The notes beneath the pieces were generated by a model. The model saw only the letters and a list, made by a program, of their open reading frames with translations. It searched no databases and was not told the origin of the DNA. A stretch of 64,000 nucleotides of DNA from an uncultured Halanaerobiales bacterium (lineage in GTDB: Bacteria; Bacillota; Halanaerobiia; B1SED10-174), in NCBI GenBank assembly GCA_964568715.1, contig CAZMQU010000001.1, forward strand, positions 143,287 to 207,286, read 5' to 3'. Below are positions 1 through 64,000 of the stretch, one piece after another. Numbering within the stretch: the stretch's first letter is position 1; the number at the start of each line of letters is the position of its first letter. Both the position numbers and the translations under genes were made by a program.

Positions 1-594
1 GTGCTCGATATCGGCCAATTTTTGTAACAGCTGGATAAATAAAGCACAACCGATACGATCATCCCAAGCTTTCGCCATAAGATTTTCTTTGTTATTCAGA
101 ACTACAAATTCGCTGTAAGGCACTATTGGGTCGCCGGGCCTAATACCGGCTTGCATTGCTTCATCTTTATCTTTTGCACCTATGTCGATAAACATGTCTG
201 CAATATCAACCGGTTTTTTTCTTTCCTCCATACCCAAGATGTGGGGCGGTTTCGACCCGATGAGCCCCTCAACTACACCCTGCCTGCCAATTACATGGAC
301 CCTTTGACCCAGCATAACTTGATTCCACCAACCGCCCAAAGGAGTAAATGTAATAAAGCCCGTATCAGTTATACGCTTGACCATAAAGCCCACTTCATCC
401 ATATGGCCGCTGAGCATTATTTTAGGTCCGTCTTCTTGACCGGTTTTTTTGCAAATAATACTACCTAATTTATCACTGGAAAATTCAGCAAATCCCTCCA
501 GCTCTTTTCTGATAAATTTACTGACATTGTATTCAAAACCTGGAATACCCGGTAGATCCGTTATTTCTTTCAACAGTTTTAAAGTCTTATCCAT
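1..594 (-). CDS. M42 family glutamyl aminopeptidase (FrvX/YsdC-like); N-terminal part only, the gene runs off the window start
   Basis: Reverse-complement translation MDKTLKLLKEITDLPGIPGFEYNVSKFIRKELEGFAEFSSDKLGSIICKKTGQEDGPKIMLSGHMDEVGFMV... matches the M42 peptidase N-terminus; AAGGAGG lies 9 nt upstream of the ATG at 594. Confidence 0.75.
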   Translation of the reverse strand, partial: MDKTLKLLKEITDLPGIPGFEYNVSKFIRKELEGFAEFSSDKLGSIICKKTGQEDGPKIMLSGHMDEVGFMVKRITDTGFITFTPLGGWWNQVMLGQRVHVIGRQGVVEGLIGSKPPHILGMEERKKPVDIADMFIDIGAKDKDEAMQAGIRPGDPIVPYSEFVVLNNKENLMAKAWDDRIGCALFIQLLQKLADIEH

Positions 595-611
595 CTTTTT
601 AATTTCCTCCT

Positions 612-1628
612 TTAAAAATCAACCCTTAGCCCTATAGTTGCGCTTACATTGTTAAATCTAAAACTATCGGTTCCTAGACCCAAGTCAGCTTTTACCGGTC
701 CCAAATTTAAGCCTAACCCACCGGTGTATAATCTCGGTTGGTCAGCTTCTTGGGCCAAGCCGGCTCGGATAGCCAAAGCACCCAAGAGAAACTTTTTTTC
801 CATGCCCAGCCGGAAATTGGAACCGGTTGCGTTAGGTACATTGCTGATATCAGCAACTGCCAACAAATCAATTAAAGGTATTTTTATGGCAGCTCCGGCG
901 GTATATATACGGGGCAAGCTTTCCTTTTCGGAATCATCCCATTTATATAAGCTGAGAATGTTATCTACTTTCAGGCCTAAATTAATGAAATCCGATAACT
1001 TCAGCATGACGCCCAAATCGGCACCAAGCCCTTTACCGGCACATTTGTCAACAAGGGTCACCACATTATCATTACCAATACTAAAATAAGAGTTAAAACC
1101 TTGCAAAAATTTCACACTTAAGCCCAGCGATAATGAACCGATATCGGCAAAAGGTTCAACAATTGAATATCCGTAAGATAAATTATAGCTCGTTTCTTTA
1201 TGCATAGTCACGGATTCTTCCGGTATCAATATGGTTCCAAGTCCGCTTTGGCCGACACCAAAACCAAAATTCCCAAAACGAAGGCCGGCTGAGCCACCAT
1301 ATCTGCCAATAAAAAGCTCGGTTTCAGCGGCCAAATTTGTCAAGACATTTTGCCAATCATCATTTATAACTGCTAAAACAAAATTTTCAATTGAATCAAC
1401 GCTATCGGTTTGTAAGCCCCCCGTAGCACCCATACTGAAACCAATAAACTTTTTGTGGGCAAGGCCGGCCGGATTATAGAAAATTGCCGTATGATCATCA
1501 GCTAGTCCAACATAAGCCCCACCCATGGAAAAGGCTCTGGCGTTATAAAAACTCTGGCCATTAATCGTATTTGTGGTTAAAAACAATGCCACAAAACAGA
1601 CAAATAAAGTTATTGTTATTTTTTTCAT
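612..1628 (-). CDS. Secreted FadL/TodX-like outer-membrane beta-barrel protein (signal peptide, C-terminal Phe)
   Basis: N-terminal signal peptide MKKITITLFVCFVALFLTTNTING; motif FYNPAGLA; alternating amphipathic beta-strand pattern; ends ...GLRVDF (OMP C-terminal aromatic signature); GAGGTGA RBS before the ATG at 1628. Confidence 0.55.
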   Translation of the reverse strand: MKKITITLFVCFVALFLTTNTINGQSFYNARAFSMGGAYVGLADDHTAIFYNPAGLAHKKFIGFSMGATGGLQTDSVDSIENFVLAVINDDWQNVLTNLAAETELFIGRYGGSAGLRFGNFGFGVGQSGLGTILIPEESVTMHKETSYNLSYGYSIVEPFADIGSLSLGLSVKFLQGFNSYFSIGNDNVVTLVDKCAGKGLGADLGVMLKLSDFINLGLKVDNILSLYKWDDSEKESLPRIYTAGAAIKIPLIDLLAVADISNVPNATGSNFRLGMEKKFLLGALAIRAGLAQEADQPRLYTGGLGLNLGPVKADLGLGTDSFRFNNVSATIGLRVDF

Positions 1629-1698
1629 TATTTCTTCACCTCTTCTCATTTGAACTGAGTAATATGAATAAATTCCATATTGTTTTGTTTTTCCCTCT

Positions 1699-1731
1699 AA
1701 ATAAAAGTAGAAAGGATTTAACCTTTCTACT
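1699..1731 (-). terminator. Rho-independent terminator downstream of hup
   Basis: Inverted repeat AGTAGAAAGG / CCTTTCTACT followed by a U-run on the minus-strand RNA. Confidence 0.6.
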
Positions 1732-1765
1732 TTCGTTGTACTAGAAAATTATTAAAGCTAAATTC

Positions 1766-2065
1766 TTATTTGTCGACTGCTTCTCTAAATGCTTTACCTG
1801 GTTTAAAGCTGGGTACTTTTTTAGCAGGAATATCGATGGGGGCCTTTGTTCTTGGGTTCAAACCTTTTCTGGCACTCCTATCTCTTACCTCAAAGCTGCC
1901 AAAACCAATAATTTGTACCTTTGCTCGATTTTTAGGTGCTTTCTTAGCCTCGCTGGCAAGAAACTCAGTAATGGTATCAAATATGACGTTGACAACTTCA
2001 CCTGCATCTTTTTTAGTCATTTTTACTTTTTCTGCTACCTTATCAATTAAATCTGTTTTTGTCAA
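1766..2065 (-). CDS. hup: DNA-binding protein HU
   Basis: MTKTDLIDKVAEKVKMTKKDAGEVVNVIFDTIT...KVQIIGFGSFEVRDRSARKGLNPRTKAPIDIPAKKVPSFKPGKAF has typical HU motifs; TTG start with GGAGGTG RBS. Confidence 0.85.
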   Translation of the reverse strand: MTKTDLIDKVAEKVKMTKKDAGEVVNVIFDTITEFLASEAKKAPKNRAKVQIIGFGSFEVRDRSARKGLNPRTKAPIDIPAKKVPSFKPGKAFREAVDK

Positions 2066-2221
2066 GAAGTTTCACCTCCTCCAATTCTTACATGCCCACA
2101 CCTTAAAATTCGTTATACCTCAATAAACTCCTGCATTATCACGATAATATTTGCATCTGTTGTTAATAATTTTATTTATTTGAGCCAAACAGTAAAGATA
2201 TAGCAATAACCTACCCTAATA

Positions 2222-2260
2222 ATGGTAAAAGGGGCTCGAGTTATCAGGCTCGAGCCCCTT
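2222..2260 (-). terminator. Rho-independent terminator of spoIVA
   Basis: AAGGGGCTCGAG ... CTCGAGCCCCTT perfect hairpin followed by Us on the minus-strand transcript. Confidence 0.75.
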
Positions 2261-2268
2261 GCAATCCC

Positions 2269-3747
2269 TTAAAGTATTATACAAATCAGGCCTCCACTGC
2301 CTTCATTGATAATCTTCTGTAACGTTTCCTGCATTTTTTCCTGAACATTTTCAGGAAGCCGATAAATTTTACTTTTTATACTGTCTCCTACCAAATCATG
2401 CAAGGAACGTCCTAAAAATCCCGATTCCCATATCGCTGCCGGATCATCTTCAAATTCTTGCACCAAATGGTTCAATAGTTCTTCGCTTTGTTTCTCGGTA
2501 CCAACTACCGGAGATACCTCAGCTGATATATCGGCACGCAATAAATGGATTGAAGGTGCTGAAGCCTTAAGTTTTACGCCAAATTGGTTTCCCTTTTTAA
2601 ATAGTTGCGGCTCTTCAAAATACATGTCTTCCAATCTGGGCGATACAATACCATAACCTTTTTCCCTAACATTCTGCAAAGCTGTTGCAATTAAATCGTA
2701 CTCTTTTTTTGCTATGCTTAAATCACGAACCAACCTAAACAAGTTTAACTCGTTTTGAATATCCAAACCGGTAAACTCCTCCATAACCTCATAGAAAAGA
2801 GTTTCCTGCAAACCAATGTTAATCGTTGCATAACCTTTACCCAGATCAACTTCCTTTAAATGCACTTCTTGAGTATGCTCATTTTCCGACAGCAAATCAA
2901 CAAAGTTGTAAATATCACGTACCTTATAAACATCTTGTGCAGCCTTCGGTATGGACTTGCTGTACTCTTGCGCCAACCAATGATCTTCTTCCAACTCATC
3001 CATCCATAAGGGAAGATTGACCATCATTTCCCTTACGGGGAATTCATATAAAATCTCCTGCAGTAGCAAGGTTATATCTTGCCGATCCAAATTCAAACAA
3101 TCAACAGGTATAACCGGAACTGCATACAATTCCATCAAGCTATTTGCCAACTCAACGGTTTCTTTGGCCTCCGGCTGCGTAGAATTGAGAGCTATTAAAA
3201 AAGGTTTGCCTATCTCTTTCAATTCATTTATTACTTTTTCCTCCGGAAGCAAATAATTTTCACGCGGAATCTCCGTGATTGTACCATCGGTTATAACTAC
3301 CAGGCCAATTGTCGAATGTTCTTTTATTACTTTCTCGGTACCCAATTCCGCCGCTTCCTGAAATGGAATTTCATGGTCGTACCACGGTGTCAAGACCATC
3401 CTTGGACCCTCATCATCCTCGTAACCCAAAGCTTCCTCCACCGTATAGCCAACACAATCGACCAGACGCACCTGTAAATCGATTCCCTCCGCTACAGAAA
3501 TACGAGTTCCTTCATCGGGAACAAATTTCGGTTCTGTAGTCATAATTGTCTTACCACCGCCGCATTGAGGCAGTTCATCTTTGACTCTTTGGGAAACGTG
3601 TTTATTTTCTATGTTGGGGAGAACAAGTAATTCCATAAATTTTTTTATGAAAGTAGACTTTCCGGTTCGTACAGGACCCACTACGCCAATATAGATATCA
3701 CCGCCGGTTCTTTCAGCTATATCATTATAAATATTAAATACTTCCAA
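2269..3747 (-). CDS. spoIVA: Stage IV sporulation protein A (spore coat morphogenetic ATPase)
   Basis: 492 aa; N-terminus IAERTGGDIYIGVVGPVRTGKSTFIKKFMELLVLPNI has the Walker A motif; spoIVA-hup adjacency as in B. subtilis. Confidence 0.9.
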   Translation of the reverse strand: MEVFNIYNDIAERTGGDIYIGVVGPVRTGKSTFIKKFMELLVLPNIENKHVSQRVKDELPQCGGGKTIMTTEPKFVPDEGTRISVAEGIDLQVRLVDCVGYTVEEALGYEDDEGPRMVLTPWYDHEIPFQEAAELGTEKVIKEHSTIGLVVITDGTITEIPRENYLLPEEKVINELKEIGKPFLIALNSTQPEAKETVELANSLMELYAVPVIPVDCLNLDRQDITLLLQEILYEFPVREMMVNLPLWMDELEEDHWLAQEYSKSIPKAAQDVYKVRDIYNFVDLLSENEHTQEVHLKEVDLGKGYATINIGLQETLFYEVMEEFTGLDIQNELNLFRLVRDLSIAKKEYDLIATALQNVREKGYGIVSPRLEDMYFEEPQLFKKGNQFGVKLKASAPSIHLLRADISAEVSPVVGTEKQSEELLNHLVQEFEDDPAAIWESGFLGRSLHDLVGDSIKSKIYRLPENVQEKMQETLQKIINEGSGGLICIIL

Positions 3748-3851
3748 CTCTTTCCCCCCTTCCCATTTTATTCATTAGCTTGGCATCAATATATATATAT
3801 GAAAAGGGGGTAGATTTATGCTCCTCTTAAGGAATAATTGCCACCACTTTT

Positions 3852-4862
3852 TTAAAGATCTTCCATTTCATTTTTTAAGGAACGACCCATCAGCTTGTTT
3901 ACTGCCTCTTTCGGGTCCAATCCTTTAAAAAGCACTTCGTAAACTTTTTTTGTCAAGGGCATGTCAACTCCACATTCGAGGCTCAGACTGTAGATTGCAT
4001 CAGTAGTCGGTATACCTTCCACCACTTGATCCACTTCCTTTATAGCCGAGGCCATGTCCATTCCGCCACCGATTTTATTACCGAATCGCCAGTTCCGTGA
4101 ATATTTGCTTGCACAGGTTACAAATAAATCACCCAAGCCTGATAAGCCTGAAAAAGTCTGCAATTGCGCACCCAAAGAAGTACCTAATCTTATCATCTCT
4201 TGTAATCCTCTTGTAACCAGTGCCGCCTTGGAATTATCACCATAGCCCATTCCATCCGAAATACCGGCGGCAATGGCAATAATATTCTTAACGGCCCCAC
4301 CCAGTTCAACTCCAATGATGTCATTATGGGTATAAATGCGAAATGAAGGAGAATTGAATAGTTGTTGTACAGTCGTAATATTGTTTTCGTCGATACCGGC
4401 AATAACTGCTGCAGAAGGCAATTCCCGGCTGACTTCCTCAGCATGGGTGGGTCCGGATAATACCGTAATATTTGACTTATAACCAACACCGAAGGTATTA
4501 ATTAAAACCTCCGAAAGCCGTAAATGGCTTTTGCTTTCTAAACCTTTACTGCAATTTATAAATATCATATTAGTATTGATAAAGGGCAATACTGCCTGCG
4601 CTAGATTGCGAACATGGCTGGAAGGTACGGCAACAATTACAAAACGGGCACCTTCCATTGCCACGTCTAAATCGGTAAAGCCGGTTATATTTTGAGGAAT
4701 GGTGATTCCCGGTAAATACCTTGAATTGCTTCTGTGGATGTTGATTTCATTGATTTGTTGCTCCCCTACATCATAAATGGAAACCGGATTCCCCAGGCCG
4801 GCCAGGTGGACCCCCAAAGCCGTTCCCCAGCTTCCACCACCCAAAACAACTACTTTGTTCAT
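3852..4862 (-). CDS. gpsA: NAD(P)H-dependent glycerol-3-phosphate dehydrogenase
   Basis: MNKVVVLGGGSWGTALGVHLA...; conserved position downstream of der. Confidence 0.9.
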   Translation of the reverse strand: MNKVVVLGGGSWGTALGVHLAGLGNPVSIYDVGEQQINEINIHRSNSRYLPGITIPQNITGFTDLDVAMEGARFVIVAVPSSHVRNLAQAVLPFINTNMIFINCSKGLESKSHLRLSEVLINTFGVGYKSNITVLSGPTHAEEVSRELPSAAVIAGIDENNITTVQQLFNSPSFRIYTHNDIIGVELGGAVKNIIAIAAGISDGMGYGDNSKAALVTRGLQEMIRLGTSLGAQLQTFSGLSGLGDLFVTCASKYSRNWRFGNKIGGGMDMASAIKEVDQVVEGIPTTDAIYSLSLECGVDMPLTKKVYEVLFKGLDPKEAVNKLMGRSLKNEMEDL

Positions 4863-6169
4863 TAATTAAATTCTCCTTTCTGGCGCAATTTAAGCCATAT
4901 TGGGCTTCCATAAAAGTTAAAAGCATTGCGTAATTGATTTTCCAAGAATCGAATATACGAAAAGTGGGCCAATTTCTTATCATTGACAAATAATATTATG
5001 GTCGGAGGTGCTACCGCAACTTGGGTTGCAAAATATATTTTTAACACCTTTCCCCTATGGCTGGGGGGAGGAGTTATTGTTACCGCTTCTTGCAACACTT
5101 CGTTAAGAATGCCGGTTTTTATCCTTTTCCTCCATTCCTCTTCCACAATTTTAACCGTCTCCAAAAGAGGATTAATCCCCCAACGTTTTGTAGCAGATAA
5201 AAACACGAGGGGTGCATAATTTAAAAAAGGGACCTCCCTGAAAAAATTGTCATTGAATTCTTCTCGGCTTATATTGGAAAGATCCCATTTGTTTACACCG
5301 ATAATTATCCCCTTACCACCCTCATGGGCAAGGCCGGCGATCTTTTTATCTTGCTCGACCAAGCCGCTTTGGGCATCAAGCAAAATAATTACAACTTCAG
5401 CTCTTTCAATTGCCCGGTGGGCTCGCAATGAGCTGTATTTTTCAATGCCTTTTATTTTACCCGGTCGGCGTAAACCTGCTGTGTCAATAATAGTAAAGTC
5501 GGTTCCTTCCCAGGTGAATTTACTGTCAATAGCATCCCTGGTAGTGCCCGGTTGATCATCTACTATTGCCCTTTCTTCACCGATTATTGCATTGACCAGA
5601 GAAGATTTGCCCACATTGGGCCGACCGATGACGGCCATCTTTAATGAGGTATCTTCTTCTAACGAACCGGGTTCAGCCATAATATTTACAATCGAATCAA
5701 GTAAATCCCCCGTTCCCAAACCATGTTCAGCGGAGACAGGCAGTAATTCTTCAAAACCCAAAGAAGAAAAATCCCAGATATTCTTCTCCTGGCCGAGAAA
5801 ATCATCGATTTTATTGACTACTAAAAATACCCTTTTGTTCTTTTTTCTTACCATGTCGGCAATTGAACTATCTGCCGGTAAGGGACCGATTTGTCCATCA
5901 ACAACAAAAAGAACTACATCGGCTTCTTCCAAGGCCATAGCAACTTGATTACAGACAGCTTTTTCGATGGAGGTTGCGGGATCATCAATCAAACCCCCGG
6001 TATCGACCAAAGTAAAATGCTTGCCTCCCCACTCAACTTCTCCATAGAGCCTATCTCTCGTCAAACCTGCCACATTGTCGACTATAGCTTGCCGTCTGCC
6101 CACCAATCGGTTGAAAAGAGTGGATTTCCCGACATTGGGACGGCCGATAATTGTTACAATTGGTTTCAT
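4862..6169 (-). CDS. der: Ribosome biogenesis GTPase Der (EngA), tandem GTPase domains
   Basis: MKPIVTIIGRPNVGKSTLFNRL... with a second G domain VIGRPNVGKSSLVNAI; AGGAGG RBS 7 nt before the ATG at 6169. Confidence 0.92.
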   Translation of the reverse strand: MKPIVTIIGRPNVGKSTLFNRLVGRRQAIVDNVAGLTRDRLYGEVEWGGKHFTLVDTGGLIDDPATSIEKAVCNQVAMALEEADVVLFVVDGQIGPLPADSSIADMVRKKNKRVFLVVNKIDDFLGQEKNIWDFSSLGFEELLPVSAEHGLGTGDLLDSIVNIMAEPGSLEEDTSLKMAVIGRPNVGKSSLVNAIIGEERAIVDDQPGTTRDAIDSKFTWEGTDFTIIDTAGLRRPGKIKGIEKYSSLRAHRAIERAEVVIILLDAQSGLVEQDKKIAGLAHEGGKGIIIGVNKWDLSNISREEFNDNFFREVPFLNYAPLVFLSATKRWGINPLLETVKIVEEEWRKRIKTGILNEVLQEAVTITPPPSHRGKVLKIYFATQVAVAPPTIILFVNDKKLAHFSYIRFLENQLRNAFNFYGSPIWLKLRQKGEFN

Positions 6170-7476
6170 TGCCAATCCTCCTTGCAAAGATAGCCTAATA
6201 TACCGGCAATGTTGTCAACCGGAATAATTCTAGTGTTCGGAAATTTTTCTTGGAAATCTACAATTGAATAATCATCCAAAGTTTTTCCTTCTTCATTAAA
6301 AATGATAGTCGGGATGAAGAGCGTTTCCGGTATTTCTTCAGTATCTAAGGCTGTAAAAATGTCTTTTGCCGCCAATAAACCGGTTACGGTAACACTGGAA
6401 CCGTAATATGTATTCTTAATCACCAGCAAATTTACCTTTACACCGGTTGCTTTTTGAAACTGTTCAGATATCGGTTTTAATGCCCACTCACCCATTACAC
6501 CGGTAATAATTCCGATGCTTTGTACCAAGGGCTTTCCTTTTTTGACATATGACTTTAAAGTCGTTTCTGCCTGATCTCTTTGATTTCTTACCAAACCGAT
6601 ACCGTTTTCAATCATTGGGTAGTCTTCATAATAATCGGCGGTCGGAACAGGACAGTCTGTCAACCAAAAAAATTCATCGGAAGCATAGATTATTCTTTGA
6701 TCCCGCTCCGCGAGAAAATGGCTTTGCCATTTGTCAACCGATGTTATTATGCTTTCAGCCAAGTCTCGGGTAACAGGCTCCAAATCTACCAACCCTTGGC
6801 GATAATCGGTCAAGCCCACCGGTACCACCCCGATGGAAAGTACATTCTCGCCCAAAGACGAGAGGTCTTCCAGTGTATTTTCAAGCTCTATACCATCGTT
6901 GTAACCGGGGCATATTACAATTTGAATATGGAAAAAAATACCCGCAGCGGCCAGCTCTCGCAATTGCTTTAGAATATTTGCTGCCTTATGATTGCGCATC
7001 ATTTTAGCACGTAAAGGTCCGTTGGTTGTGTGGACTGAAATAAATAAGGGGCTAATCGCCAATAGCTTTATCCTTTTGAGATCAGCCTCCGTCAAATTCG
7101 ACAAAGTTATGAAACTGCCTTGTAGAAAAGAAAACCTGTAATCATCATCTCTTAAACACAAGCTCGGGCGACTTTCCGGGTGCCCTTGGTCCACAAAACA
7201 GAAGATGCAGTCATTGTGGCAAAGCTTCAGGCGATCATAAATAATGCCTTGCAGGGAAAGACCTAAACTTTGACAACCTTTGTCGATAAGAACAGTTTCC
7301 TCTTTGTCTGTATTCTTTTTTTTTACCGTTACAAGAAATGAGTCATCAGCAGTAAAAAGCAGCCAATCAAGATAGTCTTTTATTGGCCGGCCTTGAACTT
7401 TTTTTATTACATCACCGGCTCGCAAACCGGCGTTATATGCAGGACTGCCAGGGCATACAACACGTATAATGGCCAT
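6166..7476 (-). CDS. PDZ domain / DUF512 family protein conserved upstream of der in Firmicutes
   Basis: N-terminal PDZ-like region GSPAYNAGLRAGDVIKKVQGRPIKDY; 436 aa; start overlaps der (ATGA). Confidence 0.6.
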   Translation of the reverse strand: MAIIRVVCPGSPAYNAGLRAGDVIKKVQGRPIKDYLDWLLFTADDSFLVTVKKKNTDKEETVLIDKGCQSLGLSLQGIIYDRLKLCHNDCIFCFVDQGHPESRPSLCLRDDDYRFSFLQGSFITLSNLTEADLKRIKLLAISPLFISVHTTNGPLRAKMMRNHKAANILKQLRELAAAGIFFHIQIVICPGYNDGIELENTLEDLSSLGENVLSIGVVPVGLTDYRQGLVDLEPVTRDLAESIITSVDKWQSHFLAERDQRIIYASDEFFWLTDCPVPTADYYEDYPMIENGIGLVRNQRDQAETTLKSYVKKGKPLVQSIGIITGVMGEWALKPISEQFQKATGVKVNLLVIKNTYYGSSVTVTGLLAAKDIFTALDTEEIPETLFIPTIIFNEEGKTLDDYSIVDFQEKFPNTRIIPVDNIAGILGYLCKEDWQ

Positions 7477-7539
7477 TTTTTACCCCCTAGTGTCTTTGCA
7501 TACAATTATCTATTATTGTAGTCCAATAGTCAAGCATTG

Positions 7540-7737
7540 TTAATGGCGAACGATTATATATATGCCGTTTTTAAGATCATGGACCATCCCCGCTAATATA
7601 CGGGCTAAAAGAACAGCAACCTCCTCAACTTCTTCTTTGTCGGCCAATAAAAATGTCGGAACACCGCTTTTAATCTTTCGTTCTGATTCTTGACAAGTTA
7701 CAATCGCTAAGATTTGACCGGCAGTATTGGTTCCCAT
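7540..7737 (-). CDS. Hypothetical small protein (65 aa)
   Basis: ORF only, wedged between the DUF512 gene and the YIEGIA gene; no recognisable motif. Confidence 0.35.
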   Translation of the reverse strand: MGTNTAGQILAIVTCQESERKIKSGVPTFLLADKEEVEEVAVLLARILAGMVHDLKNGIYIIVRH

Positions 7738-7749
7738 TGTATCTCTCCT

Positions 7750-8643
7750 TTAATCAGCGGCTACTCTGCCCGCTGTACTCTTTAGCGGTTTTTTTGAAGC
7801 TGTCTCAATTAAAGGTGTGTCTTCTATAGCTTTTATAAGCGGTCCTGCGTCGGGCTCATTGGGAACGACAAGCATCAATAGGCGTCCCGTTGCCAATTCT
7901 ACCCGAATCATCGGCTGAAAATGCTGTATTCCCACATCGACCTTGGCACCAAGCTGGGAGGAAACATCGTGTAAAATTGCCTGCCTTTGCCCTTTATTAC
8001 TCAGCGTTATCCGGGCATTGTCATCTTTGGGTTCAATTGAAAAAGCCAAGCCGGATGTTTTCCATATTTCCAAGGCTTCCGGCTCGCCGATATTCATAAT
8101 TATTTCTTTGCCGATGCCGATGTTGGGTCCCTCGAATATTATGTTGTCTTTACGAACTACTGCTATATCCCCGACTTTTTCACCAACGACAATCCTATTG
8201 GCAACATAAATTGCAATAAGACCTATCGGTATAGTTGGAATCGATCCGGTTAAAAATGTTGAAGCCGTAATTACTAAAGCAATTGACATGGCCAAGTAGT
8301 TACGGGCTTCGAATAATTTGGCTATTCCCTCAATATAGCCAGACCCTCTGGGTATTAACTCGGTATTTTCAATTATCTGCAAACTTTCTCTTTCAACCTT
8401 GCGTATTTCTCTAAATTGTTGGGCAGCCAAGGACAGAAATGTTACCGCTACGAAATCTTTGGCCAAAAGCGCCGGCAAGAAAAGAGCCCCTAAGGCGGCT
8501 GCAATCAACCCAAAAGTCAAATGGGTGACATAGCCGTGAGGATAACTCGGATATTGACGATAATCAACTTTCAACATATAAAATCGCCCCAGAAATCCGA
8601 ACAATATCCCCATAACAATTGCAACAAAGGGATCCCCTTTCAT
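7750..8643 (-). CDS. YIEGIA family membrane protein (sporulation-associated)
   Basis: Contains the literal RGSGYIEGIAKLFEA motif; N-terminal transmembrane segments. Confidence 0.85.
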   Translation of the reverse strand: MKGDPFVAIVMGILFGFLGRFYMLKVDYRQYPSYPHGYVTHLTFGLIAAALGALFLPALLAKDFVAVTFLSLAAQQFREIRKVERESLQIIENTELIPRGSGYIEGIAKLFEARNYLAMSIALVITASTFLTGSIPTIPIGLIAIYVANRIVVGEKVGDIAVVRKDNIIFEGPNIGIGKEIIMNIGEPEALEIWKTSGLAFSIEPKDDNARITLSNKGQRQAILHDVSSQLGAKVDVGIQHFQPMIRVELATGRLLMLVVPNEPDAGPLIKAIEDTPLIETASKKPLKSTAGRVAAD

Positions 8644-9767
8644 CGTTTATCTTGATTGGACCTGCTGAAATCTTTAAATGTTGCCAAGACATCTTTGAAT
8701 TCAACCGTAAAAAAATGTTCCAGTTTTTCTTTAACCCCGTGCCAATTGCCCTCTTTAACGTATAGGTAGAGAAGAATACCACCTGAAAACACCAAGAGGG
8801 TCGTGACAATGTTTTTAATTATACTTTTGAACAAGGACCACCTGGTCCGAGGGGCGTCCTTTCCATAAAGTACATTATTTACTATAGTTGCCAAATGGGC
8901 TGTACTGGCGATAGCTTCCTCTTTTGTAGTAACATGGGTACCCATTTCAAACAACAAGGCCTGGGGAGATAAATCTTGATTGTATTTACCGTTGGCATAA
9001 AATATGCCCTTAATCAAACCGGGAAACTGTGAATCGCCCGATGCCTTTATTCGTCTGGCCAGTTGATCATTGAGGTTCATGTTGGGATTTTGTCTGCCAA
9101 CCACCAAGCGTATTTGGCTGATAACTTGGCCGCCAACCATTGCAATGTATTCTTCCCGGCGGGGTACTCCGTCCCGGTGGACATCAAATATAGCATCGGC
9201 TCCTTCCCTTATAAACTTCACGGCCGTTGTGCGGGAACGATCGTAGGCAGCTGCATCGTGGGGCAAGTGATTTTCCCAGGACTGCAAAGCATTTATACCT
9301 TTGGCTTGCAATTCTTTTACAAAAGCCGCACCAACTTTATATATGTCACCAAAACCTTCCTTGATTACCTCCCCCGGAAAATAACCTTCACCGGTATGGG
9401 TATGATAGATACCGATTTGTTTTGTTTTTTTTGTCAGGGTAGTTGCGACTTTCGCATCAGCGAATCCGTTTTCTTCATTCCAGCTGGCTTCCGACAAAAG
9501 ATCAACTATACCGAGAAATTCGGCAATTCCTTTTTGTCCATCAACTTCGATAATCAAATATTCACGGTTCAGTTCATTTATATATCTATCACCGACGCTT
9601 ATGCCGATTGTTGTACTGAAAATATAAGAGCCGTTTTTATCGTAAACGGAATATACCTTGGACATTTCCCCGCTGTGGACAACCGGCTGGAAAATTAACA
9701 AAAGCAATAATGCCGCCATAATCATGGCTGATCTATTTTTCATCCTCTCCGGCACCATTCCTTTCAT
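8640..9767 (-). CDS. spoIIP: Stage II sporulation protein P (engulfment peptidoglycan hydrolase); start uncertain (9743 or 9767)
   Basis: IGIYHTHTGEGYFPGE motif and length typical of the SpoIIP family; N-terminal signal/anchor. Confidence 0.8.
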   Translation of the reverse strand: MKGMVPERMKNRSAMIMAALLLLLIFQPVVHSGEMSKVYSVYDKNGSYIFSTTIGISVGDRYINELNREYLIIEVDGQKGIAEFLGIVDLLSEASWNEENGFADAKVATTLTKKTKQIGIYHTHTGEGYFPGEVIKEGFGDIYKVGAAFVKELQAKGINALQSWENHLPHDAAAYDRSRTTAVKFIREGADAIFDVHRDGVPRREEYIAMVGGQVISQIRLVVGRQNPNMNLNDQLARRIKASGDSQFPGLIKGIFYANGKYNQDLSPQALLFEMGTHVTTKEEAIASTAHLATIVNNVLYGKDAPRTRWSLFKSIIKNIVTTLLVFSGGILLYLYVKEGNWHGVKEKLEHFFTVEFKDVLATFKDFSRSNQDKR

Positions 9768-10419
9768 GATTTAAAAAGTCTATTTGTCGTGAATCTTCAT
9801 TCCTATCTGTTTTAGTAAAAAGCCTCTCGATGATTCCACCATAAAGTTCGGTTAAACCTAAAGCTAAAACACTTGATAATACAAGGGTATCAAAGATACC
9901 GGCTCCGCCGAATTTTACTGTGCTGGGTTGGTCGGCAAGAGCAAACTTCAAACAATTGAAAAGATTATAAAATGTAATACCTCCTATGCCGGCAACGAAT
10001 GCACCGCGCCGACTCCTGCCCAATAAATAGGCAAAAACTCCGGCAACGATTGCGAATAGGAGGCTTGAATCAATAAAGTCCTTTTGCGGCAGGGTATGGC
10101 CCAACAAAAAAGTTGAAGTAATATAAATTGCCAGCCCGGTTAATAAAGAAGCGACTATGGCTTGAAATCTTTCCCTGTTTGTATCAGCCTTTGTTAAAAC
10201 ATAAATCGCCAACAAAATTGGAATCAATGCACCGCCGACATTCAGCGTAATATTGGGCCTTTTGGTCAAGGGGATATCTATAAAACTGCCGACAATCATT
10301 AAAAATATTATAAAAAGAGCCGCCTTGTCGCTTAAATGGAGGTGATCAAGGACCCTTTGGATAAAGCCAAAATAAATTAAAGAGCTGATAATCAAAAGAA
10401 GCACAATTCCAACGACCAT
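9733..10419 (-). CDS. Uncharacterised polytopic membrane protein
   Basis: Multiple hydrophobic helices; no catalytic motif recognised. Confidence 0.5.
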   Translation of the reverse strand: MVVGIVLLLIISSLIYFGFIQRVLDHLHLSDKAALFIIFLMIVGSFIDIPLTKRPNITLNVGGALIPILLAIYVLTKADTNRERFQAIVASLLTGLAIYITSTFLLGHTLPQKDFIDSSLLFAIVAGVFAYLLGRSRRGAFVAGIGGITFYNLFNCLKFALADQPSTVKFGGAGIFDTLVLSSVLALGLTELYGGIIERLFTKTDRNEDSRQIDFLNHERNGAGEDEK

Positions 10420-10481
10420 CGAACGCAGCCCCCCTCTTTGTTATAATGTCCGGCAACAGTTCATATAATACGCTGAAAAAG

Positions 10482-10518
10482 GCAAAAAAAAAACCCTCAA
10501 AGGGTTTTTTAGTCTTTT
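10482..10518 (-). terminator. Rho-independent terminator of ispH/rpsA
   Basis: AAACCCTCAAAGGGTTTTTT hairpin flanked by A/T runs. Confidence 0.75.
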
Positions 10519-10519
10519 T

Positions 10520-12676
10520 TTATTCTTTCTTATTGTTAAAGATATCTCCGACCATATCGGCTATCGTGATATTACTATCATCTCTATGATCAATCAATGC
10601 TGATATCTCTTTTTTGTGCTCTTCAATTTCAATTTCCTTGAGGCTGAGACCTACCTTGCGTTCTTCTTTATTGATGTTGATGATTTTAGCGGTAACCCGG
10701 TCGCCCCTTTTAACAATCTCATCGGCCGACTCAACGTGGCGACGAGCCAATTGGGAAATATGAATCAGACCTTCAATACCATCTTTTATTTCCATAAATG
10801 CACCGAAACTGACAATTTTAGTGATCTCACCCTCTATTTTGTCGCCGACTTGGTACTCAGCAACAAAATTATCCCATGGATCAGGTAAGACTTGCTTGAG
10901 CCCCAAAGAAATTCTTTCCGTTGTAAGGTCGATACTGAGTATTTTAACTTGGATATTTTCGCCTTCCGAAATTATTTTGGAAGGGTGCTCTATTCGACCC
11001 CAAGACATTTCGGAGATATGCAAAAGCCCTTCGATGCCCCCTATATCTATGAAGGCACCGAAATCAACAATTTTGGTTACCAGACCTTCAACGATATCTC
11101 CTTCTGCAATCCGATTTAAGGTAGCCTCTTTTAAATGGGCTTGTTCTTCCTCCAAAACCTTTTTCCGGGAAAGAACAACATTGTTGTTTTTCTTTTCAAC
11201 CTCTAAGACTTTCATTTCAATCCTTTGCCCGACAAATTGACTTAAATCTTCAATATATTCAATGGCAATATGGGAGGCGGGAATGAAACCCCTAAGTCCA
11301 ACATCGGCAACAAGGCCGCCTTTAACAACTTTTGTTACTTCTCCTGTTAGGGTTGTATTATTTTTTTGAGCTTCAATGATATTATCCCAAGCCAAATCAA
11401 GATCAGCTTTTCTTTTGGAAAGTTTGATTTGACCATTTTCGTCCGTTCCCATAAAAGATACCTTTATTTCTTGGCCGGCTTCAAATAATTCGCGGGGATC
11501 ATCAATAGGCTGAGTACCAAGTTCGCGACTGGGTACAAAACCTTCGGTCTTATAGCCGACATCGACAAAAATCCCATCATCGCGAATCTCAACAATTTTG
11601 CCGTCAATTATCAACCCTTTATGAAATTCCTTTAAGCTTTTGTTGTATCCCAAGGCTTCCACAGTATCCATTGGGTGTATCACGTTCTCATCATCGGCTG
11701 GTTTAAAGATTGCTGCATCCTCTGTTTCTTCTTGGATATCCGTCTCCGAATCGTTGGTATCCGTCAGGATATCCTTGCTGCTGTTTTCCTTTTTAATTTC
11801 TTGTTCATTGTTTCCTTTTTCTGATAGTTCACCCATAAATTCCTCAACCTCCTTGATAATCCATTGCTGAGTCGAAGCACCGGCAGTGATGCCGACCCTA
11901 TCTATTCCTATAAACCATTCAGGGTTAATTTCAAGAGAACCTTCAATATGATAAGTGTCTGTTCCGCTTTCTTTGCAAATTCGGACTAAATTTTTGGTAT
12001 TGGAACTGTTTTTGCCGCCGACTACAAGCATTTTATCTACTTTTGACGCCAAGTTGGCTGCTGCTTCTTGCCTCATTTTTGTTACAGTGCAAATTGTATT
12101 ATAAATTCGTAATTCTTTGGCAAAGGGCAATATGGCACAGGCTATAGATTGAAATGTTGTAAAGTTTTTTGTAGTTTGGGCCAATAACCCTATCTTACCG
12201 TGAAGTTTAATTGCAGCCAATTCATCTTCAGACAAGACTGCAATCCCCTTATCTTTAGTATACCCCAAAATTCCCTTTACTTCAGGGTGCAAAGCATCGC
12301 CATAAATAATGACCTTATACTGTTTTTCGTGTAGTAGTTGAGCTATGTTTTGAGCGTTTTGAACATAAGGGCAAGTAGCATCGATAATATGCCAACATCT
12401 GTCTTTCAACTTATCCACCGTGGCGGGAGGCTCACCATGAGAGCGGATAATGACTGTACCGCACTCTCCTTCCGGCAAATCCTCTACAGCATCTATCCAA
12501 CCTATTCCCTTTTCCTTTAAATAATCGACAACCCGGTCATTGTGAATTAAACAGCCTAGAGTATAAATCGGTTTAGGAACGTTGGGATCATCAAGGGCCT
12601 CTAAAACCATGCCGTAGGCCCGCTCAACACCAAAACAAAACCCAGCATTTTCAGCCACTATAATTTCCAAATGCAC
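10520..12676 (-). CDS. ispH: Bifunctional 4-hydroxy-3-methylbut-2-enyl diphosphate reductase (IspH) / ribosomal protein S1-domain fusion
   Basis: N-terminus MHLEIIVAENAGFCFGVERA (IspH/LytB), followed by four S1 repeats; 718 aa. Confidence 0.88.
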   Translation of the reverse strand: MHLEIIVAENAGFCFGVERAYGMVLEALDDPNVPKPIYTLGCLIHNDRVVDYLKEKGIGWIDAVEDLPEGECGTVIIRSHGEPPATVDKLKDRCWHIIDATCPYVQNAQNIAQLLHEKQYKVIIYGDALHPEVKGILGYTKDKGIAVLSEDELAAIKLHGKIGLLAQTTKNFTTFQSIACAILPFAKELRIYNTICTVTKMRQEAAANLASKVDKMLVVGGKNSSNTKNLVRICKESGTDTYHIEGSLEINPEWFIGIDRVGITAGASTQQWIIKEVEEFMGELSEKGNNEQEIKKENSSKDILTDTNDSETDIQEETEDAAIFKPADDENVIHPMDTVEALGYNKSLKEFHKGLIIDGKIVEIRDDGIFVDVGYKTEGFVPSRELGTQPIDDPRELFEAGQEIKVSFMGTDENGQIKLSKRKADLDLAWDNIIEAQKNNTTLTGEVTKVVKGGLVADVGLRGFIPASHIAIEYIEDLSQFVGQRIEMKVLEVEKKNNNVVLSRKKVLEEEQAHLKEATLNRIAEGDIVEGLVTKIVDFGAFIDIGGIEGLLHISEMSWGRIEHPSKIISEGENIQVKILSIDLTTERISLGLKQVLPDPWDNFVAEYQVGDKIEGEITKIVSFGAFMEIKDGIEGLIHISQLARRHVESADEIVKRGDRVTAKIININKEERKVGLSLKEIEIEEHKKEISALIDHRDDSNITIADMVGDIFNNKKE

Positions 12677-12723
12677 TCCTCCTGGACTTTGTTACAATTT
12701 TATCTTTTCGCGGTAGGAGGTAA

Positions 12724-13341
12724 TTATTCCTCTTTTTTTTCTGATAAATAACGAATTTTATCCATCAATTCCGCCGATTTCTCAGATAACAAATCCCTAT
12801 CTGTTGATTCTTCCGGGAAGTCTATGCAAAAAGTTTCACCAAACCTTACAGTGATTGGTCTTTGCCAGTTATTTAGGTCAATAAAGACAGGCAATACTTT
12901 AACGTCGGCTTGGTGAATAATCTTTATGACCCCAGAGCGGGCTTTGCCAAAAGTACCGGCTTTTTGTCGGGTACCTTCCGGAAACAAACAAACAATGTTG
13001 CCATTGCTGAGATGCCCCATTGTAGTTTGTATAGCAACCCGATCGGGCCTTCCCCTTTTAACCGGAAAAGCCCCCAAGCTTCTAAAGAACCAATTGCCAA
13101 ACCAAGAACGAAATAATTCTTCCTTTGCCATAAAGTATATTTGCTTTGTTAAAAGGGCAACTCCGATAAAAGTTGGATCCAAAAGATGCTGGTGATTGGC
13201 GATTATAATATAAGGACCCTTTGCCGGTATATTTTCTTTACCTTTGATTTTTAGACTAAAAAACAATTTATAAAAAATAAGTAAAATAAGTGCCGCGGTA
13301 AACGAACAAAATCTAACATAAATTCTTTTAATGGCCTTCAC
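12724..13341 (-). CDS. plsC: 1-acyl-sn-glycerol-3-phosphate acyltransferase
   Basis: IIANHQHLLDP (HX4D acyltransferase motif), FPEGTR motif. Confidence 0.85.
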   Translation of the reverse strand: MKAIKRIYVRFCSFTAALILLIFYKLFFSLKIKGKENIPAKGPYIIIANHQHLLDPTFIGVALLTKQIYFMAKEELFRSWFGNWFFRSLGAFPVKRGRPDRVAIQTTMGHLSNGNIVCLFPEGTRQKAGTFGKARSGVIKIIHQADVKVLPVFIDLNNWQRPITVRFGETFCIDFPEESTDRDLLSEKSAELMDKIRYLSEKKEE

Positions 13342-14008
13342 CTTGAATGATCACCCTTGCCCATTGTACTATTTTTTGAACCACTTCTTTAATGGTTAAA
13401 TTCGATGTATCCAAATACACAGAATCCTCAGCCGGCTTAAGAGGTCCGATTGTCCGGCTTGAATCGATGTTGTCTCGGGAAAATATATCATTTTTTACTT
13501 CTTCTAAAGATTTCTCGTTACCTGTACTGATATTCTGCAAATATCGCCTTTTAATACGGATTTGTGGTGTAGCAGTTAAATACACTTTTAATTCCGCTTC
13601 CGGGTAAACTTGGGTACCGATATCTCGCCCATCGGCAACTATCCCTTTACCAAGACATAGCTCTCTTTGCTGAATCATCATGAAAGCCCTGATATCCCTA
13701 TAGCGTGAAACAATGGAAACATTGTTCTCGACAACATTACTGCGCAATTGCGCGGTTACATCGACGCCGTCGAGAAATACTTGTCCACCGGCCAGCCGAA
13801 TTTCCGTATTTGCCGCAAGGCCCGAAACTGATTCCTCGTCATGCAAGTCCAACCCCAAGGTAATTGCTTTTAGCGTCATCGCTCTGTACATTGCTCCCGT
13901 ATCGAGGTAGGCATAGGCCATTTCTACAGCTACTTTTTTGGCGATGGTACTTTTCCCGGCCCCGGCCGGCCCATCGATAGCAATAACAATTTTTTTGTTC
14001 CTATTCAT
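13328..14008 (-). CDS. cmk: Cytidylate kinase
   Basis: MNRNKKIVIAIDGPAGAGKSTIAKKVA (P-loop) ... typical Cmk; likely start is the ATG at 14008. Confidence 0.9.
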   Translation of the reverse strand: MNRNKKIVIAIDGPAGAGKSTIAKKVAVEMAYAYLDTGAMYRAMTLKAITLGLDLHDEESVSGLAANTEIRLAGGQVFLDGVDVTAQLRSNVVENNVSIVSRYRDIRAFMMIQQRELCLGKGIVADGRDIGTQVYPEAELKVYLTATPQIRIKRRYLQNISTGNEKSLEEVKNDIFSRDNIDSSRTIGPLKPAEDSVYLDTSNLTIKEVVQKIVQWARVIIQGEGH

Positions 14009-14048
14009 TGCACCACCTCTCAATCCTCTTAATTCGACATTATCAATA

Positions 14049-14507
14049 CTATAACCTGCCCGCTTCAGACACTTCCCCTAAAAATATCAGTTCCCGCCAA
14101 GCCTTAAATTCTTTGCCGGCAACAAATAGCTCGCTTTTTATGTTTGAAGCTGTTATTTTTAACCAAACCGGTTCCCGGCAAGCCCGGGCATCCAACCATA
14201 CCAAATCTCCCGTCTTAAGGTTTAACTCAACCTTTTCACCCTTTAACGGTATTATTTTTTCAGCGTTTATGATTATCTTGGCTTCCCCCTGCAAGGATCC
14301 GGGGGTAATTGTAATAACAACTTTGTATCTTCGGCCAAATTGATAAAACCACATGGCAACGACATTTTTTACTTCATTACTGCCAGAGGACCGGTGAACA
14401 AAAAATTTATCTCCTTTCAAAATGATAGTCTGAGCAGTAATAAGAAAAATAAACAAAATTACAATCATTTGAAAGATAAATTCTCTAAATTTAGCCAATA
14501 GGTACAC
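14049..14507 (-). CDS. Hypothetical membrane-anchored protein (152 aa)
   Basis: ORF with N-terminal hydrophobic segment; sits between rnc and cmk. Confidence 0.4.
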   Translation of the reverse strand: MYLLAKFREFIFQMIVILFIFLITAQTIILKGDKFFVHRSSGSNEVKNVVAMWFYQFGRRYKVVITITPGSLQGEAKIIINAEKIIPLKGEKVELNLKTGDLVWLDARACREPVWLKITASNIKSELFVAGKEFKAWRELIFLGEVSEAGRL

Positions 14508-14549
14508 CTCCCCTAAATCAGTATGTGGGAGGTATCAATATAATTCATT

Positions 14550-15239
14550 TTACATATGGATATCCAGATTTTCCAAGGCTTCTTTGGCAGCGTTCTGTTG
14601 GGCATTTTTTTTTGTTTGGCCCTTACCCCTACCCAACATTTTGCCTTCAAAAAATACTTCTACCGTAAAGACTTTGTCGTGGTCGGGGCCAATCTCTTCG
14701 ACCACCCGGTATTGGGGTAAATTACCGGACCTGTTTTGGAGGGTTTCTTGCAATTTGCCCTTGGCATCCAATATATCCATGGTACCACTACAAACTGAAT
14801 CCAATATATCACGGTGAACATCCAGAATAAAAGAGCGGGCCTTGGCCAATCCCCCTTCCAAATAGACAGCACCAATAAGAGCTTCAAAGGTATCGGCTAA
14901 CAACGACTCCTTTTCACGACCACCTTGGCTTTCCTCGCCTTTACCCAACAAAATATAATTGCCAAGCTTCATTGTCTTAGCCGTTTTTGCCAAAGCAACG
15001 GTATTTACTATGCCGGCCCGCAAACGAGCCAGCTCACCCTCGTTGGCTCGGGGAAAGCGTTCAAAAATATAATCGCTGACTACCAAGGATAGGACGGCAT
15101 CCCCTAAAAACTCGAGTCGTTCGTTATTTTGCCGACAATGATTTTCATAAGCCCAAGAACGATGGGTCAGAGCTTTTTTTAAAAGATGGGGGGATTGGAT
15201 TTCCAATCCCCGTATATTCTTAGGTGTCAAATCATCCAT
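14550..15239 (-). CDS. rnc: Ribonuclease III
   Basis: ERLEFLGDAVL RNase III signature, C-terminal dsRBD. Confidence 0.92.
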   Translation of the reverse strand: MDDLTPKNIRGLEIQSPHLLKKALTHRSWAYENHCRQNNERLEFLGDAVLSLVVSDYIFERFPRANEGELARLRAGIVNTVALAKTAKTMKLGNYILLGKGEESQGGREKESLLADTFEALIGAVYLEGGLAKARSFILDVHRDILDSVCSGTMDILDAKGKLQETLQNRSGNLPQYRVVEEIGPDHDKVFTVEVFFEGKMLGRGKGQTKKNAQQNAAKEALENLDIHM

Positions 15240-15247
15240 CGGATCGA

Positions 15248-16495
15248 CTAATCCTCCCTGAACTTCTTAAAGACCAAGGTGCCGTTATGGCCCCCAAAAC
15301 CCAAAGAGTTCGACAAAGCTATATTGACCTCATAATCTTCATATTTGTTGGGAACATAGTCCAAATCGCAATCCGGATCAGGGTTGTGAAGATTCATGGT
15401 GGGAGGTATTTTGTCGTGTAGTATAGTCAAACAGGTCGCCGCAGCTTCAAAAGCACCGGTAGCACCCAGTAAATGGCCGGTCATGGATTTTGTTGAGCTG
15501 ATTTTGAGTTTGTAGGCATGTTCACCAAATACTGCTTTGATTGCTTCGGTTTCAGTTTTATCATTAAGGGGTGTAGATGTCCCATGGGCATTAATATAGT
15601 CGACCATCTCCGGTTTAACCTTAGCTTTTCTCATAGCCATCTTCATCGCCCTTTGAGCCCCCTCGCCTTCCGGTGCAGGCGCAGTAATATGATGGGCATC
15701 CCCTGTCAAGCCGTAGCCAACAATTTCAGCATATATGCGAGCATTCCGCTTGAGAGCACTTTGTAAGGATTCCAAAACTAAAATTGTTGCACCTTCTCCC
15801 ATTATAAAACCGTCCCTGGTAGCATCAAAGGGGCGGGAAGCGGTTTCCGGCTCATCGTTTCTCGTTGACAAGGCCCGCATTGAAGCAAATCCACCGACGG
15901 CCATTCTGGTAAGGGCAGCTTCCGTTCCACCTGCTAATATAACTTGGGCATCTCCCCGCTTTATAATCTCGTAGGCATCGCCAACTGCATGGGTCCCTGC
16001 GGCACACGCTGTAACAGTATTGCTATTGGGTCCTTTGGCCCCGGAATAAATTGCCACAAGGCCGGCGGCCATGTTGGATATGAGCATGGGTATAAAAAAC
16101 GGGCTTATCCGGCGGGGACCTTTTTCTAAAAATATTATACCTTGTTCTTCAAAGACATTTATACCGCCAACGCCCGACCCGATTACGACCCCTACCTCGT
16201 CGGCATTTTGGGGTGTAATCTTGAAACCCGAATCGATCAAGGCTTTCATAGCAGAAGTAATCGCAAATTGGGAAAATCGATCCATCCTTTTTGCTTCTTT
16301 CGGGCTGATGAAATCCTCGTAATTGAAATCCTCAACGGGTGCACCAATTTTAACGGTCAAATCATCTACATTGATTATTGAATCCAACCTTTTAATACCG
16401 GAAACACCCTTGACAAGATTATCCCAAACCGTATCAATCGTAGAGCCCAAGGGTGTTTCAAGACCAATACCGGTAACCACCACTCTATTTAACAA
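15248..16495 (-). CDS. fabF: 3-oxoacyl-ACP synthase II
   Basis: NRVVVTGIGLETPLG..., active-site region CAAGTHAVG; likely TTG start at 16495 preceded by AAGAGGTG. Confidence 0.9.
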   Translation of the reverse strand: MLNRVVVTGIGLETPLGSTIDTVWDNLVKGVSGIKRLDSIINVDDLTVKIGAPVEDFNYEDFISPKEAKRMDRFSQFAITSAMKALIDSGFKITPQNADEVGVVIGSGVGGINVFEEQGIIFLEKGPRRISPFFIPMLISNMAAGLVAIYSGAKGPNSNTVTACAAGTHAVGDAYEIIKRGDAQVILAGGTEAALTRMAVGGFASMRALSTRNDEPETASRPFDATRDGFIMGEGATILVLESLQSALKRNARIYAEIVGYGLTGDAHHITAPAPEGEGAQRAMKMAMRKAKVKPEMVDYINAHGTSTPLNDKTETEAIKAVFGEHAYKLKISSTKSMTGHLLGATGAFEAAATCLTILHDKIPPTMNLHNPDPDCDLDYVPNKYEDYEVNIALSNSLGFGGHNGTLVFKKFRED

Positions 16496-16564
16496 TACCC
16501 TAAACACCTCTTTCCATTTATAGCCTAAAAGGAAGCCCCCGAACCGGGAACTTCCTTTCTTCAA

Positions 16565-16798
16565 TTACTTTAAGTTTTTGTCAATATAGTCAACTATATC
16601 TTTGACATTGACAAGATTTTCGGCCTCTTCATCAGGAATTTCCAGGCCAAACTCTTCTTCCATATCCATTACCAGCTCAACAATATCTAAAGAATCAGCA
16701 CCAAGATCTTCGATTATTGAGGCTTCCGGAGTAACCTCCTCAGATGTAACACCCAGTTTTTCAACTATTATCTCGACAACCTTTTCAAATGTGGACAT
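16565..16798 (-). CDS. acpP: Acyl carrier protein
   Basis: 77 aa; [14 protein letters not shown] phosphopantetheine-attachment motif. Confidence 0.95.
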
Positions 16799-16811
16799 TC
16801 TTTCACCTCCT

Positions 16812-17558
16812 TTATAGGGCCAAGCCGCCGTCTACAACCAATACTTGGCCGGTAATATAAGCAGCAAAATCGGTAGCCAAAAATGCAGCCAGTTTGGCCA
16901 CCTCATCGGAATTACCAAATCTCTGCAAAGGAATTCTGTTCAGCATTTCTTGCTTTATTCTCTCATCAAGGACATCCGTCATTTCTGTTTCAATGAAACC
17001 CGGTGCAATAACATTTACGGTAATATTGCGGCTACCGAATTCTTTGGCTAAACTTTTTGAAAATCCAATTAAGCCTGCTTTGGCAGCGGAATAATTAGTT
17101 TGGCCAACATTACCTGTTAAACCGACAATGGATGAAATGTTTATAATTCGACCCCACTTGTTTTTCATCATTGGCCTTATGGCTGATTTTATACAGTTGA
17201 AAGGTCCTTTCAGATTCACGTCCATTACTTTATCCCAATCATCTTCATCCATTCTTAAAAATAGCTTGTCACGAGTAACGCCGGCATTGTTGACTAAAAT
17301 GTGCACATTGCCCCATTTTTTGATAGTTTCCTTTATCAAATAATCTGCTTCTTCGCTTTTATCAACATTAGCAGCCAGGCCATAAGCCTCGATACCCAAG
17401 TCGATTAAGTTTTGAGCAGCTCCGGCAGCCCTACCTTCGTCACGGGAATTGATGACTACCTTTGCACCCAAAGCACCCAATGATTGCGCAATGGAGTAAC
17501 CTATTCCTTTAGAACTGCCGGTAACAATTGCAATTTTATCAGCCAAATATTTTTTCAA
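16812..17558 (-). CDS. fabG: 3-oxoacyl-ACP reductase
   Basis: SDR fold, [23 protein letters not shown] motifs; position in the fab operon. Confidence 0.9.
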
Positions 17559-18517
17559 GATATTTCCCCTACTTTCTGTGCCGTTTCGAGACCGAAATAT
17601 TCCAAGGTCTTTTGCAAATTTTTCAGGTTGGAAACTTGTTGGCTGGAAACTGTCGGATTTTTCAAGTCACGTAAAAAACCTGCCAATGCCCTGCCGTCAC
17701 CCATGATAATAAATGTTTTATGACCATCATTAATCATTGTTTCCATACTTTTTTGCCAGTAAACCGAATGAGCCAATTGCATTAGAAGGTTAGTCCGTAC
17801 TGTACTTGAGTCGGTGGCTTTTTGTCCGGTTACATTGCTATAAAAAGAATACTTCGGGTCTTTAATCTCTATATTGGCCAATGCTCCCTCAAATTCCTTT
17901 TCTGCTTCGCCCATTAACTCCGAATGAAAAGGTCCGCTGACATTAAGCTCAATTACCCTTTTGGCGCCGGCTTTTTTAGCCATATCCATGGCTTGTTGCA
18001 AGGCCTTTTTCTCGCCGGAAATAACGATTTGCGACGGTGAGTTATGGTTGGCTATTTGAACGGGCCCCTCTACATCCCAACATATTTTTTCAATTATAGC
18101 CTCAGGAAGCAGGATTATCGCAGCCATGCTACCGCGCCCCTCGGGAACGGCCTTTTCCATAATTTTTCCGCGTAACCGAACCAGTCTTACTGCATCTTTA
18201 AAAGATATAGATTCGGCAGCAACTAAAGCTGAAAATTCCCCTAGGCTATGCCCCGCCAACCCTTTTGGCAAAAATCCCAGTTCCAGAAAAACGCGATAGG
18301 CGGCAATGCTAGCGGTTAAAATGGCCGGTTGGGCATTGTATGTTTGGCGCAACTCATCTTCCGGGCCGGAAAAACAAAGACCGGAAAGGCTGAAACCGAG
18401 AGCTTCGTCTGCTTCAAAAAAAGTGTTACGGGCCGCTGAAAAGTTTTTAAACAGATCATGCCCCATCCCAATAGCCTGTGAACCTTGACCGGGGAATAGG
18501 AATGCTGTACTGTTCAT
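17555..18517 (-). CDS. fabD: Malonyl CoA-ACP transacylase
   Basis: FPGQGSQ and GHSLGE active-site motifs. Confidence 0.92.
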   Translation of the reverse strand: MNSTAFLFPGQGSQAIGMGHDLFKNFSAARNTFFEADEALGFSLSGLCFSGPEDELRQTYNAQPAILTASIAAYRVFLELGFLPKGLAGHSLGEFSALVAAESISFKDAVRLVRLRGKIMEKAVPEGRGSMAAIILLPEAIIEKICWDVEGPVQIANHNSPSQIVISGEKKALQQAMDMAKKAGAKRVIELNVSGPFHSELMGEAEKEFEGALANIEIKDPKYSFYSNVTGQKATDSSTVRTNLLMQLAHSVYWQKSMETMINDGHKTFIIMGDGRALAGFLRDLKNPTVSSQQVSNLKNLQKTLEYFGLETAQKVGEIS

Positions 18518-18644
18518 CCATCATCAACTCCTTTATAGTAAAGCAACAACTATTCGAAGAACTGATAAAAAATAAGTACGAAATAACAAAGTTAAACTTC
18601 TTCTATAATTTTCACGATAAACCGATAAAGTCCTTCAAATAATA

Positions 18645-19652
18645 TTACAGGCCCCATTGAATCAAAACCGACCCCCAACTAAGCCCTGCCCCGAAACCGA
18701 CCAATACGATATTATCATCCGTTTTCAACATGTTTTTCTCCATCGCTTCCGCAAAGGCAATCGGTACAGATGCACTGGAGGTATTGCCATATTTAGCGAG
18801 GTTTACATAAACCTTCTCTTCCGGCACTTCCAAGCGTCTCCTTGAAGACTCTATTATTCTTATATTGGCTTGGTGGGGCACCAACAAATCGATATCACCA
18901 CCGGTCAGGCCCACCTTAGCCAGCGTAGTATTAACAGATTGTTCCATTATCCGCACTGCAAATTTAAAGACTTGATTACCATCCATTTTAATATAATGAA
19001 GACGATCATCGACGGTTTTGTGGGAAGCCGGCAAATACGAGCCACCAGCCGGCATGTCCAGAAAATGCCCACCTGAGCCGTCGCAGCCGAAATCATGGGA
19101 GAGTATACCTCCCTTTTCAACGGGTCCGAGCACCGCAGCACCGGCACCATCGCCAAATAAGACACAGGTGTTACGATCTTCCCAATCAGTTATCTTAGAA
19201 AGTGTTTCCGAGCCTACAACAAGTATGTTTTTTGCTGTACCGTTTTCTATAAACTGGGTTGCCACAATCAATCCGTAGATGAATCCCGAACAACCAATTT
19301 CCAGATCAAAAGCTGCTGCCTTCGTTGCACCGAAATAGTCTTGCAATAAACAAGCGGTCGCCGGAAACAACATGTGGGGTGTCACGGTCGCAACGATTAT
19401 CAAATCAAGGTCGCAGGGAGCTACCCCGGAACTATCCAAAGCCTTTTCGCAAGCAGGTATGGCAAGATCTAAAGTCGATTGATTTTCAGCTGCAATATAA
19501 CGATTTTCGATACCTGTCCTGGTTTTTATCCATTCATCGGTGGTATCCACAATATTCTCCAATTCTTTGTTGTCAAGGGTCTTCTCGGGTACATAAAATC
19601 CTAAACCCAGGATACCGGCCTTTGGTTTTTTATTTGGCACTGAATATATCAC
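18645..19652 (-). CDS. fabH: 3-oxoacyl-ACP synthase III
   Basis: GILGLGFYVPEK start, active-site CSGF, C-terminal GFGAGLSWGS. Confidence 0.9.
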   Translation of the reverse strand: MIYSVPNKKPKAGILGLGFYVPEKTLDNKELENIVDTTDEWIKTRTGIENRYIAAENQSTLDLAIPACEKALDSSGVAPCDLDLIIVATVTPHMLFPATACLLQDYFGATKAAAFDLEIGCSGFIYGLIVATQFIENGTAKNILVVGSETLSKITDWEDRNTCVLFGDGAGAAVLGPVEKGGILSHDFGCDGSGGHFLDMPAGGSYLPASHKTVDDRLHYIKMDGNQVFKFAVRIMEQSVNTTLAKVGLTGGDIDLLVPHQANIRIIESSRRRLEVPEEKVYVNLAKYGNTSSASVPIAFAEAMEKNMLKTDDNIVLVGFGAGLSWGSVLIQWGL

Positions 19653-19656
19653 TCCT

Positions 19657-20637
19657 TCACAAATGGTCTTGAAAAGCTTTTACCAACTGTTTTTCTACCA
19701 TCTCTTCACCGACAGAGATAGCATTTTTAACGGCTTTGGCCGTGGAACTGCCATGGCATATTATAACCGGGGCATTTAAGCCCAACAAGGGGGCTCCGCC
19801 GTATTCTTCAAAATCCAATTTTTGTTTCATCGCCCGCAGGGAATTTTTCATCAACAACGCCCCTACTTTTGCAATCATACTGCTTTTGATTTCCGTTGTT
19901 AAGATACCAACCATCGTGCTAGCTGTACCTTCGATCACTTTTAAGGTTATATTGCCCACAAAACCGTCACTTACAACAACATCATATAAACCCATTGCCA
20001 ATTCACGGCCCTCAACATTGCCGACAAAGTTAACACTGCTATCTTTCAATAGCGAGTAGGCCTCCTGATAGCCTTTGTTCCCTTTGCCGGCTTCTTTGCC
20101 GACATTTAGCAAACCGACCGTCGGCCGTTTTTTTCCTAAAACCTTTTCTGTGTAGATACTGCCCATTTGGGCAAAATGAACCAACTGGGGAGGTTTAAAA
20201 TCGGCATTGGCCCCGGCATCGATGAGTAGGGTCATACCTTTTTGCCCGGGAAGAGCGGTAGCTATTCCCGGTCTGCTGATTCCCTTGAGACGGCCTATGA
20301 CAAAAATACCCGCCGCCAATGTTGCACCTGTATTGCCCGCTGATAAAAAAACATCGCCGGCGCCTTCTTTTACCAGCATGGCACCTTGGACCAATGAAGA
20401 CTTCTTTTTCTCTTTGAGGACCTGGGCAGGGGAATCCTCCATGGAAACTACTTCCGGTGCATGGTGAATTTCCACCCCTTTAGGCAACCCACCCCATTTC
20501 AAAAATTCATCCCGAAGTTTATCCCGGTCACCGGTAACTATAATTTCCGGACATCTTTCCTTTGCAGCCTGTACTATCCCCTTTACTATCTCTTGGGGTG
20601 CAAAATCTCCGCCCATACCATCGATAACGATTTTCAT
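19657..20637 (-). CDS. plsX: Phosphate acyltransferase PlsX
   Basis: MKIVIDGMGGDFAPQEIVKG N-terminus typical of PlsX; precedes fabH. Confidence 0.92.
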   Translation of the reverse strand: MKIVIDGMGGDFAPQEIVKGIVQAAKERCPEIIVTGDRDKLRDEFLKWGGLPKGVEIHHAPEVVSMEDSPAQVLKEKKKSSLVQGAMLVKEGAGDVFLSAGNTGATLAAGIFVIGRLKGISRPGIATALPGQKGMTLLIDAGANADFKPPQLVHFAQMGSIYTEKVLGKKRPTVGLLNVGKEAGKGNKGYQEAYSLLKDSSVNFVGNVEGRELAMGLYDVVVSDGFVGNITLKVIEGTASTMVGILTTEIKSSMIAKVGALLMKNSLRAMKQKLDFEEYGGAPLLGLNAPVIICHGSSTAKAVKNAISVGEEMVEKQLVKAFQDHL

Positions 20638-20714
20638 TTTTTATTCCCCTTTCCCAGAACAAGGGTTTATGTATTTATTATAACCTCATCTGTCAACCAT
20701 TGGTAAAGTTAGAT

Positions 20715-20765
20715 AACTAAAAAAAATACAAGATAATGTGTTATTTATCTTGTATATTTTTTAGA
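20715..20765 (-). terminator. Bidirectional-type terminator between rpmF and the plsX promoter
   Basis: ATACAAGATA ... TATCTTGTAT hairpin flanked by A-run and T-run. Confidence 0.7.
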
Positions 20766-20777
20766 AATACAGTTTTT

Positions 20778-20954
20778 TCATACTTCTATTTGCGCTTTTC
20801 CTTTATAATAACCACAAACGAGACATACGCGGTGTGGGACCTTTTGTTCACCACACTTGGGGCATTCCACCAGGTTCACGCTTTGCAACTTCCAGTGAGT
20901 AAGCCCTTTGCGTTTTCTGGTTTTTGAATGTCGTCTTTTCGGGACTGCAGCCAA
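20778..20954 (-). CDS. rpmF: 50S ribosomal protein L32
   Basis: [15 protein letters not shown]... typical L32; likely TTG start with AGGAGGTG RBS. Confidence 0.9.
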
Positions 20955-20966
20955 ATCAAACACCTC

Positions 20967-21449
20967 CTACTTTTTTAAAAAGCTTTCCAATTTCCGCCAG
21001 CGAGGATCAACAGCTTGCGGTTGGCAATCGCATTTTTTAAAATTTCTGTTTGTCCCGCATTCCGGGCATATTCCTTTACAGCCATCATTGCAGACAATTT
21101 GCATCGGTATGCGAACCATAATGTTTTGATAAATATCTTCGGAGATATCCAGCAATTGGTTAACATTAATGCTGTTTTTGCCTTTTTTGTCGTAAGATTC
21201 GGTAAATTCAACCTCAAATGGCCATCGGAAATTCTCGAGGCAGCGGGTGCATTCCAATATTGCAACACCTTTCAACTTAACCTGAAGCAGAATTGAATCT
21301 TGCGTATTTGTTACAATCGCTTCAACATCAATTTCTTGTGGAAACACAATTTTCCTATTTTGAATTCTAACTGCTTCCAGCGGCAACGATTGAAATATCG
21401 TTTTACTTGCACCGATTGAATTCAGCACTTCACTTAGTTTGATTTTCAA
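20967..21449 (-). CDS. yceD: YceD/DUF177 family protein (large-subunit rRNA accumulation protein)
   Basis: 160 aa with C-terminal CxxC...CxxC; conserved position upstream of rpmF. Confidence 0.8.
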   Translation of the reverse strand: MKIKLSEVLNSIGASKTIFQSLPLEAVRIQNRKIVFPQEIDVEAIVTNTQDSILLQVKLKGVAILECTRCLENFRWPFEVEFTESYDKKGKNSINVNQLLDISEDIYQNIMVRIPMQIVCNDGCKGICPECGTNRNFKKCDCQPQAVDPRWRKLESFLKK

Positions 21450-21748
21450 CGGAATTTCCCCCTTGACCCTCGATTTATTATATAGCGAAGAAAAAACATT
21501 GTCAAGATAAGCCGTGCCCCTGCCCTGCTTTGGTAATTCCCCTGTTTATCAGATTTTAGCAGGGTAGCAAATAAACCGCCGGCCGGGAAAACCGAAATAC
21601 AAAAGATAAGCGCAAAACTATTGTTAAGCAGGGAGCTTGCCCTAAATCTGTCTGTCTATTGGGCAAGCCCTCCGTAATCTAATAGCAAAAGATGCCTTAT
21701 ATATTAAATTGTTTAAAAATCCTTAACTGTCTTAGCGACAAAGTATCT

Positions 21749-22954
21749 TTAATTATCTAACAATTCCAAGGTTTCCCTGGCTATAACAAGCTCTTCATTG
21801 GTGGGGATGACCAACACCTTGGTTTTGCCACCTTCTCCCGTGATATCAGCCACTTTACCTTTTACATTATTTTTTTCCGGATCAATTTCTATACCTAAAA
21901 ACTCCAAGCCCCGGACACATTTTTCCCTGATCATACCTGAGTTTTCACCAATACCGGCTGTAAAGACTAAAAGGTCCAAGCCACCCATTGCTGCTGCATA
22001 AGCACCAATATGTTTCTTGACTTGATAGCAGAAGATTTCAATAGCTAACTGGGCCCGCTCGTTGCCTTCATCAGCGGCTTTTTCAATATCGCGGGTATCG
22101 TTACTGATACCGGAAATACCCAAAAGGCCACTTTCCTTATTCAATAAATCTTCAACCTCCATGACGTTTAGATTCACATTGTTTTGCAAGAAGGTAATAA
22201 TTGCCGGATCAATGCTGCCGCTACGGGTCCCCATGACCAAACCTTCCAAGGGTGTAAATCCCATACTGGTATCAATCGATTTGCCATCTTTAACCGCAGT
22301 TATACTAGCCCCGTTACCTAAATGGGCTGTAATAATTTTAAGATCTTCCTGCGGCTTGCCGAGAAATTTTGCACCTTCGGAAGCGACAAACTTATGAGAA
22401 GTACCATGGAAACCGTAACGTCTGATACCGTGCTCGGTATAAAGATTATAAGGCAAAGGATAGATATAAGCAACAGGTTCCATGGTTTGATGAAAAGATG
22501 TATCGAATACGGCAACTTGCGGGATACCCGGCAACAGTTCACTGACCACTTTTATGCCGGCGACGTTGTGGGGGTTATGCAAAGGGGCTAAGCGGGTAAG
22601 ATCGAGGATATTGTCAACAACATCTTCACCGTTTACCAAAATGGAAGTAGGAAATTGCTCGCCGCCATGGACAACCCGATGGCCTACCGCAGAAATTTCT
22701 TCAATTTTATTGATGACTCCATATTCCGGATGAACAAGGGTCTCAATAACCATTTTAATCCCTTCATTATGGTTGGCTACTACCTCATCGACTTTTACAG
22801 ATATGTCTTTTTGCACCGCGGTATGCTTTAAAAACGAGCCGTCAATACCGATACGTTCTACACCCCCCCTTGCCAACACTGACTCATCTTCAATTTTAAA
22901 CAACTGATACTTGATAGAAGAACTGCCACAATTAAGAACCAAGATTTTCAACAA
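21749..22954 (-). CDS. ackA: Acetate kinase
   Basis: MLKILVLNCGSSSIKYQLF N-terminus; 401 aa. Confidence 0.93.
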   Translation of the reverse strand: MLKILVLNCGSSSIKYQLFKIEDESVLARGGVERIGIDGSFLKHTAVQKDISVKVDEVVANHNEGIKMVIETLVHPEYGVINKIEEISAVGHRVVHGGEQFPTSILVNGEDVVDNILDLTRLAPLHNPHNVAGIKVVSELLPGIPQVAVFDTSFHQTMEPVAYIYPLPYNLYTEHGIRRYGFHGTSHKFVASEGAKFLGKPQEDLKIITAHLGNGASITAVKDGKSIDTSMGFTPLEGLVMGTRSGSIDPAIITFLQNNVNLNVMEVEDLLNKESGLLGISGISNDTRDIEKAADEGNERAQLAIEIFCYQVKKHIGAYAAAMGGLDLLVFTAGIGENSGMIREKCVRGLEFLGIEIDPEKNNVKGKVADITGEGGKTKVLVIPTNEELVIARETLELLDN

Positions 22955-22985
22955 AAAAACTCCTTTCTAATCCCAATAAATTATT

Positions 22986-23975
22986 TCAGCCTGCCTGGAG
23001 GACAGTAATTGCAACCAAATTTATAATATCTTCTACGGAACAACCACGGGAAAGATCATTGATAGGTTTCGCTATACCTTGCAGGATGGGACCGATTGCC
23101 TCGGCACCGGCCAACCTTTGTACCAGTTTGTAGCCGATATTGGCCGATTGCAAATCGGGAAAGACCAACACATTGGCCCTGCCGGCAATTTTGCTATTGG
23201 GTGCTTTCAAGGAACCGATCGACGGAACCAAGGCCGCATCAGCTTGAATTTCTCCTTCAAAATCAAAGCCCGGCTCCAAAGACTGAGCAATTTCTTTGGC
23301 TTGCCTTACTTTATCGACAAATTCATGTTTAGCACTGCCAAGGGTGGAAAAAGATAAGAAGGCAACGCGGGGTTCTAACCCGGCAACAATCTTTGTACTT
23401 TTGGCGGTCGCTATGCCGATTTCCGCTAGTTGGCGAGCATCAGGATTGGGGTTTACGGCGCAGTCAGCCATAGCAACAATACCTTCTTCCAAATATTCGG
23501 AATCCAGCAACATAAAAAAAGCCCCGGAAACAAGCGATACTCCAGGTGCCGTTCTAATTATCTGCAAAGCCGGTCTTAGAACATCACCGGTTGCACTTGC
23601 AGCTCCGGCAACCGAGCCATCAGCGTAGCCTTCATTGACCAGCATTGTACTTAAATAAAGGGGTGACAGAATCAGCTTATCAGCTTCATCTTTCGTCAAC
23701 CCTTTTTCTTTTCTTAATTCATAAAGTTTTTCCGAATAGGAAGCTCGTTGAGGAAATTCGCTCGGATCAATGATTTCGACACCCTCCGGTGATACTTCCA
23801 GCCTTGCCATCCTTTGCATAATTTCTTTTTCGGGCCCCAACAAAATTATCTTAGCAATTCCTTGGTCCGTAATTCTTTTTGCCGCAATAATAATTCTGTC
23901 ATCATTGCTTTCGGGCAAAACGATTGTTTTTTTTAAAACCGCAGCCTGTTCAAGTATTTTTGCCATAAAATCCAT
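22986..23975 (-). CDS. pta: Phosphate acetyltransferase (short PTA_PTB form)
   Basis: 329 aa PTA_PTB family; pta-ackA operon arrangement. Confidence 0.85.
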   Translation of the reverse strand: MDFMAKILEQAAVLKKTIVLPESNDDRIIIAAKRITDQGIAKIILLGPEKEIMQRMARLEVSPEGVEIIDPSEFPQRASYSEKLYELRKEKGLTKDEADKLILSPLYLSTMLVNEGYADGSVAGAASATGDVLRPALQIIRTAPGVSLVSGAFFMLLDSEYLEEGIVAMADCAVNPNPDARQLAEIGIATAKSTKIVAGLEPRVAFLSFSTLGSAKHEFVDKVRQAKEIAQSLEPGFDFEGEIQADAALVPSIGSLKAPNSKIAGRANVLVFPDLQSANIGYKLVQRLAGAEAIGPILQGIAKPINDLSRGCSVEDIINLVAITVLQAG

Positions 23976-24209
23976 TTAAAACCCTCCATATCCTGATATC
24001 ATCCATTGTAACAAGTGTACTGGCCGAAACAACGGACAATATCTCAGTATTTAATTTTTACGCCCTCTTATGGCGATAAAATTCCAATGTTTTATATTCG
24101 ACATAGGCAATATTAAACCTTTAGAGTGCTTGGTAAATATGCAGATATATATAGAAAGGAATTCATTACAATAATATAGAAACTAGTCTCACAACGGAGG
24201 TTTTTTATA

Positions 24210-25463
24210 ATGGCAACCCTTGGTATTATAGCAGAATATAACCCTTTTCACAATGGCCATCTTTACCATTTGACTAAAAGCCGCAACAGGGTAAACGCCA
24301 AACGGGTAGTTGTGGTGTTGAGCCCTTCATTTTTGCAAAGAGGTGAACCCGCAATCGTTGACAAGTGGACCAGAACAAGTATGGCTTTGTCAGCCGGTAT
24401 CGATTTGATTATAGAGCTGCCTTTCCCTTACGCTTGCAGCAGCGCCGAACATTTCGCCCGGAGCGGAATTGCCCTTCTGGAAACTGCCGGGTGCGACCAT
24501 ATTTCTTTCGGCATCGATAAAGGTAATCCGGCGGATTTGGATAAGATAGCCTCTATATTGGCCTTTGAGACGGAGGAATTTTCCTGCCTTTTGAAAAAAT
24601 TTTTGGCGACCGGCTTATCATTTCCACAGGCCCGCTCGGAAGCACTAGCAGAAATAACAGGCCGCCCGACGACAATCAACAACTTGTTGAGAGGGGCTAA
24701 CAATATATTAGCCATTGAATATTTAAAAGCATTAAAAATCCGCAAATCCGCGATGAAACCAGTATTTATTAAACGATTGGGAACAAGCTTCCACGACTTG
24801 GCCCCGGCGGAGGGTTACGCAAGTGCCGGTGCAATCCGAAATATCTTAAAAAACAATCACTATCCGCAAGCGATCAATTTCTTGCAAGATCTGATGCCCG
24901 CTGATTCCCACGCAATATTTAAAGAAGCGTTGACCGACGGCAGGGCACCGATATTTCCTGAAGACTTGGGTAAAATAATCATTGCCAAATTGCGTTGTGC
25001 CCGGCCAAAGGACTTGGCAGTTCTCCCCGATATGGAACCGGGACTGGAAAACAGATTCTTGCAAGCCGGCAAGGTCGCCGGTTCTTGGGCGGATCTTTTA
25101 AGTAATCTACAAACAAAACGCTACACAAAAACCCGCTTGCAAAGAATATTGACCTATTTTCTTTTTAATCTGACGGAGAAGGTCAGAAAAGAAGTACAAT
25201 TTTACGATGATCCTCCCTATTTGCGCCCACTAGGGTTTAGTAATGAGGGCAAAAATATTTTAAAGTATATCAAATCCGCTGACAAAATACCTATAATCAC
25301 TTCAATTGCTCCCCGCCGCCTGCCTTTTAAAACGATGGCCATCGTTAAATCCTTGGAGTTGGAACGACAATGCACCGATATTTTGGCCTTGTTGGCCCCT
25401 AACCCTCAAAAAAGACAGGGAAGCCGTGACTATCGAAAAAGCCCCCTTTACTTTTGCCGCTGA
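24210..25463 (+). CDS. tmcAL: tRNA(Met) cytidine acetate ligase (YlbM/UPF0348 nucleotidyltransferase)
   Basis: IIAEYNPFHNGHLYHL ... FLQRGEPAIVDKWTRTSMAL matches the YlbM/TmcAL N-terminus. Confidence 0.85.
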   Translation: MATLGIIAEYNPFHNGHLYHLTKSRNRVNAKRVVVVLSPSFLQRGEPAIVDKWTRTSMALSAGIDLIIELPFPYACSSAEHFARSGIALLETAGCDHISFGIDKGNPADLDKIASILAFETEEFSCLLKKFLATGLSFPQARSEALAEITGRPTTINNLLRGANNILAIEYLKALKIRKSAMKPVFIKRLGTSFHDLAPAEGYASAGAIRNILKNNHYPQAINFLQDLMPADSHAIFKEALTDGRAPIFPEDLGKIIIAKLRCARPKDLAVLPDMEPGLENRFLQAGKVAGSWADLLSNLQTKRYTKTRLQRILTYFLFNLTEKVRKEVQFYDDPPYLRPLGFSNEGKNILKYIKSADKIPIITSIAPRRLPFKTMAIVKSLELERQCTDILALLAPNPQKRQGSRDYRKSPLYFCR

Positions 25464-25526
25464 TTTTTCCAACACTCCGTCTTATTAACTCATTCGTTTA
25501 TCTTTTCTGATCTTTTCAACAACCAT

Positions 25527-25550
25527 TGGCTGCATAGGCAGCTTTTTTTG
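25527..25550 (+). terminator. Putative terminator after tmcAL
   Basis: GGCTGCATAGGCAGC followed by TTTTTTT. Confidence 0.5.
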
Positions 25551-25660
25551 TCCCTTTTAGCCAAACACTGCCACCCAATCGATATAAACTTTGATTTGGT
25601 TATATTTTACACTGACAAGCCATAGTATTTAAAGATAATATCTTGGCGGGGGGCACGAAC

Positions 25661-26878
25661 ATGGCTAAGAAGAACAAAGCAAAGATAATAATGTTAGCTT
25701 TGGGAGCTGTTTTAGTTACTGTAGGGGTTGTTTTTTATTCAGAGCAATCTTTCCGGGCTGCTTACAAAGGCCTTCTAATTTGGTGGGAAATTGTTTTACC
25801 GGCTCTTTTGCCATTTTTTATTTTAACCGAAATTCTTTTTGGTTTGGGCGTCGTTCATTTTATCGGCACATTTTTGGAACCGTTAATGCGTCCACTATTT
25901 AGAATACCCGGTGTCGGAGCATTTGCTTTTGCCATGGGTCTGGCCTCCGGCTATCCGATTGGCGCCAAGATTACCGGTGATTTGCGAGCAAAGAATTTAT
26001 GCACAAAAAAAGAAGGAGAACGTCTTTTAGCCTTATGTAATACAGCTGATCCCCTATTTATGATTGGTGCAGTCAGTATTGGTATGTTTAAAATTCCGGC
26101 AATTTCAGGAATTTTATGTATTTGCCATTATATGGCGGCAATAATGGTGGGTTTGGTTTTTCGGTTTTACGGCAGAAGTTCCGAGACCCACAAAACAGAT
26201 GAAGAAGCAAGGCAATCAACAAAAACAACTCCGGCAAACCCGTTCTTATTATTTAAAAAGTCTTTGGCAAAGATGTTTGCCGCACGGGCTGCAGATAAAA
26301 GAAATCTGGGGGAAATATTCGGCGATGCGGTTAGCAATTCCATAAGTACAATATTGTTGGTCGGCGGATTTATTATTACATTTTCCGTGTTAACGGAATT
26401 AATCAGTAATATCCAATTGGCTTGCCTGGATAATCTGCTATACTATGTTTTTTTGTTCCCCTTGCGTATTCCCCGCAACTTTCTTTTACCGATTTTCAGC
26501 GGCATTTTTGAAATTACAAATGGCACATCTTTGGTCAGTAGCTGCGGTAGTTCTTTATTTTTGCGAACAGCCATCGCCAACGCTATTATAGCCTGGAGCG
26601 GTTTATCCGTGCTTGCTCAAACGGCTACCATGATCAAAGGCACCGATTTGAGCCTAAAGCCCTACGTTGTTGCCAGGCTTTTACATGCCGTTTTATCGGC
26701 TGGATGTACCTTCATCTGGTGGCGTCCTTTACATGCACTATCAACGGTTGTTTTCAAAAATCCCTTTGCCAGATTGCCCCTATGGGGTCACATGCTTTAT
26801 ACACTGGTTATACTTTTAATAATCCTTCTATTGGCAGGCCTATTGAGTTTATTAATCGTGGCTCGCCGATCAGATTAA
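25661..26878 (+). CDS. ylbJ: Sporulation integral membrane protein YlbJ
   Basis: About 405 aa polytopic membrane protein with the LWWEIVLPALLPFFIL region typical of YlbJ; ylb-cluster context (coaD, rsmD adjacent). Confidence 0.8.
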   Translation: MAKKNKAKIIMLALGAVLVTVGVVFYSEQSFRAAYKGLLIWWEIVLPALLPFFILTEILFGLGVVHFIGTFLEPLMRPLFRIPGVGAFAFAMGLASGYPIGAKITGDLRAKNLCTKKEGERLLALCNTADPLFMIGAVSIGMFKIPAISGILCICHYMAAIMVGLVFRFYGRSSETHKTDEEARQSTKTTPANPFLLFKKSLAKMFAARAADKRNLGEIFGDAVSNSISTILLVGGFIITFSVLTELISNIQLACLDNLLYYVFLFPLRIPRNFLLPIFSGIFEITNGTSLVSSCGSSLFLRTAIANAIIAWSGLSVLAQTATMIKGTDLSLKPYVVARLLHAVLSAGCTFIWWRPLHALSTVVFKNPFARLPLWGHMLYTLVILLIILLLAGLLSLLIVARRSD

Positions 26879-27354
26879 CCGTTTATTTTTTTTAATTGTA
26901 CCCTAACAATTTCCGGTACCAAACCCGCCACACAGCCACCCAAAGCAGCAACTTCTTTTATCAAACTTGAACTGAGAAATCCATACTCATGGTTGGACAT
27001 TAGATATAGAATTTCAATTTCAGGATTCAGTTTTTTGTACATCAATGCCTGTTGAAATTCTTTTTCAAAATCAGATACGGCCCTCAAGCCTCTAATAATT
27101 GCAGTTGCTTTAATTTTTTGAGCATAATCGGTCAACAAACCATCAAAGGAATCGATTTTAATATTAGCAAATTCCCCGGTCACGGCTTCAAGCATATCTA
27201 CCCTCTCTTGCATAGAAAAAGTATGAATCTTGTTGGGGTTAATAAATACTGCAACAATTAATTCGTCGAATATCATCGAAGCCCTCTTCATTATATCGAT
27301 ATGCCCGTTGGTTACCGGATCAAAACTGCCTGGATAAACCGCTATTTTTTTCAT
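26875..27354 (-). CDS. coaD: Phosphopantetheine adenylyltransferase
   Basis: MKKIAVYPGSFDPVTNGHIDIM. Confidence 0.95.
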   Translation of the reverse strand: MKKIAVYPGSFDPVTNGHIDIMKRASMIFDELIVAVFINPNKIHTFSMQERVDMLEAVTGEFANIKIDSFDGLLTDYAQKIKATAIIRGLRAVSDFEKEFQQALMYKKLNPEIEILYLMSNHEYGFLSSSLIKEVAALGGCVAGLVPEIVRVQLKKING

Positions 27355-27902
27355 TCATTGGCCTCCCTTTGATAAAATAACAATTCTGTGCTGCCATAGC
27401 TTTTGCTTTTCATTATTTTTAACCCTTCCGAAGGCATTCCCATAGATTTTGATCCGGAATGCTCGATTATTACAACCCCTTCCGCTGCAAGCAAGCGGAT
27501 TAAAGGCGGCGGCCATATTTGCTCCAAGCTGTAGTGATAGGGAGGATCCAGAAATATCAAATCAAACTTCAAATCCTCTCTTATTGTCTTTGCTGCTTTG
27601 TGCAGGTCTTGGCATATAACGGTAGCGGCCTCCCCCAAGCCGGTCCGGCTCAAGTTATCCTGCAGGAACTTGATCGTGGATCGATGCTTTTCAACAAAAA
27701 CGACATGGGCGGCACCTCTGCTCAATGCTTCTATCCCAATGCTGCCGCTGCCGGCGTATCCGTCCAAAAAAATGGAACCCTCAATTTTATTCTGTAAAAC
27801 ATTAAAAAGGCCTTCTTTGACCCGATCCGCAGTAGGTCGAACATTTTTATTTTTAGGAAATATTAAGCGTTGCCCCTTGGCTTTGCCGCCGATGATACGC
27901 AT
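27351..27902 (-). CDS. rsmD: 16S rRNA (guanine966-N2)-methyltransferase
   Basis: MRIIGGKAKGQRL...LDGYAGSGSIGIEALSRGA...LDPPY; GGGAGGG RBS before the ATG at 27902. Confidence 0.9.
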   Translation of the reverse strand: MRIIGGKAKGQRLIFPKNKNVRPTADRVKEGLFNVLQNKIEGSIFLDGYAGSGSIGIEALSRGAAHVVFVEKHRSTIKFLQDNLSRTGLGEAATVICQDLHKAAKTIREDLKFDLIFLDPPYHYSLEQIWPPPLIRLLAAEGVVIIEHSGSKSMGMPSEGLKIMKSKSYGSTELLFYQREANE

Positions 27903-28093
27903 ATTTACCCTCCCATATGCTTCCAGTATAGATAGCAATGACTGTGGCACAATACTTAAGGAAAATCCCATTTCTCCTCTCCCAAAGAAACCGGTATCCG
28001 TTTAAAACCGGTTTCTTTACTATGTAAATAAAATCCCCCTAATCATTGCAAAATTTGGAAGCCCGGTCCGGTCGATGACTAGATCCGACTGTT

Positions 28094-30166
28094 TTAAATT
28101 ATGATATCGCCGGGGAAACGTTCTTCCGATTCTTTTTCCAACAAATGAAATGAAGCTTCCCGGGCATCGCTATTTATAAAATATTGATAGGCTTCTGTAT
28201 GAGCCAAAGATATCAACTTTAAATTATAAGCTAAGTTTGCTACTTTAAAGGAAGAAAAACCGTGTTGTCGTGTCCCGAAAAAATCGCCTGCTCCCCGAAT
28301 CTTTAAATCTTCTTCCGCCAGAAGAAAACCGTCCCTAATATTTTCCATTGCTTTCAATCTTTTTACGGCAATATCATCGGTAGCTTCGGAGATAAGGATG
28401 CAATATGATTGGTTCACTCCGCGGCCGACTCGTCCTCTGAGTTGATGTAATTGTGCCAATCCAAATCTCTGGGCATCTTCAATAAGCATGACAGTTGCAT
28501 TGGGGATATCTACCCCAACCTCAATCACCGTCGTAGCCACCAATATATTGATCCGATTGCTGCGAAATTCTTCCATAACCTTTTCTCTGTTTTCAGATTC
28601 CAATTGACCATGGATCAGACCGACTCTCCGATTACTAAATCGAATTTTCAATTTTTCATACATGTCTTCAGCTGCTTCCGCTTGCAACTTCTCCGATTCT
28701 GTAATCAACGGACAAACAACGAACACTTGCCCTCCCTTGTCAATTTCGCCCTCCAAAAATTTATAAATCTTCTCTCTGCTTTTTTCTTTACGCCAAAAAG
28801 TAGCAACGGCTTTCCGACCGGGGGGTAGTTCATCCAGCGCCGAGTAATCCAGATCGCCATATAAGCTAAATGCCAAAGAACGCGGGATGGGGGTAGCTGT
28901 CATTATCAATAAATGAGGATTGTCCCCTTTATCTCCCAGCAATTTTCGCTGTTCCACACCAAACCGATGCTGTTCATCTATGACGGCAGCGCCAAGATTT
29001 TTGAATTTTACGTTTTTCTGAATTAAAGCATGGGTACCGATTACTAAATTAATCTTACCCGCTGCCAGGGCGACTAGAATCTCTTCCTTCTCCTTGGAAG
29101 GCAAACTGCCTGTATATAATACCGGCATGACACCTAGCCCCGTCAAAAATTTTTTTATACTGTAATAGTGTTGCTCAGCCAATATTTCCGTTGGTGCCAT
29201 AAAAGCACCCTGGAATCCGTTTTCCAAGGCCTTTAACAATACCAAAAGGGCTAAAACGGTTTTGCCGGCGCCTACATCCCCTTGCAAAAGCCGATTCATT
29301 GGTTGGCCTTTTTCCATATCAAATTTGATTTCCCGCCACACTTTTTTTTGGCTGCCGGTCAAGGTAAATGGCAAGTTTGTTATGAATTTGTCTACCAACC
29401 TTGCTTCTTTATTAAAAATGTAGCCTTTGCTTTTATTGCGGTTTGCTTTTACTTTCGCCACTTTAAATTGAAAAAGAAAAAGTTCTTCAAAAGCCAAACG
29501 CCTATAAGCCTCCTCCTTCTTCTGCATATCAGTGGGAAAATGGATATTATTTATTGCTTGGCTGCGATTCATAAGGTTATATTTGTCAATAATATTTGCC
29601 GGCAGGAATTCTCGAATTGCATAGGAATAATCGCGGAGGGCACCGTAGACAAGTTTTCTAAGTAATTTTTGGGGCAAACCTTCAGTTAGACCGTAGACCG
29701 GAACTATCCGCCCGCTGTTCAACTTATTGTCTTTACCGATTATTTCAAAGGAAGGATGATTAAATTCAACACGTTTCCATTGCTCAAAAGTTTTGGCGTT
29801 AATCTTACCGCTAAAAAGCACTTGATCCCCTTGCTTAAACTTATCGATAGTATTAAGATACTGGAACCAAGTAGCATAGGCTATACCTGTATCATCGGCT
29901 ATGGCAACTTTGGCAATTGTTCGGCCCTGCTTTGTCCTTATTTTTTGGGCAGCTTGAATTTCACCTAAAATTGTTACTTCCTTTGTCGTTTGGTTTATCT
30001 CAGCAATCTTTGTAACCGTCTTTCTGTCCAGATAATCCCGGGGTAAATAATACAGTAAATCAAAGATGGTCTCGATATTTAAACGAGCCAACTGTTTGGC
30101 CCTGGCAGGACCGACTCCCCTAAGATTATTTATTTTAAATTTTAATGCATCTTGTTCTTTTTTCAT
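28094..30166 (-). CDS. recG: ATP-dependent DNA helicase RecG
   Basis: 690 aa; wedge domain, helicase motifs GDVGAGKT, DEQHRFG. Confidence 0.93.
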   Translation of the reverse strand: MKKEQDALKFKINNLRGVGPARAKQLARLNIETIFDLLYYLPRDYLDRKTVTKIAEINQTTKEVTILGEIQAAQKIRTKQGRTIAKVAIADDTGIAYATWFQYLNTIDKFKQGDQVLFSGKINAKTFEQWKRVEFNHPSFEIIGKDNKLNSGRIVPVYGLTEGLPQKLLRKLVYGALRDYSYAIREFLPANIIDKYNLMNRSQAINNIHFPTDMQKKEEAYRRLAFEELFLFQFKVAKVKANRNKSKGYIFNKEARLVDKFITNLPFTLTGSQKKVWREIKFDMEKGQPMNRLLQGDVGAGKTVLALLVLLKALENGFQGAFMAPTEILAEQHYYSIKKFLTGLGVMPVLYTGSLPSKEKEEILVALAAGKINLVIGTHALIQKNVKFKNLGAAVIDEQHRFGVEQRKLLGDKGDNPHLLIMTATPIPRSLAFSLYGDLDYSALDELPPGRKAVATFWRKEKSREKIYKFLEGEIDKGGQVFVVCPLITESEKLQAEAAEDMYEKLKIRFSNRRVGLIHGQLESENREKVMEEFRSNRINILVATTVIEVGVDIPNATVMLIEDAQRFGLAQLHQLRGRVGRGVNQSYCILISEATDDIAVKRLKAMENIRDGFLLAEEDLKIRGAGDFFGTRQHGFSSFKVANLAYNLKLISLAHTEAYQYFINSDAREASFHLLEKESEERFPGDIII

Positions 30167-30293
30167 CGGTTCACCACCATGAAATACAGAAAGGCGTGTT
30201 AAATAATCTACCGCCGGAACACGCCTTTTATTATTTAGTTGAATCGTTTTAAGTTGCTGTGGATATTTTCCTTTGGGAACCGTATTTATTCTT

Positions 30294-31145
30294 TTAGCGA
30301 ACTGTCAACACCAAGCCCAAAGTACCGGGGCCAAGGTGTGTACCAACCACCGGACCTACCGCCCCTATATCAGAATCAACGATACCGTATTTTTGGACAA
30401 GCATGTTTTGGAAATCCTCAGCCTTGTTATAGCAGGCAGAATTCATTATTGTTTTGCGGCAACTGGGTCCGTGTTTAGCAATGTAGCCGGTTATTGCTTC
30501 CTCCAAGCGGACAATCGCTTTTTTACTTCCCCTTATTTTTTCCAAGGGCGCTACAAAACCTTCATCGTCTATCGTTAGAAAAGGCTTTATATTCAACAGG
30601 GAACCTACCATGCCCTGCGCCTTACCGATCCGTCCGCCCTTGACCAGGTATTCCAATGTTCCGGCCGCAAAATATACTTCTTGCGTTTCCCGGCTTTGTT
30701 TAATTTTGATTAAAACTTCTTCCACATCGGCACCATTTTGGACTGCAACAGAAGCATTCATTGCCAAATGCCCCAAGGCATAACTGACGGTTTTGGAGTC
30801 TATCGGTATTATCTCAAGTTCAGGCACTTCTTCAGCGGCCATTACCGCAGCTTGATAAGTACCACTCATCTTTTCGGAAATATGAATAGAAATAATGACA
30901 TCAGTCTTACCTACAAAACTTTTATATGTTTTGACGAAAGAACCCACGGAAACCTGGGATGTGGTGGGAAGTTTTTCTGCTTTAATTAATTTAGCAAAAA
31001 ATTCATCGGGGGTTATTTCCACACCTTCCAAAAAACTTTCATCAGAAAAATTAACGGTAAGAGGAACAACTGTAATACCATGTTCCTTTGCTAGGATCGG
31101 TGTTATATCTGAAGTACTGTCGGTGATAATTTGTATCCTTTTCAT
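30294..31145 (-). CDS. DegV family fatty-acid-binding protein (FakB-like)
   Basis: MKRIQIITDSTSDI DegV N-terminus. Confidence 0.88.
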   Translation of the reverse strand: MKRIQIITDSTSDITPILAKEHGITVVPLTVNFSDESFLEGVEITPDEFFAKLIKAEKLPTTSQVSVGSFVKTYKSFVGKTDVIISIHISEKMSGTYQAAVMAAEEVPELEIIPIDSKTVSYALGHLAMNASVAVQNGADVEEVLIKIKQSRETQEVYFAAGTLEYLVKGGRIGKAQGMVGSLLNIKPFLTIDDEGFVAPLEKIRGSKKAIVRLEEAITGYIAKHGPSCRKTIMNSACYNKAEDFQNMLVQKYGIVDSDIGAVGPVVGTHLGPGTLGLVLTVR

Positions 31146-31172
31146 GAAAATGCACCTCCTGATTTTGCAAAC

Positions 31173-32828
31173 CTACTCGACGGAAAAGATGTAGTAATAA
31201 ATGGGTTGCCCTCCCGGATACAACTCTACATCGCAATGATCAAATTTCTCACTTACTTTATTTTTCAGTTTCTCGCCATCTTCTTCCGTCACATCCGAAC
31301 CCTTATAAATAGTAATTAAAAAATCATCTTTATCAACCATAAAAGATAATAAGTCCAAAGACACCTGATCGATGTCAGCGGCGGAATTCATTATTTTACC
31401 GTTATACAGGCCAATAATGTCGCCTTCTTTAATATCCATGGAATTAATTTTCGAATCCCGAACAGCAAAAGTAACTTCACCGCCCTTAATATCTTTCAAA
31501 CTCTCCGCCATCTCTTGCCGCATCTTATCAAATTCCATTTCGGGGTTTACACGCATCATAGCAGCGACCCCTTGTGGAATTGATTTGCTGGGCAATACGT
31601 GAACATCCTTATCACAAACCTCTTTGACCTGTTCGGCGGTAAAAACAACATTTTTATTATTGGGAAGTATAATTACTTTATCGGCTGCAATACCATTGCA
31701 GGCCTCGACCAATTCGTTGGTACTGGGATTCATGGATTGGCCGCCGTTGACAATCTTTTCCACACCCATGCTCATAAATATATCACTCAAACCATCACCG
31801 GCAACCACCGCAACAATTCCAAAACCTACGTTATCGGGCGCAAGAGGCGTAGCAGCAGGAAAGACATCATGATTATGTTCTCCGTGACCTTGTTCTTCCA
31901 TGTTGTCTATATCGATTTTGCTTAGCTTGCCATACCTCAAAGCATACTCCAAGACTGAACCGGGATTGTTGGTGTGAATATGAATTTTTATCACATCGGT
32001 GGAGCCAACCACCAACAAAGAATCTCCATATTTCTCCAAGTCTTTACGGATCTTATCAATATTGGCTCCTTTTCCTTTTAATAAAAATTCAGTGCAATAT
32101 AGATATTCCAGCTTGGTTCTTTTTATCGCCCCACCGGCTTTTTCCTCCGGCAAAACAATTAATTCGCTAACGTTACCGATATCACCTTTCAAAGCCCGCA
32201 AATAGCCTTCCAATATAAAACAATAGCCCTTGCCGCCGGCATCCACTACATTGGCTTCTTTTAATACCGGGAGCATTTCAGGAGTTTTGGCCAAAGTTTT
32301 ATTGGCTTGCACCAAGGTTGCCTCCAAAACGCCTATGATATCGGTTCCACTCTCTGCCGCTTCCAAAGCGGCCTCCCCGGCTTTGCGTGCAACGGTAAGA
32401 ATAGTTCCCTCCACAGGCTTCATAACAGCTTTATAAGCACGGGCACTGGAGTTTTGAAAACCGCGGGCTAAATCTTGAGGACTTAAAACTTCCAATCCTT
32501 TAACACCATCGGCAAACCCCCTAAAAAGCTGTGAAAGAATAACGCCCGAGTTGCCCCTTGCCCCCATTAAAGCACCTAAGGCCAATGCTTCAATAACATT
32601 TGTAACCTGCCCCTCTTCGGCCTTTTCCACTTCTTTGGCAGCATCCAACAAGGTCAAGTACATATTTGTTCCCGTATCTCCATCGGGGACCGGGAAAACG
32701 TTTAGAGCATCGACCTCTGCCTGATGTTCATTGAGCCAACAAGTTGCAGCAATTACCATCTGTTTCATGGTCGATGAGTCGATGTGTTCCATCTTCTTTT
32801 GGGGTAATTGTTTAGTTTGACTCACCAA
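31173..32828 (-). CDS. fakA: DAK2-domain fatty acid kinase subunit FakA (YloV); start uncertain
   Basis: VFPVPDGDTGTNM Dak2 motif, C-terminal DegV-like domain; follows asp23 as in B. subtilis yloU-yloV. Confidence 0.85.
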   Translation of the reverse strand: MVSQTKQLPQKKMEHIDSSTMKQMVIAATCWLNEHQAEVDALNVFPVPDGDTGTNMYLTLLDAAKEVEKAEEGQVTNVIEALALGALMGARGNSGVILSQLFRGFADGVKGLEVLSPQDLARGFQNSSARAYKAVMKPVEGTILTVARKAGEAALEAAESGTDIIGVLEATLVQANKTLAKTPEMLPVLKEANVVDAGGKGYCFILEGYLRALKGDIGNVSELIVLPEEKAGGAIKRTKLEYLYCTEFLLKGKGANIDKIRKDLEKYGDSLLVVGSTDVIKIHIHTNNPGSVLEYALRYGKLSKIDIDNMEEQGHGEHNHDVFPAATPLAPDNVGFGIVAVVAGDGLSDIFMSMGVEKIVNGGQSMNPSTNELVEACNGIAADKVIILPNNKNVVFTAEQVKEVCDKDVHVLPSKSIPQGVAAMMRVNPEMEFDKMRQEMAESLKDIKGGEVTFAVRDSKINSMDIKEGDIIGLYNGKIMNSAADIDQVSLDLLSFMVDKDDFLITIYKGSDVTEEDGEKLKNKVSEKFDHCDVELYPGGQPIYYYIFSVE

Positions 32829-33174
32829 TTCTCACCCCCTGAATGTGTACATTAATTTTTTTTACCGACAAACCTAACATTTTTTTTACTGTATAAGCAA
32901 CCTTATCGATAATATTATTGGCAACTTCGCTTATATTTGTCCCATACTGTACCACTACATACAAATCAATCACCAATTTCTCATCTTCGCTGCTTATGGC
33001 TACTCCCCGGCTTAAGTTTTCACGCCCGAGAAGCTCGGACAAACCATCCTGAACCTTTTGAGAAGCCATTCCAACCAACCCATAGCATTCCATAGCGGCT
33101 AAGCCGGAAATGTTTGCTATGACATCTTTGGATATCACTATTTTTCCTAGGTTATTTACAATTTCTTGGGGCAA
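32812..33174 (-). CDS. Asp23/Gls24 family envelope stress protein (YloU-like)
   Basis: 120 aa Asp23-family small protein. Confidence 0.85.
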   Translation of the reverse strand: MPQEIVNNLGKIVISKDVIANISGLAAMECYGLVGMASQKVQDGLSELLGRENLSRGVAISSEDEKLVIDLYVVVQYGTNISEVANNIIDKVAYTVKKMLGLSVKKINVHIQGVRIGESN

Positions 33175-33290
33175 ATCAAACTCCCCTTTCCTATATGACT
33201 ATACTTATTTATTCTCTCTATCCGTCGTTATACCTTCTTGCATTACCATCAACCATGTGATACAATAAATTCCGATAAGGGGGTGTTTGC

Positions 33291-33521
33291 ATGGGTCGTG
33301 TTTGCGAGATTTGTGGCAAAGGAACCAATACTGCGAATACAATTATAAGGCGAGGCAAGGCCAAGCGGCTAGGCGGCGTAGGTAAAAAGACTACCGGTAT
33401 TACAAAGCGCTCACAAAAACCAAACTTGCAAAGAATTAAGATACTCCATAAAGGGTCACCGAAAAGGGTCTATGTTTGTACAACCTGCATTAAATCCGGA
33501 AAAATTGAACGTGCTTTATAA
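33291..33521 (+). CDS. rpmB: 50S ribosomal protein L28
   Basis: MGRVCEICGKGTNTANTI...; divergent from asp23 as in Bacillus. Confidence 0.88.
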   Translation: MGRVCEICGKGTNTANTIIRRGKAKRLGGVGKKTTGITKRSQKPNLQRIKILHKGSPKRVYVCTTCIKSGKIERAL

Positions 33522-33542
33522 AGAGGGGAAGCCCTCTTTTTT
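33519..33542 (+). terminator. Terminator after rpmB
   Basis: AGAGGG gaag CCCTCT followed by TTTTTT. Confidence 0.65.
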
Positions 33543-33937
33543 ATTTCCCCATTTATTCTACCAAAGAGGGACATAAAATTCAAAGACCTAATTGCCCTGA
33601 TTATTTCTTTTAAGGGATAGAACATTCTCCATGCTGACACCAAGTTCAAATACTCATATATTTGGCTATATACCACATTAATCGCACTTATTCACCCAAA
33701 ATCAACTTAGAAGGATTCCTATAATGTCGATTTTTTTGCCGGGCCCCCAAAGATATTCCATGTTAGATGTATTGTTCAGCATTTTCCATATTTTTTATTT
33801 GTTATATTCTGCCTATATTATACGCTATGACATTTAAAAGTATGTGCAGGCCATGGTCAAGTAGCCACCTTTTAACAGATAAATTGCAGTCAAGTCCATC
33901 AAAAATCTGCTTTCACCATGAGAATAAGGATAAACAT

Positions 33938-33970
33938 AAGCGCTAGCAATGCCTTAAGGCATTGCTAGCT
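33938..33970 (-). terminator. Hairpin/terminator overlapping the thrS stop codon
   Basis: GCTAGCAATGCC TTAA GGCATTGCTAGC perfect 12-bp stem; the loop contains the thrS TAA. Confidence 0.55.
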
Positions 33971-35693
33971 TTCTGTTTTTAATTTCATCGGTCAGCATGG
34001 CTACAAATTCTTCAATTTCAAATACACCCATATCACCTTTTGATCGATGTCGTAAAGAAATATTGCAAGCTTGAGTTTCTCTATCGCCCAATACTGCCAT
34101 ATAGGGAAACTTTTGATTTTGGGCTTGGCGAATCTTATAACCGATTTTCTCATCCCTACCGTCCACCGCGGCCCTTATATTTCTCTCATTTAATATCCCT
34201 TGCAATTGCTTAGCATATGAAATATTTTTTTCGCTTATAGGCAGAATGATAACTTGCACAGGGGCAAGCCATAAAGGAAAAGCTCCGGCAAAATGTTCAA
34301 CCAGAATGCCCAAAAATCTTTCCATGGCGCCGAAAAGAGCCCGGTGGAGCAACACTGGACGATGCTCTTGGCCATCGGGACCGACATAGGTTAAATCAAA
34401 GCGTTGCGGTAGTTGGAAATCCAGCTGAATGGTTCCTAATTGCCAGCTGCGTCCCAAACTGTCACTGACGTGAAAATCAATTTTAGGCCCATAAAAAGCC
34501 CCGTCCCCTTCATTTATCATGTAAGCCAAGCCCCGTTTGTCCAAAGCAAGAGCCAAGGCTTGTTCGGCTTTCTCCCAATCCTGCAATGAACCCATATATT
34601 TTTCTGGGCGGGTGCTTAACTCCAAACGATACTCCAGACCGAAGGTATTATATATTTCTTCAGCCATGGCGGTTACACCGAGGACCTCTTCCGTTATCTG
34701 TTCAGGAAGCATATAAATATGGGCATCATCAATATGGAAAGAGCGAACCCGCAAGAGGCCATGAAGAACGCCCGAGAGTTCGTGGCGATGAACCAAGCCC
34801 ATCTCCGCCATACGGAGGGGAAATTCCCTATAGCTGCGTGGTCTCGATTTGTAAATGAGAAGCCCGCCGGGGCAATTCATCGGCCTTATAGCATAGTTGG
34901 TTTCATCGATTGAAGTAAAATACATATTTTCCCGATAGTTTTCCCAATGCCCTGATTGATGCCATAATTCTTCCTTCAGCAAAACCGGGGTCCGAATTTC
35001 TTCATAACCATTTGCATTGTGGAGTTGTCGCCAATATTCGATCAGTTGGTTCCAAACAATGACCCCGCGTGGATGCAAAAAAGGAAATCCCGGCCCCTCA
35101 TCATGGAAACTGAATAAATCAAGCTCCCTGCCCAGTTTTCGATGATCTCTTTTCTTGGCTTCCTCCAAGCGATAAAGGTACTTTTCCAGCTCTTCTTCAC
35201 TGAAAAAAGCCGTACCGTAAATACGTTGCAACATTTTATTCTTTTCATCTCCCCGCCAGTAAGCACCGGCTATACTCAACAACTTAAAAGCCGGTACAGA
35301 ACCCGTTGACTTCAGATGAGGTCCTCGGCAAAGGTCGATAAATTCACCTTGTCGATAAATACTGATATCTTCATCGGCAGGCAACTCGGCAATCAACTCA
35401 AGTTTATATAATTCGCCCATCTCCCTAAAGGTAGCTTCCGCTTCTTCTCTGCCCATTATTACTTTCTCCAAAAGAAGATCTTCAAGAATAATTCTTTTCA
35501 TTTCTTCTTCAATTTTAGCCAAATCATCTGTCGATAAGCGCACGGTCAGGTCAAAATCGTAATAAAAACCATCGTCAATGGACGGACCGATACCCAGTTT
35601 TGCATCGGGATAAATTCTTTTTACAGCTTGGGCAAGAATATGAGATGCTGTATGCCTTAGAGCCTCAAAATCTTTTACTTCCATTCTATACAC
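33954..35693 (-). CDS. thrS: Threonine--tRNA ligase (lacks N-terminal TGS domain)
   Basis: RHTASHILAQAV (editing-domain motif), class II aaRS core, C-terminal anticodon-binding domain; 579 aa. Confidence 0.9.
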   Translation of the reverse strand: MYRMEVKDFEALRHTASHILAQAVKRIYPDAKLGIGPSIDDGFYYDFDLTVRLSTDDLAKIEEEMKRIILEDLLLEKVIMGREEAEATFREMGELYKLELIAELPADEDISIYRQGEFIDLCRGPHLKSTGSVPAFKLLSIAGAYWRGDEKNKMLQRIYGTAFFSEEELEKYLYRLEEAKKRDHRKLGRELDLFSFHDEGPGFPFLHPRGVIVWNQLIEYWRQLHNANGYEEIRTPVLLKEELWHQSGHWENYRENMYFTSIDETNYAIRPMNCPGGLLIYKSRPRSYREFPLRMAEMGLVHRHELSGVLHGLLRVRSFHIDDAHIYMLPEQITEEVLGVTAMAEEIYNTFGLEYRLELSTRPEKYMGSLQDWEKAEQALALALDKRGLAYMINEGDGAFYGPKIDFHVSDSLGRSWQLGTIQLDFQLPQRFDLTYVGPDGQEHRPVLLHRALFGAMERFLGILVEHFAGAFPLWLAPVQVIILPISEKNISYAKQLQGILNERNIRAAVDGRDEKIGYKIRQAQNQKFPYMAVLGDRETQACNISLRHRSKGDMGVFEIEEFVAMLTDEIKNRKLAMP

Positions 35694-35700
35694 CCCTTTT

Positions 35701-35995
35701 AAAAAAATGAACCTTTCGCCTGATAGAGACGAAAGGTTTTCGCGGTTCCACTCTACTAAATCAGTTTAAATAAAGCACTGATTCCCTCAATTTGATAACG
35801 GTCATTGACCGGCCTGTCCTACTCAGTTATTAAATAACCTTCAGCAGGCAGCTCCCAGGTGGTTTTCAAGCCCTGGCACGCAGAAGGATTCCAGCCAAGT
35901 CCTTCTTTCTCTTAGCGCACACTCGGACCCTACTCTTCCTATTCATAGCCATAAAATACAGATATATTTTGTAAACCCATTTTACTTTGAAACAA
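35701..35995 (-). promoter_or_regulatory. T-box riboswitch leader (Thr specifier) with terminator/antiterminator preceding thrS
   Basis: Minus-strand RNA carries AGUAGAGUGGAACCGCG (T-box consensus). It is followed by CCUUUCGUCUCUAUCAGGCGAAAGG + U7, and a candidate specifier sits in GAAAACCACC (ACC = Thr). Confidence 0.8.
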
Positions 35996-36075
35996 TAAAT
36001 AAGTCAAGAGCAATTGCAATTATTGCTTTCTTGTTTATAGCCCTCTAATTTTCGCGACAAACAATGGTCGCGCAA

Positions 36076-36633
36076 TTAAAATTTAACCTGTACCGGCTCC
36101 CTTTCAGTTTCTTTGGCAGAAAAATACTCCATCTCGGTAAAATTAAACAAACCGGCTAAAATATTACGGGGAAATTGGCGCAAACCGGCATGATATTGCA
36201 TGATGCGCTCATTATATTGACGCCGCGCCTTTTCAATTCTATTTTCCGTCTCCTGTAGTTGTTTTTGCAAATCCATAAAATTGGTATTTGCTTTTAATTC
36301 CGGATAAGATTCCGAAACAGCAATCAAACGACTTAGGGATGTCGACAATTGATTTTCGGCTTCAATACGGGCCGCAGCATCACCGGCTTTGGAGATTTGG
36401 CTTCTTGCCTCGGTTACCCTTTGAAAGACCTCTTTTTCATGGCCGGCATAACCCTTTACAGTCTCGACTAAGTTTGGAATGAGATCGAAACGTCTTTTGA
36501 GCTCTACATCAATTTGTGCCCAAGCCGCCTCTACATAATTCTTTAACCTAACCAAGGAATTATAACCGGACCATACCCATAATCCTACCAACAAGACAAA
36601 AGCTAAAATAACAAGAAAAGCAAACAAGTCCAC
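36076..36633 (-). CDS. LemA family protein
   Basis: N-terminal TM anchor + SGYNSLVRLKNYVEAAWAQIDVELKRRFDLIPNLVETVKGYA motif typical of LemA. Confidence 0.85.
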   Translation of the reverse strand: MDLFAFLVILAFVLLVGLWVWSGYNSLVRLKNYVEAAWAQIDVELKRRFDLIPNLVETVKGYAGHEKEVFQRVTEARSQISKAGDAAARIEAENQLSTSLSRLIAVSESYPELKANTNFMDLQKQLQETENRIEKARRQYNERIMQYHAGLRQFPRNILAGLFNFTEMEYFSAKETEREPVQVKF

Positions 36634-36754
36634 TCACTTCCTTTATAGACAATTTTAGCAAAGATAAACTCTATTTGTTTACTTTCAATATATAGTGTAA
36701 CATTAAACATTGCATTTTTCAAAGGCAAATCTTTTTAATATTTTTTAACAAAGC

Positions 36755-36783
36755 TTGACATAGTAACTACGAAGGTGTATAAT
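36755..36783 (+). promoter_or_regulatory. Consensus sigma-A promoter (TTGACA-17-TATAAT) for the TrmB-family regulator, with AGTAACTAC direct repeats
   Basis: TTGACA at 36755-36760 and TATAAT at 36778-36783 with a 17-nt spacer; AGTAACTAC repeated in the spacer and again about 30 nt downstream. Confidence 0.6.
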
Positions 36784-36848
36784 AATCTTAAAGTATCAGT
36801 AGTAACTACCTTGGTAGATAATCATTCATTAGAAAGGAGAATCTTTTT

Positions 36849-37670
36849 TTGGAAATTATTGACGGACTCGTAGAGTTGGGTTTTTCCTTATACGAAGCAA
36901 AGGTTTATGCCTCTTTGGTTAGACATCCGAAGGCCACAGGTTACGAGGTCAGCAAATTTTCAGGTGTCCCTCGCGCTAAAGTTTATGAGGTTTTGGAGAG
37001 TTTGTTGCAAAAAGGATTTACTTTTCTAACGGTCGAAGACGGCAAACAGCTTTATTGGCCCTTGGATTATAACACCTTGTTGGATCGTCATCAATCCAAA
37101 TTATTATCCACAGTAGAATCTTTGAAAACTTCTTTTCAACAAATTGAATCCGTAGGAGAGGTTCCTCCCTTCCTTACTATATTGGGGGCTGACAATATTA
37201 TGGCCCAAATTAAGGAGATGTGCGCCTCCAGTCGGACCAATCTGCTTTTAGTCGGCTTTTCATCGGAATTCAATGAAATATTACCTGAACTGACCGTCGC
37301 CGAAAAGAGGGGTGTCGACAGCTATATTCTCCAATACGGTAATGAAGACTTGGGACTGAAAAATCAATTTTTCCATTCAATAAGCCCTCTACAGATCAAA
37401 CAACTCGAACGTTACGGTCGTTGGTTCGGTCTGGTAAAAGATTCCCAAGAAGCAATATTGGCCCAATTCGGCCCTGCTCAAAATACAGCTCTTTTGAGTG
37501 CCAATTTAGGCTTTATTATGGCTCTGACTCTGTGGATTCAACACGATATTGCCGTATACGTTTTTGCGGAAGAAGCAAAAGATATTGAGACTATCCAAAA
37601 TATTTCAGCAAAAGTCAATAAACGCTTGCATAAACTTTGGACAATTAATTTATTCCCCGACCATCAATAA
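36849..37670 (+). CDS. TrmB family transcriptional regulator
   Basis: N-terminal wHTH LGFSLYEAKVYASLVRHPKATGYEVSKFSGVPRAKVYEVLESLLQKGF is typical of TrmB; TTG start. Confidence 0.75.
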   Translation: MEIIDGLVELGFSLYEAKVYASLVRHPKATGYEVSKFSGVPRAKVYEVLESLLQKGFTFLTVEDGKQLYWPLDYNTLLDRHQSKLLSTVESLKTSFQQIESVGEVPPFLTILGADNIMAQIKEMCASSRTNLLLVGFSSEFNEILPELTVAEKRGVDSYILQYGNEDLGLKNQFFHSISPLQIKQLERYGRWFGLVKDSQEAILAQFGPAQNTALLSANLGFIMALTLWIQHDIAVYVFAEEAKDIETIQNISAKVNKRLHKLWTINLFPDHQ

Positions 37671-37769
37671 TTTACAAACTGTTTGGGACAATCTTAAATT
37701 GCTGGAACTTCCGAGAGTAAATCGGTAAAAGAACCACAGTTCAGGTCAATTATTTAGGAGGTTGATAAC

Positions 37770-38642
37770 ATGTCCAAAAGATGTAAAGAAAACCAAAGAT
37801 TATCTTCATTGCTTCCCATTATGAGATGTCCTTATGAGGCTTTACCGCTGACTATGGGCAAAGGTGAAATTTATTCTGAAAAACAACGTTATACAATAGT
37901 CAATGGCATACCTAATTTGGTTGCAACTGATAATCTGGCAGCTTTAGATGAATTATTCCAAAATCAATACGGGGAAAAAACTGCCCGTAGATACGACATG
38001 ATGTTAAAAATGCAGAGCCTATTAATCGGTTGTCGAGAGCCTTCCCAGCGCAAACGTCTTGTTAATTTGCTGAATCCGCCTAAAGGTGGCAGGATATTGG
38101 AAATAGCCGTTGGTACCGGTGCCAATCTCCCCTATCTAGCCCGGGCGATCGGCCCGGAGGGTGAGATTGTCGCTCTGGATCTTTCCTTGGCAATGATGGA
38201 AGAAGCCAAAAGACGGATTGCCAATTTGGGCATTCCGGTTACTTTCATCAGGGCAGACGGATGTTTTTTGCCCTTTAAAGATGACAGTTTCGATGCGGTC
38301 TTCCACTTTGGTGGTATCAATATGTTCGGTAACATAAGAAAAGCTCTCGCAGAAATGGTTCGCGTAGCCAAACCGGCTGCCCCGATAATAGTCAGCGATG
38401 AAGGGATGTCAGAAAAAAGACGGCAGACCCGGTTGGGCCGCATCGTCGGTAATGTCAATTCTTTGAATCTTTGTCGCCCTCCATTCGACAAACTGCCTTG
38501 GCATGAAATCCGTGACTTCCGTTTACATTGGGCTTGGCGGGAGATATTCTATGTTCATCGCTTTATTAAAGGTGTTCAAGAAGATATCGGGCCGAATAAA
38601 GGAACCGACGAAATTATACAGGATCGAATCGGCCCGGCCTGA
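37770..38642 (+). CDS. Class I SAM-dependent methyltransferase
   Basis: ILEIAVGTGANL (motif I), DAVFHF, Methyltransf_11-like core; N-terminal CPY zinc-ribbon-like segment. Confidence 0.7.
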   Translation: MSKRCKENQRLSSLLPIMRCPYEALPLTMGKGEIYSEKQRYTIVNGIPNLVATDNLAALDELFQNQYGEKTARRYDMMLKMQSLLIGCREPSQRKRLVNLLNPPKGGRILEIAVGTGANLPYLARAIGPEGEIVALDLSLAMMEEAKRRIANLGIPVTFIRADGCFLPFKDDSFDAVFHFGGINMFGNIRKALAEMVRVAKPAAPIIVSDEGMSEKRRQTRLGRIVGNVNSLNLCRPPFDKLPWHEIRDFRLHWAWREIFYVHRFIKGVQEDIGPNKGTDEIIQDRIGPA

Positions 38643-38680
38643 TTAATTAGATGACGATAACAATAAATAACGGTTACAGT

Positions 38681-38716
38681 TAAAAGAAAGGCGCCGTAGA
38701 AAAGGCGCCTTTCTTG
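38681..38716. terminator. Bidirectional terminator between the methyltransferase and kamE
   Basis: AAAGGCGCC gtagaaa GGCGCCTTT hairpin with A-run and T-run flanks. Confidence 0.7.
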
Positions 38717-38750
38717 CTAACCACCTTGGTAGTGGTCAAAAATATTAAAT

Positions 38751-39497
38751 TTATTTCCCAAGCCTGTCCGGCAGTTGTTTGGCAATATAAGCCGCCACAT
38801 CAGGGGGCAATGTGCCAACACCGAAACCGGCATCAAATCCCAGCTCCAGAGCTAATTCGTGAGAAATCCTCGGCCCGCCCACCAGTAAGATAAATCTTTC
38901 CCGCATATCCTCCGCTTCCAGCAACTCAACCAGTTCGGTTAAATTCACCATGTGGATTCCCCGTTGGGTCACTACTTGAGATACCAATATGGCATCAGCA
39001 TTTACTGCTGTTGCTTTTTTAATCAACTCTTCATTGGGAATTTGACTGCCCAGGTTGTAGGTTTCAAACCAAGGGTATCTTTCCAATCCCGATTCGCCGG
39101 CAAAACCTTTCATATTCATAATAGCGTCAAGACCTACCGTGTGAGCATCTGAACCGGTACAAGCACCAACGACAACGATTTTTCGACCAATTTTTTCTTT
39201 TATATAATCGTTGATTTCTGAAAAAGACATCTTTTCCTGTTGAATTTCCGTTACTGTGATATTGGCCAAATTTATCGAGACAGAAGTTTTGGCATAAATT
39301 ACAAAAAAAGTATAGTCCAAAGATAAATCCTTCATTGCGACAATATCGATATCAAACAAATTCATTTTTTCAGCCAGTTGGCGGGCGGCCTCTCTCGCCC
39401 TAGGCCCTGCTTTGATTGGCAAGGTAAAACTCAATTGCACCTTTCCATCATTAAAGCTATCTCCATAAGGTTTTATCATCTTTTCCAGTGGCTTCAA
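38751..39497 (-). CDS. kamE: Lysine 5,6-aminomutase beta subunit (B12-binding)
   Basis: VVVGACTGSDAHTVGLDAI (DxHxxG cobalamin-binding motif), 248 aa, immediately downstream of the alpha subunit. Confidence 0.8.
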   Translation of the reverse strand: MKPLEKMIKPYGDSFNDGKVQLSFTLPIKAGPRAREAARQLAEKMNLFDIDIVAMKDLSLDYTFFVIYAKTSVSINLANITVTEIQQEKMSFSEINDYIKEKIGRKIVVVGACTGSDAHTVGLDAIMNMKGFAGESGLERYPWFETYNLGSQIPNEELIKKATAVNADAILVSQVVTQRGIHMVNLTELVELLEAEDMRERFILLVGGPRISHELALELGFDAGFGVGTLPPDVAAYIAKQLPDRLGK

Positions 39498-41095
39498 ATC
39501 TTCAACTCCTTTTTAAAATAGTCCAAAAAAGGATTGTAGTAATCTTTATCTTTCTCTATAAGCCCCCCATAGCCTTTGCCACCATCCTCGGAGCGCGTTA
39601 TGTCAGCAAACATCCCTGCCGCTATTGCTTGAGGCAACCCTATCTCGGCGATACTTTCCAACAAGGCGGTCGTTGCTGACAAAACTTCGCTGGCTCTTCT
39701 TTGAATTTTACCTTTTGGCGAAATCATTATCTCGTCATGAATATTGCGGGCATTGTTAAATATATAACGGGCATTTTCGATACTCAAAGTCCGATCATGC
39801 ATAAAAGGCGTATGGATTGCCTCCGTAAGCATCCCTAAAAGTTGTATTCCTTGCCCTGTTAAAATAGAAACAAAATTGAACATGCCATTCATCAAATGGC
39901 CTTTGAATATATCACCGCTCACATATTTTGTCGGTGGCATATACTTCAAAGGGGAATCGGGAAATATTTGCCGTATCAATTGGGCCTGAGCAATCTCCAA
40001 CAAAAATCCGTCTTCCAAATCAGGATCTATTTCAAAAGCATGGCCCAAACCCATTTGCCAAGATTTTAAGCCTGATCGGAAAGCCAATTCTTCATTGATA
40101 AATTGCGATGCCAAAACCGTATGACCTTTTTCGACAGCATCGGAGGTAGTCAAATAATTGTCCTCGCCGGTATTGATGATTATACCGGCATAGGCTGAAA
40201 TCATCCGGGAAAAATACTGGTCGACAAATGTTCTCTTCATATTAATGTCCCTAAATAAAATACCATACATGGCATCGTTTAAAAGCATATCCAGCCTCTC
40301 AAGGGCACCCATAGCAGCTATTTCCGGCATACATAGGCCTGATGAATAATTTACCAGTGAAATATATCTTCCCAATTCACAGGAGACCTCATCGAGGGCT
40401 TTCCGCATTATTTTAAAGTTTTCCTGAGTTGCATAGGTGCCCCCGAACCCTTCCCTAGTGGCTCCATAAGGCACATAATCAAGAAGGCTCTGGGCGGTTG
40501 TTCTTATTACGGCAATAATATCGGCACCGTTTCTAGCAGCAACCTTGGCCTGAACAACATCATCATAAATATTGCCGGTGGCAACAATTACATACAACCA
40601 CGGCTGCGGACCCCGCGGGTAAATTTCCATCAATTCTTGTCGCTCTTCTCTTTTGGTCACGATAGCTTGGCAGGCTCCTTCCACATACTTCTCCATGGTT
40701 GATTTTATTATTGAGAGAGAAGAAAGCGGAACTTCTTTTAGAGACAAACCGCCCGCATTTATCCGGTCAGCAATTTCCTGTGGGGAATTACCGGTTGTCA
40801 CCATCGCATTCCCCAACCAAAACGCAATACCTTTGGTCAATATTCCTTCATCTTGTGCCTGTTTTATTATTATGTTGGGCAAAGGTACACCATCATTATC
40901 GACACCATCAATTCCCAATAATCTCAACACAGTTCTTTCCACTGACACGGTAGTATTTAGCTCGATATGGCCTTGAATGCTGTCGGCAATATTTTTTGCA
41001 GCATTGCGACAACGCTTTACCATGTTTTTATCGACAAAAAGCTTATTTTTCAGTGCAACCACCTCCGCTAAAGTATTCTTTGCTCTTAACATCAA
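39494..41095 (-). CDS. kamD: Lysine 5,6-aminomutase alpha subunit (PLP TIM-barrel); true start probably the ATG at 41023
   Basis: 533 aa; ...TTVSVERTVLRLLGIDGVDNDGVPLPNII... N-terminal region and overall length match KamD; overlaps kamE by 4 nt. Confidence 0.8.
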   Translation of the reverse strand: MMLRAKNTLAEVVALKNKLFVDKNMVKRCRNAAKNIADSIQGHIELNTTVSVERTVLRLLGIDGVDNDGVPLPNIIIKQAQDEGILTKGIAFWLGNAMVTTGNSPQEIADRINAGGLSLKEVPLSSLSIIKSTMEKYVEGACQAIVTKREERQELMEIYPRGPQPWLYVIVATGNIYDDVVQAKVAARNGADIIAVIRTTAQSLLDYVPYGATREGFGGTYATQENFKIMRKALDEVSCELGRYISLVNYSSGLCMPEIAAMGALERLDMLLNDAMYGILFRDINMKRTFVDQYFSRMISAYAGIIINTGEDNYLTTSDAVEKGHTVLASQFINEELAFRSGLKSWQMGLGHAFEIDPDLEDGFLLEIAQAQLIRQIFPDSPLKYMPPTKYVSGDIFKGHLMNGMFNFVSILTGQGIQLLGMLTEAIHTPFMHDRTLSIENARYIFNNARNIHDEIMISPKGKIQRRASEVLSATTALLESIAEIGLPQAIAAGMFADITRSEDGGKGYGGLIEKDKDYYNPFLDYFKKELKI

Positions 41096-42131
41096 AGATG
41101 GGAATTTCCTTAATGTGCTCCCGTAAAGCTGCCAGGAAGCGGTACGGTTGGAAACTGCTTCCTTCAGGATTAAAAGGATTGGCTGTCAATGCAATTAAAT
41201 TAATCGGATTCAAAGTAAAAATTTGCAGATGATTTTCCCGGAAAATCTTATATCCTTGCGACGATAAAAAATTTTTGGTGCCATCCTTAATAATTATTGA
41301 AGAACCCGACAATTTACCTTTAAAAAAGTTACAATAATCTGCCAAAAAACTATCTGTAAGAGCACCTGATAAAACTAAAGAACTGATTGACAAGATTTTG
41401 TCTCTGGAAATGTTTTCAGGCAATTGAAAGGACAAAGGCGTTTTGAACATCGATACGGTTCCGTTTTTTTCAATAATTCCCCCTTTACCCTCGTCGGTAA
41501 TTGCCAATGCTTTTCGATGAAGATCCTGATCAGGAATTGGTGTGTGAGTTAATTTTTTTACTTCCCGGCGGGTGCGGGCAACCACATTTTCAATGGTATT
41601 ACCCAGAACGGCACCTGTTGCCAAAATAACGCCATCAGTTAAAAGGGGTGCCGCAGAGCTACGACGATCAAAGGCACCGTCTACGAGAAGCAAATCAACT
41701 TCATTTCTGATTAGGGCTCTAATCTTATTAAGCCCCAAAGCTGTATTGATACCGACCAATTCAACCTCCCCACCCCTTTCACCGCTGCGGTAAATATTCA
41801 CTTCACCTAATACAGTATTTATACCGGTACCAATAAATTTTTCGTATTGAAAGAGGCAATGCTCCATTACTTTCTCTGCAGTAACAAACAGGGTTCGCGG
41901 CGGAATAAAAACCTGCGGCTTATCTTTGTTGGTTACCAAATCAATTCTTTCTCCGTCCCGGCCAAAAGAAACGAGACCCAAGGTAACCTTTTTTTCAGAA
42001 AGCTCGGCTACCAAGGTATTGAATGTCACAGTTTTACCGGCATTTTTTGCCAGACCTACTATCGCTATTGCCTCATAATTATTGTTGGTAATTAATTTAT
42101 TCAACTGTCCAACCACCATTATATTTCCCAA
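41043..42131 (-). CDS. Uncharacterised P-loop (SIMIBI-like) NTPase encoded immediately upstream of kamD/kamE
   Basis: Deviant Walker A AIAIVGLAKNAGKTVTFNTL, followed by hydrophobic-strand-Asp DLLLVDGAFD; 362 aa. Confidence 0.5.
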   Translation of the reverse strand: MGNIMVVGQLNKLITNNNYEAIAIVGLAKNAGKTVTFNTLVAELSEKKVTLGLVSFGRDGERIDLVTNKDKPQVFIPPRTLFVTAEKVMEHCLFQYEKFIGTGINTVLGEVNIYRSGERGGEVELVGINTALGLNKIRALIRNEVDLLLVDGAFDRRSSAAPLLTDGVILATGAVLGNTIENVVARTRREVKKLTHTPIPDQDLHRKALAITDEGKGGIIEKNGTVSMFKTPLSFQLPENISRDKILSISSLVLSGALTDSFLADYCNFFKGKLSGSSIIIKDGTKNFLSSQGYKIFRENHLQIFTLNPINLIALTANPFNPEGSSFQPYRFLAALREHIKEIPIFDVKSKEYFSGGGCTEK

Positions 42132-42218
42132 CTTCCCACGGATGATATGAATCTTATCTCATATAGCCGGCGACAAAGGCTGTATTCTTTTCAATTGATC
42201 AATTTTAGCTTAGTGCTT

Positions 42219-42809
42219 TTACGGCCGGGAGACATATTTGTTATCAGCCATATAAAAACGCCATAGTTTATTTGTATATTCTTCGGCGTAATCTATATTG
42301 ATGCGGGGAGACCTGACAATTTTGCCGGCCCAGCCGTCTTGACGAAAAAAGAGATCTTTACCTTCGGCCACATTGTAACCGTATAGGGCTTTATCGATCT
42401 TCAAAGCTTGACACAACTTGCCAGGTCCGTTAGTTAAATCTTGCCGTCGCTTCGGTGCCGGGCACCGATTTTTTTTGATAATATCCAATCCGGTCAAAGG
42501 TTTTACAGCGCGAATCAATGCCCCCTCGGGCTTTCCGGCCGGCCCGGTTATTATATTCAAACAATAATGCATGCCGTAAATTAAATATATGTATGCTACC
42601 CCACCGGAGGCAAACATTATCTCCGTTCTTTTAGTGCGACGTCCACCATAAGCATGGCATGCTTTATCTTCGGGACCACTATAAGCCTCCGTCTCTACCA
42701 CACGGCAAACTATTTCTTGTCCCTCAATATTGCGAATTAACAACTTACCGATTAGTAATTCGGCTACAGTTAGAACATCTTGCCCAAAAAAACTTTGAGT
42801 CAAACGCAA
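42219..42809 (-). CDS. mpg: DNA-3-methyladenine glycosylase (Mpg/AAG family)
   Basis: VETEAYSGPEDKACHAYGGRRTKRTEIMF signature. Confidence 0.85.
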   Translation of the reverse strand: MRLTQSFFGQDVLTVAELLIGKLLIRNIEGQEIVCRVVETEAYSGPEDKACHAYGGRRTKRTEIMFASGGVAYIYLIYGMHYCLNIITGPAGKPEGALIRAVKPLTGLDIIKKNRCPAPKRRQDLTNGPGKLCQALKIDKALYGYNVAEGKDLFFRQDGWAGKIVRSPRINIDYAEEYTNKLWRFYMADNKYVSRP

Positions 42810-42893
42810 ATATACTGCCTCCCACCTGTGATACCATTCTTTACACCAATCGAACTGTAATCTTACGGAAACTCCGCCCGGCCAACTCCTTAT

Positions 42894-43511
42894 TTATTGA
42901 TTTCCTTTCTCGGAAACACCGGCAATAATAATTTTTAATCCCTCAATTATCATATCAATACCCATAGAGGGTGCCTTGGGATGATTCACTGCTTGGGCAG
43001 GTAAATAAGGAATATGCAAATAGCCTACCATGAGAGGGGTTTTATGCTTTGCTTGATAATTTAAAGCACTATAAAACAATTCATTACATACAAAAGTACC
43101 GGGGAAATAGGATACCTGAGCTGGAATCCCTTTTTCTTTTAGCTCATTGACAAGCTTCCGGACCGGTAAATTGCTAAAATAAGCGGCCGGCCCCTCTGCA
43201 TCGATGGGTTCCCCGCCGGGTTGATAACCATTGTTGTCAGGATTAGTAGCATCCCTGATATTTATAGCCAACATTTCCAAATTAATTGAAGGCCGCCCAC
43301 CGGCCTGTCCAAGGCCGATAAAAACAACGGGCTTTTCCTCAATCAGGCTTCTGTGTAAGGCTTCTGTCGCCTTGATAAAGGAAGTGGGCATTTGGCGAAC
43401 AGCCAAATCGACCCCGTTGAATTTCATTTTGCCGATACTTTTGACGACTTCCCAAGAAGGGTTGATCTTTTCCCCACCAAAGGGTTCGAAACCCGTTAAT
43501 AGAATTTTCAT
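42894..43511 (-). CDS. pcp: Pyroglutamyl-peptidase I
   Basis: MKILLTGFEPFGGEKINPSWE; catalytic Cys region GTFVCN; AAGGAGG RBS before the ATG at 43511. Confidence 0.9.
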   Translation of the reverse strand: MKILLTGFEPFGGEKINPSWEVVKSIGKMKFNGVDLAVRQMPTSFIKATEALHRSLIEEKPVVFIGLGQAGGRPSINLEMLAINIRDATNPDNNGYQPGGEPIDAEGPAAYFSNLPVRKLVNELKEKGIPAQVSYFPGTFVCNELFYSALNYQAKHKTPLMVGYLHIPYLPAQAVNHPKAPSMGIDMIIEGLKIIIAGVSEKGNQ

Positions 43512-43521
43512 TTTAGCCTCC

Positions 43522-45138
43522 TTACCAACCCACAACTTGTCCGTCAGTTCGTGGGTCGCTGGCACCGACCAAAACACCTTCATCGGTCCGCCATATTATT
43601 TGGCCCCGCCCGAAACTCGTTATATCTAATTGCTTTTCAATTTGATGACCCCGCCGTTGCAAAGCCCTTGCGACGTGATTGGGGAAATCCGGCTCCACAA
43701 AAATCTTTTTCCCTTCAAGCCACTGCCAGCGGGGTGAGTCCAAAGCTGCCTGCGGATTCATATTTTTATCAACACTATTGATTATAACCTGCAAGTGGCC
43801 TTGCGGTTGCATAAATCCGCCCATAACACCAAAAGGCCCCAGCGCTTCAGCACCTTTGGTTAAAAACCCGGGGATAATGGTATGGTATGTTTTTTTCTGC
43901 GGCTCAAGATAATTGATATGTTCCTCTTCAAGGGAAAAAGTATGACCACGGTTTTGCAGGCTGATGCCGGTACCCGGTACAACCAATCCCGAGCCAAAAC
44001 CCATATAGTTACTTTGTATATAGGAGACCATATTCCCCTCTCCGTCAGCTGTAGCAAGATAAACTGTTCCCCCGGCATCAAAAGAACCCGGCCGGGGTTC
44101 CAAGGCCTTCTCGCCAATCAGGGTTTTTCTTTTTTGGCCGTATTCGGTAGACAGCAAATCTTCCACCGCAGCTTCCATATAACGGGGATCGGTAATATAA
44201 TGCAAGCCGTCGGAGAAAGCCAACTTGAGGGCTTCGATTTGTTTATGGTAGAAATCCACCTTTCCTTCTTGGTCAAGGGAGTAATCTTTTAAAATATTCA
44301 AAGCCATCAATGCAATCATGCCTTGCCCGTTGGGCGGTATCTCCCACACATCATACCCTTTGTAATTTACGCTGACCGGTTTCACCCATTCAGCCCGGAA
44401 AGATTCTAAATCGTAATGGTCCAAAAATCCGCCGTACTTCCGGGCAAAGGCAACAATCTTTTTAGCGAGGCTCCCTTTATAAAAATCATCGCCCTTGCTT
44501 TGAGCAATTAATTGCAGTGTCTGAGCCATTGCCGGAGAATTCCATATTTCACCGACTCGGGGTGCCCGCCCCTTTGGAGCAAAAGTCTCAAACCAAGCGG
44601 AAAATTCTTCGCCCCGCAAATTGGCCTTATAAATATCAAAAGCCCTTTGCCAATTTAGAGCAAGGACCGGCGATACCGGATACCCGGACCGGGCATATTC
44701 AATGGCCGGCTCCAAGCATTCTTCCAAGGTTAACCGGCCAAACCTTTCCAGTGCAGCTACCCACCCCGCCGGTACTCCTGGAACAGTCACCGGCAGCCAA
44801 CCGTATTTAGGCATCGTCTTATGGCCCAAAGCTTTAACTTTGTCAGCACTTATGGCAGCAGGAGCAGGGCCGCTGTTATTCAATCCATAAAGTTTGCCCT
44901 CTTTCCAAATAAGAGCAAAAGAATCACCGCCGATTCCGTTAGCTGTTGGCTCTACCACCGTTAAACAGGCTGCGGTGGCAACAGCAGCATCGATTGCATT
45001 TCCGCCTTTCTTTAAAATCTCAAGGCCCGCCTGGGCAGCAAGGGGTTGCGATGTTGCAACCATGCCCCGCCGGGCATACATGGCCATACGCCGGGAAGTA
45101 TAAGGATTATACAAGGGATCAAATTTCAGCATATACAA
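43522..45138 (-). CDS. ggt: Gamma-glutamyltransferase
   Basis: 538 aa; N-terminus VATSQPLAAQAGLEILKKGGNAIDAAVAT; catalytic TTH-like region GTVYLATADGEGN. Confidence 0.9.
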   Translation of the reverse strand: MYMLKFDPLYNPYTSRRMAMYARRGMVATSQPLAAQAGLEILKKGGNAIDAAVATAACLTVVEPTANGIGGDSFALIWKEGKLYGLNNSGPAPAAISADKVKALGHKTMPKYGWLPVTVPGVPAGWVAALERFGRLTLEECLEPAIEYARSGYPVSPVLALNWQRAFDIYKANLRGEEFSAWFETFAPKGRAPRVGEIWNSPAMAQTLQLIAQSKGDDFYKGSLAKKIVAFARKYGGFLDHYDLESFRAEWVKPVSVNYKGYDVWEIPPNGQGMIALMALNILKDYSLDQEGKVDFYHKQIEALKLAFSDGLHYITDPRYMEAAVEDLLSTEYGQKRKTLIGEKALEPRPGSFDAGGTVYLATADGEGNMVSYIQSNYMGFGSGLVVPGTGISLQNRGHTFSLEEEHINYLEPQKKTYHTIIPGFLTKGAEALGPFGVMGGFMQPQGHLQVIINSVDKNMNPQAALDSPRWQWLEGKKIFVEPDFPNHVARALQRRGHQIEKQLDITSFGRGQIIWRTDEGVLVGASDPRTDGQVVGW

Positions 45139-45246
45139 TTCTCCTTTTAAAACAATATTAACAGATTCATTACTCTTAATTCCACAAATAGAACATTATA
45201 TCCTACATAAAAGATAAAATCTTTAAGCATGGTCGGGCTGACGCCC

Positions 45247-45402
45247 TTACTTTCCTAATTTCATTAGCCCTGTAGCGATATATGCCTGAAAAGGTATGTT
45301 GAAATATCTTGCCAAGACATCTCCCGGAAATAAAGATGCAATATGGCCAATATGCAATGAACTATTCGCATAAGGCCACGCACCATCAATAAATATATTC
45401 AT
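45247..45402 (-). pseudogene. metG: Truncated methionyl-tRNA synthetase N-terminal fragment (51-codon remnant)
   Basis: [34 protein letters not shown] has the MetRS-specific PYANG-LH-GH and DVLARY motifs. Similarity is lost after ~35 aa and a stop follows at codon 52. A strong RBS AAAGGAGG sits upstream. Confidence 0.6.
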
Positions 45403-45570
45403 GGTTTTGCCTCCTTTATAATAAAAAATCCCTCTCCTAAAAATTTTAGGAACGGGATTGCTTTCCGTGTTACCATCCTATTTCACCACATCTTATGATG
45501 TAAAATTCATCAATTACTTTGCCCGGGGCAATTATACTCTATCACTGTAATGGGTGAAATCATTGCAGCC
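45403..45570 (-). promoter_or_regulatory. Degenerate T-box-like leader remnant upstream of the metG fragment
   Basis: Minus-strand RNA carries GGUGAAAUAGGAUGGUAACACGG (14/19 to the T-box consensus AAUUAGGGUGGUACCGCGG). It is followed by hairpin AAUCCCGUUCCUAAAA/UUUUAGGAGAGGGAUU + U-run; an AUGA candidate specifier lies upstream. Confidence 0.35.
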
Positions 45571-45654
45571 TTAAGCCAATCACTTGAAATTATAATAGAT
45601 TTCAATGCACTGCTCCGGGGCCGTTTTCACTTTAAATCTCTTTGTTCTTTTCCA

Positions 45655-46134
45655 TTATAGGGAACTTTCCGGGGCAGCCTTGCCGGTCATGTGATCGATG
45701 GAAATCTCAATTAAACAGACCTTTGCCCATCCTTTCCTAATTACTTCCTCTGCTTCAACGGAATAATCGGGAAAATATTTTTCAACCAGTAGATCGAGGG
45801 CCTTTCTTTTCTGCAAGTCATCGGTAATAAAAACAGCCCGGCCAAAAAGGCAAACGCTGCGAAAATGGGTAGTAAATTCTTTTTGGACAATGTCATCCCT
45901 TTCTATTACGCAAAAGGTTACCTTGTCATTATTTTTTATACTCTCGATCTTATGTCCTTTTTGAGCACTATGCAAGTAAATTTTACCTTTTTCATAAGCA
46001 TAACTCATAGGAACGGTGTAGGGATAACCGTTTTTATCGATGGTACCTAAAACCCCCGAAGTACACTTATTTAATATCTTTATCGATTCTTCCTTTGCCA
46101 AAAGTTTTTCTTTCCTGCGCATCTTTCTAAACAT
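45655..46134 (-). CDS. Pyridoxamine 5'-phosphate oxidase-like FMN-binding split-barrel protein
   Basis: 159 aa PNPOx-like family member (GYPYTVPMSYAY...). Confidence 0.7.
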   Translation of the reverse strand: MFRKMRRKEKLLAKEESIKILNKCTSGVLGTIDKNGYPYTVPMSYAYEKGKIYLHSAQKGHKIESIKNNDKVTFCVIERDDIVQKEFTTHFRSVCLFGRAVFITDDLQKRKALDLLVEKYFPDYSVEAEEVIRKGWAKVCLIEISIDHMTGKAAPESSL

Positions 46135-46179
46135 ACTCCCACCTCATCGTTGTTCAGACTAAATATTTTTAAAATAGGC

Positions 46180-46695
46180 CTAATGATCCTTTGCTGCAGA
46201 TTTTGCCAAGGCATTATTTATTAACATTTTAAAATGATTGAAGTTTCGATAGCCGATTGATTTCATAATTATCTCCCCGTCTTTGTCAACCAGAAAAACC
46301 GTAGGAATACCTTTGATTCCCCAAGCAGACAAGGACTTCATGTTTGTATCCATGAACACGGGAAAAGAAATGCTATATTTTTCTATAAAGTTCCGGACGG
46401 CGTTGAGCGAGTCACCTGCTGATATAGCAACAATTTCAATATCATGGTTTCGGAAAAATTCCAGGTTTTTCTGGTAATCGTTCATCGCTAAAATACAGGG
46501 CTGACACCAGGTTGCCCATACATCAACTAAAATATAGTTGCCTTCTTCTTTAAAGAAAGAGCCAAAACTAATTTTCTCCCCTTCCATGGAGATTAAATCG
46601 ATATCGGTAATTATAGCGCCTTCTTCCAAAGCCAAAACCAAACCTGACCCAAACACTGTAAACAATATTACCAATAACAATATTTTTTTAGTCAT
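46180..46695 (-). CDS. TlpA/ResA-like extracytoplasmic thiol-disulfide oxidoreductase (thioredoxin fold)
   Basis: Signal anchor MTKKILLLVILFTVFGSGLVLA; WATWCQPC active site. Confidence 0.85.
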   Translation of the reverse strand: MTKKILLLVILFTVFGSGLVLALEEGAIITDIDLISMEGEKISFGSFFKEEGNYILVDVWATWCQPCILAMNDYQKNLEFFRNHDIEIVAISAGDSLNAVRNFIEKYSISFPVFMDTNMKSLSAWGIKGIPTVFLVDKDGEIIMKSIGYRNFNHFKMLINNALAKSAAKDH

Positions 46696-46730
46696 GTTGC
46701 CTCCTAAATCAATTTTTTTTTATTTTCCGG

Positions 46731-47549
46731 TTATTGGGGTAAAACTTCATGTAACTTTTTTCGCCTTGGAGAAAATTCCATTACATTTTTGCCCACTTGG
46801 ATATTGACATGGGGGCAAGCTGTACATTCAAAACAGCGAATACATTCGGGACTATTTGGTTCTTCATATACTTTTAAATCCATGGGACAAATATCTTGGC
46901 ACCTTCCGCATTTTGTACAACCATCACCAACATTTAATTTCAAAAAACTGTATCTGTTGAATAAGGAATATATTGCACCCAATGGGCAAACAAAACGGCA
47001 AAAAAACCTTTTTGAAAATATAAAAGAAAATAAAAATACGACCGTCAAAGCCAATTTTCCGTAAAAGAAGGGCCCGATGACTTGCCGGATGCTTTTATCG
47101 GTTACCGCCAATGGTACCCCGCCCTCCAAGGTACCGACAAAACACAGTTTGGAAAACCATGGTTCCCCGCTAATATATGGTATAAACAAGACCAATACCA
47201 ACAATACGATATATTTAAAAAATCTCAACTGTGTGCAATTAATTTTGATTTTGGGCGTTGGTATCTTGTATAGCATTTCTTGCAGCCAGCCTATTGGACA
47301 AGCCCAACCGCATATCAACCTACCCACGGTGGACCCGATAAGGGTAAAAAATCCGATCAACAGGAAGGGTATTTTTTTAATAACCATAAAATGCTGCAGA
47401 CTGCCAATTGGGCAAGCTCCCAAGGCCCAAGGGCAGGCATAACAGTTCAAGGCCGGAACTGGGCAGTATTTAAAAGTAAACCCAAATGGATTATATAAAA
47501 CGAAAGACAGCATTTGAACGTATTTGCGAATACTTCTTTTTTTCAACAA
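46731..47549 (-). CDS. NapH/MauN-like membrane polyferredoxin (4Fe-4S binding)
   Basis: CYACPWALGACPIG and CGWACPIGWLQ N-terminal CxxCP motifs, TM helices, C-terminal CTKCGRCQDICP and CIRCFECTACP ferredoxin motifs. Confidence 0.8.
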   Translation of the reverse strand: MLKKRSIRKYVQMLSFVLYNPFGFTFKYCPVPALNCYACPWALGACPIGSLQHFMVIKKIPFLLIGFFTLIGSTVGRLICGWACPIGWLQEMLYKIPTPKIKINCTQLRFFKYIVLLVLVLFIPYISGEPWFSKLCFVGTLEGGVPLAVTDKSIRQVIGPFFYGKLALTVVFLFSFIFSKRFFCRFVCPLGAIYSLFNRYSFLKLNVGDGCTKCGRCQDICPMDLKVYEEPNSPECIRCFECTACPHVNIQVGKNVMEFSPRRKKLHEVLPQ

Positions 47550-47736
47550 AGATTCATCCCACCCCTATACAAGATAAGCAAGTTATTATAGCATTGAAAA
47601 AAATATCCATGTATTCCCGGCGAAGAATACCGCATAATAAGAAAAGCAAACCAAATAACCATAAATATTTATAGCTTTTGATGTATATCACCCCTTTATC
47701 GGTCTTTCAACCATATGTCCTAATTTTAGATGTAAC

Positions 47737-48714
47737 TCAATCTTTATCTTCGCTAAAGAGTTGCAAGTATTGGCCATAACCTTCCTCTGCCAGTTTTTCT
47801 TTGGGTATAAATTTCAAAGCAGCTGAATTTATACAATACCTAAGCCCGCCCCGCTCACGCGGTCCATCTTTGAATACATGTCCCAGATGTGAATCAGACA
47901 ATTTGCTGCGTACTTCCGTCCGAATCCTGCCACGGCTGGTATCGAGCTTTTCGACCAATAAATCTTTCTGGAAAGGTTTTGTAAAGCTAGGCCAGCCTGA
48001 TCCGGAATCATACTTATCGGAGGATATAAAAAGAGGCTCACCGGAAATGATATCGACATAAATACCCTCCCTTTTTTCATTCCAATATTCATTATCAAAA
48101 GGCGGCTCGGTACCGTCCTCACGGGTAACATGGTATTGCAAATCAGTAAGACTTTGCCTTAATGCCTCGTCATCAACATCAAAGGACCAATGTTTTTCAA
48201 TAAATTCATCCCGACCGGAACTTTGACGATATTTATTATAGTGCTTGGGATTCTTCTTATAAAAACTTTGATGATATTCTTCGGCCGGCCAAAATTCCTG
48301 GGCAGGCAAGATAGCTGTTACAATCGGTTTTTGAAAACGGCCACTTGCCGCCAAAGCATCTTTGGAAGCTTCGGCTTTATCTTTTTGAGCAGGGCTATGA
48401 TAAAAAATAGCAGTTCGATAAGAGTCACCTTTATCGCAAAACTGGCCGCCAGGATCGGTGGGATCAATCTGGCGCCAAAATATATCCAGCAATTTTTGGT
48501 ATGAAATGATATTGGGATTGAAGGTTATCTGGATGGCTTCCAGGTGGCCGGTATTACCACTACAGACCTGTTCATAACTGGGCTTGGTCACCCAGCCGCC
48601 GGTATATCCTGATACAACCTTATTAACGCCGGGATACTCATCGAAGGGCATAACCATACACCAAAAACAACCTCCGGCAAAAGTTGCCAATTCGTGATTA
48701 GCCAATGGAATCAC
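47737..48714 (-). CDS. msrAB: Bifunctional peptide methionine sulfoxide reductase MsrA/MsrB
   Basis: GCFWC (MsrA active site) N-terminal; C-terminal MsrB with RYCINSAAL and HLGHVF. Confidence 0.9.
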
Positions 48715-48956
48715 TCCTCAATCTTTATTTTAAAGACAAAGCAATTCAATGATTATAGTATATGTTTCTTTCGATTATATCACCGTTTTTCCTTTTTGCA
48801 AAATAACAATATTTTTGTCAAACCAGATAATGGTAGCTTATTCGCAATGTTTTAAAAAATTAAATTATCTTGATTTTAATACCAAAAAATATTGAAGGTA
48901 TATAATTTATTAATATTTGAAAAAATAAAATGAATAGAAGAAAGGAGGATTTTTTA

Positions 48957-49145
48957 ATGCCTCAACAACTCAGTCAAATTGAACTGCAAAACCTAAGGGA
49001 AATTATCAACAACCATCAAACAGGGGCTGCAAAGTTACAAGCCTATGCACAACAATGTAATGACCATCAGCTAAAACAAATGTTACAACAATCAGCCCAA
49101 TCGGCTCAGCAAACAACCCAAAAATTAATGTCATTTTTACAATAA
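48957..49145 (+). CDS. CotF-like spore coat protein (small, Gln-rich)
   Basis: MPQQLSQIELQNLREIINNHQTGAAKLQAYAQQCNDHQLKQMLQQSAQ Coat_F-like; AAAGGAGG RBS. Confidence 0.65.
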   Translation: MPQQLSQIELQNLREIINNHQTGAAKLQAYAQQCNDHQLKQMLQQSAQSAQQTTQKLMSFLQ

Positions 49146-49161
49146 GGAGGTGCCAGGATAA

Positions 49162-49416
49162 ATGCAAGATAAGGATATAACCAACGACATCCTTTCCATG
49201 TTAAAAAGCAGCCTTACAACGTACACCAATGCCATTGCCGAATCCGGTAGCCAAGAATTGCGGCAAACTTTGTCTCAAATCAGAAACTCCGATGAGCAAT
49301 TCCAGTTTCAGCTGTCACAATTCGCCTCACAAAAAGGTTATTACCCCCCATCGTCTTCGGCTTCAACTCAAGATATTCAACAAACACATTCTCAGTTGCA
49401 AAGATCAAGTTCCTAA
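49162..49416 (+). CDS. CotF-like spore coat protein, second member of the pair
   Basis: DILSMLKSSLTTYTNAIAESGSQELRQTLSQIRNSDEQFQFQLSQFASQKGYY Coat_F-like; 16 nt after the previous gene. Confidence 0.65.
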   Translation: MQDKDITNDILSMLKSSLTTYTNAIAESGSQELRQTLSQIRNSDEQFQFQLSQFASQKGYYPPSSSASTQDIQQTHSQLQRSSS

Positions 49417-49450
49417 ACTAAAGGAGTAGAAAACAAAAATAAAGCAATTA

Positions 49451-49479
49451 AAAACCGGTTTTGGCGAACCGGTTTTTTA
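49451..49479 (+). terminator. Terminator after the cotF-like pair
   Basis: AAACCGGTT ttggcg AACCGGTTT + TTTT. Confidence 0.7.
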
Positions 49480-49535
49480 AATCTTTTTTCCTGCCATAAA
49501 GAACGAGTAAATGCTTATACTAAATTCCAAAGGAG

Positions 49536-49982
49536 GTGAAAATAATAAAGAAGAAAATAAATATTTTCATAATCATTGCTTTGTTGTTCTTGACTACCAT
49601 AAATTCTTTTGCAGCAAATAAACATTTCTTTTATCATTACAGTCAAGAAGAATTGAAGAAAAAATTGAAGCTAACAGCCCCGCAAGAGGAACAATTAACG
49701 GAAATTTTCAAACGGCATAATGATGAGACAAAAGAAATACAGGTTCAATTGCGGGCGGCAAAAAGAGAATTAAAAAGATTATGGGTAGCGGAAGATCTCG
49801 ACAAAAATGAAATTAAAGCAAAGATGGATCAAGTCACTGATTTAAAAATGAAAATGCATGAAGCTTGCTCCTCCCTGTCAAAAGATGTGAAAAATATTCT
49901 GACCAAAGGACAATTGGAAGAGTTGGAAAGGATGCAAAAAAGCAAACAGCGAGTTGAAGATAAAAGAATCAAAAAGAAATGA
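49536..49982 (+). CDS. Spy/CpxP-family (LTxxQ motif) extracytoplasmic chaperone-like protein
   Basis: Signal peptide; two LTxxQ motifs (LTAPQEEQL, LTKGQLEEL); charged helical repeats. Confidence 0.7.
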   Translation: MKIIKKKINIFIIIALLFLTTINSFAANKHFFYHYSQEELKKKLKLTAPQEEQLTEIFKRHNDETKEIQVQLRAAKRELKRLWVAEDLDKNEIKAKMDQVTDLKMKMHEACSSLSKDVKNILTKGQLEELERMQKSKQRVEDKRIKKK

Positions 49983-49993
49983 TAAACCAAAAG

Positions 49994-50023
49994 GTAACGG
50001 GACCAGCAATCTGGTCTCGTTAC
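49994..50023. terminator. Hairpin between the convergent Spy-like gene and the 344-aa hypothetical gene
   Basis: GTAACGGGACCAG caat CTGGTCTCGTTAC. Confidence 0.5.
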
Positions 50024-50099
50024 TACTGTTGAAAATAAATTTGACCCATTTCTTTGAAAAATAAGTTCAGCGAATATTTCATCTGCTTAAGAAGGCAGG

Positions 50100-51134
50100 C
50101 TAAACTTTACTGAAGTATTGATAAATACTCCTTTTGGCATTGTCCAAGGTTAACAAACTACCCTTTAAAGTCAGTTTAATATTCATTTTTGCTGCTACGG
50201 GATTTAGGATTGAAAAAGCTTTGTTTTTGGAGACGCAAATTTTTTCCGGCAAAACACCGATCCGATCGATTATGTCTATTAAATTGTTTTGGTAGCCACA
50301 GGGATATTCGTGTTCTTCCAGTAATTTATAATCAATAATTTCTTTTGATTGCGCATCAATCCACAAACATATATACGGATAATAGGGTCGATTGCATTTT
50401 TCTGATTGAATGGGAAATGGCGAATAAAATATATCCGTTAGCCACATTACTGATCTTCGCTTTGCATTTTTGCCCACTTTTTTTATCCTTAATTCATCTA
50501 CCGGCGGGCAAACAATTATTTCCTCAACATGGGGGTCCACTGTAATCCAATCATCGGTCCACAAGTCTTTGTTATCTTTATTCTTGACTCGCAATAAGAA
50601 AGTATTTTCATCCTTTTTTAAAAGCATTGACGGGTCTTCGCGGTGACGCAAAGCAATTTCACCGGCTTGTTCCAAAGCAACCGTCAAAAATCTGATCTCT
50701 TTATTATTTAGAAACCAAGGATAATAACCAGGATAATAACTGCGAAAAAACGGCCAGTTCTTTAAACCATGATATTTCAAACCCAACTCTTTTATTATGT
50801 TTAAATCTTCTTTTTCCAGATAATTTCTATCTTCAAAAGAAGCCATCAAACACTTTTGGACATGTACCATTTCTGCATCGTAGGGTCCGACTTCTCCGTT
50901 GAGAATCTTTAAGTATCCCAGTAAACCTTCGATGCCCAAATAAACGACCAGAGCATATATTTCTTGGTTGTTACCTAGAATCACGCAAAAACCTATCTCC
51001 CCGTCAGCGGGGTTTTGAACTGCAAAAAGATCGGTATCGCACATCCATTCCCAAGATTTAAGCGCTTTGAAATATTCGGCTGCTTGATATAGGTCCCGCC
51101 AATCTCTATATGAAGGGGTTGGTTTATTCAACAT
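50100..51134 (-). CDS. Uncharacterised 344-aa protein (no recognisable domain)
   Basis: Long ORF rich in Tyr/Trp/Pro, no TM segments, no known motif recognised. Confidence 0.5.
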   Translation of the reverse strand: MLNKPTPSYRDWRDLYQAAEYFKALKSWEWMCDTDLFAVQNPADGEIGFCVILGNNQEIYALVVYLGIEGLLGYLKILNGEVGPYDAEMVHVQKCLMASFEDRNYLEKEDLNIIKELGLKYHGLKNWPFFRSYYPGYYPWFLNNKEIRFLTVALEQAGEIALRHREDPSMLLKKDENTFLLRVKNKDNKDLWTDDWITVDPHVEEIIVCPPVDELRIKKVGKNAKRRSVMWLTDIFYSPFPIQSEKCNRPYYPYICLWIDAQSKEIIDYKLLEEHEYPCGYQNNLIDIIDRIGVLPEKICVSKNKAFSILNPVAAKMNIKLTLKGSLLTLDNAKRSIYQYFSKV

Positions 51135-51236
51135 AATACAACCTCTTTTCTTAAGATTTCTATCTTAACTAGTATCGGAAAAAACAAAATAATTTTAAAA
51201 GATAAGGTCTTTATAATGATCCGGGACTGGTTCATT

Positions 51237-51824
51237 TTAAGATTCATGCAACGGATATGCCATATAGCTCAACAATTCAACTTCATCATCGGAATTATTG
51301 GTAAAATTGTGGGGGGTATTGGAGCATATATAACAGGAATCCCCTTCATTCAGCAAATAGGTTCTTCCTTGAATGATTGCATCCAGAATTCCCTTAAGGA
51401 CATAAACGCTTTCTTCAGTCATATGGACCTCCTCTTCCTTTGATACCGATTGGCCCGGCCCCAGACATATGTAAACCCCCAAAAGTTTAAAATCGTCCTG
51501 TGCATCCCTTTGCGGCGTTATAATGCTGTATTTTGCCTTCAAATCGGGGTAAACCACTGCCAATCTTTTCGCAACAGATGTGATGTGAAAATCGCCCATA
51601 ATCGGTTGAGAATTCAGTGGTCTTTTTTCCTGCCGGGGGAGGAAAAATTCTGCAATTGGAACTTGTAGCTTATCAGCAATGATTTGCAGGGCCCTTAAGG
51701 ATGGTTTCTTAATATCCCTTTCGATTTGAGAAAGAAAACTTGCTGTATAACCTGTTTTTTTGGCCAAAACTGCCAAGGTATAGCCCCGTTCCATTCTAAT
51801 TAACTTAATCTTGGAACCTACCAT
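51237..51824 (-). CDS. XRE-family HTH transcriptional regulator with C-terminal cupin domain
   Basis: N-terminal HTH_3 LIRMERGYTLAVLAKKTGYTASFLSQIERDIKKPSLRAL; C-terminal cupin region GDSCYICSNTPHNFTN. Confidence 0.8.
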   Translation of the reverse strand: MVGSKIKLIRMERGYTLAVLAKKTGYTASFLSQIERDIKKPSLRALQIIADKLQVPIAEFFLPRQEKRPLNSQPIMGDFHITSVAKRLAVVYPDLKAKYSIITPQRDAQDDFKLLGVYICLGPGQSVSKEEEVHMTEESVYVLKGILDAIIQGRTYLLNEGDSCYICSNTPHNFTNNSDDEVELLSYMAYPLHES

Positions 51825-51845
51825 TTAGTCCACCTGCCACGCCTA

Positions 51846-51875
51846 TTAACCGTAGGTTAATTAACTTATGGTTAA
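51846..51875. promoter_or_regulatory. Tandem palindromic operator-like sites upstream of the XRE-cupin regulator
   Basis: TTAACCgtaGGTTAA immediately followed by TTAACttatGGTTAA, about 22 nt upstream of the regulator start. Confidence 0.45.
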
Positions 51876-51988
51876 TTTTAGGTCGAAAACTGCTTTTTGT
51901 CAACCTCGCCGCTAAAATTTTACAAAAGAGCGCCTATCAGTAAGGCGCTTAAATCTAATACACCATTCTTTAATCAGTGAATTTTTTT

Positions 51989-52038
51989 GAGCCAAAGGAT
52001 TCCCCAAACCGGTAGTCGCCAGGGAATTCCTTTGGCTC
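51989..52038. repeat. Long inverted repeat (17-nt arms, 16-nt loop) downstream of the SDR gene
   Basis: GAGCCAAAGGATTCCCC ... GGGAATTCCTTTGGCTC, 15/17 pairing; T-run precedes it on the plus strand. Confidence 0.5.
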
Positions 52039-52082
52039 CTAAGCAAATTCTAACAACCGTATAGTAAAACTCCCGGCAATCT

Positions 52083-52859
52083 TTAATTTTCCTTCTTGGC
52101 TAGAAGATAGGGATTTCGCTGGGCGGTGGGCATTATTATCATATCCAAAATATTTACATGGGCCGGGGCGTTGGCTACAAAAGTTACCACTTCAGCTATA
52201 TCTTTGGCGCTTAAGGCCTTATAACCTTTATAAACGTTCTTGGCTCGCTCCTTGTCACCGTGGAACCGCACCTCGGAAAATTCCGTTTCAACCGCTCCCG
52301 GATCGATACTGGAAACTCGGATATCCGTACCCAAGAGATCAATTGTCATGGCTTCATTTAATGCCTTTACAGCAAATTTTGTTGCATTGTAAACATTGCC
52401 GCTAGGGTATACTATGTGGCCGGCAATACTGCCGATATTGATTATATGGCCTTTATTTCGAGCAACCATCATTGGTATAATCGCCCGGGAGATATTGAGT
52501 AATCCTTTCACATTAGTGTCGATCATAGCATCCCAATCAGCAAAATCGCCTTCGTAAATTTTGCTCAATCCGCTTGCCAACCCCGCATTGTTGAGCAAAA
52601 CATCTATATTCACAGCTCTTGAATCAAGTTCGACACCAAAAGCAATTACACCCTCCCTATCACGGACATCGAGCGTGAAGCATTCAGCCTTAACTCCATA
52701 TTCTTTTTCCAATCTTGCTGCCAGAGCCTTCAGCCTCTCCTCTCTACGGGCAATAAGAATTAAATCCATACCGTAACCGGCAAAAGACTCGGCACAGGCT
52801 TGACCGATACCGGAAGAAGCTCCCGTTATCAAAGCCTTTTTCCCCTTTAACCTGTTCAT
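52083..52859 (-). CDS. SDR family NADP-dependent oxidoreductase (YdfG-like)
   Basis: TGASSGIGQA cofactor motif, NNAG, YNATKFAVKA catalytic motif. Confidence 0.85.
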   Translation of the reverse strand: MNRLKGKKALITGASSGIGQACAESFAGYGMDLILIARREERLKALAARLEKEYGVKAECFTLDVRDREGVIAFGVELDSRAVNIDVLLNNAGLASGLSKIYEGDFADWDAMIDTNVKGLLNISRAIIPMMVARNKGHIINIGSIAGHIVYPSGNVYNATKFAVKALNEAMTIDLLGTDIRVSSIDPGAVETEFSEVRFHGDKERAKNVYKGYKALSAKDIAEVVTFVANAPAHVNILDMIIMPTAQRNPYLLAKKEN

Positions 52860-53105
52860 AGTTGGTCCTCCTTCATAAATAATTATTTTTTCTTTCTTGT
52901 ATGATTGTTGTCAATACCAACTGAAATATTTATAAACTTTTTACGTGTCAGCAAAAAACATGCTTTTCCCTGCCAGAATTTACACAGCGTATTTCATTGG
53001 AATACTCCAATTAAACAGATATAATATAAAACATAAGTTGCTTTATGCCTATTGGATTTATAAGTTAATCAATCTGACAAAAACTTGGGGAGGTTTGCAT
53101 AAGAA

Positions 53106-53777
53106 ATGAAAAGAAGAACCTTTTTCAAATTAATTGTCTTTCTAATTCTGGTTTTTTCGGCATTGTCGCTTGGCAGGTATTCTCCGGTTGTTGCAACTTC
53201 CAACAGAAAGGACAACGGAATTGGTCTTACTCATTTGCAAGAGGGAGAAACGTTCTTCTTTGAGGACGGAAGAAGTCCGGCTATTTTCATAAAAGAAGAT
53301 GGCAATCTCCGGCTCATTGAGACCAATACACCGTCTTTACCGATTGTATCTCCCAATCAAGCCAAGATGGCTTACATTGCACCTTTTTTTTGGCAAGAAA
53401 GCGGGGAATTGTATGTCTTTAACATCAAAGATGATAATCCTAGAAAAATCTTGGCTTTTTCTGATTTGCCCGCAACGAGTACTCCAAAAACAATCCACTG
53501 GCTGGACAACCAATATTTAATGGTAATAGTAGGCGATGCTTATAACCCGGCTTCAATCGGTGGCGATGTGTATCTGGTTGATTCTGAAAGCGGCAGGCAC
53601 ACAATTATGTATGAAGCTGAAAACGATCAAGAGGTTCGCAATCTAAAAGTCGGCGAAGACAATGTTATTATCGAGTTGGCACTGTTTAATATTGACCAAA
53701 CGGAATACGATATATACAGCACTGCTATGGAAACTCTGACAATAAGAGAAATTGCCGAAATGATGCCGAATAAATAA
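53106..53777 (+). CDS. Secreted hypothetical protein (signal peptide, 223 aa)
   Basis: N-terminal signal peptide MKRRTFFKLIVFLILVFSALSLG; no known motif. Confidence 0.5.
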   Translation: MKRRTFFKLIVFLILVFSALSLGRYSPVVATSNRKDNGIGLTHLQEGETFFFEDGRSPAIFIKEDGNLRLIETNTPSLPIVSPNQAKMAYIAPFFWQESGELYVFNIKDDNPRKILAFSDLPATSTPKTIHWLDNQYLMVIVGDAYNPASIGGDVYLVDSESGRHTIMYEAENDQEVRNLKVGEDNVIIELALFNIDQTEYDIYSTAMETLTIREIAEMMPNK

Positions 53778-53842
53778 GCAATCTACACCCCATCTCCACT
53801 TAAAGAATTCACCGATTATCCTTTAAAGCCTTCAACTTTTTA

Positions 53843-53875
53843 TAAAAAAAAGGCGGGTTTAACCCGCCTTTTTCA
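53843..53875. terminator. Bidirectional terminator between the secreted hypothetical gene and the DUF1657 gene
   Basis: AAAAAAA AGGCGGGTT t AACCCGCCT TTTT. Confidence 0.8.
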
Positions 53876-53879
53876 TTAT

Positions 53880-54098
53880 TTACTGTTGCTGTTGTTCTTT
53901 TTGATAAAGGGGATTGTTTCTTTCCAAATAGCTCAACCGTGAATTGAGGGAATCAACATGCCTTTGCATTTCTTCCGATAATTCTTCAAACAACTGTTTG
54001 GCTGAACTATCTTCCGTGCTTTCAGCAAACATTGAATATGACCCTTTTAACGACTCCGCACTGGCGATTGCTTTTTTAATATCACTTTGAACCGTCAT
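53880..54098 (-). CDS. DUF1657 family small protein (sporulation-associated)
   Basis: 72 aa helical protein MTVQSDIKKAIASAESLKGSYSMFAESTEDSSAKQLFEELSEEM is typical of DUF1657; immediately downstream of spoVAEb. Confidence 0.65.
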   Translation of the reverse strand: MTVQSDIKKAIASAESLKGSYSMFAESTEDSSAKQLFEELSEEMQRHVDSLNSRLSYLERNNPLYQKEQQQQ

Positions 54099-54124
54099 AG
54101 TCGGCCTCCTTTCGGGTTAAATAA

Positions 54125-54493
54125 TTATTGTTTAGGGTTAAAAATCAATGCTGTAAAAAAAGCGAATATTATGGCTGCGGTAATACCGGTGCTCGTTAAT
54201 TCAAACATACCGGTCAATACGCCGATAAGACCATGCCTTTGGGCCTCCATAATTGCACCTTGGACCAATGAGTTGCCAAAACTGGCAATTGGCATTGTTG
54301 CCCCGGCTCCCGCTACTTTAATCAACCTTTCATAGACTCCTGTACCACCTAGTATTCCTCCTAGAACCGTTAAACCGGATAAAATATGGCCGGGTGTCAA
54401 ATTGGTCAAGTCCAAAAGCAGCTGCCCGACTAAACAGAAGGTGCCGCCAACTAAAAAAGCAATGAGATATATCTTCCATTCCACTGAAATCAT
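54125..54493 (-). CDS. spoVAEB: Stage V sporulation protein AEb
   Basis: KVAGAGATMPIASFGNSLVQG... typical SpoVAE membrane protein. Confidence 0.85.
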   Translation of the reverse strand: MISVEWKIYLIAFLVGGTFCLVGQLLLDLTNLTPGHILSGLTVLGGILGGTGVYERLIKVAGAGATMPIASFGNSLVQGAIMEAQRHGLIGVLTGMFELTSTGITAAIIFAFFTALIFNPKQ

Positions 54494-54505
54494 CCTTCAA
54501 AAATT

Positions 54506-55516
54506 TTATGCTTCAATTGTTATCGCATGGGCAATCGCCGGAATGTTTTCACCTTGCTGAACTGAAACGGGGCTATGCAAAGAGCCGGTGGCAAGCAATA
54601 ATATTTTACTGTATTCTTTCTTTAAAAGTTTTTTATAGATATAGCCGAATGTCACTAAGGCGGATGACGCACAACCGCTGGCTCCGGCGTGAACATCCTG
54701 TTTACGCCTGTCGTAAATCATCAAACCGCAATCATTATAATTAGCGGAAAGGTCATAGCCGCCCCTTCGTTTCATTAATTCTTTGGCTAAATCCAAGCCG
54801 TTTTGACCCAAATCACCGCTAAGAATCAAGTCATAGTCTTGGGGAGAAAATCCGGTATCAACGAAATGATTCCGCAATGTATCGGCAAAGCCCGGTGCCA
54901 TTGCCGCACCAAGATTATATGGGTCTTTGATGCCTAAATCAACAACTCTGCCGATTGTAATATGGGTTAGGCGAGGGCCTTCACCGGAAGAGGCGACTAA
55001 AGCTGCACCGGCACCCGTAGCGGTGTATTGAATCGAGGGCTTACGGAAAAAACCATACTCCACCGGATACCTGAACTGTCGTTCGGCAGTAGAATTATGG
55101 CTTGATGTTGCAGCCATAGCCAAACGGGCAAAACCACCGTCGATCAATATGGCAGCAATCGACAAAGCCAGGACAGAGGAAGAACAAGCCCCGTATATAC
55201 CGATAAAGGGTCTTTTTAATTCCAATGCCACATAAGTGGAAGTAATAATTTGATTCAAAAGATCACCGGAAATAAAAAACCCTAAGTCCTGCTGATTGAC
55301 GTTTACTTTATTAAGACAAGTATAGCAAGCATTTAGAAGCATTTCTTTTTCTGCCTTTTCAAAACTTTTGGTTCCCGCCATTGTATCAGTATATACGTGG
55401 TCAAGATATTTACCCAAAGGTCCCTTTCCTTCCAAGGGACCGCCGACAGCGGCAGTACTCAGCACTACAGGAGGAGTGCTAAACTTGTAAGTATTTTTAC
55501 CGATTAGTTTTTTCAA
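54506..55516 (-). CDS. spoVAD: Stage V sporulation protein AD (thiolase-fold DPA-binding protein)
   Basis: 336 aa, KAS-III-like fold, IGIYGACSSSVLALSIAA. Confidence 0.9.
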   Translation of the reverse strand: MKKLIGKNTYKFSTPPVVLSTAAVGGPLEGKGPLGKYLDHVYTDTMAGTKSFEKAEKEMLLNACYTCLNKVNVNQQDLGFFISGDLLNQIITSTYVALELKRPFIGIYGACSSSVLALSIAAILIDGGFARLAMAATSSHNSTAERQFRYPVEYGFFRKPSIQYTATGAGAALVASSGEGPRLTHITIGRVVDLGIKDPYNLGAAMAPGFADTLRNHFVDTGFSPQDYDLILSGDLGQNGLDLAKELMKRRGGYDLSANYNDCGLMIYDRRKQDVHAGASGCASSALVTFGYIYKKLLKKEYSKILLLATGSLHSPVSVQQGENIPAIAHAITIEA

Positions 55517-55528
55517 CTGCTTTCCTCC

Positions 55529-55987
55529 CTAAAATACAAAAATTGCATATATAATACCAATGATAAAAGCCGTAATAACACCGAATACTATAACGGTCCC
55601 GGCCAAAATAAACATTTTGCTGCCCACTCCGGCTACAAAACCTTCCCTTTTAAATTCCATGGCTGCCGATACGACTGAATTGGCAAACCCTGTCACAGGG
55701 ACCAAAACTCCTGCTCCTGCAATTTTAACCAACTTATCGAAAACGCCCAAGCCTGTCAGAAGGCTGCCGATAAAAATCATCGTTGCAACAGCCGGATTGC
55801 CTGCTTCTTCGAAGGAGATATCCAAAAACCACCGATAAAAATCGGTGATCCCTTGACCAATAACTGCAACCAAGCCGCCAAACAAAAAAGCATATAAAAT
55901 ATTCCTTCCGTATTTCGGCTTGGTGGTATGCTTTTTGACTAGCTCTGCGTACCACTCCTGTTCTGCACTCAATGACTTCTTTTTCAT
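55529..55987 (-). CDS. spoVAC: Stage V sporulation protein AC
   Basis: KIAGAGVLVPVTGFANSVVSAAMEFKREGF...; GGGAGGAG RBS before the ATG at 55987. Confidence 0.88.
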   Translation of the reverse strand: MKKKSLSAEQEWYAELVKKHTTKPKYGRNILYAFLFGGLVAVIGQGITDFYRWFLDISFEEAGNPAVATMIFIGSLLTGLGVFDKLVKIAGAGVLVPVTGFANSVVSAAMEFKREGFVAGVGSKMFILAGTVIVFGVITAFIIGIIYAIFVF

Positions 55988-56077
55988 TATAGCTCTCCTC
56001 CCTTCGCCATTTTTTGCTTTGCTATTATTTTTAGCTAAAAGGCTAAAAATATTAATGGTATATATAGTCTTTAGCAA

Positions 56078-56120
56078 ACATAACAAAAACAGCTCCAACT
56101 CATCACGTCGTTGGAGCTGT
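56078..56120 (-). terminator. Terminator after glnS
   Basis: CAGCTCCAAC ... GTTGGAGCTG hairpin followed by GUUUUUGUU on the minus-strand RNA. Confidence 0.7.
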
Positions 56121-56162
56121 TTCCTATCGATTCAGCGTTATCCCTCAAACAACAAAGAATTA

Positions 56163-57890
56163 TCACTTGGTGCGGCCTTTAATTCGCGCCCAGGTATCAC
56201 GCAATGAAACGATACGGTTAAACACGGGTTTTCCTGGTTGGCTTAAAACCGGATCGACAAAAAAATAGCCGTGGCGCAAAAATTGATACCGGTCACCTTT
56301 TCGGGCTTCTGCCAACCCGGGCTCAAGTAGGCAATCTTTCAAAATTTCCAGAGAGTTGGGATTTATATGCTTTAAAAATTCGTCACCCGTTTCGTTGTCT
56401 TCATCGGTGGTCCCTTCCGGATTTTCAATCAAAAACAATGTATCAAAGAGCTGGACATCCCCTTTGATGGCATGAGCAGCAGATACCCAGTGTAATGTAC
56501 CCTTAACCCTCCTGCCGTCCGTTGACCAACCGCCCCTAGTGGCCGGATCATGAGTACAATGAACCTCGAGAACCTCTCCGGTATCTTCATCTTGGATTAC
56601 TTTTTGGCAAGTAATATAATAGGCATGGTTCAAGCGAACTTCTTTGCCGGGAGACAGGCGGAAAAACTTCTTGGGCGGGTTCAACATAAAATCTGTTTTT
56701 TCAATATAAATCTCCCTTGCAAAAGGAATTTTCCGGGAACCCATACCAGGATCTTCCGGATTGTTAACGGCTTCTAACTCTTCTACCTTCCCCTCCGGAT
56801 AATCCGTGATTACAACTTTCAACGGTCGCATAACTACCATTGCCCGGGGTGCCTTTTTGTTCAACTCCTCTCGAATGCAATGTTCCAATAAGGCAAAATC
56901 GACGGTGCTGTCTGCCCGTGCTACCCCGATTCTCTCCGTAAAATCCCGCAAGGCGGCAGGCGTATAGCCCCGGCGACGAATGCCGGAAATGGTGGGCATT
57001 CGTGGATCATCCCAACCAGTGACAAAATTTCCTTCCACTAATTTGCGCAATTTTCGTTTACTTAAAATTGTATGGGTTATATTGAGCCGAGCAAACTCGT
57101 ATTGGCGAGAACGGGTTTTTATATAGTCGGGCATCAACTTCAATGCCTGCTCGACAATCCAGTTATACAAGGGACGGTGGTCGGTCCATTCTATGGAACA
57201 TAAAGAATGGGTAATACCCTCCAAAGCATCTGAAAAAGGGTGAGCAAAATCATACATAGGATATATGCACCAATCATCACCGGTTCGGTGGTGGCTGGCA
57301 TGGAGAATTCGATATATTACCGGGTCGCGCATATTTAAATTACCCGAGGCCATATCAATCTTGGCCCGCAACACCCGGGCTCCTTCCGGAAATTCCCCTT
57401 CTTTCATCCTCTTAAATAAATCCAGATTCTCTTCAACGGTTCTGTTTCTATAAGGACTGTTTGTCCCGGGTGCAGTCAGTGTACCGCGATATTCCCTTAT
57501 TTCTTCCGGCGACAGATCGCAAACAAAGGCCTTCTGTGCTTTAATCAAACGGCAGGCAAATTCATATTTAATTTCAAAGTAATCCGAGGCAAAATAAAGC
57601 CGATCCTCCCAATCCACACCAAGCCATTTAACATCTTCGATGATTGAATTAACGAACTCCTGCTCTTCCTTGATTGGGTTTGTATCATCGAAACGCAAAT
57701 TTATTTTGCCGTTAAATTCAGAGGCAATGCTATCGTTGAGATATATAGCCTTGGCATGGCCGATATGTAAATACCCGTTGGGCTCGGGTGGAAAACGGGT
57801 ATGGACACGGCCACCATAAGTATCGTTTTCCAAATCTTCAATTACGATATCACGAATAAAATTGCTGCCCGGTGAATAATCATTGCTCAT
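56163..57890 (-). CDS. glnS: Glutamine--tRNA ligase (GlnRS); start taken at MSNDYS..., track ORF extends to 57914
   Basis: [17 protein letters not shown] class I HIGH region, catalytic domain and C-terminal anticodon-binding beta-barrels; about 575 aa typical of GlnRS rather than GluRS. Confidence 0.8.
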
Positions 57891-58107
57891 TATTATTTTC
57901 CTCCTTGTTTTCATTTGTAAACCATTTCTCCACGCTTTTTAAATTTTTATTTAAAGCAGCTGGCTTGGTTTTGGTAAATTTTTTGTTTATTATAGCTTTT
58001 TATACTTTACTATTAATTATTATAACAAACTTTGCTGAACAAGGATAAAATACTTTTGCTCTTCTATGGTGAATAATAAATATTAACAGTCTTCCGGCGG
58101 AAACACT

Positions 58108-59136
58108 CTATTGTTGGCCTTTACAGATAGTAACCTCCGGCTCAGGTCTAAAGCCGTAAGTGCCGGATATCTTTTTGACAATCAAAGCCATTAAGGATTT
58201 GACTTGGCTTGCTTTAGCTCCATTGAAGTTTATTATAAAATTGCCATGAAAGGGAGAAATCATTGCACCGCCGAGCAAGGTTCCTTTTAATTTAAGTCTG
58301 TCGACTAACTTACCCGTTGGGGTACCAAATTCATAGTTATTTTTAAAGAAAGAACCGCACGAAGGAAATCTGAAATGGCTGTTTTCCCGGCGCATCTTTT
58401 CAATTTTTTGCAGACTCGTCGGTAATTCTCCCCGGGCAAGACAATTAGCCTTTTGAGAAAAATAAGTATAAAAAGATTGCAATGAAGACATATTGGTGAC
58501 CGCATTTGTCGCCTCGAGCAATAGTGATAATTCTTTAATAAGGGATTGTGCCAGTCCGGGTACATTTATTGTAATTCCAGAAATTATCCAAGGTTTTTCT
58601 TGGAATATAGAATACTTATAAGCAAACCGGCCTTCTTTTCCCAACAAAGTATGAACTGCCCTATTCTTTCCGCTTGAATCTTCTAAATCAAAATAGTGTA
58701 TCTTTTCAACCAGGGTTCCTATCTCCTTATCGAGGCAACGGGCATTCATATAAACACCGCCACCGACCGTACCGGGTAAAAGATATGTAAACGAAAATTT
58801 TTCGGTACCAACAAGCAAACCGATAAGTGCCAAAAAGGATAAGGGAACACCTGCCGATATAAAAAGTTGATTGTCCTTATACTCAAGCCACGAATAATTC
58901 TTCAAAGAGATATAAAGACAATTTTGTAAAGGGTAATCCGGGAATAGAATGTTGGCCCCCAGACCGAAAACGAAGCAAGGAATCCTTTTCCGGTAGCAAA
59001 AGTCCAAAAGAAAAGCAAGCTCCGCTTCCTTGCAAGGAAAACCAATTTGTTTTACCCGCCCACCTATTTCATAGGTGGAATGACAGGATAGCCAAACATT
59101 TTTAGAACAAAGAGAATCAAACACATTATATTCCAT
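58108..59136 (-). CDS. murB: UDP-N-acetylenolpyruvoylglucosamine reductase
   Basis: FAD-binding N-terminal domain (VFGLGANILF), GGGVYMNARC, C-terminal MurB domain FKNNYEFG...GGAMISPFHGNFIIN. Confidence 0.8.
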   Translation of the reverse strand: MEYNVFDSLCSKNVWLSCHSTYEIGGRVKQIGFPCKEAELAFLLDFCYRKRIPCFVFGLGANILFPDYPLQNCLYISLKNYSWLEYKDNQLFISAGVPLSFLALIGLLVGTEKFSFTYLLPGTVGGGVYMNARCLDKEIGTLVEKIHYFDLEDSSGKNRAVHTLLGKEGRFAYKYSIFQEKPWIISGITINVPGLAQSLIKELSLLLEATNAVTNMSSLQSFYTYFSQKANCLARGELPTSLQKIEKMRRENSHFRFPSCGSFFKNNYEFGTPTGKLVDRLKLKGTLLGGAMISPFHGNFIINFNGAKASQVKSLMALIVKKISGTYGFRPEPEVTICKGQQ

Positions 59137-59290
59137 TATAATTCTCCTATTTTGCCGACGTATTGGGCAATTAAGCCACTTAATTCTTTTATCCCATATC
59201 TTTAAATCTTTGAACCGGTTTGTTTAAATAAGAAAGCTTACACTAACCTGTAAGTGAAATATATTTTCATCATAAAGCAAGCATAATATT

Positions 59291-59533
59291 TTATGCTGTA
59301 AATGCCAAATATAATCCGAAAACAATTATCCCAATGACAACCAGCAATAAAATCGATGCGCTTATCCGAATTCTTTTCTCTTTTTTATGATACAGCTCCA
59401 GACAATTTCCGCAAAGAATTACATCTTCGTAATCAAAATTCGGAAATTCCCGACGGGATATTCCAACCCTTACTTTATAGTCAAAGGCGGAATCGCGGTC
59501 GGTTTCTTTACCGCAAAACCAGCATCTTACCAT
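59291..59533 (-). CDS. Small zinc-ribbon protein with C-terminal transmembrane helix
   Basis: CWFCGKE ... CGNCLELY (two CxxC pairs) + hydrophobic tail ILLLVVIGIIVFGLYLAF. Confidence 0.5.
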   Translation of the reverse strand: MVRCWFCGKETDRDSAFDYKVRVGISRREFPNFDYEDVILCGNCLELYHKKEKRIRISASILLLVVIGIIVFGLYLAFTA

Positions 59534-59608
59534 ACTTGGCTTCCTCCTTTTTTCTGTTTGCCACTAAACAGCGTCCTCATGTTTAATTATACAAGCTTAT
59601 CAGATATA

Positions 59609-60847
59609 TCAACAAGAACTTTGACCGGCAAGAAAGCCCGTCGAAAAAGCGATTTGCAAATTATAACCGCCGGTTGGCCCGTGTACATCCAATATTTCCC
59701 CGGCAAAATACAAGCCCCGGACTATTTTTGATTCCATTGTATTTGGTCTAATTTCCGCTACATTTACACCACCCGCGGTTATGATGGCTTCGTCTTTTGA
59801 ACCGATAGCCGCTATATGCAAGGAAAAACTTTTCAAAATATCTGACAGGCTATTTCGCTCCATTCGAGTAATTTGATGAACTCTCTTTTGCGGGTCAATC
59901 TGAGAGAGTCTTATAATAACGGGGATTAGCTTTTGGGGCAAAAGGTCATTGAGAGCATTGCAATAATATTTATTGGTAAACTTCTTGAAATCCCTTTGGA
60001 GGCGCAAATCCAGTTTATCTTGGGACAAAGCCGGTTTCAAATCTATTGTTAAAGTATATTGATTTTTAACCGGATCCTCTAAATAGGAACTGGCGGAAAG
60101 TATTATCGGTCCACTGACACCACGAGCGGTAAATATCATATCGCCAAAATCACTATATATTTGCTTATTATCTTTTTGGCTTATTTTTATAGCTACATTC
60201 TTTAAACTCAAACCTTCCAGTTCAGATATCCATCTTTCCTTGCATTCAAGTGGAACCAAGGCAGGTTTTAAGTTGGTAACCCTATGGCCCAATCTTTTAG
60301 CCAAGTGGTGGCCGTCCCCTGTCGAGCCGGTTTGGGGATAAGTTATACCACCGGTAGCCAAAATGATCTTTTCACTTTTAAGCAAGCGACCATCGCTTAA
60401 CCTTAAGCCCGATATTTTACCATCTACGTGGATAATTTCCTTTGCTCTGCCGGTTACCCTTGCCACATTGCCCCGCGAAATATATCTACGCAAAGCATCC
60501 ACAATATCCTTCGATCTGTCGCTGGCCGGGAAAACCCGCCCTCCCCTTTCCACTTTCAGTTTTACCCCCAAAGTTTCAAAGAATTCAATAAGGGCTGTAT
60601 TGGGGAATGCAGCGAAAGCACTGTATAAAAATTTTTTGTTCCTGACGATATTTTCAATTAAGTCGGAAATAGGGGCGCTATTAGTCAAATTGCAACGGCC
60701 TTTACCGGTAATCAACAGCTTCTTACCCAATATTTTATTCTTTTCGACAAGAAATGTTTTTTGCCCATTTGCTCCCGCAACCCCTGCTGCAATCATTCCG
60801 GCTGGGCCACCGCCAACTACAATTAGGTCACTCTTCAATTTATTCAC
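59609..60847 (-). CDS. HI0933-like NAD(P)/FAD-dependent flavoprotein (aminoacetone oxidase family, YhiN-like)
   Basis: DLIVVGGGPAGMIAA FAD-binding fold; 412 aa with family-typical ...GKGRCNLTN... motif. Confidence 0.8.
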   Translation of the reverse strand: MNKLKSDLIVVGGGPAGMIAAGVAGANGQKTFLVEKNKILGKKLLITGKGRCNLTNSAPISDLIENIVRNKKFLYSAFAAFPNTALIEFFETLGVKLKVERGGRVFPASDRSKDIVDALRRYISRGNVARVTGRAKEIIHVDGKISGLRLSDGRLLKSEKIILATGGITYPQTGSTGDGHHLAKRLGHRVTNLKPALVPLECKERWISELEGLSLKNVAIKISQKDNKQIYSDFGDMIFTARGVSGPIILSASSYLEDPVKNQYTLTIDLKPALSQDKLDLRLQRDFKKFTNKYYCNALNDLLPQKLIPVIIRLSQIDPQKRVHQITRMERNSLSDILKSFSLHIAAIGSKDEAIITAGGVNVAEIRPNTMESKIVRGLYFAGEILDVHGPTGGYNLQIAFSTGFLAGQSSC

Positions 60848-61002
60848 CTACTTCCGGATTCCTTGCAAACAACATTGCCGATAGAAATATCTTGCCCAAA
60901 AGCATATTTTACTTTAATTTCATAGATATTATTTTTCTTAAACAAATTCCTATTTAATTTGGAACCAAAGCCAATCATCAATATTCTGCTTTTAATCGCT
61001 TT

Positions 61003-61926
61003 TTATAGCTGTAACAACAAGGGCACAAGGAGCGGCACCAAAATAGATAGAAACAAGCCGCTTACGAAGGCGGGTAAAATCATTTCATCACCGGCGGCTT
61101 TTTTAACCAGGGGCAGGGTGGTATCCATTGCAGTTGCACCACCGGGTGCAATTGCAGCAATTTTGCCTAGCCAGCGAGCAATAAGCGGCAAAGCTAAAAA
61201 AGTAAAAAGTTCGCGGATTAAATTTGCCAAAAAGCTAAGGGTCCCCAATTCAACGCTGTGCATGTTTGTCGTGATAATCCCGGCCAAGCTGTACCAGCCA
61301 AACCCCGCCCCTACGGCAGCTGCTTCATTACAGCTCATATTCCAAAAGAAACCTACCGTCATGGCACCGGCAATGCTTCCCACTCCAATCAAAACCGGAT
61401 ACACAACCAGGCGCCAACCGTAAGAAATGCCTTCTTTTAATAAAGAAAGATTCCTGCCCAAACTCAAACCGATAGAAAAGAGAAGCAAGCCTTCAGCTAT
61501 TGCCACTACCAAAGGGCTATATTTTAATAAAGGCCATGACTTAAAACAACAGCCAACGGCAAAACCCAACAGCAAAACGGCAAGCAAAATCAATGTAAAT
61601 ATGCCACTGCCGTGAACGCTGTCCACATCGTAAGTTTTCTTGGCTTTCTTCCCTTTCGTTTTTAAGGATGGGCTTAAAAGCTGTATAAACAAAAGGCTGC
61701 CGAAGATACTGCCCAATGCCAGAGTCAAAGCTTGCACTCCCATCGGCAACAAATGAGCCAGCAAACCTTCGTCCGTAGCAATCGTCGTTCCCATAGCAGT
61801 GATAAGGGTCAAGAGACAGATATTTAAAACAATATCCACCCCTTTGAAAAATTTCGAAGGAAAACGGTAAGCAAGGGTAATAATAAATCCGGCGATAAAA
61901 GCTATTAAAATAATAGGAATGCCCAT
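61003..61926 (-). CDS. lysO: LysO-family (DUF340, YbjE-like) lysine exporter membrane protein
   Basis: 307 aa polytopic membrane protein with the two-repeat DUF340 architecture. Confidence 0.6.
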   Translation of the reverse strand: MGIPIILIAFIAGFIITLAYRFPSKFFKGVDIVLNICLLTLITAMGTTIATDEGLLAHLLPMGVQALTLALGSIFGSLLFIQLLSPSLKTKGKKAKKTYDVDSVHGSGIFTLILLAVLLLGFAVGCCFKSWPLLKYSPLVVAIAEGLLLFSIGLSLGRNLSLLKEGISYGWRLVVYPVLIGVGSIAGAMTVGFFWNMSCNEAAAVGAGFGWYSLAGIITTNMHSVELGTLSFLANLIRELFTFLALPLIARWLGKIAAIAPGGATAMDTTLPLVKKAAGDEMILPAFVSGLFLSILVPLLVPLLLQL

Positions 61927-61991
61927 AAATCAGCCTCCCGGCAGAAATTAATTTATTTAACCAAGTAAATTATTATTTAGCTATGGGTACT

Positions 61992-62019
61992 GGAAAGACC
62001 GATATATATCGGTCTTTCC
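61992..62019. repeat. Perfect 28-nt palindrome in the 5' region of the lysO-like gene
   Basis: GGAAAGACCGATAT|ATATCGGTCTTTCC perfect dyad, immediately downstream of a TATAAT-like -10 on the minus strand. Confidence 0.6.
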
Positions 62020-62092
62020 AATTATACTAACCAATTGCTAATTTTTTAAAAATTACCGCCAATACAATTTAAATAAACCTTTATTGGAGTAC

Positions 62093-63319
62093 TTATTTCT
62101 TCGTTAATTCATAGGTCCGTTCGACAATGGTCTGCGGGTTGACTTTTATTCGGGCAACTCCTGTTTCCATAGCCGCCTTGGCCACTGCTCCTGCAACGGT
62201 CGGTGCTACACGCGGATCAAAGGGACTGGGAATAATTTTATCCACTGATAACTCGTCTACGATTAGATCGGCCATAGCACGGGCTGCCGCAATCTTCATT
62301 TCTTCATTAATATCTTTAGCCCTTACGTCCAAAGCACCGCGGAAGACCCCGGGGAAAGCAAGAACATTGTTCAGTTGATTGGGGAAATCGCTACGACCGG
62401 TGCCAACTATGATGGCGCCGGCATCAAAAGCATCCTGAGGCATGATCTCGGGTATGGGATTAGCCATGGCAAAGATAATAGGATCTTTCTTCATCTTTCG
62501 GACGTCATCACCATCTATCAAATTACCCTTGGATAACCCTATAAAAACATCGGCATCGTGGAGTGCATCGCTGACCGAACCCTTAATATTGTCTTTATTG
62601 GTCAATTCAGCCAATTCTTCTTTTACAGGCGTCATACGTTCCGAACGACCCCGCCATATAATACCTGTCGAATCACAAATTATCGCATCCTTGACGCCGG
62701 CATTCAACAAGAGCTTTAAAGTTGCCACGGAAGCTGCCCCTGCACCGCTCATGACAATTTTAATCTCATCAATTTTTTTGTTGGTTACTTTCAGGGCATT
62801 AAACAATGCTGCCATCGTCACTATAGCAGTCCCATGCTGATCATCATGGAAAATAGCCATGTTTGTTTCTTTCTTAAGTCTATTTTCAATTTCAAAACAA
62901 TCCGGTGCCGCTATATCCTCGAGATTTATGCCCGAAAACGTTGGTTCCAATAATTTGACAAATTCCACAATTTCATCAATATTTTTGCTGTTAATACACA
63001 AAGGAAAAGCATCCACACCGGCAAATTCTTTAAACAGTACGCACTTTCCCTCCATTACGGGTAAAGCAGCCAAAGGGCCAATATCACCGAGGCCTAATAC
63101 GGCCGTTCCGTTGGAAACGATGGCAATCAAATTGCCCTTCGATGTATATTCGTAACTTTTTGCCGGATCTTTTTCAATCTCCAAACATGGCTCTGCAACA
63201 CCGGGCGAATAAGCCAAAGCCAAGTCTTCTTGTGTCTCGACCCTTACTTTGCTTTCGACTTTAAGCTTACCTTCCAGTTCCCTGTGCATCTGAAGTGCTT
63301 TTTCTCTTAAATTTTCCAT
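62093..63319 (-). CDS. NAD(P)-dependent malic enzyme (short form)
   Basis: ...DLALAYSPGVAEPC..., NGTAVLGLGDIGP, GAGAAS Rossmann motif. Confidence 0.9.
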   Translation of the reverse strand: MENLREKALQMHRELEGKLKVESKVRVETQEDLALAYSPGVAEPCLEIEKDPAKSYEYTSKGNLIAIVSNGTAVLGLGDIGPLAALPVMEGKCVLFKEFAGVDAFPLCINSKNIDEIVEFVKLLEPTFSGINLEDIAAPDCFEIENRLKKETNMAIFHDDQHGTAIVTMAALFNALKVTNKKIDEIKIVMSGAGAASVATLKLLLNAGVKDAIICDSTGIIWRGRSERMTPVKEELAELTNKDNIKGSVSDALHDADVFIGLSKGNLIDGDDVRKMKKDPIIFAMANPIPEIMPQDAFDAGAIIVGTGRSDFPNQLNNVLAFPGVFRGALDVRAKDINEEMKIAAARAMADLIVDELSVDKIIPSPFDPRVAPTVAGAVAKAAMETGVARIKVNPQTIVERTYELTKK

Positions 63320-63331
63320 GGAATTGCTCCT

Positions 63332-63880
63332 TTACTTTGTTTTATAAGACCTGACACCTTCCGTATACAGATCGCCTTCGAAAGCATCGTATATAACCAG
63401 CAGGGGCATATTTTCCACTTTGAGCTTCCTAATGGCTTCCGGTCCTAATTCGGGATAGGCGATGATCTCAACCTCTTTTATTGTTTGGGCCAATAAAGCG
63501 CCGGCCCCCCCTGTTGCAGCAAAATATATACCTTTATGCTCTTGTAAAGCTTGACGGACTTCCGGAGAGCGGGCCCCTTTGCCGATAAAACCCTTGATGC
63601 CTTTTTCCAGTAAAAAAGGTGTATAGGGATCCATGCGCATGCTGGTTGTCGGACCGGCAGAACCTATTAGCTTCCCCGGCGGCGCAGGTGTAGGCCCCAC
63701 ATAAAACAATACACTACCTTCCAATGGGAAGGGCGGTTTTTCATTTTTCTCCAAAAGGGCAAACAATTTTTTATGAGCAGCATCACGGGCGGTGTAGATA
63801 TAACCGGAAAGCATCACCCGGTCTCCTGCTTTCAATGTCATTACGACATCTTCCATGAGCGGTGTTTCGATATACTTCAC
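63332..63880 (-). CDS. Class I Fe-S fumarate hydratase / L(+)-tartrate dehydratase family, beta subunit
   Basis: LKAGDRVMLSGYIYTARDAAHKKL... typical FumA/TtdB C-terminal domain protein; GTG start. Confidence 0.85.
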   Translation of the reverse strand: MKYIETPLMEDVVMTLKAGDRVMLSGYIYTARDAAHKKLFALLEKNEKPPFPLEGSVLFYVGPTPAPPGKLIGSAGPTTSMRMDPYTPFLLEKGIKGFIGKGARSPEVRQALQEHKGIYFAATGGAGALLAQTIKEVEIIAYPELGPEAIRKLKVENMPLLVIYDAFEGDLYTEGVRSYKTK

Positions 63881-63891
63881 ATCTATCCCCC

Positions 63892-64000
63892 CTAAAATAC
63901 CAATTCGCTGTGGCGAGAAGCATGGCAGTTCAGATTAACCGCCACCGGCAAAGAGGCAATATGGCATGGATAAGTGGAAACATGAACCCGTAAAGCAGTA
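63892..64000 (-). CDS. Class I fumarate hydratase alpha subunit (C-terminal end, partial)
   Basis: Reverse-frame translation ...PVAVNLNCHASRHSELVF* ends 11 nt upstream of the beta subunit start. Confidence 0.6.
   Translation of the reverse strand, partial: TALRVHVSTYPCHIASLPVAVNLNCHASRHSELVF

What the first reader, a model, noticed from the sequence alone, without database searches (positions are those of the whole stretch)
38751..42131. Orphan B12/PLP lysine 5,6-aminomutase pair (kamD/kamE) co-encoded with an unrecognised P-loop NTPase
kamD (533 aa) and kamE (DxHxxG cobalamin motif) are clearly present. None of the other lysine-fermentation genes (kamA, kdd, kce, kal) is in the window. The only co-oriented partner is a 362-aa protein with a deviant Walker A (GLAKNAGKTVTF) and a SIMIBI-like Walker B (DLLLVDGAFD). 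B12 radical enzymes usually need a dedicated chaperone or reactivase, which is MeaB for MCM and the MutL/GlmL and DhaFG types for other mutases. A P-loop NTPase translationally coupled to an aminomutase would be a different, undescribed accessory such as a cofactor loader or reactivase, and the substrate of this orphan mutase is open. The neighbours are a divergent TrmB regulator with a methyltransferase on one side and mpg-pcp-ggt on the other.
Basis: partly seen in the sequence, partly recalled or inferred. Interest (0 to 1): 0.72.

Follow-up and report, generated by a model that had tools for sequence, protein, structure and literature searches.

The report
Lysine aminomutase with its KamB helper
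The three genes are a normal B12-dependent lysine 5,6-aminomutase and its usual P-loop helper protein KamB, which NCBI already names as a reactivase subunit, so this is an ordinary but biochemically untested module in an unusual, isolated genomic position.

Summary
kamB (41043-42119), kamD (39494-41092) and kamE (38751-39497) form one tightly packed minus-strand unit, and no other lysine-fermentation gene lies in the 64 kb window.

The 362-aa protein is not unrecognised. It passes NCBIfam's equivalog model NF052386, "lysine 5,6-aminomutase reactivase subunit KamB" (303.5 bits, cutoff 210). Pfam has no model, source databases call the relatives hypothetical, and I found no open paper that tests the function.

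All 78 informative related loci place KamB next to kamDE or inside a lysine-fermentation cluster. Three gene orders occur: kamB-kamC-kamDE (32 loci), kamB-kamDE (26, including this window) and kamDE-kamB (14).

The predicted structure has a SIMIBI-class P-loop domain and a cytidine-deaminase-like C-terminal domain. The nucleotide-binding residues are invariant whether or not KamC is present.

KamDE keeps every cobalamin and PLP contact checked, so a new substrate is not indicated. The module is under purifying selection.

Most likely KamB is the nucleotide-dependent activator or cofactor-exchange chaperone of KamDE, working here without KamC. This is a new member of a known kind, of moderate interest.

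The parts
41043..42119 (-). kamB. 358 aa from ATG 42119; the longest ORF starts at TTG 42131 and gives 362 aa. Two-domain accessory protein of lysine 5,6-aminomutase.
   Evidence: NCBIfam NF052386 at 303.5 bits against a cutoff of 210. No Pfam family. Close relatives are 358 aa and the start aligns with L089. AF2 model has pLDDT 89.2 and pTM 0.88.
42021..42056 (-). Walker A / P-loop, GLAKNAGKTVTF (residues 26-37 of the 362-aa ORF).
   Evidence: K29, N30, K33 and T34 are invariant in 68 homologues and in all 85 KamB sequences from every gene architecture.
41667..41696 (-). Walker B strand, DLLLVDGAFD (residues 146-155), followed by the invariant R156.
   Evidence: D151, G152 and R156 are invariant. 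The segment lies on strand E147-151 of the P-loop domain.
41949..41969 (-). Family signature S55-x-G-R-D-G-E61 (SFGRDGE), after the second strand of the P-loop domain.
   Evidence: S55, G57, D59, G60 and E61 are invariant in all 85 KamB. R58 is invariant in the 68-sequence alignment and is replaced by Y in 3 of 85. A role in the nucleotide or Mg site is inferred, not shown.
41066..41546 (-). C-terminal domain of KamB (about residues 196-355). Cytidine-deaminase-like fold with no conserved Cys or His that could bind zinc. Conserved motifs: G256-A, D283-x-T-x-x-F288, N318-P-x-x-P322.
39494..41092 (-). [quoted passage not shown] 532 aa from ATG 41092, overlapping the 3' end of kamB by 50 nt.
   Evidence: PF09043 at E=3.4e-256. 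NF052384 at 861.7 bits against 600. 8t0v_A at E=2.4e-210. All PLP side-chain contacts are conserved.
38751..39497 (-). [quoted passage not shown] The TTG start overlaps the kamD stop (TTGA).
   Evidence: PF16554 and PF02310. NF052385 at 381 bits against 280. 1xrs_B at E=1.7e-88.
39108..39149 (-). Cofactor motif in KamE: D117-A-H119-T-V-G122 (cobalt-ligand His) through K130 (PLP Schiff-base Lys).
   Evidence: Residue-by-residue alignment with 1xrs_B H133/K144.
38684..38739 (-). Two hairpins after the kamE stop. The second (38684-38715) has a 12-bp G+C-rich stem flanked by an A-run and a U-run. It is a likely bidirectional terminator between kamE and the convergent methyltransferase gene.
   Evidence: RNA fold gives -30.9 kcal/mol, z = -5.97, with 0 of 200 shuffles as stable. 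The simple terminator scan missed it because the T-run is short.

Best explanation
The region is a kamB-kamD-kamE module. KamDE is a canonical adenosylcobalamin- and PLP-dependent lysine 5,6-aminomutase, acting on L-beta-lysine and/or D-lysine.

The upstream 358-aa protein is a member of the KamB family, the constant genomic partner of KamDE. KamB has a SIMIBI-class P-loop NTPase domain and a cytidine-deaminase-like C-terminal domain.

Its most likely role is that of the ATP-dependent "E2" activating protein described for the clostridial enzyme. It would use nucleotide binding and hydrolysis, probably as a dimer as other SIMIBI proteins do. That would open suicide-inactivated KamDE, release damaged cobalamin and allow reloading with adenosylcobalamin.

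In this organism it would do so without the MutS-like ATPase KamC that accompanies it in many clostridial-type clusters.

Shown here:
- family membership
- gene linkage
- fold
- conservation of the nucleotide-binding site
- intact KamDE active site
- purifying selection

Inferred:
- the reactivation or cofactor-exchange activity
- ATP as the nucleotide
- dimerisation
- independence from KamC
For: Membership: NF052386 at 303.5 bits against 210.

Linkage:
- Among 86 KamB loci, 72 have kamB directly beside kamC, kamD or kamE.
- The 6 remaining informative loci are still inside kamDE, kdd or kamA clusters.
- 14 kamDE-kamB loci on high-GC contigs show no other pathway gene. Four of them (L074, L075, L077, L081) have about 10 kb of flank on both sides, so the link is to the mutase itself and not to the pathway.
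- A complete pathway cluster, L090, has kamB but no kamC.

NTPase competence: K29, N30, K33, T34, D59, E61, D151 and R156 are invariant in all 85 KamB, with or without KamC.

Fold:
- The C-domain has a cytidine-deaminase-like fold. Its hits include FdhD, solved in complex with GDP and annotated as a formate dehydrogenase accessory protein.

Biochemical precedent: 5,6-LAM purified from clostridia needs an auxiliary activating protein E2 of about 80 kDa that acts with ATP. Recombinant KamDE alone is active but undergoes suicide inactivation to cob(III)alamin (PMC3958899). Two KamB chains of about 39 kDa each would give about 79 kDa; this is my inference.

Functional module: dN/dS against an 88%-identical relative is 0.17 for kamB, 0.06-0.16 for kamD and 0.05 for kamE. 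The housekeeping neighbours mpg and pcp give 0.10 and 0.17.
Against: - I found no experiment on KamB in the accessible literature. The NCBIfam name may rest on gene context plus the 1970s E2 biochemistry.
- NCBIfam labels KamC, not KamB, as the reactivase ATPase. That implies a two-subunit machine, and kamC could lie outside the 64 kb window.
- From my own recollection, which I could not check because the papers are not held, Frey's laboratory reported that E2 and ATP did not rescue the recombinant enzyme.
- Nucleotide specificity is not determined. The best fold matches include both GTPases (FlhF, SRP54) and ATPases (BioD, MinD).
- No complex prediction was possible with these tools.
Confidence: 0.6

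Rival explanations
1. KamB works only as one subunit of a KamB-KamC reactivase, as the NCBIfam names imply. In this genome kamC is encoded outside the window, so the module seen here is an incomplete view.
For: 32 of 72 adjacent loci have kamC between kamB and kamD. The L007 MutS_V protein scores 575.6 bits on NF052383, "reactivase ATPase KamC". Only 64 kb of a 281-kb contig is visible.
Against: - KamC-less KamB forms whole clades in the KamB tree, not scattered losses.
- Loci with 10 kb on both sides, including complete pathway clusters (L005, L008, L011, L090), have no kamC.
- KamB keeps an invariant P-loop in every architecture. That is not expected of a passive subunit.
- The window has no MutS_V homologue at E<1e-3.
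Confidence: 0.2
2. KamB is a cofactor-supply enzyme and not a release chaperone. It would adenosylate enzyme-bound or free cob(I/II)alamin with ATP, matching the "dAdoCbl synthetase" activity reported for E2, and deliver AdoCbl to KamDE.
For: The review PMC3958899 states that isolated E2 showed dAdoCbl synthetase activity and transferred label from [8-14C]ATP to E1. The C-terminal domain has a fold that binds nucleotides or nucleotide cofactors in other proteins such as FdhD and PurH.
Confidence: 0.12
3. One reading: an orphan mutase with a new substrate, served by a previously undescribed class of accessory protein, unrelated to lysine fermentation.
For: - No kamA, kdd, kce, kal or kat lies in 64 kb.
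- The neighbours are housekeeping genes: ggt, pcp, mpg, thrS.
- The same pcp-mpg-kamB-kamD-kamE order is kept in an 88%-identical relative.
- High-GC soil bacteria also carry isolated kamDE-kamB modules.
Against: - The accessory family is curated.
- KamDE passes equivalog cutoffs and keeps all PLP and B12 contacts, including D298, the residue suggested to influence substrate specificity.
- In three of the high-GC kamDE-kamB loci the module sits beside lysS. That still points to lysine.
- Related loci split the pathway across sites (L006).
Confidence: 0.06

Closest known systems
KamB, NCBIfam NF052386 (lysine 5,6-aminomutase reactivase subunit)
   Same: Full-length match over model positions 1-326 and above the curated cutoff. 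Same two-domain length class of 330-380 aa. Same position directly upstream of kamD. All family-invariant residues are present.
   Different: At most 44% identical to anything outside its own lineage. No kamC partner and no other lysine-fermentation gene nearby. It scores 303 bits, against 422 for a clostridial-type member.
E2, the ATP-dependent activating protein of clostridial lysine 5,6-aminomutase (Stadtman-era biochemistry, summarised in PMC3958899)
   Same: An auxiliary protein specific to the KamDE core enzyme and dependent on ATP. The reported mass of about 80 kDa would fit a KamB dimer (inference).
   Different: The genes for E2 are not identified in any paper I could read. E2 could be KamB2, KamB-KamC or something else.
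MeaB/MMAA (G3E-family GTPase chaperone of methylmalonyl-CoA mutase)
   Different: No Pfam hit to any G3E family. The N68-K-D-K71 stretch is not conserved as an NKxD guanine-specificity motif; only K71-P72 is invariant. MeaB is absent from the top 60 fold matches. From general knowledge, G3E proteins lack the extra cytidine-deaminase-like domain that KamB carries.
ASKHA-type B12 reactivases (DdrAB/PduGH for diol dehydratase, EutA, GlmL/MutL for glutamate mutase)
   Same: The proposed job is the same: ATP-driven release of damaged cobalamin from a suicide-inactivated B12 radical enzyme. This rests on general knowledge and on the Toraya and Mori reference cited in PMC3958899.
   Different: The fold is entirely different. 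KamB is a P-loop protein and not an actin/Hsp70-like ATPase.
MobB and the DUF1611 / DgcN P-loop domain
   Different: All hits fall below Pfam gathering scores; the window protein scores 13.6 bits on MobB against 26.6. From general knowledge, DUF1611 proteins carry the P-loop domain C-terminally, whereas in KamB it is N-terminal.

Membership tests
KamB (NCBIfam NF052386) | Whole-protein HMM score at or above the curated equivalog cutoff of 210 bits | tested here: met
   303.5 bits, E=1.5e-90, model positions 1-326 of 326
KamB (NCBIfam NF052386) | Encoded next to the lysine 5,6-aminomutase genes kamD and kamE | tested here: met
   The kamB stop overlaps the kamD start. The same adjacency holds in 72 of 78 informative loci.
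KamB (NCBIfam NF052386) | Partner ATPase KamC (NF052383, MutS domain V) encoded alongside | tested here: not met
   No KamC homologue in the window (tblastn, E<1e-3). KamC is also absent from 40 of 72 adjacent loci, so it does not define the family.
KamB (NCBIfam NF052386) | Reactivates or activates KamDE in a nucleotide-dependent way | not testable with these tools
   Needs biochemistry. No published test was found.
Lysine 5,6-aminomutase KamDE | Alpha and beta subunits above equivalog cutoffs and homologous to solved 5,6-LAM structures | tested here: met
   861.7 bits against 600 and 381 against 280. 8t0v/1xrs matches at E=1e-200 or better for alpha and 1.7e-88 for beta.
Lysine 5,6-aminomutase KamDE | DxHxxG cobalt-ligand His and PLP Lys in beta; PLP contacts R184, Q188, S189, Y236, S238, Y263, R268, D298, N299 in alpha | tested here: met
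   All are conserved. Only G187, a main-chain contact, is Ala, as it is in 8t0v.
G3E GTPases (MeaB, UreG, HypB, CobW) | Pfam or HMM match to a G3E family, and an NKxD guanine-specificity motif | tested here: not met
MinD/ParA/NifH deviant Walker A ATPases | KGGxxGK[ST] with the signature lysine five residues before the GK[ST] lysine, and a CbiA/ParA HMM match | tested here: not met
Dethiobiotin synthetase / CobQ-type (AAA_26) | HMM match to PF13500 or the CobQ N-terminal domain | tested here: not met
ASKHA-type B12 reactivases (DdrA/PduG, EutA, GlmL) | Actin/Hsp70-like ATPase fold | tested here: not met

The most novel reading that the evidence does not exclude
KamB, not KamC, is the universal core of the long-unidentified E2 activase of lysine 5,6-aminomutase, and it is sufficient on its own. 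It would be a dimerising SIMIBI-class NTPase fused to a zinc-less cytidine-deaminase-like domain that handles the cofactor. That would make it a mechanistically new class of B12 chaperone or reactivase, distinct from G3E (MeaB) and ASKHA (DdrA, EutA, GlmL) types. KamC would be a lineage-specific add-on. The isolated kamBDE modules in this spore-former, and beside lysS in high-GC soil bacteria, would then point to a role for lysine 5,6-aminomutase outside classical lysine fermentation.
Probability: 0.35. Interest if true: 0.6.

Novelty: new member of a known kind. Interest (0 to 1): 0.35.

Why it matters
Recombinant lysine 5,6-aminomutase inactivates itself within minutes. That limits its study and its proposed use as a biocatalyst (PMC3958899).

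The ATP-dependent helper "E2" seen in clostridial extracts has, in the literature I could reach, never been tied to a gene by experiment.

The data here give a concrete candidate to test. KamB is the one protein that always travels with KamDE. It keeps an intact nucleotide site in every lineage. In about half of the lineages it has no KamC beside it.

This is a sharper and directly testable hypothesis about an old question. It does not arise from anything special in this window, and the family is already named in NCBI's annotation resource.

Tried and rejected
An alignment query should have been used. The metagenome scan with alignment A1 made up for it.
- The afdb50 fold library was unavailable.
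- Literature searches for kamB, kamC, reactivase, reactivating and MutS together with the aminomutase found no gene-level study. The term "kamB" mostly retrieves a 16S rRNA methyltransferase and the kambo frog.
- Chang and Frey 2000 and the second DOI tried, which I recalled as Kreimeyer et al. 2007, are not held.
- A profile search of solved structures with the KamB alignment found nothing meaningful; the best E was 0.24, to a de novo designed protein.
- The apparent split of kamD in the close relative L089 looked like a pseudogene. It is a run of N in the scaffold.
- The sigma-70 promoter scan gave no more sites than shuffled sequence and none in the 87-nt mpg-kamB spacer. Whether kamBDE has its own promoter or is read through from mpg is unresolved.
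- Rfam found no lysine or cobalamin riboswitch. The only hit in the window is the thrS T-box.
- Alignment A4 compared non-homologous sequence and was discarded.
- I considered G3E, MinD/ParA, BioD/CobQ and ASKHA membership and rejected each (see membership tests).
Full report
**What is in the sequence**

On the minus strand, three ORFs are packed head to tail.
- The first is a 362-aa ORF at 41043-42131. Its best start is ATG 42119, giving 358 aa. That matches the 358-aa close relatives and the alignment with locus L089.
- The second is kamD at 39494-41095. Gene callers use ATG 41092, giving 532 aa.
- The third is kamE at 38751-39497.

kamB and kamD overlap, and kamD and kamE share TTGA. Downstream of kamE lie two stable hairpins (-30.9 kcal/mol, z = -5.97). 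The second looks like a bidirectional terminator shared with the convergent methyltransferase gene. Upstream, only 87 nt separate kamB from mpg. No terminator and no convincing promoter was found there. Rfam finds no riboswitch in the region.

**KamDE is canonical**

KamD and KamE pass Pfam and NCBIfam equivalog models by wide margins. They align end to end with solved D-lysine 5,6-aminomutase chains 1XRS, 8T0V and 9Q1A.

The cobalt-ligand His and the PLP Lys of KamE are present. So are the PLP contacts listed for the C. sticklandii enzyme: R184, Q188, S189, Y236, S238, Y263, R268, D298 and N299 (PMC3958899). The one exception is G187, a main-chain contact, which is Ala here as in 8T0V.

Nothing suggests a different substrate.

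**The 362-aa protein is KamB**

Pfam has no family for it. NCBIfam release 20 does: NF052386, "lysine 5,6-aminomutase reactivase subunit KamB", an equivalog model. The window protein scores 303.5 bits against a cutoff of 210 over the full model.

The model is one of several consecutively numbered lysine-fermentation models seen here: NF052383 KamC, 384 KamD, 385 KamE, 386 KamB, 388 Kal and 389 Kal-Kce.

Every source name among 120 listed homologues that has one is "hypothetical protein", apart from one "GTPase SAR1 family protein". There is no solved structure.

I could find no open paper that assigns or tests the function. A 2025 paper devoted to suicide inactivation of 5,6-LAM does not use the words reactivation, ATP or activating protein. 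In 2011 the two genes were drawn in lysine-fermentation clusters simply as "HP" and "mutS" (PMC3149608).

**Co-conservation**

I collected 8 loci by exact-protein look-up and 80 metagenome loci with a profile of the family. I annotated them by tblastn with reference proteins taken from those loci.

Of the 86 loci used in the count:
- 32 are kamB-kamC-kamD-kamE
- 26 are kamB-kamD-kamE
- 14 are kamD-kamE-kamB
- 8 are too short to judge
- 6 have kamB elsewhere in a cluster that still holds kamDE, kdd or kamA

So all 78 informative loci tie KamB to the aminomutase.

The family is sizeable. It has 2,310 clusters at 50% identity, of which 1,951 match at E<=1e-10. Nearly all of the 150 listed are 320-390 aa.

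**KamC is optional and KamB is constant**

The MutS-domain-V protein between kamB and kamD in clostridial-type clusters is NCBIfam's "reactivase ATPase KamC" (575.6 bits). The window has no homologue of it.

A distance tree of 85 KamB sequences splits largely by gene order:
- a KamC-less kamB-kamD clade that includes the window as a deep branch
- a high-GC kamDE-kamB clade
- a KamC-containing group with a second KamC-less clade (Asgard and marine sediment) nested inside it

Complete pathway clusters without kamC exist, namely L005, L008, L011 and L090.

The residues K29, N30, K33, T34, S55, G57, D59, G60, E61, D64, K71, P72, D151, G152, R156, N318 and P322 are invariant in all 85 sequences, whatever the architecture. 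I read this as KamB being an active NTPase in its own right, not a passive partner of KamC.

**Fold**

With 68 homologues, AlphaFold2 gives a confident model (pLDDT 89.2, pTM 0.88).

The C-terminal 165 residues, modelled separately (pLDDT 88.6), have a cytidine-deaminase-like fold. Matches are LpxI (8.3), TM1506/DUF1893 (8.2), PurH (8.1), dCMP deaminases (7-8) and FdhD (7.5-7.7). There is no conserved Cys or His that could bind zinc. The domain is therefore a non-deaminase member of that fold. A ligand- or partner-binding role is my inference.

This two-domain combination differs from every B12 chaperone or reactivase type that I know. That comparison rests on my own knowledge of the field.

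**Mechanism proposed**

5,6-LAM purified from clostridia consisted of the core E1 (KamDE) plus an auxiliary activating protein E2 of about 80 kDa that works with ATP. Recombinant KamDE is active but inactivates itself by electron transfer that leaves cob(III)alamin (PMC3958899).

KamB is the only protein always encoded with KamDE. It has an invariant nucleotide site, and a dimer would weigh about 79 kDa.

I therefore propose that KamB is the E2-type activase. It would be a nucleotide-dependent switch that binds inactivated KamDE, opens the B12 domain, and allows damaged cobalamin to leave and AdoCbl to enter. My confidence is about 0.6.

Membership, linkage, fold and conservation are shown. 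The activity, the nucleotide and the oligomeric state are inferred. The rivals are a KamC encoded elsewhere (0.2), an adenosyltransferase-like supply role (0.12) and a truly new substrate or function (0.06).

**The "orphan" aspect**

It is true that kamA, kamC, kdd, kce, kat and kal are absent from the 64 kb window. The surroundings are core genes of a spore-forming Firmicute:
- SpoIVA, SpoIIP and SpoVAD
- Der, FabF and RecG
- ack-pta
- thrS with a T-box
- ggt, pcp and mpg

The order pcp-mpg-kamB-kamD-kamE is kept in a relative that is 88% identical at the nucleotide level. dN/dS is 0.17 for kamB, 0.06-0.16 for kamD and 0.05 for kamE, similar to mpg (0.10) and pcp (0.17). The module is therefore maintained by selection.

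Isolation in the window is weak evidence for an isolated function, for two reasons.
- In the related locus L006, kamBDE sits with CoA-transferase and thiolase, but no kamA, kdd or kce lies within 10 kb.
- Pathway genes are known to be scattered in some organisms (PMC3149608).

Only 64 kb of a 281-kb contig is visible.

**Verdict**

The functional guess, a dedicated accessory of the mutase, is supported and agrees with existing curation. The claims of novelty and of an open substrate are not supported.

I rate this a new member of a known kind, with interest 0.35. The residual value is the hypothesis that KamB alone is the missing E2, which is easy to test.

Noticed in passing
L075:6085-7614, L047:3802-5337, L076:3233-4687 (with L074, L077 and L081 for context): 14 loci on 63-72% GC contigs have the order kamD-kamE-kamB. 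The four with 10-kb flanks show no other lysine-fermentation gene. In three of the 14 loci the module lies directly beside a full-length lysine-tRNA ligase: L075 scores 541 bits on NF001756 against 468, and L047 and L076 are about 60% identical to it. This recurrent lysS-kamDE-kamB linkage in non-fermentative-looking contexts is unexplained.
   Followed up: partly
L076:1-6546: Two convergent copies of the module (kamD-kamE-kamB on the plus strand, and kamB-kamE on the minus strand) flank the lysS gene on one 7.3-kb high-GC contig. This is either a real inverted duplication or an assembly artefact.
   Followed up: no
window 61003-61926 (-): A LysO-type lysine exporter (PF03956, E=3e-60). It is 36% identical to the gene that sits directly upstream of kamB, after a sigma-54 activator, in L001, L005, L006, L011, L014 and L015. 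Here it is 19 kb away and no sigma-54 activator is in the window.
   Followed up: partly
window 35722-35955 (-): T-box leader (RF00230, 119.4 bits) upstream of the threonyl-tRNA synthetase gene at 33954-35693. It is the only Rfam hit in the window.
   Followed up: no
window 36849-38642 (+): A TrmB-family regulator is followed by a UbiE/Methyltransf_25-type methyltransferase, both convergent with kamE. The TrmB protein has a good N-terminal HTH match but only a weak hit to the TrmB effector domain (E=0.0022). The methyltransferase also gives a weak hit to the corrinoid-protein-associated methyltransferase CpaM (42.7 bits, cutoff 180). No link to kamBDE is shown.
   Followed up: no
window 50100-51134 (-): A 344-aa protein made of two domains of unknown function, DUF7309 (E=4e-61) and DUF6930 (E=1.7e-27). 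It has no NCBIfam match.
   Followed up: no
window 45655-46134 (-) and 46731-47549 (-): A PNPOx-fold protein resembles NimABCDEF 5-nitroimidazole reductases (190.6 bits, below the 260 cutoff). Two genes further on is a NapH/MauN-like polyferredoxin membrane protein.
   Followed up: no
window 10520-12676 (-): An IspH-ribosomal protein S1 fusion (NF000907, 745.7 bits). Together with SpoIVA (2269-3747), SpoIIP (8640-9767) and SpoVAD (54506-55516), it marks the source as an endospore-forming Firmicute.
   Followed up: no
L089:4086-4095: The close relative's kamD appears as two gene calls only because of a 10-N scaffold gap. It is not a pseudogene.
   Followed up: yes
L005:6294-7376, L090:5338-6411, and homologues in L011, L014 and L015: An Orr-like PLP racemase (L090 scores 417 bits on the ornithine racemase model, below its 480 cutoff) sits between kamA and the sigma-54 activator in the KamC-less Halanaerobiales-type clusters. 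It may be a lysine or beta-lysine racemase feeding the D-lysine branch.
   Followed up: no

Follow-up and report, generated by a model that had tools for sequence, protein, structure and literature searches.

Probable remains of an accessory T-box-regulated metG, reduced by deletions, upstream of ggt in an uncultured Halanaerobiales bacterium

On the minus strand of the window, by which we mean the whole 64-kb stretch of DNA analysed here, a 51-codon open reading frame (ORF) that begins like a methionyl-tRNA synthetase (MetRS) lies between a PNPOx-family gene and ggt, behind a sequence resembling a T-box leader. This arrangement raises the question of whether the locus is a working gene or regulator, or what remains of a gene that has been lost. 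Our analysis indicates that the region is very probably a non-functional relic of an accessory, T-box-regulated metG that was reduced by deletions. On the 5' side, the PNPOx-family gene is preceded by an AhpC/thioredoxin-like gene, a Fer4_5 protein gene and msrAB; the non-coding stretch between it and the ORF is 252 nt long, and a further 108 nt separate the ORF from ggt, which starts at 45138 (minus) and is followed by pcp, mpg, an unknown gene and kamDE (Table 1). The upstream genes make up a redox cluster (45655..48714, minus) of an msrAB fusion, a Fer4_5 membrane protein, an AhpC/TlpA-like thioredoxin-fold protein and a PNPOx/NimA-like flavoprotein. That a methionine-repair operon adjoins a formerly Met-regulated metG may or may not be a coincidence.

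Table 1. Coordinates of the features at the metG relic and its borders (window positions).
Feature	Position	Strand	Basis or remark
PNPOx-family gene	46134..45655	minus	
5' junction	45655..45672	minus	blastn block with L110 begins at 45672; C-termini of PNPOx homologues; same breakpoint in L166
T-box leader remnant	45494..45654	minus	Infernal alignments; 91% identity to L110; missing from L166
T-box 3' domain, structurally intact	45423..45493	minus	Stem III hairpin, 14-mer, antiterminator, terminator hairpin, U run
Ribosome-binding site GGAGG	45414..45410	minus	ATG of the 51-codon ORF 7 nt further on
metG ribosome-binding site and MetRS codons 1-34 (PYAN, HIGH)	45301..45414	minus	PF09334, 29.8 bits; tblastn with L110 MetRS, 88% identity over residues 1-34
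51-codon ORF with stop	45402..45247	minus	
Second metG piece AACATACCTTTTCAGGCATATATC (NIPFQAYI)	45277..45300	minus	local alignment to L110 metG at KDNIPFHTII, around residue 290
Rest of ORF tail with stop (ATGLMKLGK*)	45247..45276	minus	by-eye frame-preserving comparison with MetRS
Spacer to the ggt start codon	45139..45246	minus	small hairpin GGGCGUCAGCCC; window-L166 alignment

The 5' part of the ORF bears a clear MetRS signature. Residues 4-34 match positions 2-32 of the 391 positions of Pfam PF09334 (tRNA-synt_1g, the MetRS catalytic domain) above its cut-off of 20.1 bits, and the string LHIGH identifies the N-terminal Rossmann-fold segment with the HIGH motif. The full catalytic domain with KMSKS and the anticodon-binding domain are absent, the ORF stopping at codon 51. 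The first-pass annotation had read this ORF as a MetRS N-terminal fragment with a ribosome-binding site, and both the Pfam match and the position of GGAGG bear it out. The fossil exceeds the span first reported and runs from about 45672 down to at least 45277; elsewhere in the 64-kb window, tblastn with the MetRS of a related contig, L110, found no further MetRS similarity.

The source of the leader becomes visible through related loci. Metagenome contigs, searched with the 51-aa peptide, yielded 80 metG loci, most of them full-length (about 525-565 codons), several of which carry Met T-boxes with the specifier AUG. One of these contigs, L110 (MTBK01185614.1, 1534 nt, project MTBK01), has a leader whose specifier loop reads GAAAAUGG (AUG), followed by a metG of the ~540-aa type. 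By blastn, positions 45672..45300 of the window align with positions 39..411 of L110 at 91% identity over 373 nt, without gaps and with sharp ends on both sides. The L110 leader scores 78.1 bits against the T-box model RF00230 although the contig end cuts its 5' side, inside Stem I; for comparison, the scores at four other loci are 92.1 (L088), 91.2 (L087), 82.4 (L127) and 102.5 (L167). The leader in the window reaches 34.4 bits, below the gathering score of 93 (E 6.8e-6 in a 701-nt search), and a whole-window scan at the gathering threshold did not report it. To fill the 5' half of Stem I, the RF00230 alignment has to draw on conserved PNPOx coding sequence, and many of the resulting pairs are non-standard. 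By the Rfam model alone the leader is thus sub-threshold; at the level of sequence, its T-box origin is proven by the ungapped identity to L110. The earlier description of the locus as a fossil metG with a degenerate T-box leader therefore holds: there is an Infernal match, and there is a relationship to metG, the latter resting on the related contig L110.

As a positive control for these searches we used a genuine T-box at 35955..35722 (minus; 119.4 bits, specifier ACC, bulge UGGA) of the same window. It precedes the ThrRS gene thrS (ORF 33954..35693, minus; PF00587, PF03129, PF07973). The leader upstream of ggt was considered as a copy of this thrS T-box and rejected, as the alignment of the two shares the generic T-box core only. 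A 583-aa class I aminoacyl-tRNA synthetase of the GluRS/GlnRS family (PF00749, PF03950, PF20974) at 56163..57914 (minus) has no T-box nearby at the gathering threshold.

What is left of the leader falls into two parts of different quality. The 5' remnant runs from the 3' strand of Stem I, specifier loop (GAAAACGG) included, through the Stem II region, an F-box-like CCCAUUA and the conserved linker ACAGUGAUAGAGUAU to the first Stem III hairpin. What the window lacks is the 5' strand of Stem I: homology begins only at L110 position 39, and nothing in the window corresponds to the 38 nt before it, which hold this strand and the GA motif. A complete Stem I, with K-turn/GA motif, distal platform and a closed specifier loop, is absent. 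The specifier is ACG (45624..45622), where L110, L087, L088 and L127 have AUG in the alignment, and fails to match the methionine of metG. Because the Stem I 5' strand is missing and the specifier has changed from AUG to ACG, this RNA would be unable to read a tRNA. The 3' domain, in turn, retains the T-box sequence, an antiterminator with a UGGN bulge and an alternative terminator with a U tract. The T-box 14-mer AGGAUGGUAACACG (45479..45466), with the bulge UGGU, lies inside the string GGUGAAAUAGGAUGGUAACACGG (45487..45465) and is the same in L110. The terminator-like hairpin pointed out in the first-pass annotation lies at 45459..45427 and has a predicted stability of -16.9 kcal/mol (z -4.6), which none of 200 shuffled sequences equalled; a run of six U begins in its 3' arm and ends at 45423. 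Folded as a whole to its minimum free energy, the leader does not stand out from shuffled sequences (z -0.47). A 10-of-12 sigma-70-like element, TTCACC-16-TATAAT (45558..45531, minus), was rejected as a promoter: it sits in the linker ACAGYGAUAGAGUAU, which is kept in the metG T-boxes of the distant contigs L088, L127 and L110, and is probably an RNA element instead.

An orthologous locus, L166 (MTBK01233234.1), was reached through the PNPOx homologue P0003 (94% identical) and has the same gene order as the window, namely Fer4_5, AhpC-like, PNPOx, remnant and ggt, with flanking coding sequence that is 90-93% identical. The two loci have in common a PNPOx breakpoint after GKAA, a nearly coincident internal junction and the ORF tail. 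At the 5' junction, PNPOx homologues end in ...HMTGKAAIEIxxx and the protein in the window reads GKAA|PESSL*, so that about seven native C-terminal codons have been lost; beyond the same breakpoint, the L166 protein ends in RELT*. The last six codons of the gene in the window, CCG GAA AGT TCC CTA TAA (PESSL*), correspond to former distal Stem I sequence of the T-box, and the sequence that stands where the 5' strand of Stem I would be is PNPOx coding sequence, conserved at the protein level in homologues (...CLIEIxIEHMTGKAA). From the start of the L110 homology at 45672 and the altered PNPOx C-terminus, it follows that the end of the PNPOx gene, the intergenic T-box promoter and half of Stem I were deleted.

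The 3' part of the ORF points to a second deletion. The tail matches a MetRS motif, KDNIPFHTIILPALL, that lies about 250 codons downstream of codon 34, which suggests that the gene was gutted by internal deletions. The window would then hold codons 1-34 and about 291-298 or further, two pieces that are colinear and non-adjacent, and the junction 45301|45300 would mark an internal deletion of about 750 nt. At this junction L166 retains GGCAAAGAC (GKD); its sequence there, TTTCCCGGCAAA|GACAAC, is what a deletion running from AGGGCAAA (codons 36-38) to ATGGTAAA (codons ~287-288) of metG would leave. The deletion so reconstructed is out of frame, and the window lacks 11 further nt, by which the frame is restored. 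Local alignments place the tails of the window and of L166 at one and the same site in L110; the L166 tail, aligned over at least 34 nt, was equalled in score by 6 of 500 shuffles, and the alignment of the window tail to metG is not significant alone, a point that counts against the fossil reading. The remaining ORF tail (45247..45276) is a decayed stretch, possibly colinear with MetRS ...PALLYGIGIMK, judging from the by-eye comparison.

These junctions also bear on how the gene was broken. The first-pass annotation attributed the truncation to insertion of the ggt-pcp-mpg-kam block; either such an insertion into an intact metG or the arrival of a partial 5' copy of metG from elsewhere would account for a fragment at this place. 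The ~540-aa type of MetRS does occur in variable, mobile-looking contexts, and an intact PNPOx-T-box-metG-ggt arrangement was found in no relative. Nevertheless, two colinear, non-adjacent metG pieces together with a leader are best explained by several deletions in place, no 3' part of metG is found beyond the ggt-kam block, and the 5' break also took the native end of the PNPOx gene. We therefore regard an insertion as unlikely and set this part of the first-pass annotation aside in favour of deletion in place.

L166 further shows how far the decay can go. It lacks the sequence corresponding to 45666..45494 of the window (173 nt of the leader), and TGCCCCGG stands at both edges of this gap in the window. 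Its 14-mer has been destroyed (AGUGUGUUAAUGCG), and RF00230 finds no T-box in it at E<=1. The terminator hairpin, by comparison, is kept in the window, L110 and L166; its stems are intact in L166 (-12.6 kcal/mol). The remnant is 74-80% identical between the window and L166 (20-26% divergence), and at four-fold degenerate sites of four flanking genes 47 of 234 positions differ (20%), so the remnant evolves at about the neutral rate.

The same comparison bears on a possible product of the 51-aa ORF, be it a small protein with a function of its own or a leader peptide with a regulatory role. In favour of one, the frame is open from an ATG behind a strong ribosome-binding site, the HIGH motif is intact, and three assemblies call the ORF as a gene. 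However, the three contigs represent one strain (99.6-100% identity), and the L166 ortholog is frameshifted into unrelated sequence with HIGH gone. A word-indexed search of 5.8 billion proteins returned only the peptide itself, and among 1.8 billion representatives it has no family, the matches being heterogeneous truncated MetRS N-termini with unrelated tails. Two changes specific to the window, G6D and L25F, noted by eye, are non-synonymous at conserved MetRS positions, and the ORF contains two Met codons only. By these comparisons the ORF is not a conserved small gene, and we consider a function for its product extremely unlikely.

A regulatory role for the leader was also weighed. The first-pass annotation had raised the possibility of co-option as a Met-responsive leader or upstream ORF for ggt, and a truncated T-box might still act as a regulated attenuator before ggt-pcp, through contact with the acceptor end of a tRNA alone or after re-specification to Thr (ACG). 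The UGGU-bulge antiterminator, the terminator and the U tract are intact, the copy in the window is little changed from L110, and no consensus promoter was called directly before ggt. Against this, the 5' strand of Stem I (K-turn, closure of the specifier loop) has been replaced by conserved coding sequence, so that Stem I cannot form, the specifier is not AUG, and, for a leader peptide, two Met codons are few. A UGGU bulge suits a tRNA whose discriminator is A73, and the thrS T-box of this window has UGGA instead; a switch to Thr is therefore not coherent, and with Stem I missing as well, we rejected it. In L166 the T-box core and 173 nt of the leader are gone, yet ggt and the 90 nt before it remain. 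A T-box motif stands upstream of ggt in none of the GGT homologues of 80 other genomes; in a scan of representative genomes the best GGT matches were 66% identical (Bacilli, Tissierellia), none of them syntenic. Co-option for Met control thus finds no footing here, and we judge a surviving attenuator highly unlikely.

Instead, transcription of ggt probably starts in the conserved stretch that precedes the gene. The ~108 nt before its start codon are 89% identical between the window and L166, and the ~90 nt directly before it (45139..45230, minus), which include TAGGATATAAT, are conserved to the same degree (89%). No consensus sigma-70 promoter or -35 element was called in the spacer, which is likely to hold the ggt promoter or 5'-UTR, its last ~90 nt being a candidate promoter or operator.

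One aspect of the data is less simply explained. Despite the fossil reading, the T-box core, antiterminator, terminator, ribosome-binding site and HIGH motif are intact in the window, which counts against it, as does the fact that the block in the window is less changed than the L166 copy. Over 206 columns common to the window, L110 and L166, private changes number 10, 6 and 34, respectively (window versus L166, p=4e-4), whereas the flanking PNPOx and GGT proteins of the window and L166, measured against outgroups, show no rate difference (10 against 7). Simple common neutral decay does not predict 10 against 34 changes, and the block in the window is nearer to L110 than to L166. The simplest reading of this closeness, to which we give about an even chance, is that metG died before the window and L166 lineages split and that the leader and 5' block in the window were later overwritten from an L110-like lineage in which the gene was live or recently live. 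The private changes place L110 on the branch of the window, with flanks free of rate asymmetry; the differences between the window and L110 in Stem III sit in loops, the stems being kept, as expected if the divergence arose under function; and 5 of the 24 positions of the tail piece differ from L110, a higher share than the 9% of the block. The locus also appears to recombine among strains: between the window and L001, otherwise 99.6% identical, 24 of 31 differences fall within 47283..47478 in the Fer4_5 gene, mostly at third codon positions, a tract that looks like homologous recombination from a diverged relative. On the other side, the tail comparison lacks significance over its 24 nt, no more than 373 nt would be available for the conversion tract, and L110 is a contig of 1.5 kb. 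Such overwriting would refine the fossil reading and does not contradict it.

A different account is that selection, or recurrent recombination with a live copy, preserved the T-box 3' domain and ORF start in the window lineage as a transcriptional insulator or conditional terminator between the msr/redox operon and ggt-pcp, a T-box without Stem I that would retain some response to the tRNA acceptor end. We hold this to be highly improbable. Selective retention in the window is less likely than recombination and is disfavoured by G6D and L25F, the non-synonymous changes at conserved MetRS positions.

Taken as a relic, the locus can be given a plausible history. A metG of the ~540-aa type would once have sat between the PNPOx-family gene and ggt, and at least three deletions would have shrunk it. 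The first, at the 5' side, would have cost the PNPOx gene its last ~7 codons and the T-box its promoter and the 5' strand of Stem I, so that the shortened gene now runs into the middle of that stem. The second, internal and out of frame, would have taken about 750 nt at a GGNAAA microhomology and joined codon ~38 to codon ~288; the further loss of 11 nt in the window would have put the two metG pieces back in frame. A third, at the 3' side, would have removed the rest of the gene. The 51-codon ORF would accordingly be an accidental frame produced by the deletions and translated, if at all, only from read-through transcripts. Since the terminator hairpin is predicted to form by default, it would end transcription of the upstream msrAB-Fer4-AhpC-PNPOx genes; from its structure and its retention in L166, it probably does end the transcripts of that operon.

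The organism itself must, we infer, carry another metG elsewhere. The closest full-length MetRS in the protein collection is 69% identical to that of L110, and with a best match of this order neither the genome of the window nor that of L110 has an intact called copy in the collection. The L110 gene has two 1-nt deletions in homopolymer runs (about 470-480 and 625-635) and may be an early-stage pseudogene or contain sequencing errors; in L166, a contig of the same project, 1.6 kb of coding sequence are free of frame disruptions. When 57 proteins of the window were compared with the 80 metagenome metG loci, none was syntenic. At L167 (5688..7629), a 102.5-bit T-box and metG lie between acetyltransferase genes and a PF04439 adenylyltransferase gene, and at L168 (4446..7629) metG adjoins an IS110 transposase, with no T-box at E<=1e-4. 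These unrelated, mobile-looking contexts fit a dispensable accessory gene.

Set beside the systems it descends from, the locus has kept some hallmarks and lost others. Like Met T-box leaders (RF00230) upstream of metG/metS in Bacillota, it has the 14-mer, the UGGN-bulge antiterminator, the overlapping terminator and U tract, the F-box-like CCAUUA, the layout of Stems II and III and the 3' strand of the specifier loop; unlike them, it is without the Stem I 5' strand, has ACG in place of AUG, and has neither a promoter nor a functional gene downstream. The parent MetRS type of ~540 aa combines PF09334 and PF19303 with a zinc knuckle and has no C-terminal tRNA-binding domain. The window shares with it codons 1-34 (88% identical to L110) and the KDNIPFH piece, but keeps only about 45 of about 540 codons, with no KMSKS, zinc knuckle or anticodon-binding domain. 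In some named Clostridium genomes this type is labelled 'methionine--tRNA ligase 1', which suggests a second metG copy. Accessory MetRS2 genes were reportedly described in Gram-positive bacteria by Gentry et al. and by Brown et al. in 2003, and the ~540-aa type is one that we take to resemble them.

The mode of decay is that of bacterial pseudogenes that erode by microhomology-mediated deletion: the junctions are sharp and lie at short repeats (GGNAAA, and TGCCCCGG for the extra deletion in L166), substitution proceeds at the neutral rate, and related lineages stand at differing stages. Two features are unusual: the decay took a riboswitch-type leader along with its gene, and the reading frame of the upstream gene now terminates within what used to be that leader. 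In the literature we found no description of T-box or aminoacyl-tRNA synthetase fossils of this kind; one survey from 2008 mentions a 'degenerated' box in passing.

In summary, the locus is a case of ordinary though well-documented gene decay. For annotation, it means that the 51-aa 'tRNA-synt_1g' gene in public assemblies is a pseudogene fragment and that the T-box-like sequence is not to be listed among regulators of ggt. It offers a clean, datable case of the decay of a riboswitch-type leader after gene loss, with stages represented by the near-intact L110, the window and the more degraded L166. The decay also had side effects on its neighbours: the upstream operon probably now ends at the surviving terminator, and its last gene has gained a new C-terminus from the leader. 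Finally, that the window block stands so near to a live copy is a hint that pseudogene remnants can be refreshed in part by recombination.

Follow-up and report, generated by a model that had tools for sequence, protein, structure and literature searches.

The window, by which we mean the whole 64-kb stretch of DNA that was analysed, carries a run of co-oriented minus-strand genes between positions 48714 and 45655, preceded by a promoter-like sequence:

48774..48802, minus strand: sigma-70-like promoter match (TTGCAA-16-TG-TATAAT), upstream of msrAB
48714..47737, minus strand: MsrAB, 325 aa, Pfam PMSR and SelR
47691..47554 (GTG start), or from 47682 by homology, minus strand: small CxxC membrane protein, 45 or 42 aa
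47549..46731, minus strand: polyferredoxin (PFD), 272 aa, Pfam Fer4_5 at 52 bits
46695..46180, minus strand: thioredoxin-fold protein (TRX), 171 aa, Pfam AhpC-TSA/Redoxin/Thioredoxin_8, with the motif WCQPC
46134..45655, minus strand: PNPOx-family Nim-like flavoprotein, 159 aa, Pfam Pyridox_ox_2

The four genes named in a preliminary description of the locus were all present and co-oriented at these coordinates, and the spacing of 35 nt given there for PFD and TRX was also recovered; a further 45 nt separates TRX from the PNPOx gene. That description placed msrAB immediately upstream of PFD. It is upstream, but it is not the direct neighbor, as the 187-nt interval is occupied by a conserved ORF of 42-45 codons (47691/47682..47554; C-terminus CLSCIGVG), whose stop lies 4 nt ahead of the PFD start codon. 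This small ORF had been overlooked and was first noticed by six-frame reading of the corresponding loci of relatives. The sequence at 48774..48802, which in a consensus scan agrees at 10/12 consensus positions and has an extended -10 TG, is a pattern match only, a candidate from which a transcript of five genes might start. No terminator-like site was found between the genes from 48714 to 45655; the three that were detected all lie within coding sequence. A gene of the LTXXQ/Metal_resist type is located 0.8 kb upstream of msrAB, and the host is a spore-former.

MsrAB, an MsrA-MsrB fusion, contains both expected domains (PMSR, 211 bits; SelR, 156 bits) and scored above the cut-offs of the MsrA and MsrB equivalog models. 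Its active-site motif GCFWC is at residues 15-19, an in-frame stop is present just upstream of the gene, and the N-terminus is not hydrophobic. Because the start lies only 12-15 residues before GCFWC and directly follows a stop, we deduced that MsrAB lacks a signal peptide and stays in the cytoplasm, separated by the membrane from TRX. The PNPOx gene matched Pyridox_ox_2 at 82 bits and NimABCDEF at 190.6 bits (cut-off 260), and its product is predicted to be a cytoplasmic Nim-like flavoprotein. When all ORFs of 80 related loci were searched with phmmer, homologs of MsrAB or of the PNPOx protein were found near PFD in none of them (0/80). The links drawn in the preliminary description, with the PNPOx protein inside the module and MsrAB next to it, are thus not supported, and we dropped both as conserved parts of the system. 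The idea of an envelope system for methionine-sulfoxide and thiol repair, in which MsrAB would be kept active by PFD and TRX in the manner of CcdA-Etrx-MsrAB2 or PilB, becomes very improbable given an MsrAB that has neither signal peptide nor anchor and a neighborhood that relatives do not share, even though msrAB is upstream of the other genes with no intergenic terminator-like site, the single good promoter match precedes it, and in one relative (L083) a fragment of MsrA is encoded 1.5 kb away on the other strand. MsrAB may be co-transcribed with the downstream genes; together with the Nim-like gene, it is at most a co-transcribed, stress-related neighbor.

The TRX protein has a WCQPC active site and a hydrophobic N-terminal signal or anchor MTKKILLLVILFTVFGSGLVLA, in agreement with the TlpA-like exported thioredoxin described before. 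Its Pfam matches (AhpC-TSA, 73 bits; Redoxin, 63 bits; Thioredoxin_8, 57 bits) were all above the gathering cut-offs. Scores against subfamily models were 94 vs 170 for ResA, 64 vs 210 for StoA, 47 vs 123 for DsbE, and 43 vs 230 for TlpA, and TRX is of the TlpA/ResA/DsbE type at the superfamily level only.

Analysis of PFD by hydropathy and the positive-inside rule predicted four transmembrane (TM) helices with both termini in the cytoplasm, the C-terminus forming a predicted cytoplasmic 2x[4Fe-4S] ferredoxin domain. As described earlier, this domain has two 4-Cys cluster motifs (C211..C221P and C236..C245P, the second being CxxCxxCxxCP). The two membrane motifs that had been reported as CxxCP are in fact CX3CP (C80-x3-C84-P and C184-x3-C188-P), and the topology prediction places both pairs at the inner face. 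A separate set of cysteines, C36-xx-C39-P...C46-P, belongs to the first outer loop, and the second one holds C136. All 16 cysteines were invariant or nearly so, and each of the eight in the membrane domain was kept in 79-80 of 80 sequences. The AF2 model of PFD had a pLDDT of 78.6, with confident helices and a poor stretch (pLDDT about 50) over residues 28-45, which corresponds to the C36-C46 loop. For the membrane part, no homolog of known structure was found.

The preliminary assignment of PFD as NapH/MauN-type holds at the level of the superfamily but not for the curated family, as PFD scored 79.4 bits against TIGR02163 (NapH/MauN; cut-off 213). The score was 67.2 bits against the NapH equivalog NF007013 (cut-off 234) and 30 bits against NosR (cut-off 1000). 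The NapH profile aligned to PFD residues 65-247 only, indicating that the C36xxC39P..C46P loop is outside the profile. Neither the window region nor the recurrent neighbor families contained nap or mau genes near PFD, and with this different genomic context and scores below the curated thresholds we rejected PFD as NapH proper. A MauE/DoxX gene was seen in a few Eisenbacteria-type loci only.

Among 79 diverse genomes from many phyla, 32 have a co-oriented TRX at most 2.5 kb from PFD, so the pair is kept in relatives; at 25 of the 79 loci the distance is within 500 nt. PFD and TRX adjoin or overlap in each of the four close relatives (59-65% identity), where the genes flanking the pair are otherwise wholly unrelated. 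Consistent with this linkage, AhpC-TSA/Redoxin was the commonest Pfam family in the 150 ORFs neighboring PFD. Of the 148 nearest representatives of the family at 50% identity, 34 are natural fusions of PFD to a TlpA-like TRX. In all but one of these (33/34), the TM helices lying between the ferredoxin domain and the TRX domain are odd in number, which puts the two domains on opposite sides of the membrane. That PFD and TRX merely happen to lie side by side, with no functional coupling, might be argued from the variable gene order around the pair and the many loci with no TRX. Nevertheless, the persistence of the pair across phyla, the 34 fusions, and the position-specific small ORF already refute this reading, and we give it next to no credence. 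Since about 55% of loci have no TRX within the 6 kb flanks that were retrieved, PFD and its small partner may serve other acceptors as well.

Other fusions carry a GltD-like module (Fer4_20 + Pyr_redox_2), which is N-terminal in P0132 and P0176 and C-terminal in P0160. The presence of this module at either end indicates that both PFD termini are cytoplasmic, in agreement with the hydropathy and charge analysis. The fusion partners that we examined were TRX, GltD-like, or extra Fe-S modules. In related loci we observed the gene order ResB-CcsA-small-PFD(-TRX), a cluster of TrxB-like, glutaredoxin, TRX, small, and PFD genes, and a GltD-like gene adjoining PFD. Where it is adjacent to ResB-CcsA, PFD occupies the place in which a CcdA gene is often found.

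The small ORF is directly upstream of PFD in 68/79 loci and is the most tightly linked PFD partner. It encodes about 40-50 aa ending in CxxC-IG or, more generally, CxxC-[ILMV]-G. As a regular expression, this motif yielded 70 matches in 809 kb, 68 of them just upstream of PFD, and 0 on the opposite strand; it matches once in the window. We conclude that the motif is specific to the position upstream of PFD. At the 7 evaluable loci that do not have the ORF, a relaxed search also found none, and two fusion genes are preceded by it as well. The protein of the window has one TM helix, with an N-in, C-out orientation predicted by charge bias, so that the CLSCIGVG tail would face outward. The NCBIfam model NF040920 matched it at 27.5 bits (cut-off 32) over profile positions 4-38 of 38 and matched the small ORFs of relatives at 12.6-28.6 bits. 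The Clostridium homolog beside PFD, used as a query in nr, returned four entries, one of them named CD1871A family. We therefore regard the small protein as a putative member of the CD1871A family of CXXC proteins, on the strength of an end-to-end match that is below the cut-off.

At the first Cys position of the small ORF, the 68 loci are evenly divided between TGA (34) and TGC/TGT (34), with no TAA or TAG. In the UGA-type ORFs, the UGA aligns with the Cys of orthologs, the reading frame continues past it, and a hairpin (GGGGUC-GGGU-GACCCC) starts 12 nt downstream, which are the features by which a selenoprotein gene is recognized. The hairpin is 87.7% paired, with 15 compensatory cells, and 0/500 shuffles reached the observed pairing, the compensatory-cell count, or the covariation score. 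The in-frame UGA with a SECIS-like hairpin marks this position as a selenocysteine/cysteine redox site. Judged from these sequences, the UGA-containing orthologs are putative bacterial selenoproteins, of which the window copy is the Cys form. The TRX partner itself contains Sec in one clear case, L009 (NFWATY-U-SPC). The small-protein family is not covered in the Haft & Gwadz selenoprotein preprint, and we found no link of CD1871A to PFD or TRX, and no selenocysteine forms of it, in the literature searched.

Reducing power in the cell envelope is assigned to DsbD/CcdA, fed by cytoplasmic thioredoxin, and supports cytochrome c maturation, disulfide isomerization, repair of oxidized proteins, and spore cortex synthesis. 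The earlier statement that ccdA is absent here holds within the 64-kb window, where the multi-TM ORFs are all of other families and none has a CcdA-like PCxxP motif. Neither did the related loci contain a multi-TM ORF with PCxxP. DsbD was not among the 25 commonest families of the 150 neighbor ORFs, and a scan of the large TRX-cluster and multi-TM ORFs did not turn it up either. PFD itself was considered as a DsbD/CcdA member (PF02683, PF13386) and rejected, as its Pfam matches are of the Fer4 type only, with none to DsbD.

Thus, the suggestion that PFD could be a conduit to TRX in place of CcdA is supported by the linkage, the 34/148 fusions, the opposite faces of the two domains, and the lack of a DsbD neighbor, while the part of it that concerned methionine-sulfoxide repair is not. 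We think it probable that the small CxxC protein, PFD, and TRX form a three-part pathway for the export of reductant, which would take the role of CcdA/DsbD but work by another mechanism. Gene linkage, fusions, the sidedness of the domains, Cys conservation, and the interchange of Sec and Cys with a SECIS-like hairpin are its observed basis. Reduced ferredoxin would serve as the cytoplasmic donor in this pathway, or else NAD(P)H by way of a GltD-like flavo-iron-sulfur partner. Electrons would enter the C-terminal 2x[4Fe-4S] domain of PFD, pass to an inner-face center made of both CX3CP motifs, and continue to the four invariant outer-loop cysteines. There the small subunit, which probably serves as the thiol/selenol shuttle itself, would accept them on its flexible C-terminal C/U-x-x-C tail, and this tail would reduce the WCxPC site of TRX. 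TRX in turn would reduce its clients, which would be apocytochrome c where ResB/CcsA adjoin. We infer the outward direction of flow, the division of the cysteines between cluster binding and disulfide chemistry, the donor in the host organism, and the clients; it would be unusual for an Fe-S cluster to be assembled at the outer face, and the PFD pathway may be redundant with CcdA.

Two other readings of the same proteins were considered. PFD might be linked to quinones or run in reverse, either oxidizing TRX in the manner of DsbB/VKOR or taking electrons from menaquinol. The Fer4_5 core and the CX3CP motifs are common to PFD and NapH, a proposed quinol-oxidizing subunit, and a quinol donor has been suggested for some NapH-like systems (Meheust et al. 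2021, PMC8238504). However, TRX falls in the reductive TlpA/ResA/DsbE group, the genomic contexts are reductive (ResB/CcsA, TrxB-like, glutaredoxin), and the occurrence of fusions with NAD(P)H/FAD GltD-like modules suggests a low-potential cytoplasmic donor. In addition, the PFD family is present in Clostridium species, most of which have no quinones, and menaquinol is too oxidizing to reduce thioredoxin-like CxxC sites. We consider this reading unlikely.

It is also quite unlikely that PFD is a CcoG-like enzyme of metal reduction or trafficking that reduces Cu(II) or another metal or metalloid, with the small tail and a Sco/TlpA-like TRX binding or passing the metal. The recurrent partners are genes of thiol redox and cytochrome c maturation rather than copper ATPases or chaperones, the fusion partners that were examined included no domain of either kind, and the CcoG/FixG model was absent from the 9 NCBIfam matches at E <= 0.01. 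Points that would fit a role with metals are a weak SCO1/SenC match of the TRX of L003, CDF transporters near PFD in four loci, the LTXXQ/Metal_resist gene upstream of msrAB, and the proposal, made for other systems, that Sec/Cys-rich motifs are metal ligands (10.1101/2022.07.06.499078).

Returning to the reductant-export pathway, a broader proposal has, in our estimate, about an even chance of being right: that, besides DsbD and CcdA, it constitutes a third class, distinct in mechanism, of disulfide reductases acting across the membrane, in which a NapH-like eight-Cys PFD wires ferredoxin or NAD(P)H outward and a 45-residue Cys/Sec-x-x-Cys subunit reduces exported thioredoxins. This class would be widespread in anaerobes, would replace CcdA in some System II operons, and would include a new selenoprotein family. 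The preliminary description had called the arrangement undescribed, and indeed we found no description of a PFD/small protein/TRX system in the literature searched. If the proposal is true, the thiol redox state of the envelope is tied directly to the ferredoxin or NAD(P)H pools of anaerobes, and thousands of genes whose annotation goes no further than '4Fe-4S binding protein', 'polyferredoxin', or 'NapH' would be given a function. System II operons without ccdA would also be accounted for, and the prokaryotic selenoproteome would gain a tiny, usually unannotated selenoprotein.

The closest functional parallel is the supply of ResA, TlpA, or CcmG by CcdA/DsbD, including the System II set CcdA-ResA-ResB-ResC, which shares with the proposed pathway the transfer of reductant across the membrane to an exported thioredoxin. 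The position of System II CcdA beside ResB/CcsA is matched by PFD in some relatives. DsbD and CcdA, however, have no homology to PFD and use one Cys pair, a transporter-like fold of 6-8 TM helices, and cytoplasmic thioredoxin as donor, whereas PFD has a 2x[4Fe-4S] domain, eight further invariant cysteines, and a separate small C/UxxC subunit. CcdA-Etrx-MsrAB2 of Streptococcus pneumoniae and PilB/DsbD of Neisseria likewise have an exported thioredoxin gene beside msrAB. There, CcdA/DsbD acts as the conduit and MsrAB is either exported or exposed at the surface, whereas the MsrAB of the window is cytoplasmic and its neighborhood is not conserved.

In architecture, PFD resembles NapH (NapGH), MauN, NosR, NirI, PceC, and RdhC, with which it has in common the Fer4_5 core, CX3CP motifs that follow TM helices, four TM helices with both termini inside, and a di-cluster ferredoxin domain at the cytoplasmic C-terminus. 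'NapH-like' PF12801 membrane Fe-S proteins have been portrayed as modular conduits that carry electrons across the membrane (Meheust et al. 2021, PMC8238504). PFD differs from them in scoring below every curated cut-off, in its N-terminal Cys loop outside the NapH profile, in having no FMN-binding domain or partner and no nap, nos, or rdh genes nearby, and in its partners, a thioredoxin and a Sec/Cys mini-protein, which are not described for NapH-like systems in PMC8238504. The cupric reductase CcoG/FixG/RdxA and YccM are also membrane polyferredoxins with two [4Fe-4S] clusters, Cys motifs, and a thiophilic substrate, and for CcoG the physiological donor is likewise unknown (PMC7558416). CcoG, encoded within ccoGHIS, is a larger protein that has 5 TM helices and an Ig-like domain in the periplasm. 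PFD ends 27 residues after its last cluster motif, leaving no room for such a domain; with no model match, no cco genes nearby, and no recurrent copper genes, it was rejected as CcoG/FixG. For the small protein, the nearest relative is the CD1871A family (NF040920), to whose 38-position profile the window ORF aligns end to end, although with a score below the cut-off, and the family itself is only named.

Finally, ferredoxin:thioredoxin reductase and heterodisulfide reductase/DsrK, in which one-electron Fe-S centers drive two-electron disulfide reduction, and mammalian thioredoxin reductase, in which a flexible C-terminal Cys/Sec pair (the GCUG tail) shuttles electrons to thioredoxin, share only their chemical logic with the proposed pathway. 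These enzymes are soluble or face the cytoplasm and have no sequence relationship to the proteins described here, whose relay would cross the membrane.

The four co-oriented open reading frames of the preliminary description were all found in 45655-48714, on the minus strand, with the genes for the membrane polyferredoxin (PFD) and the exported TlpA/ResA-like thioredoxin-fold protein (TRX) 35 nt apart as it had given. In close relatives, the called genes include a 42-residue ORF immediately 5' of PFD, and a six-frame reading revealed that the window carries the same small ORF, which was absent from that description.

48714..47737, minus strand: MsrAB gene, with PMSR and SelR domains
47691 (GTG) or 47682 to 47554, minus strand: small ORF, reading ...KSYKYLWLFGLLFLLCGILRREYMDIFFNAIITCLSCIGVG, stop 4 nt before the PFD start
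47549..46731, minus strand: PFD gene, 272 aa, Pfam Fer4_5
46695..46180, minus strand: TRX gene, 171 aa, AhpC-TSA/Redoxin/Thioredoxin_8, WCQPC, hydrophobic N-terminus
46134..45655, minus strand: PNPOx-family gene, 159 aa, Nim-like, under the cut-off of the Nim family

The order of the four larger genes also occurs on one public metagenome contig. The membrane motifs of PFD, described as CxxCP, are actually CX3CP, and four further cysteines (C36, C39, C46 and C136) are invariant. The label 'NapH/MauN-type' holds at the level of the superfamily but not of the family, for which PFD scores 79 bits vs a cut-off of 213. When a 30-sequence alignment was analysed by hydropathy and by the positive-inside rule, four TM helices with both termini inside resulted, and this prediction places cysteine motifs on both outer loops and on the inner face.

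Outer loops (predicted): C36xxC39P..C46P and C136
Inner face (predicted): C80x3C84P and C184x3C188P
Cytoplasmic part (predicted): ferredoxin domain with 2x[4Fe-4S]

The AF2 model of PFD has a pLDDT of 78.6, with the C36-C46 loop as its unreliable part, and no solved structures resembling the membrane part were found. Natural fusions support the N-in/C-in topology independently: a GltD-like NAD(P)H/FAD/Fe-S oxidoreductase (Fer4_20 + Pyr_redox_2) is fused to the PFD N-terminus in two family representatives (P0132 and P0176) and stands at the C-terminus in a third (P0160). A free-standing GltD-like gene adjoins PFD in WOR-3/Stahlbacteria-type and Deferrimicrobium-type loci. Because of these fused or adjacent modules, NAD(P)H is a plausible ultimate electron donor in the lineages that have a GltD-like partner. 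In the window, PFD has no GltD-like gene beside it, and reduced ferredoxin is our default guess for the donor in this organism. In some family members, P0145 among them, a flavoprotein is replaced by an additional NapG/NrfC-like di-cluster module (Fer4_7/Fer4_11) at the N-terminus, which suggests that the family has alternative input modules.

A word-indexed search placed the PFD family at 1879 clusters at 90% identity, and an exhaustive search returned 5942 50%-identity representatives at E <= 1e-3, with 260 at E <= 1e-30. For comparison we used 80 PFD loci from GTDB species genomes of many phyla, the closest being a Halobacteroidaceae MAG (59% identity). In the four nearest relatives (59-65%), the PFD and TRX genes overlap or abut while all surrounding genes differ. 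Using a TRX-cluster HMM, we detected a TRX gene on the same strand as PFD within 500 nt in 25/79 loci and within 2.5 kb in 32/79, and AhpC-TSA/Redoxin was the commonest Pfam family among 150 ORFs flanking PFD. What we regard as the strongest evidence for coupling comes from natural fusions, in which PFD carries one or two C-terminal TlpA-like domains (34/148 closest representatives). An odd number of predicted TM helices separates the ferredoxin and TRX domains in 33 of these 34 (one helix in 32, three in 1), placing the two modules on opposite faces of the membrane. The linkage and the fusions thus strongly support the idea that PFD acts as a transmembrane electron conduit feeding TRX. An alternative, that PFD is a metal reductase after the manner of CcoG (PMC7558416), is not favoured by these neighbour and fusion statistics.

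The conservation of the small ORF points to a third component. A C-terminal search pattern, [C/stop]xxC[ILMV]G[ILVM]x0-2-stop, matched within 1 kb upstream of PFD in 68/79 loci. Across 809 kb of related loci there were 70 matches on the PFD strand, all but two of them just upstream of PFD (the other two lay 3.4-3.7 kb upstream), and none on the opposite strand; the 64-kb window holds one match in total. The window ORF matches the NCBIfam 'CD1871A family CXXC motif-containing protein' end to end, below the cut-off, and the Clostridium lundense ORF beside PFD bears that name in nr. Since the small ORF is kept directly upstream of the fusion gene in both PFD-TRX fusion genes inspected, its product is a separate, conserved component. 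The charge bias around its TM helix (K/R 2.3 before; K/R 1.1 and D/E 2.0 after) predicts an N-in/C-out orientation, which would put the C/UxxC motif outside.

The first Cys codon of the small ORF is TGA in 34 loci and TGC or TGT in 34, with neither TAA nor TAG at this position in any of the 68. The in-frame TGA aligns with the Cys of other orthologs (for example L029:5919-5958 and L011:5147-5186, from the related loci L004-L082). Twelve nt after the UGA lies a conserved hairpin, consensus GGGGUC-GGGU-GACCCC, which takes in the ORF's own stop codon. It is 87.7% paired and shows 15 compensatory cells. Among 500 shuffles, none equalled its pairing, compensatory-cell count or covariation score, and its register outscored all slid registers. 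The UGA/Cys exchange together with the hairpin is what is classically seen at a redox-active Sec/Cys site that has a SECIS-type element of the bacterial kind. The UGA forms, which gene callers truncate or overlook, look like an unannotated selenoprotein family of ~45 aa; the window ORF is a Cys form. In a Dehalococcoidia MAG (L009:4945-5464), the PFD-adjacent TRX gene is interrupted by TGA at the active site (NFWATY-U-SPC), and here the thioredoxin partner may be a selenoprotein too.

The related loci fall into recurrent contexts. One, a System II operon for cytochrome c biogenesis, has the order GltD-like, cytochrome c3, ResB, CcsA, small ORF, PFD, with TRX following in some loci; PFD stands there where a CcdA gene often does. 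No DsbD/CcdA-family protein was detected among PFD neighbours in related loci, and none was found in the 64-kb window, in line with the earlier statement that ccdA is missing there. A conserved 7-TM protein of ~636 aa follows PFD in ResB-CcsA type loci (L044:6903-8813, L070:5988-7898 and, after TRX, L074:7354-8616); it has no Pfam match, contains the stretch WWDL..KIFTSDFGTH, and may be an extra component there. A second order is Mrp-like (so labelled from reading of the sequence alone, without a profile scan), glutaredoxin-like Thioredoxin_3 protein, TrxB-like reductase, glutaredoxin, TRX, small ORF, PFD. A Bce-like cassette of ABC ATPase, FtsX permease, response regulator and histidine kinase surrounds TRX, small ORF and PFD in Clostridium, Desulfosporosinus and Tepidibacter (L050, L053, L055, L065, L068, L072). 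The family namesake, CD1871 of C. difficile, fits this context, being an ABC permease encoded in the region of a conjugative transposon; together they hint that the system has a mobile form, which possibly responds to antimicrobials. TRX-TPR fusions occur in Deltaproteobacteria. In four Eisenbacteria-type loci (L015, L025, L060, L066), what immediately precedes the small ORF and PFD is a rhodanese-like ORF (labelled by eye, without a profile scan), a MauE/DoxX membrane protein and a multiheme cytochrome. Methylamine-utilisation clusters have MauE and MauD together with the NapH-like MauN, so there may be an older tie between the NapH-like superfamily and thiol-redox partners.

MsrAB and PNPOx, proposed as members of the module, do not travel with it: neither gene was near PFD in any of the 80 related loci. 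The MsrAB start lies right after an in-frame stop and about a dozen residues ahead of the GCFWC active site, leaving no export signal. As MsrAB is cytoplasmic and TRX exported, MsrAB is not a direct client of TRX. A good promoter match precedes msrAB and no terminator-like site was seen between genes from msrAB through the Nim-like gene, so a single five-gene transcript is possible. MsrAB and PNPOx are at most co-regulated oxidative-stress genes of this one lineage. Of the earlier interpretation, then, the conduit idea survives; its MsrAB/PNPOx part does not.

The Nim-like gene is directly followed by a degenerate T-box leader (45445-45636, minus strand), with 32.7 bits vs a gathering score of 93 (E = 1.4e-5, local search), and then by a 51-codon ORF (45402..45247, minus strand) whose match to the methionyl-tRNA synthetase domain is confined to the first 32 positions, HIGH motif included. 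The stretch 45247-45636 (minus strand) resembles what is left of a metG gene under T-box control. A T-box leader with a full score of 119 bits lies at 35722-35955 (minus strand), upstream of a 579-aa ORF (35693..33954). Just downstream of the cluster, a gamma-glutamyltranspeptidase gene (43522-45138, minus strand, 526 bits) encodes likewise an enzyme of thiol (glutathione) metabolism. Divergent from msrAB are envelope-stress or spore-related neighbours (48930-49982, plus strand).

48930-49145, plus strand: spore-coat-F-like ORF, weak match
49162-49416, plus strand: spore-coat-F-like ORF, Coat_F, 82 bits
49536-49982, plus strand: exported LTXXQ/Metal_resist (Spy/CpxP-like) protein beside the coat-F-like ORFs

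In the mechanism we propose, electrons would enter at the cytoplasmic ferredoxin domain of PFD, pass to a centre that both CX3CP motifs build at the inner face and then to the four invariant outer-loop cysteines, and from these reach the C/UxxC tail of the small subunit, the CxxC of TRX and finally client proteins. Disulfide reduction is powered by Fe-S clusters in ferredoxin:thioredoxin reductase and heterodisulfide reductase, and mammalian thioredoxin reductase has a mobile Sec/Cys shuttle in its C-terminal GCUG tail; the chemical logic of the PFD/small-protein relay would resemble both. The window also contains spore-former genes (YIEGIA, SpoVAC and CotF proteins). A StoA-like sporulation role for PFD/TRX in this organism is possible, as a guess only.

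The literature searched held no description of PFD with TRX, of a role for the small protein or of the selenocysteine forms. There is a substantial chance that the system represents a truly novel class of transmembrane disulfide reductases, one whose selenoprotein subunit is likewise new. The closest structural relatives of PFD are NapH, MauN, NosR and PceC. NapH-like proteins have already been described as modular transmembrane conduits (Meheust et al. 2021, PMC8238504); these pair with flavinylated proteins and respiratory reductases rather than with thioredoxins. The closest functional analogue of PFD/TRX is the path from CcdA/DsbD to ResA/TlpA, although PFD is not homologous to DsbD-family proteins. 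The PFD system would be best filed as a variant of the NapH-like transmembrane electron conduits that does a CcdA/DsbD-like job.
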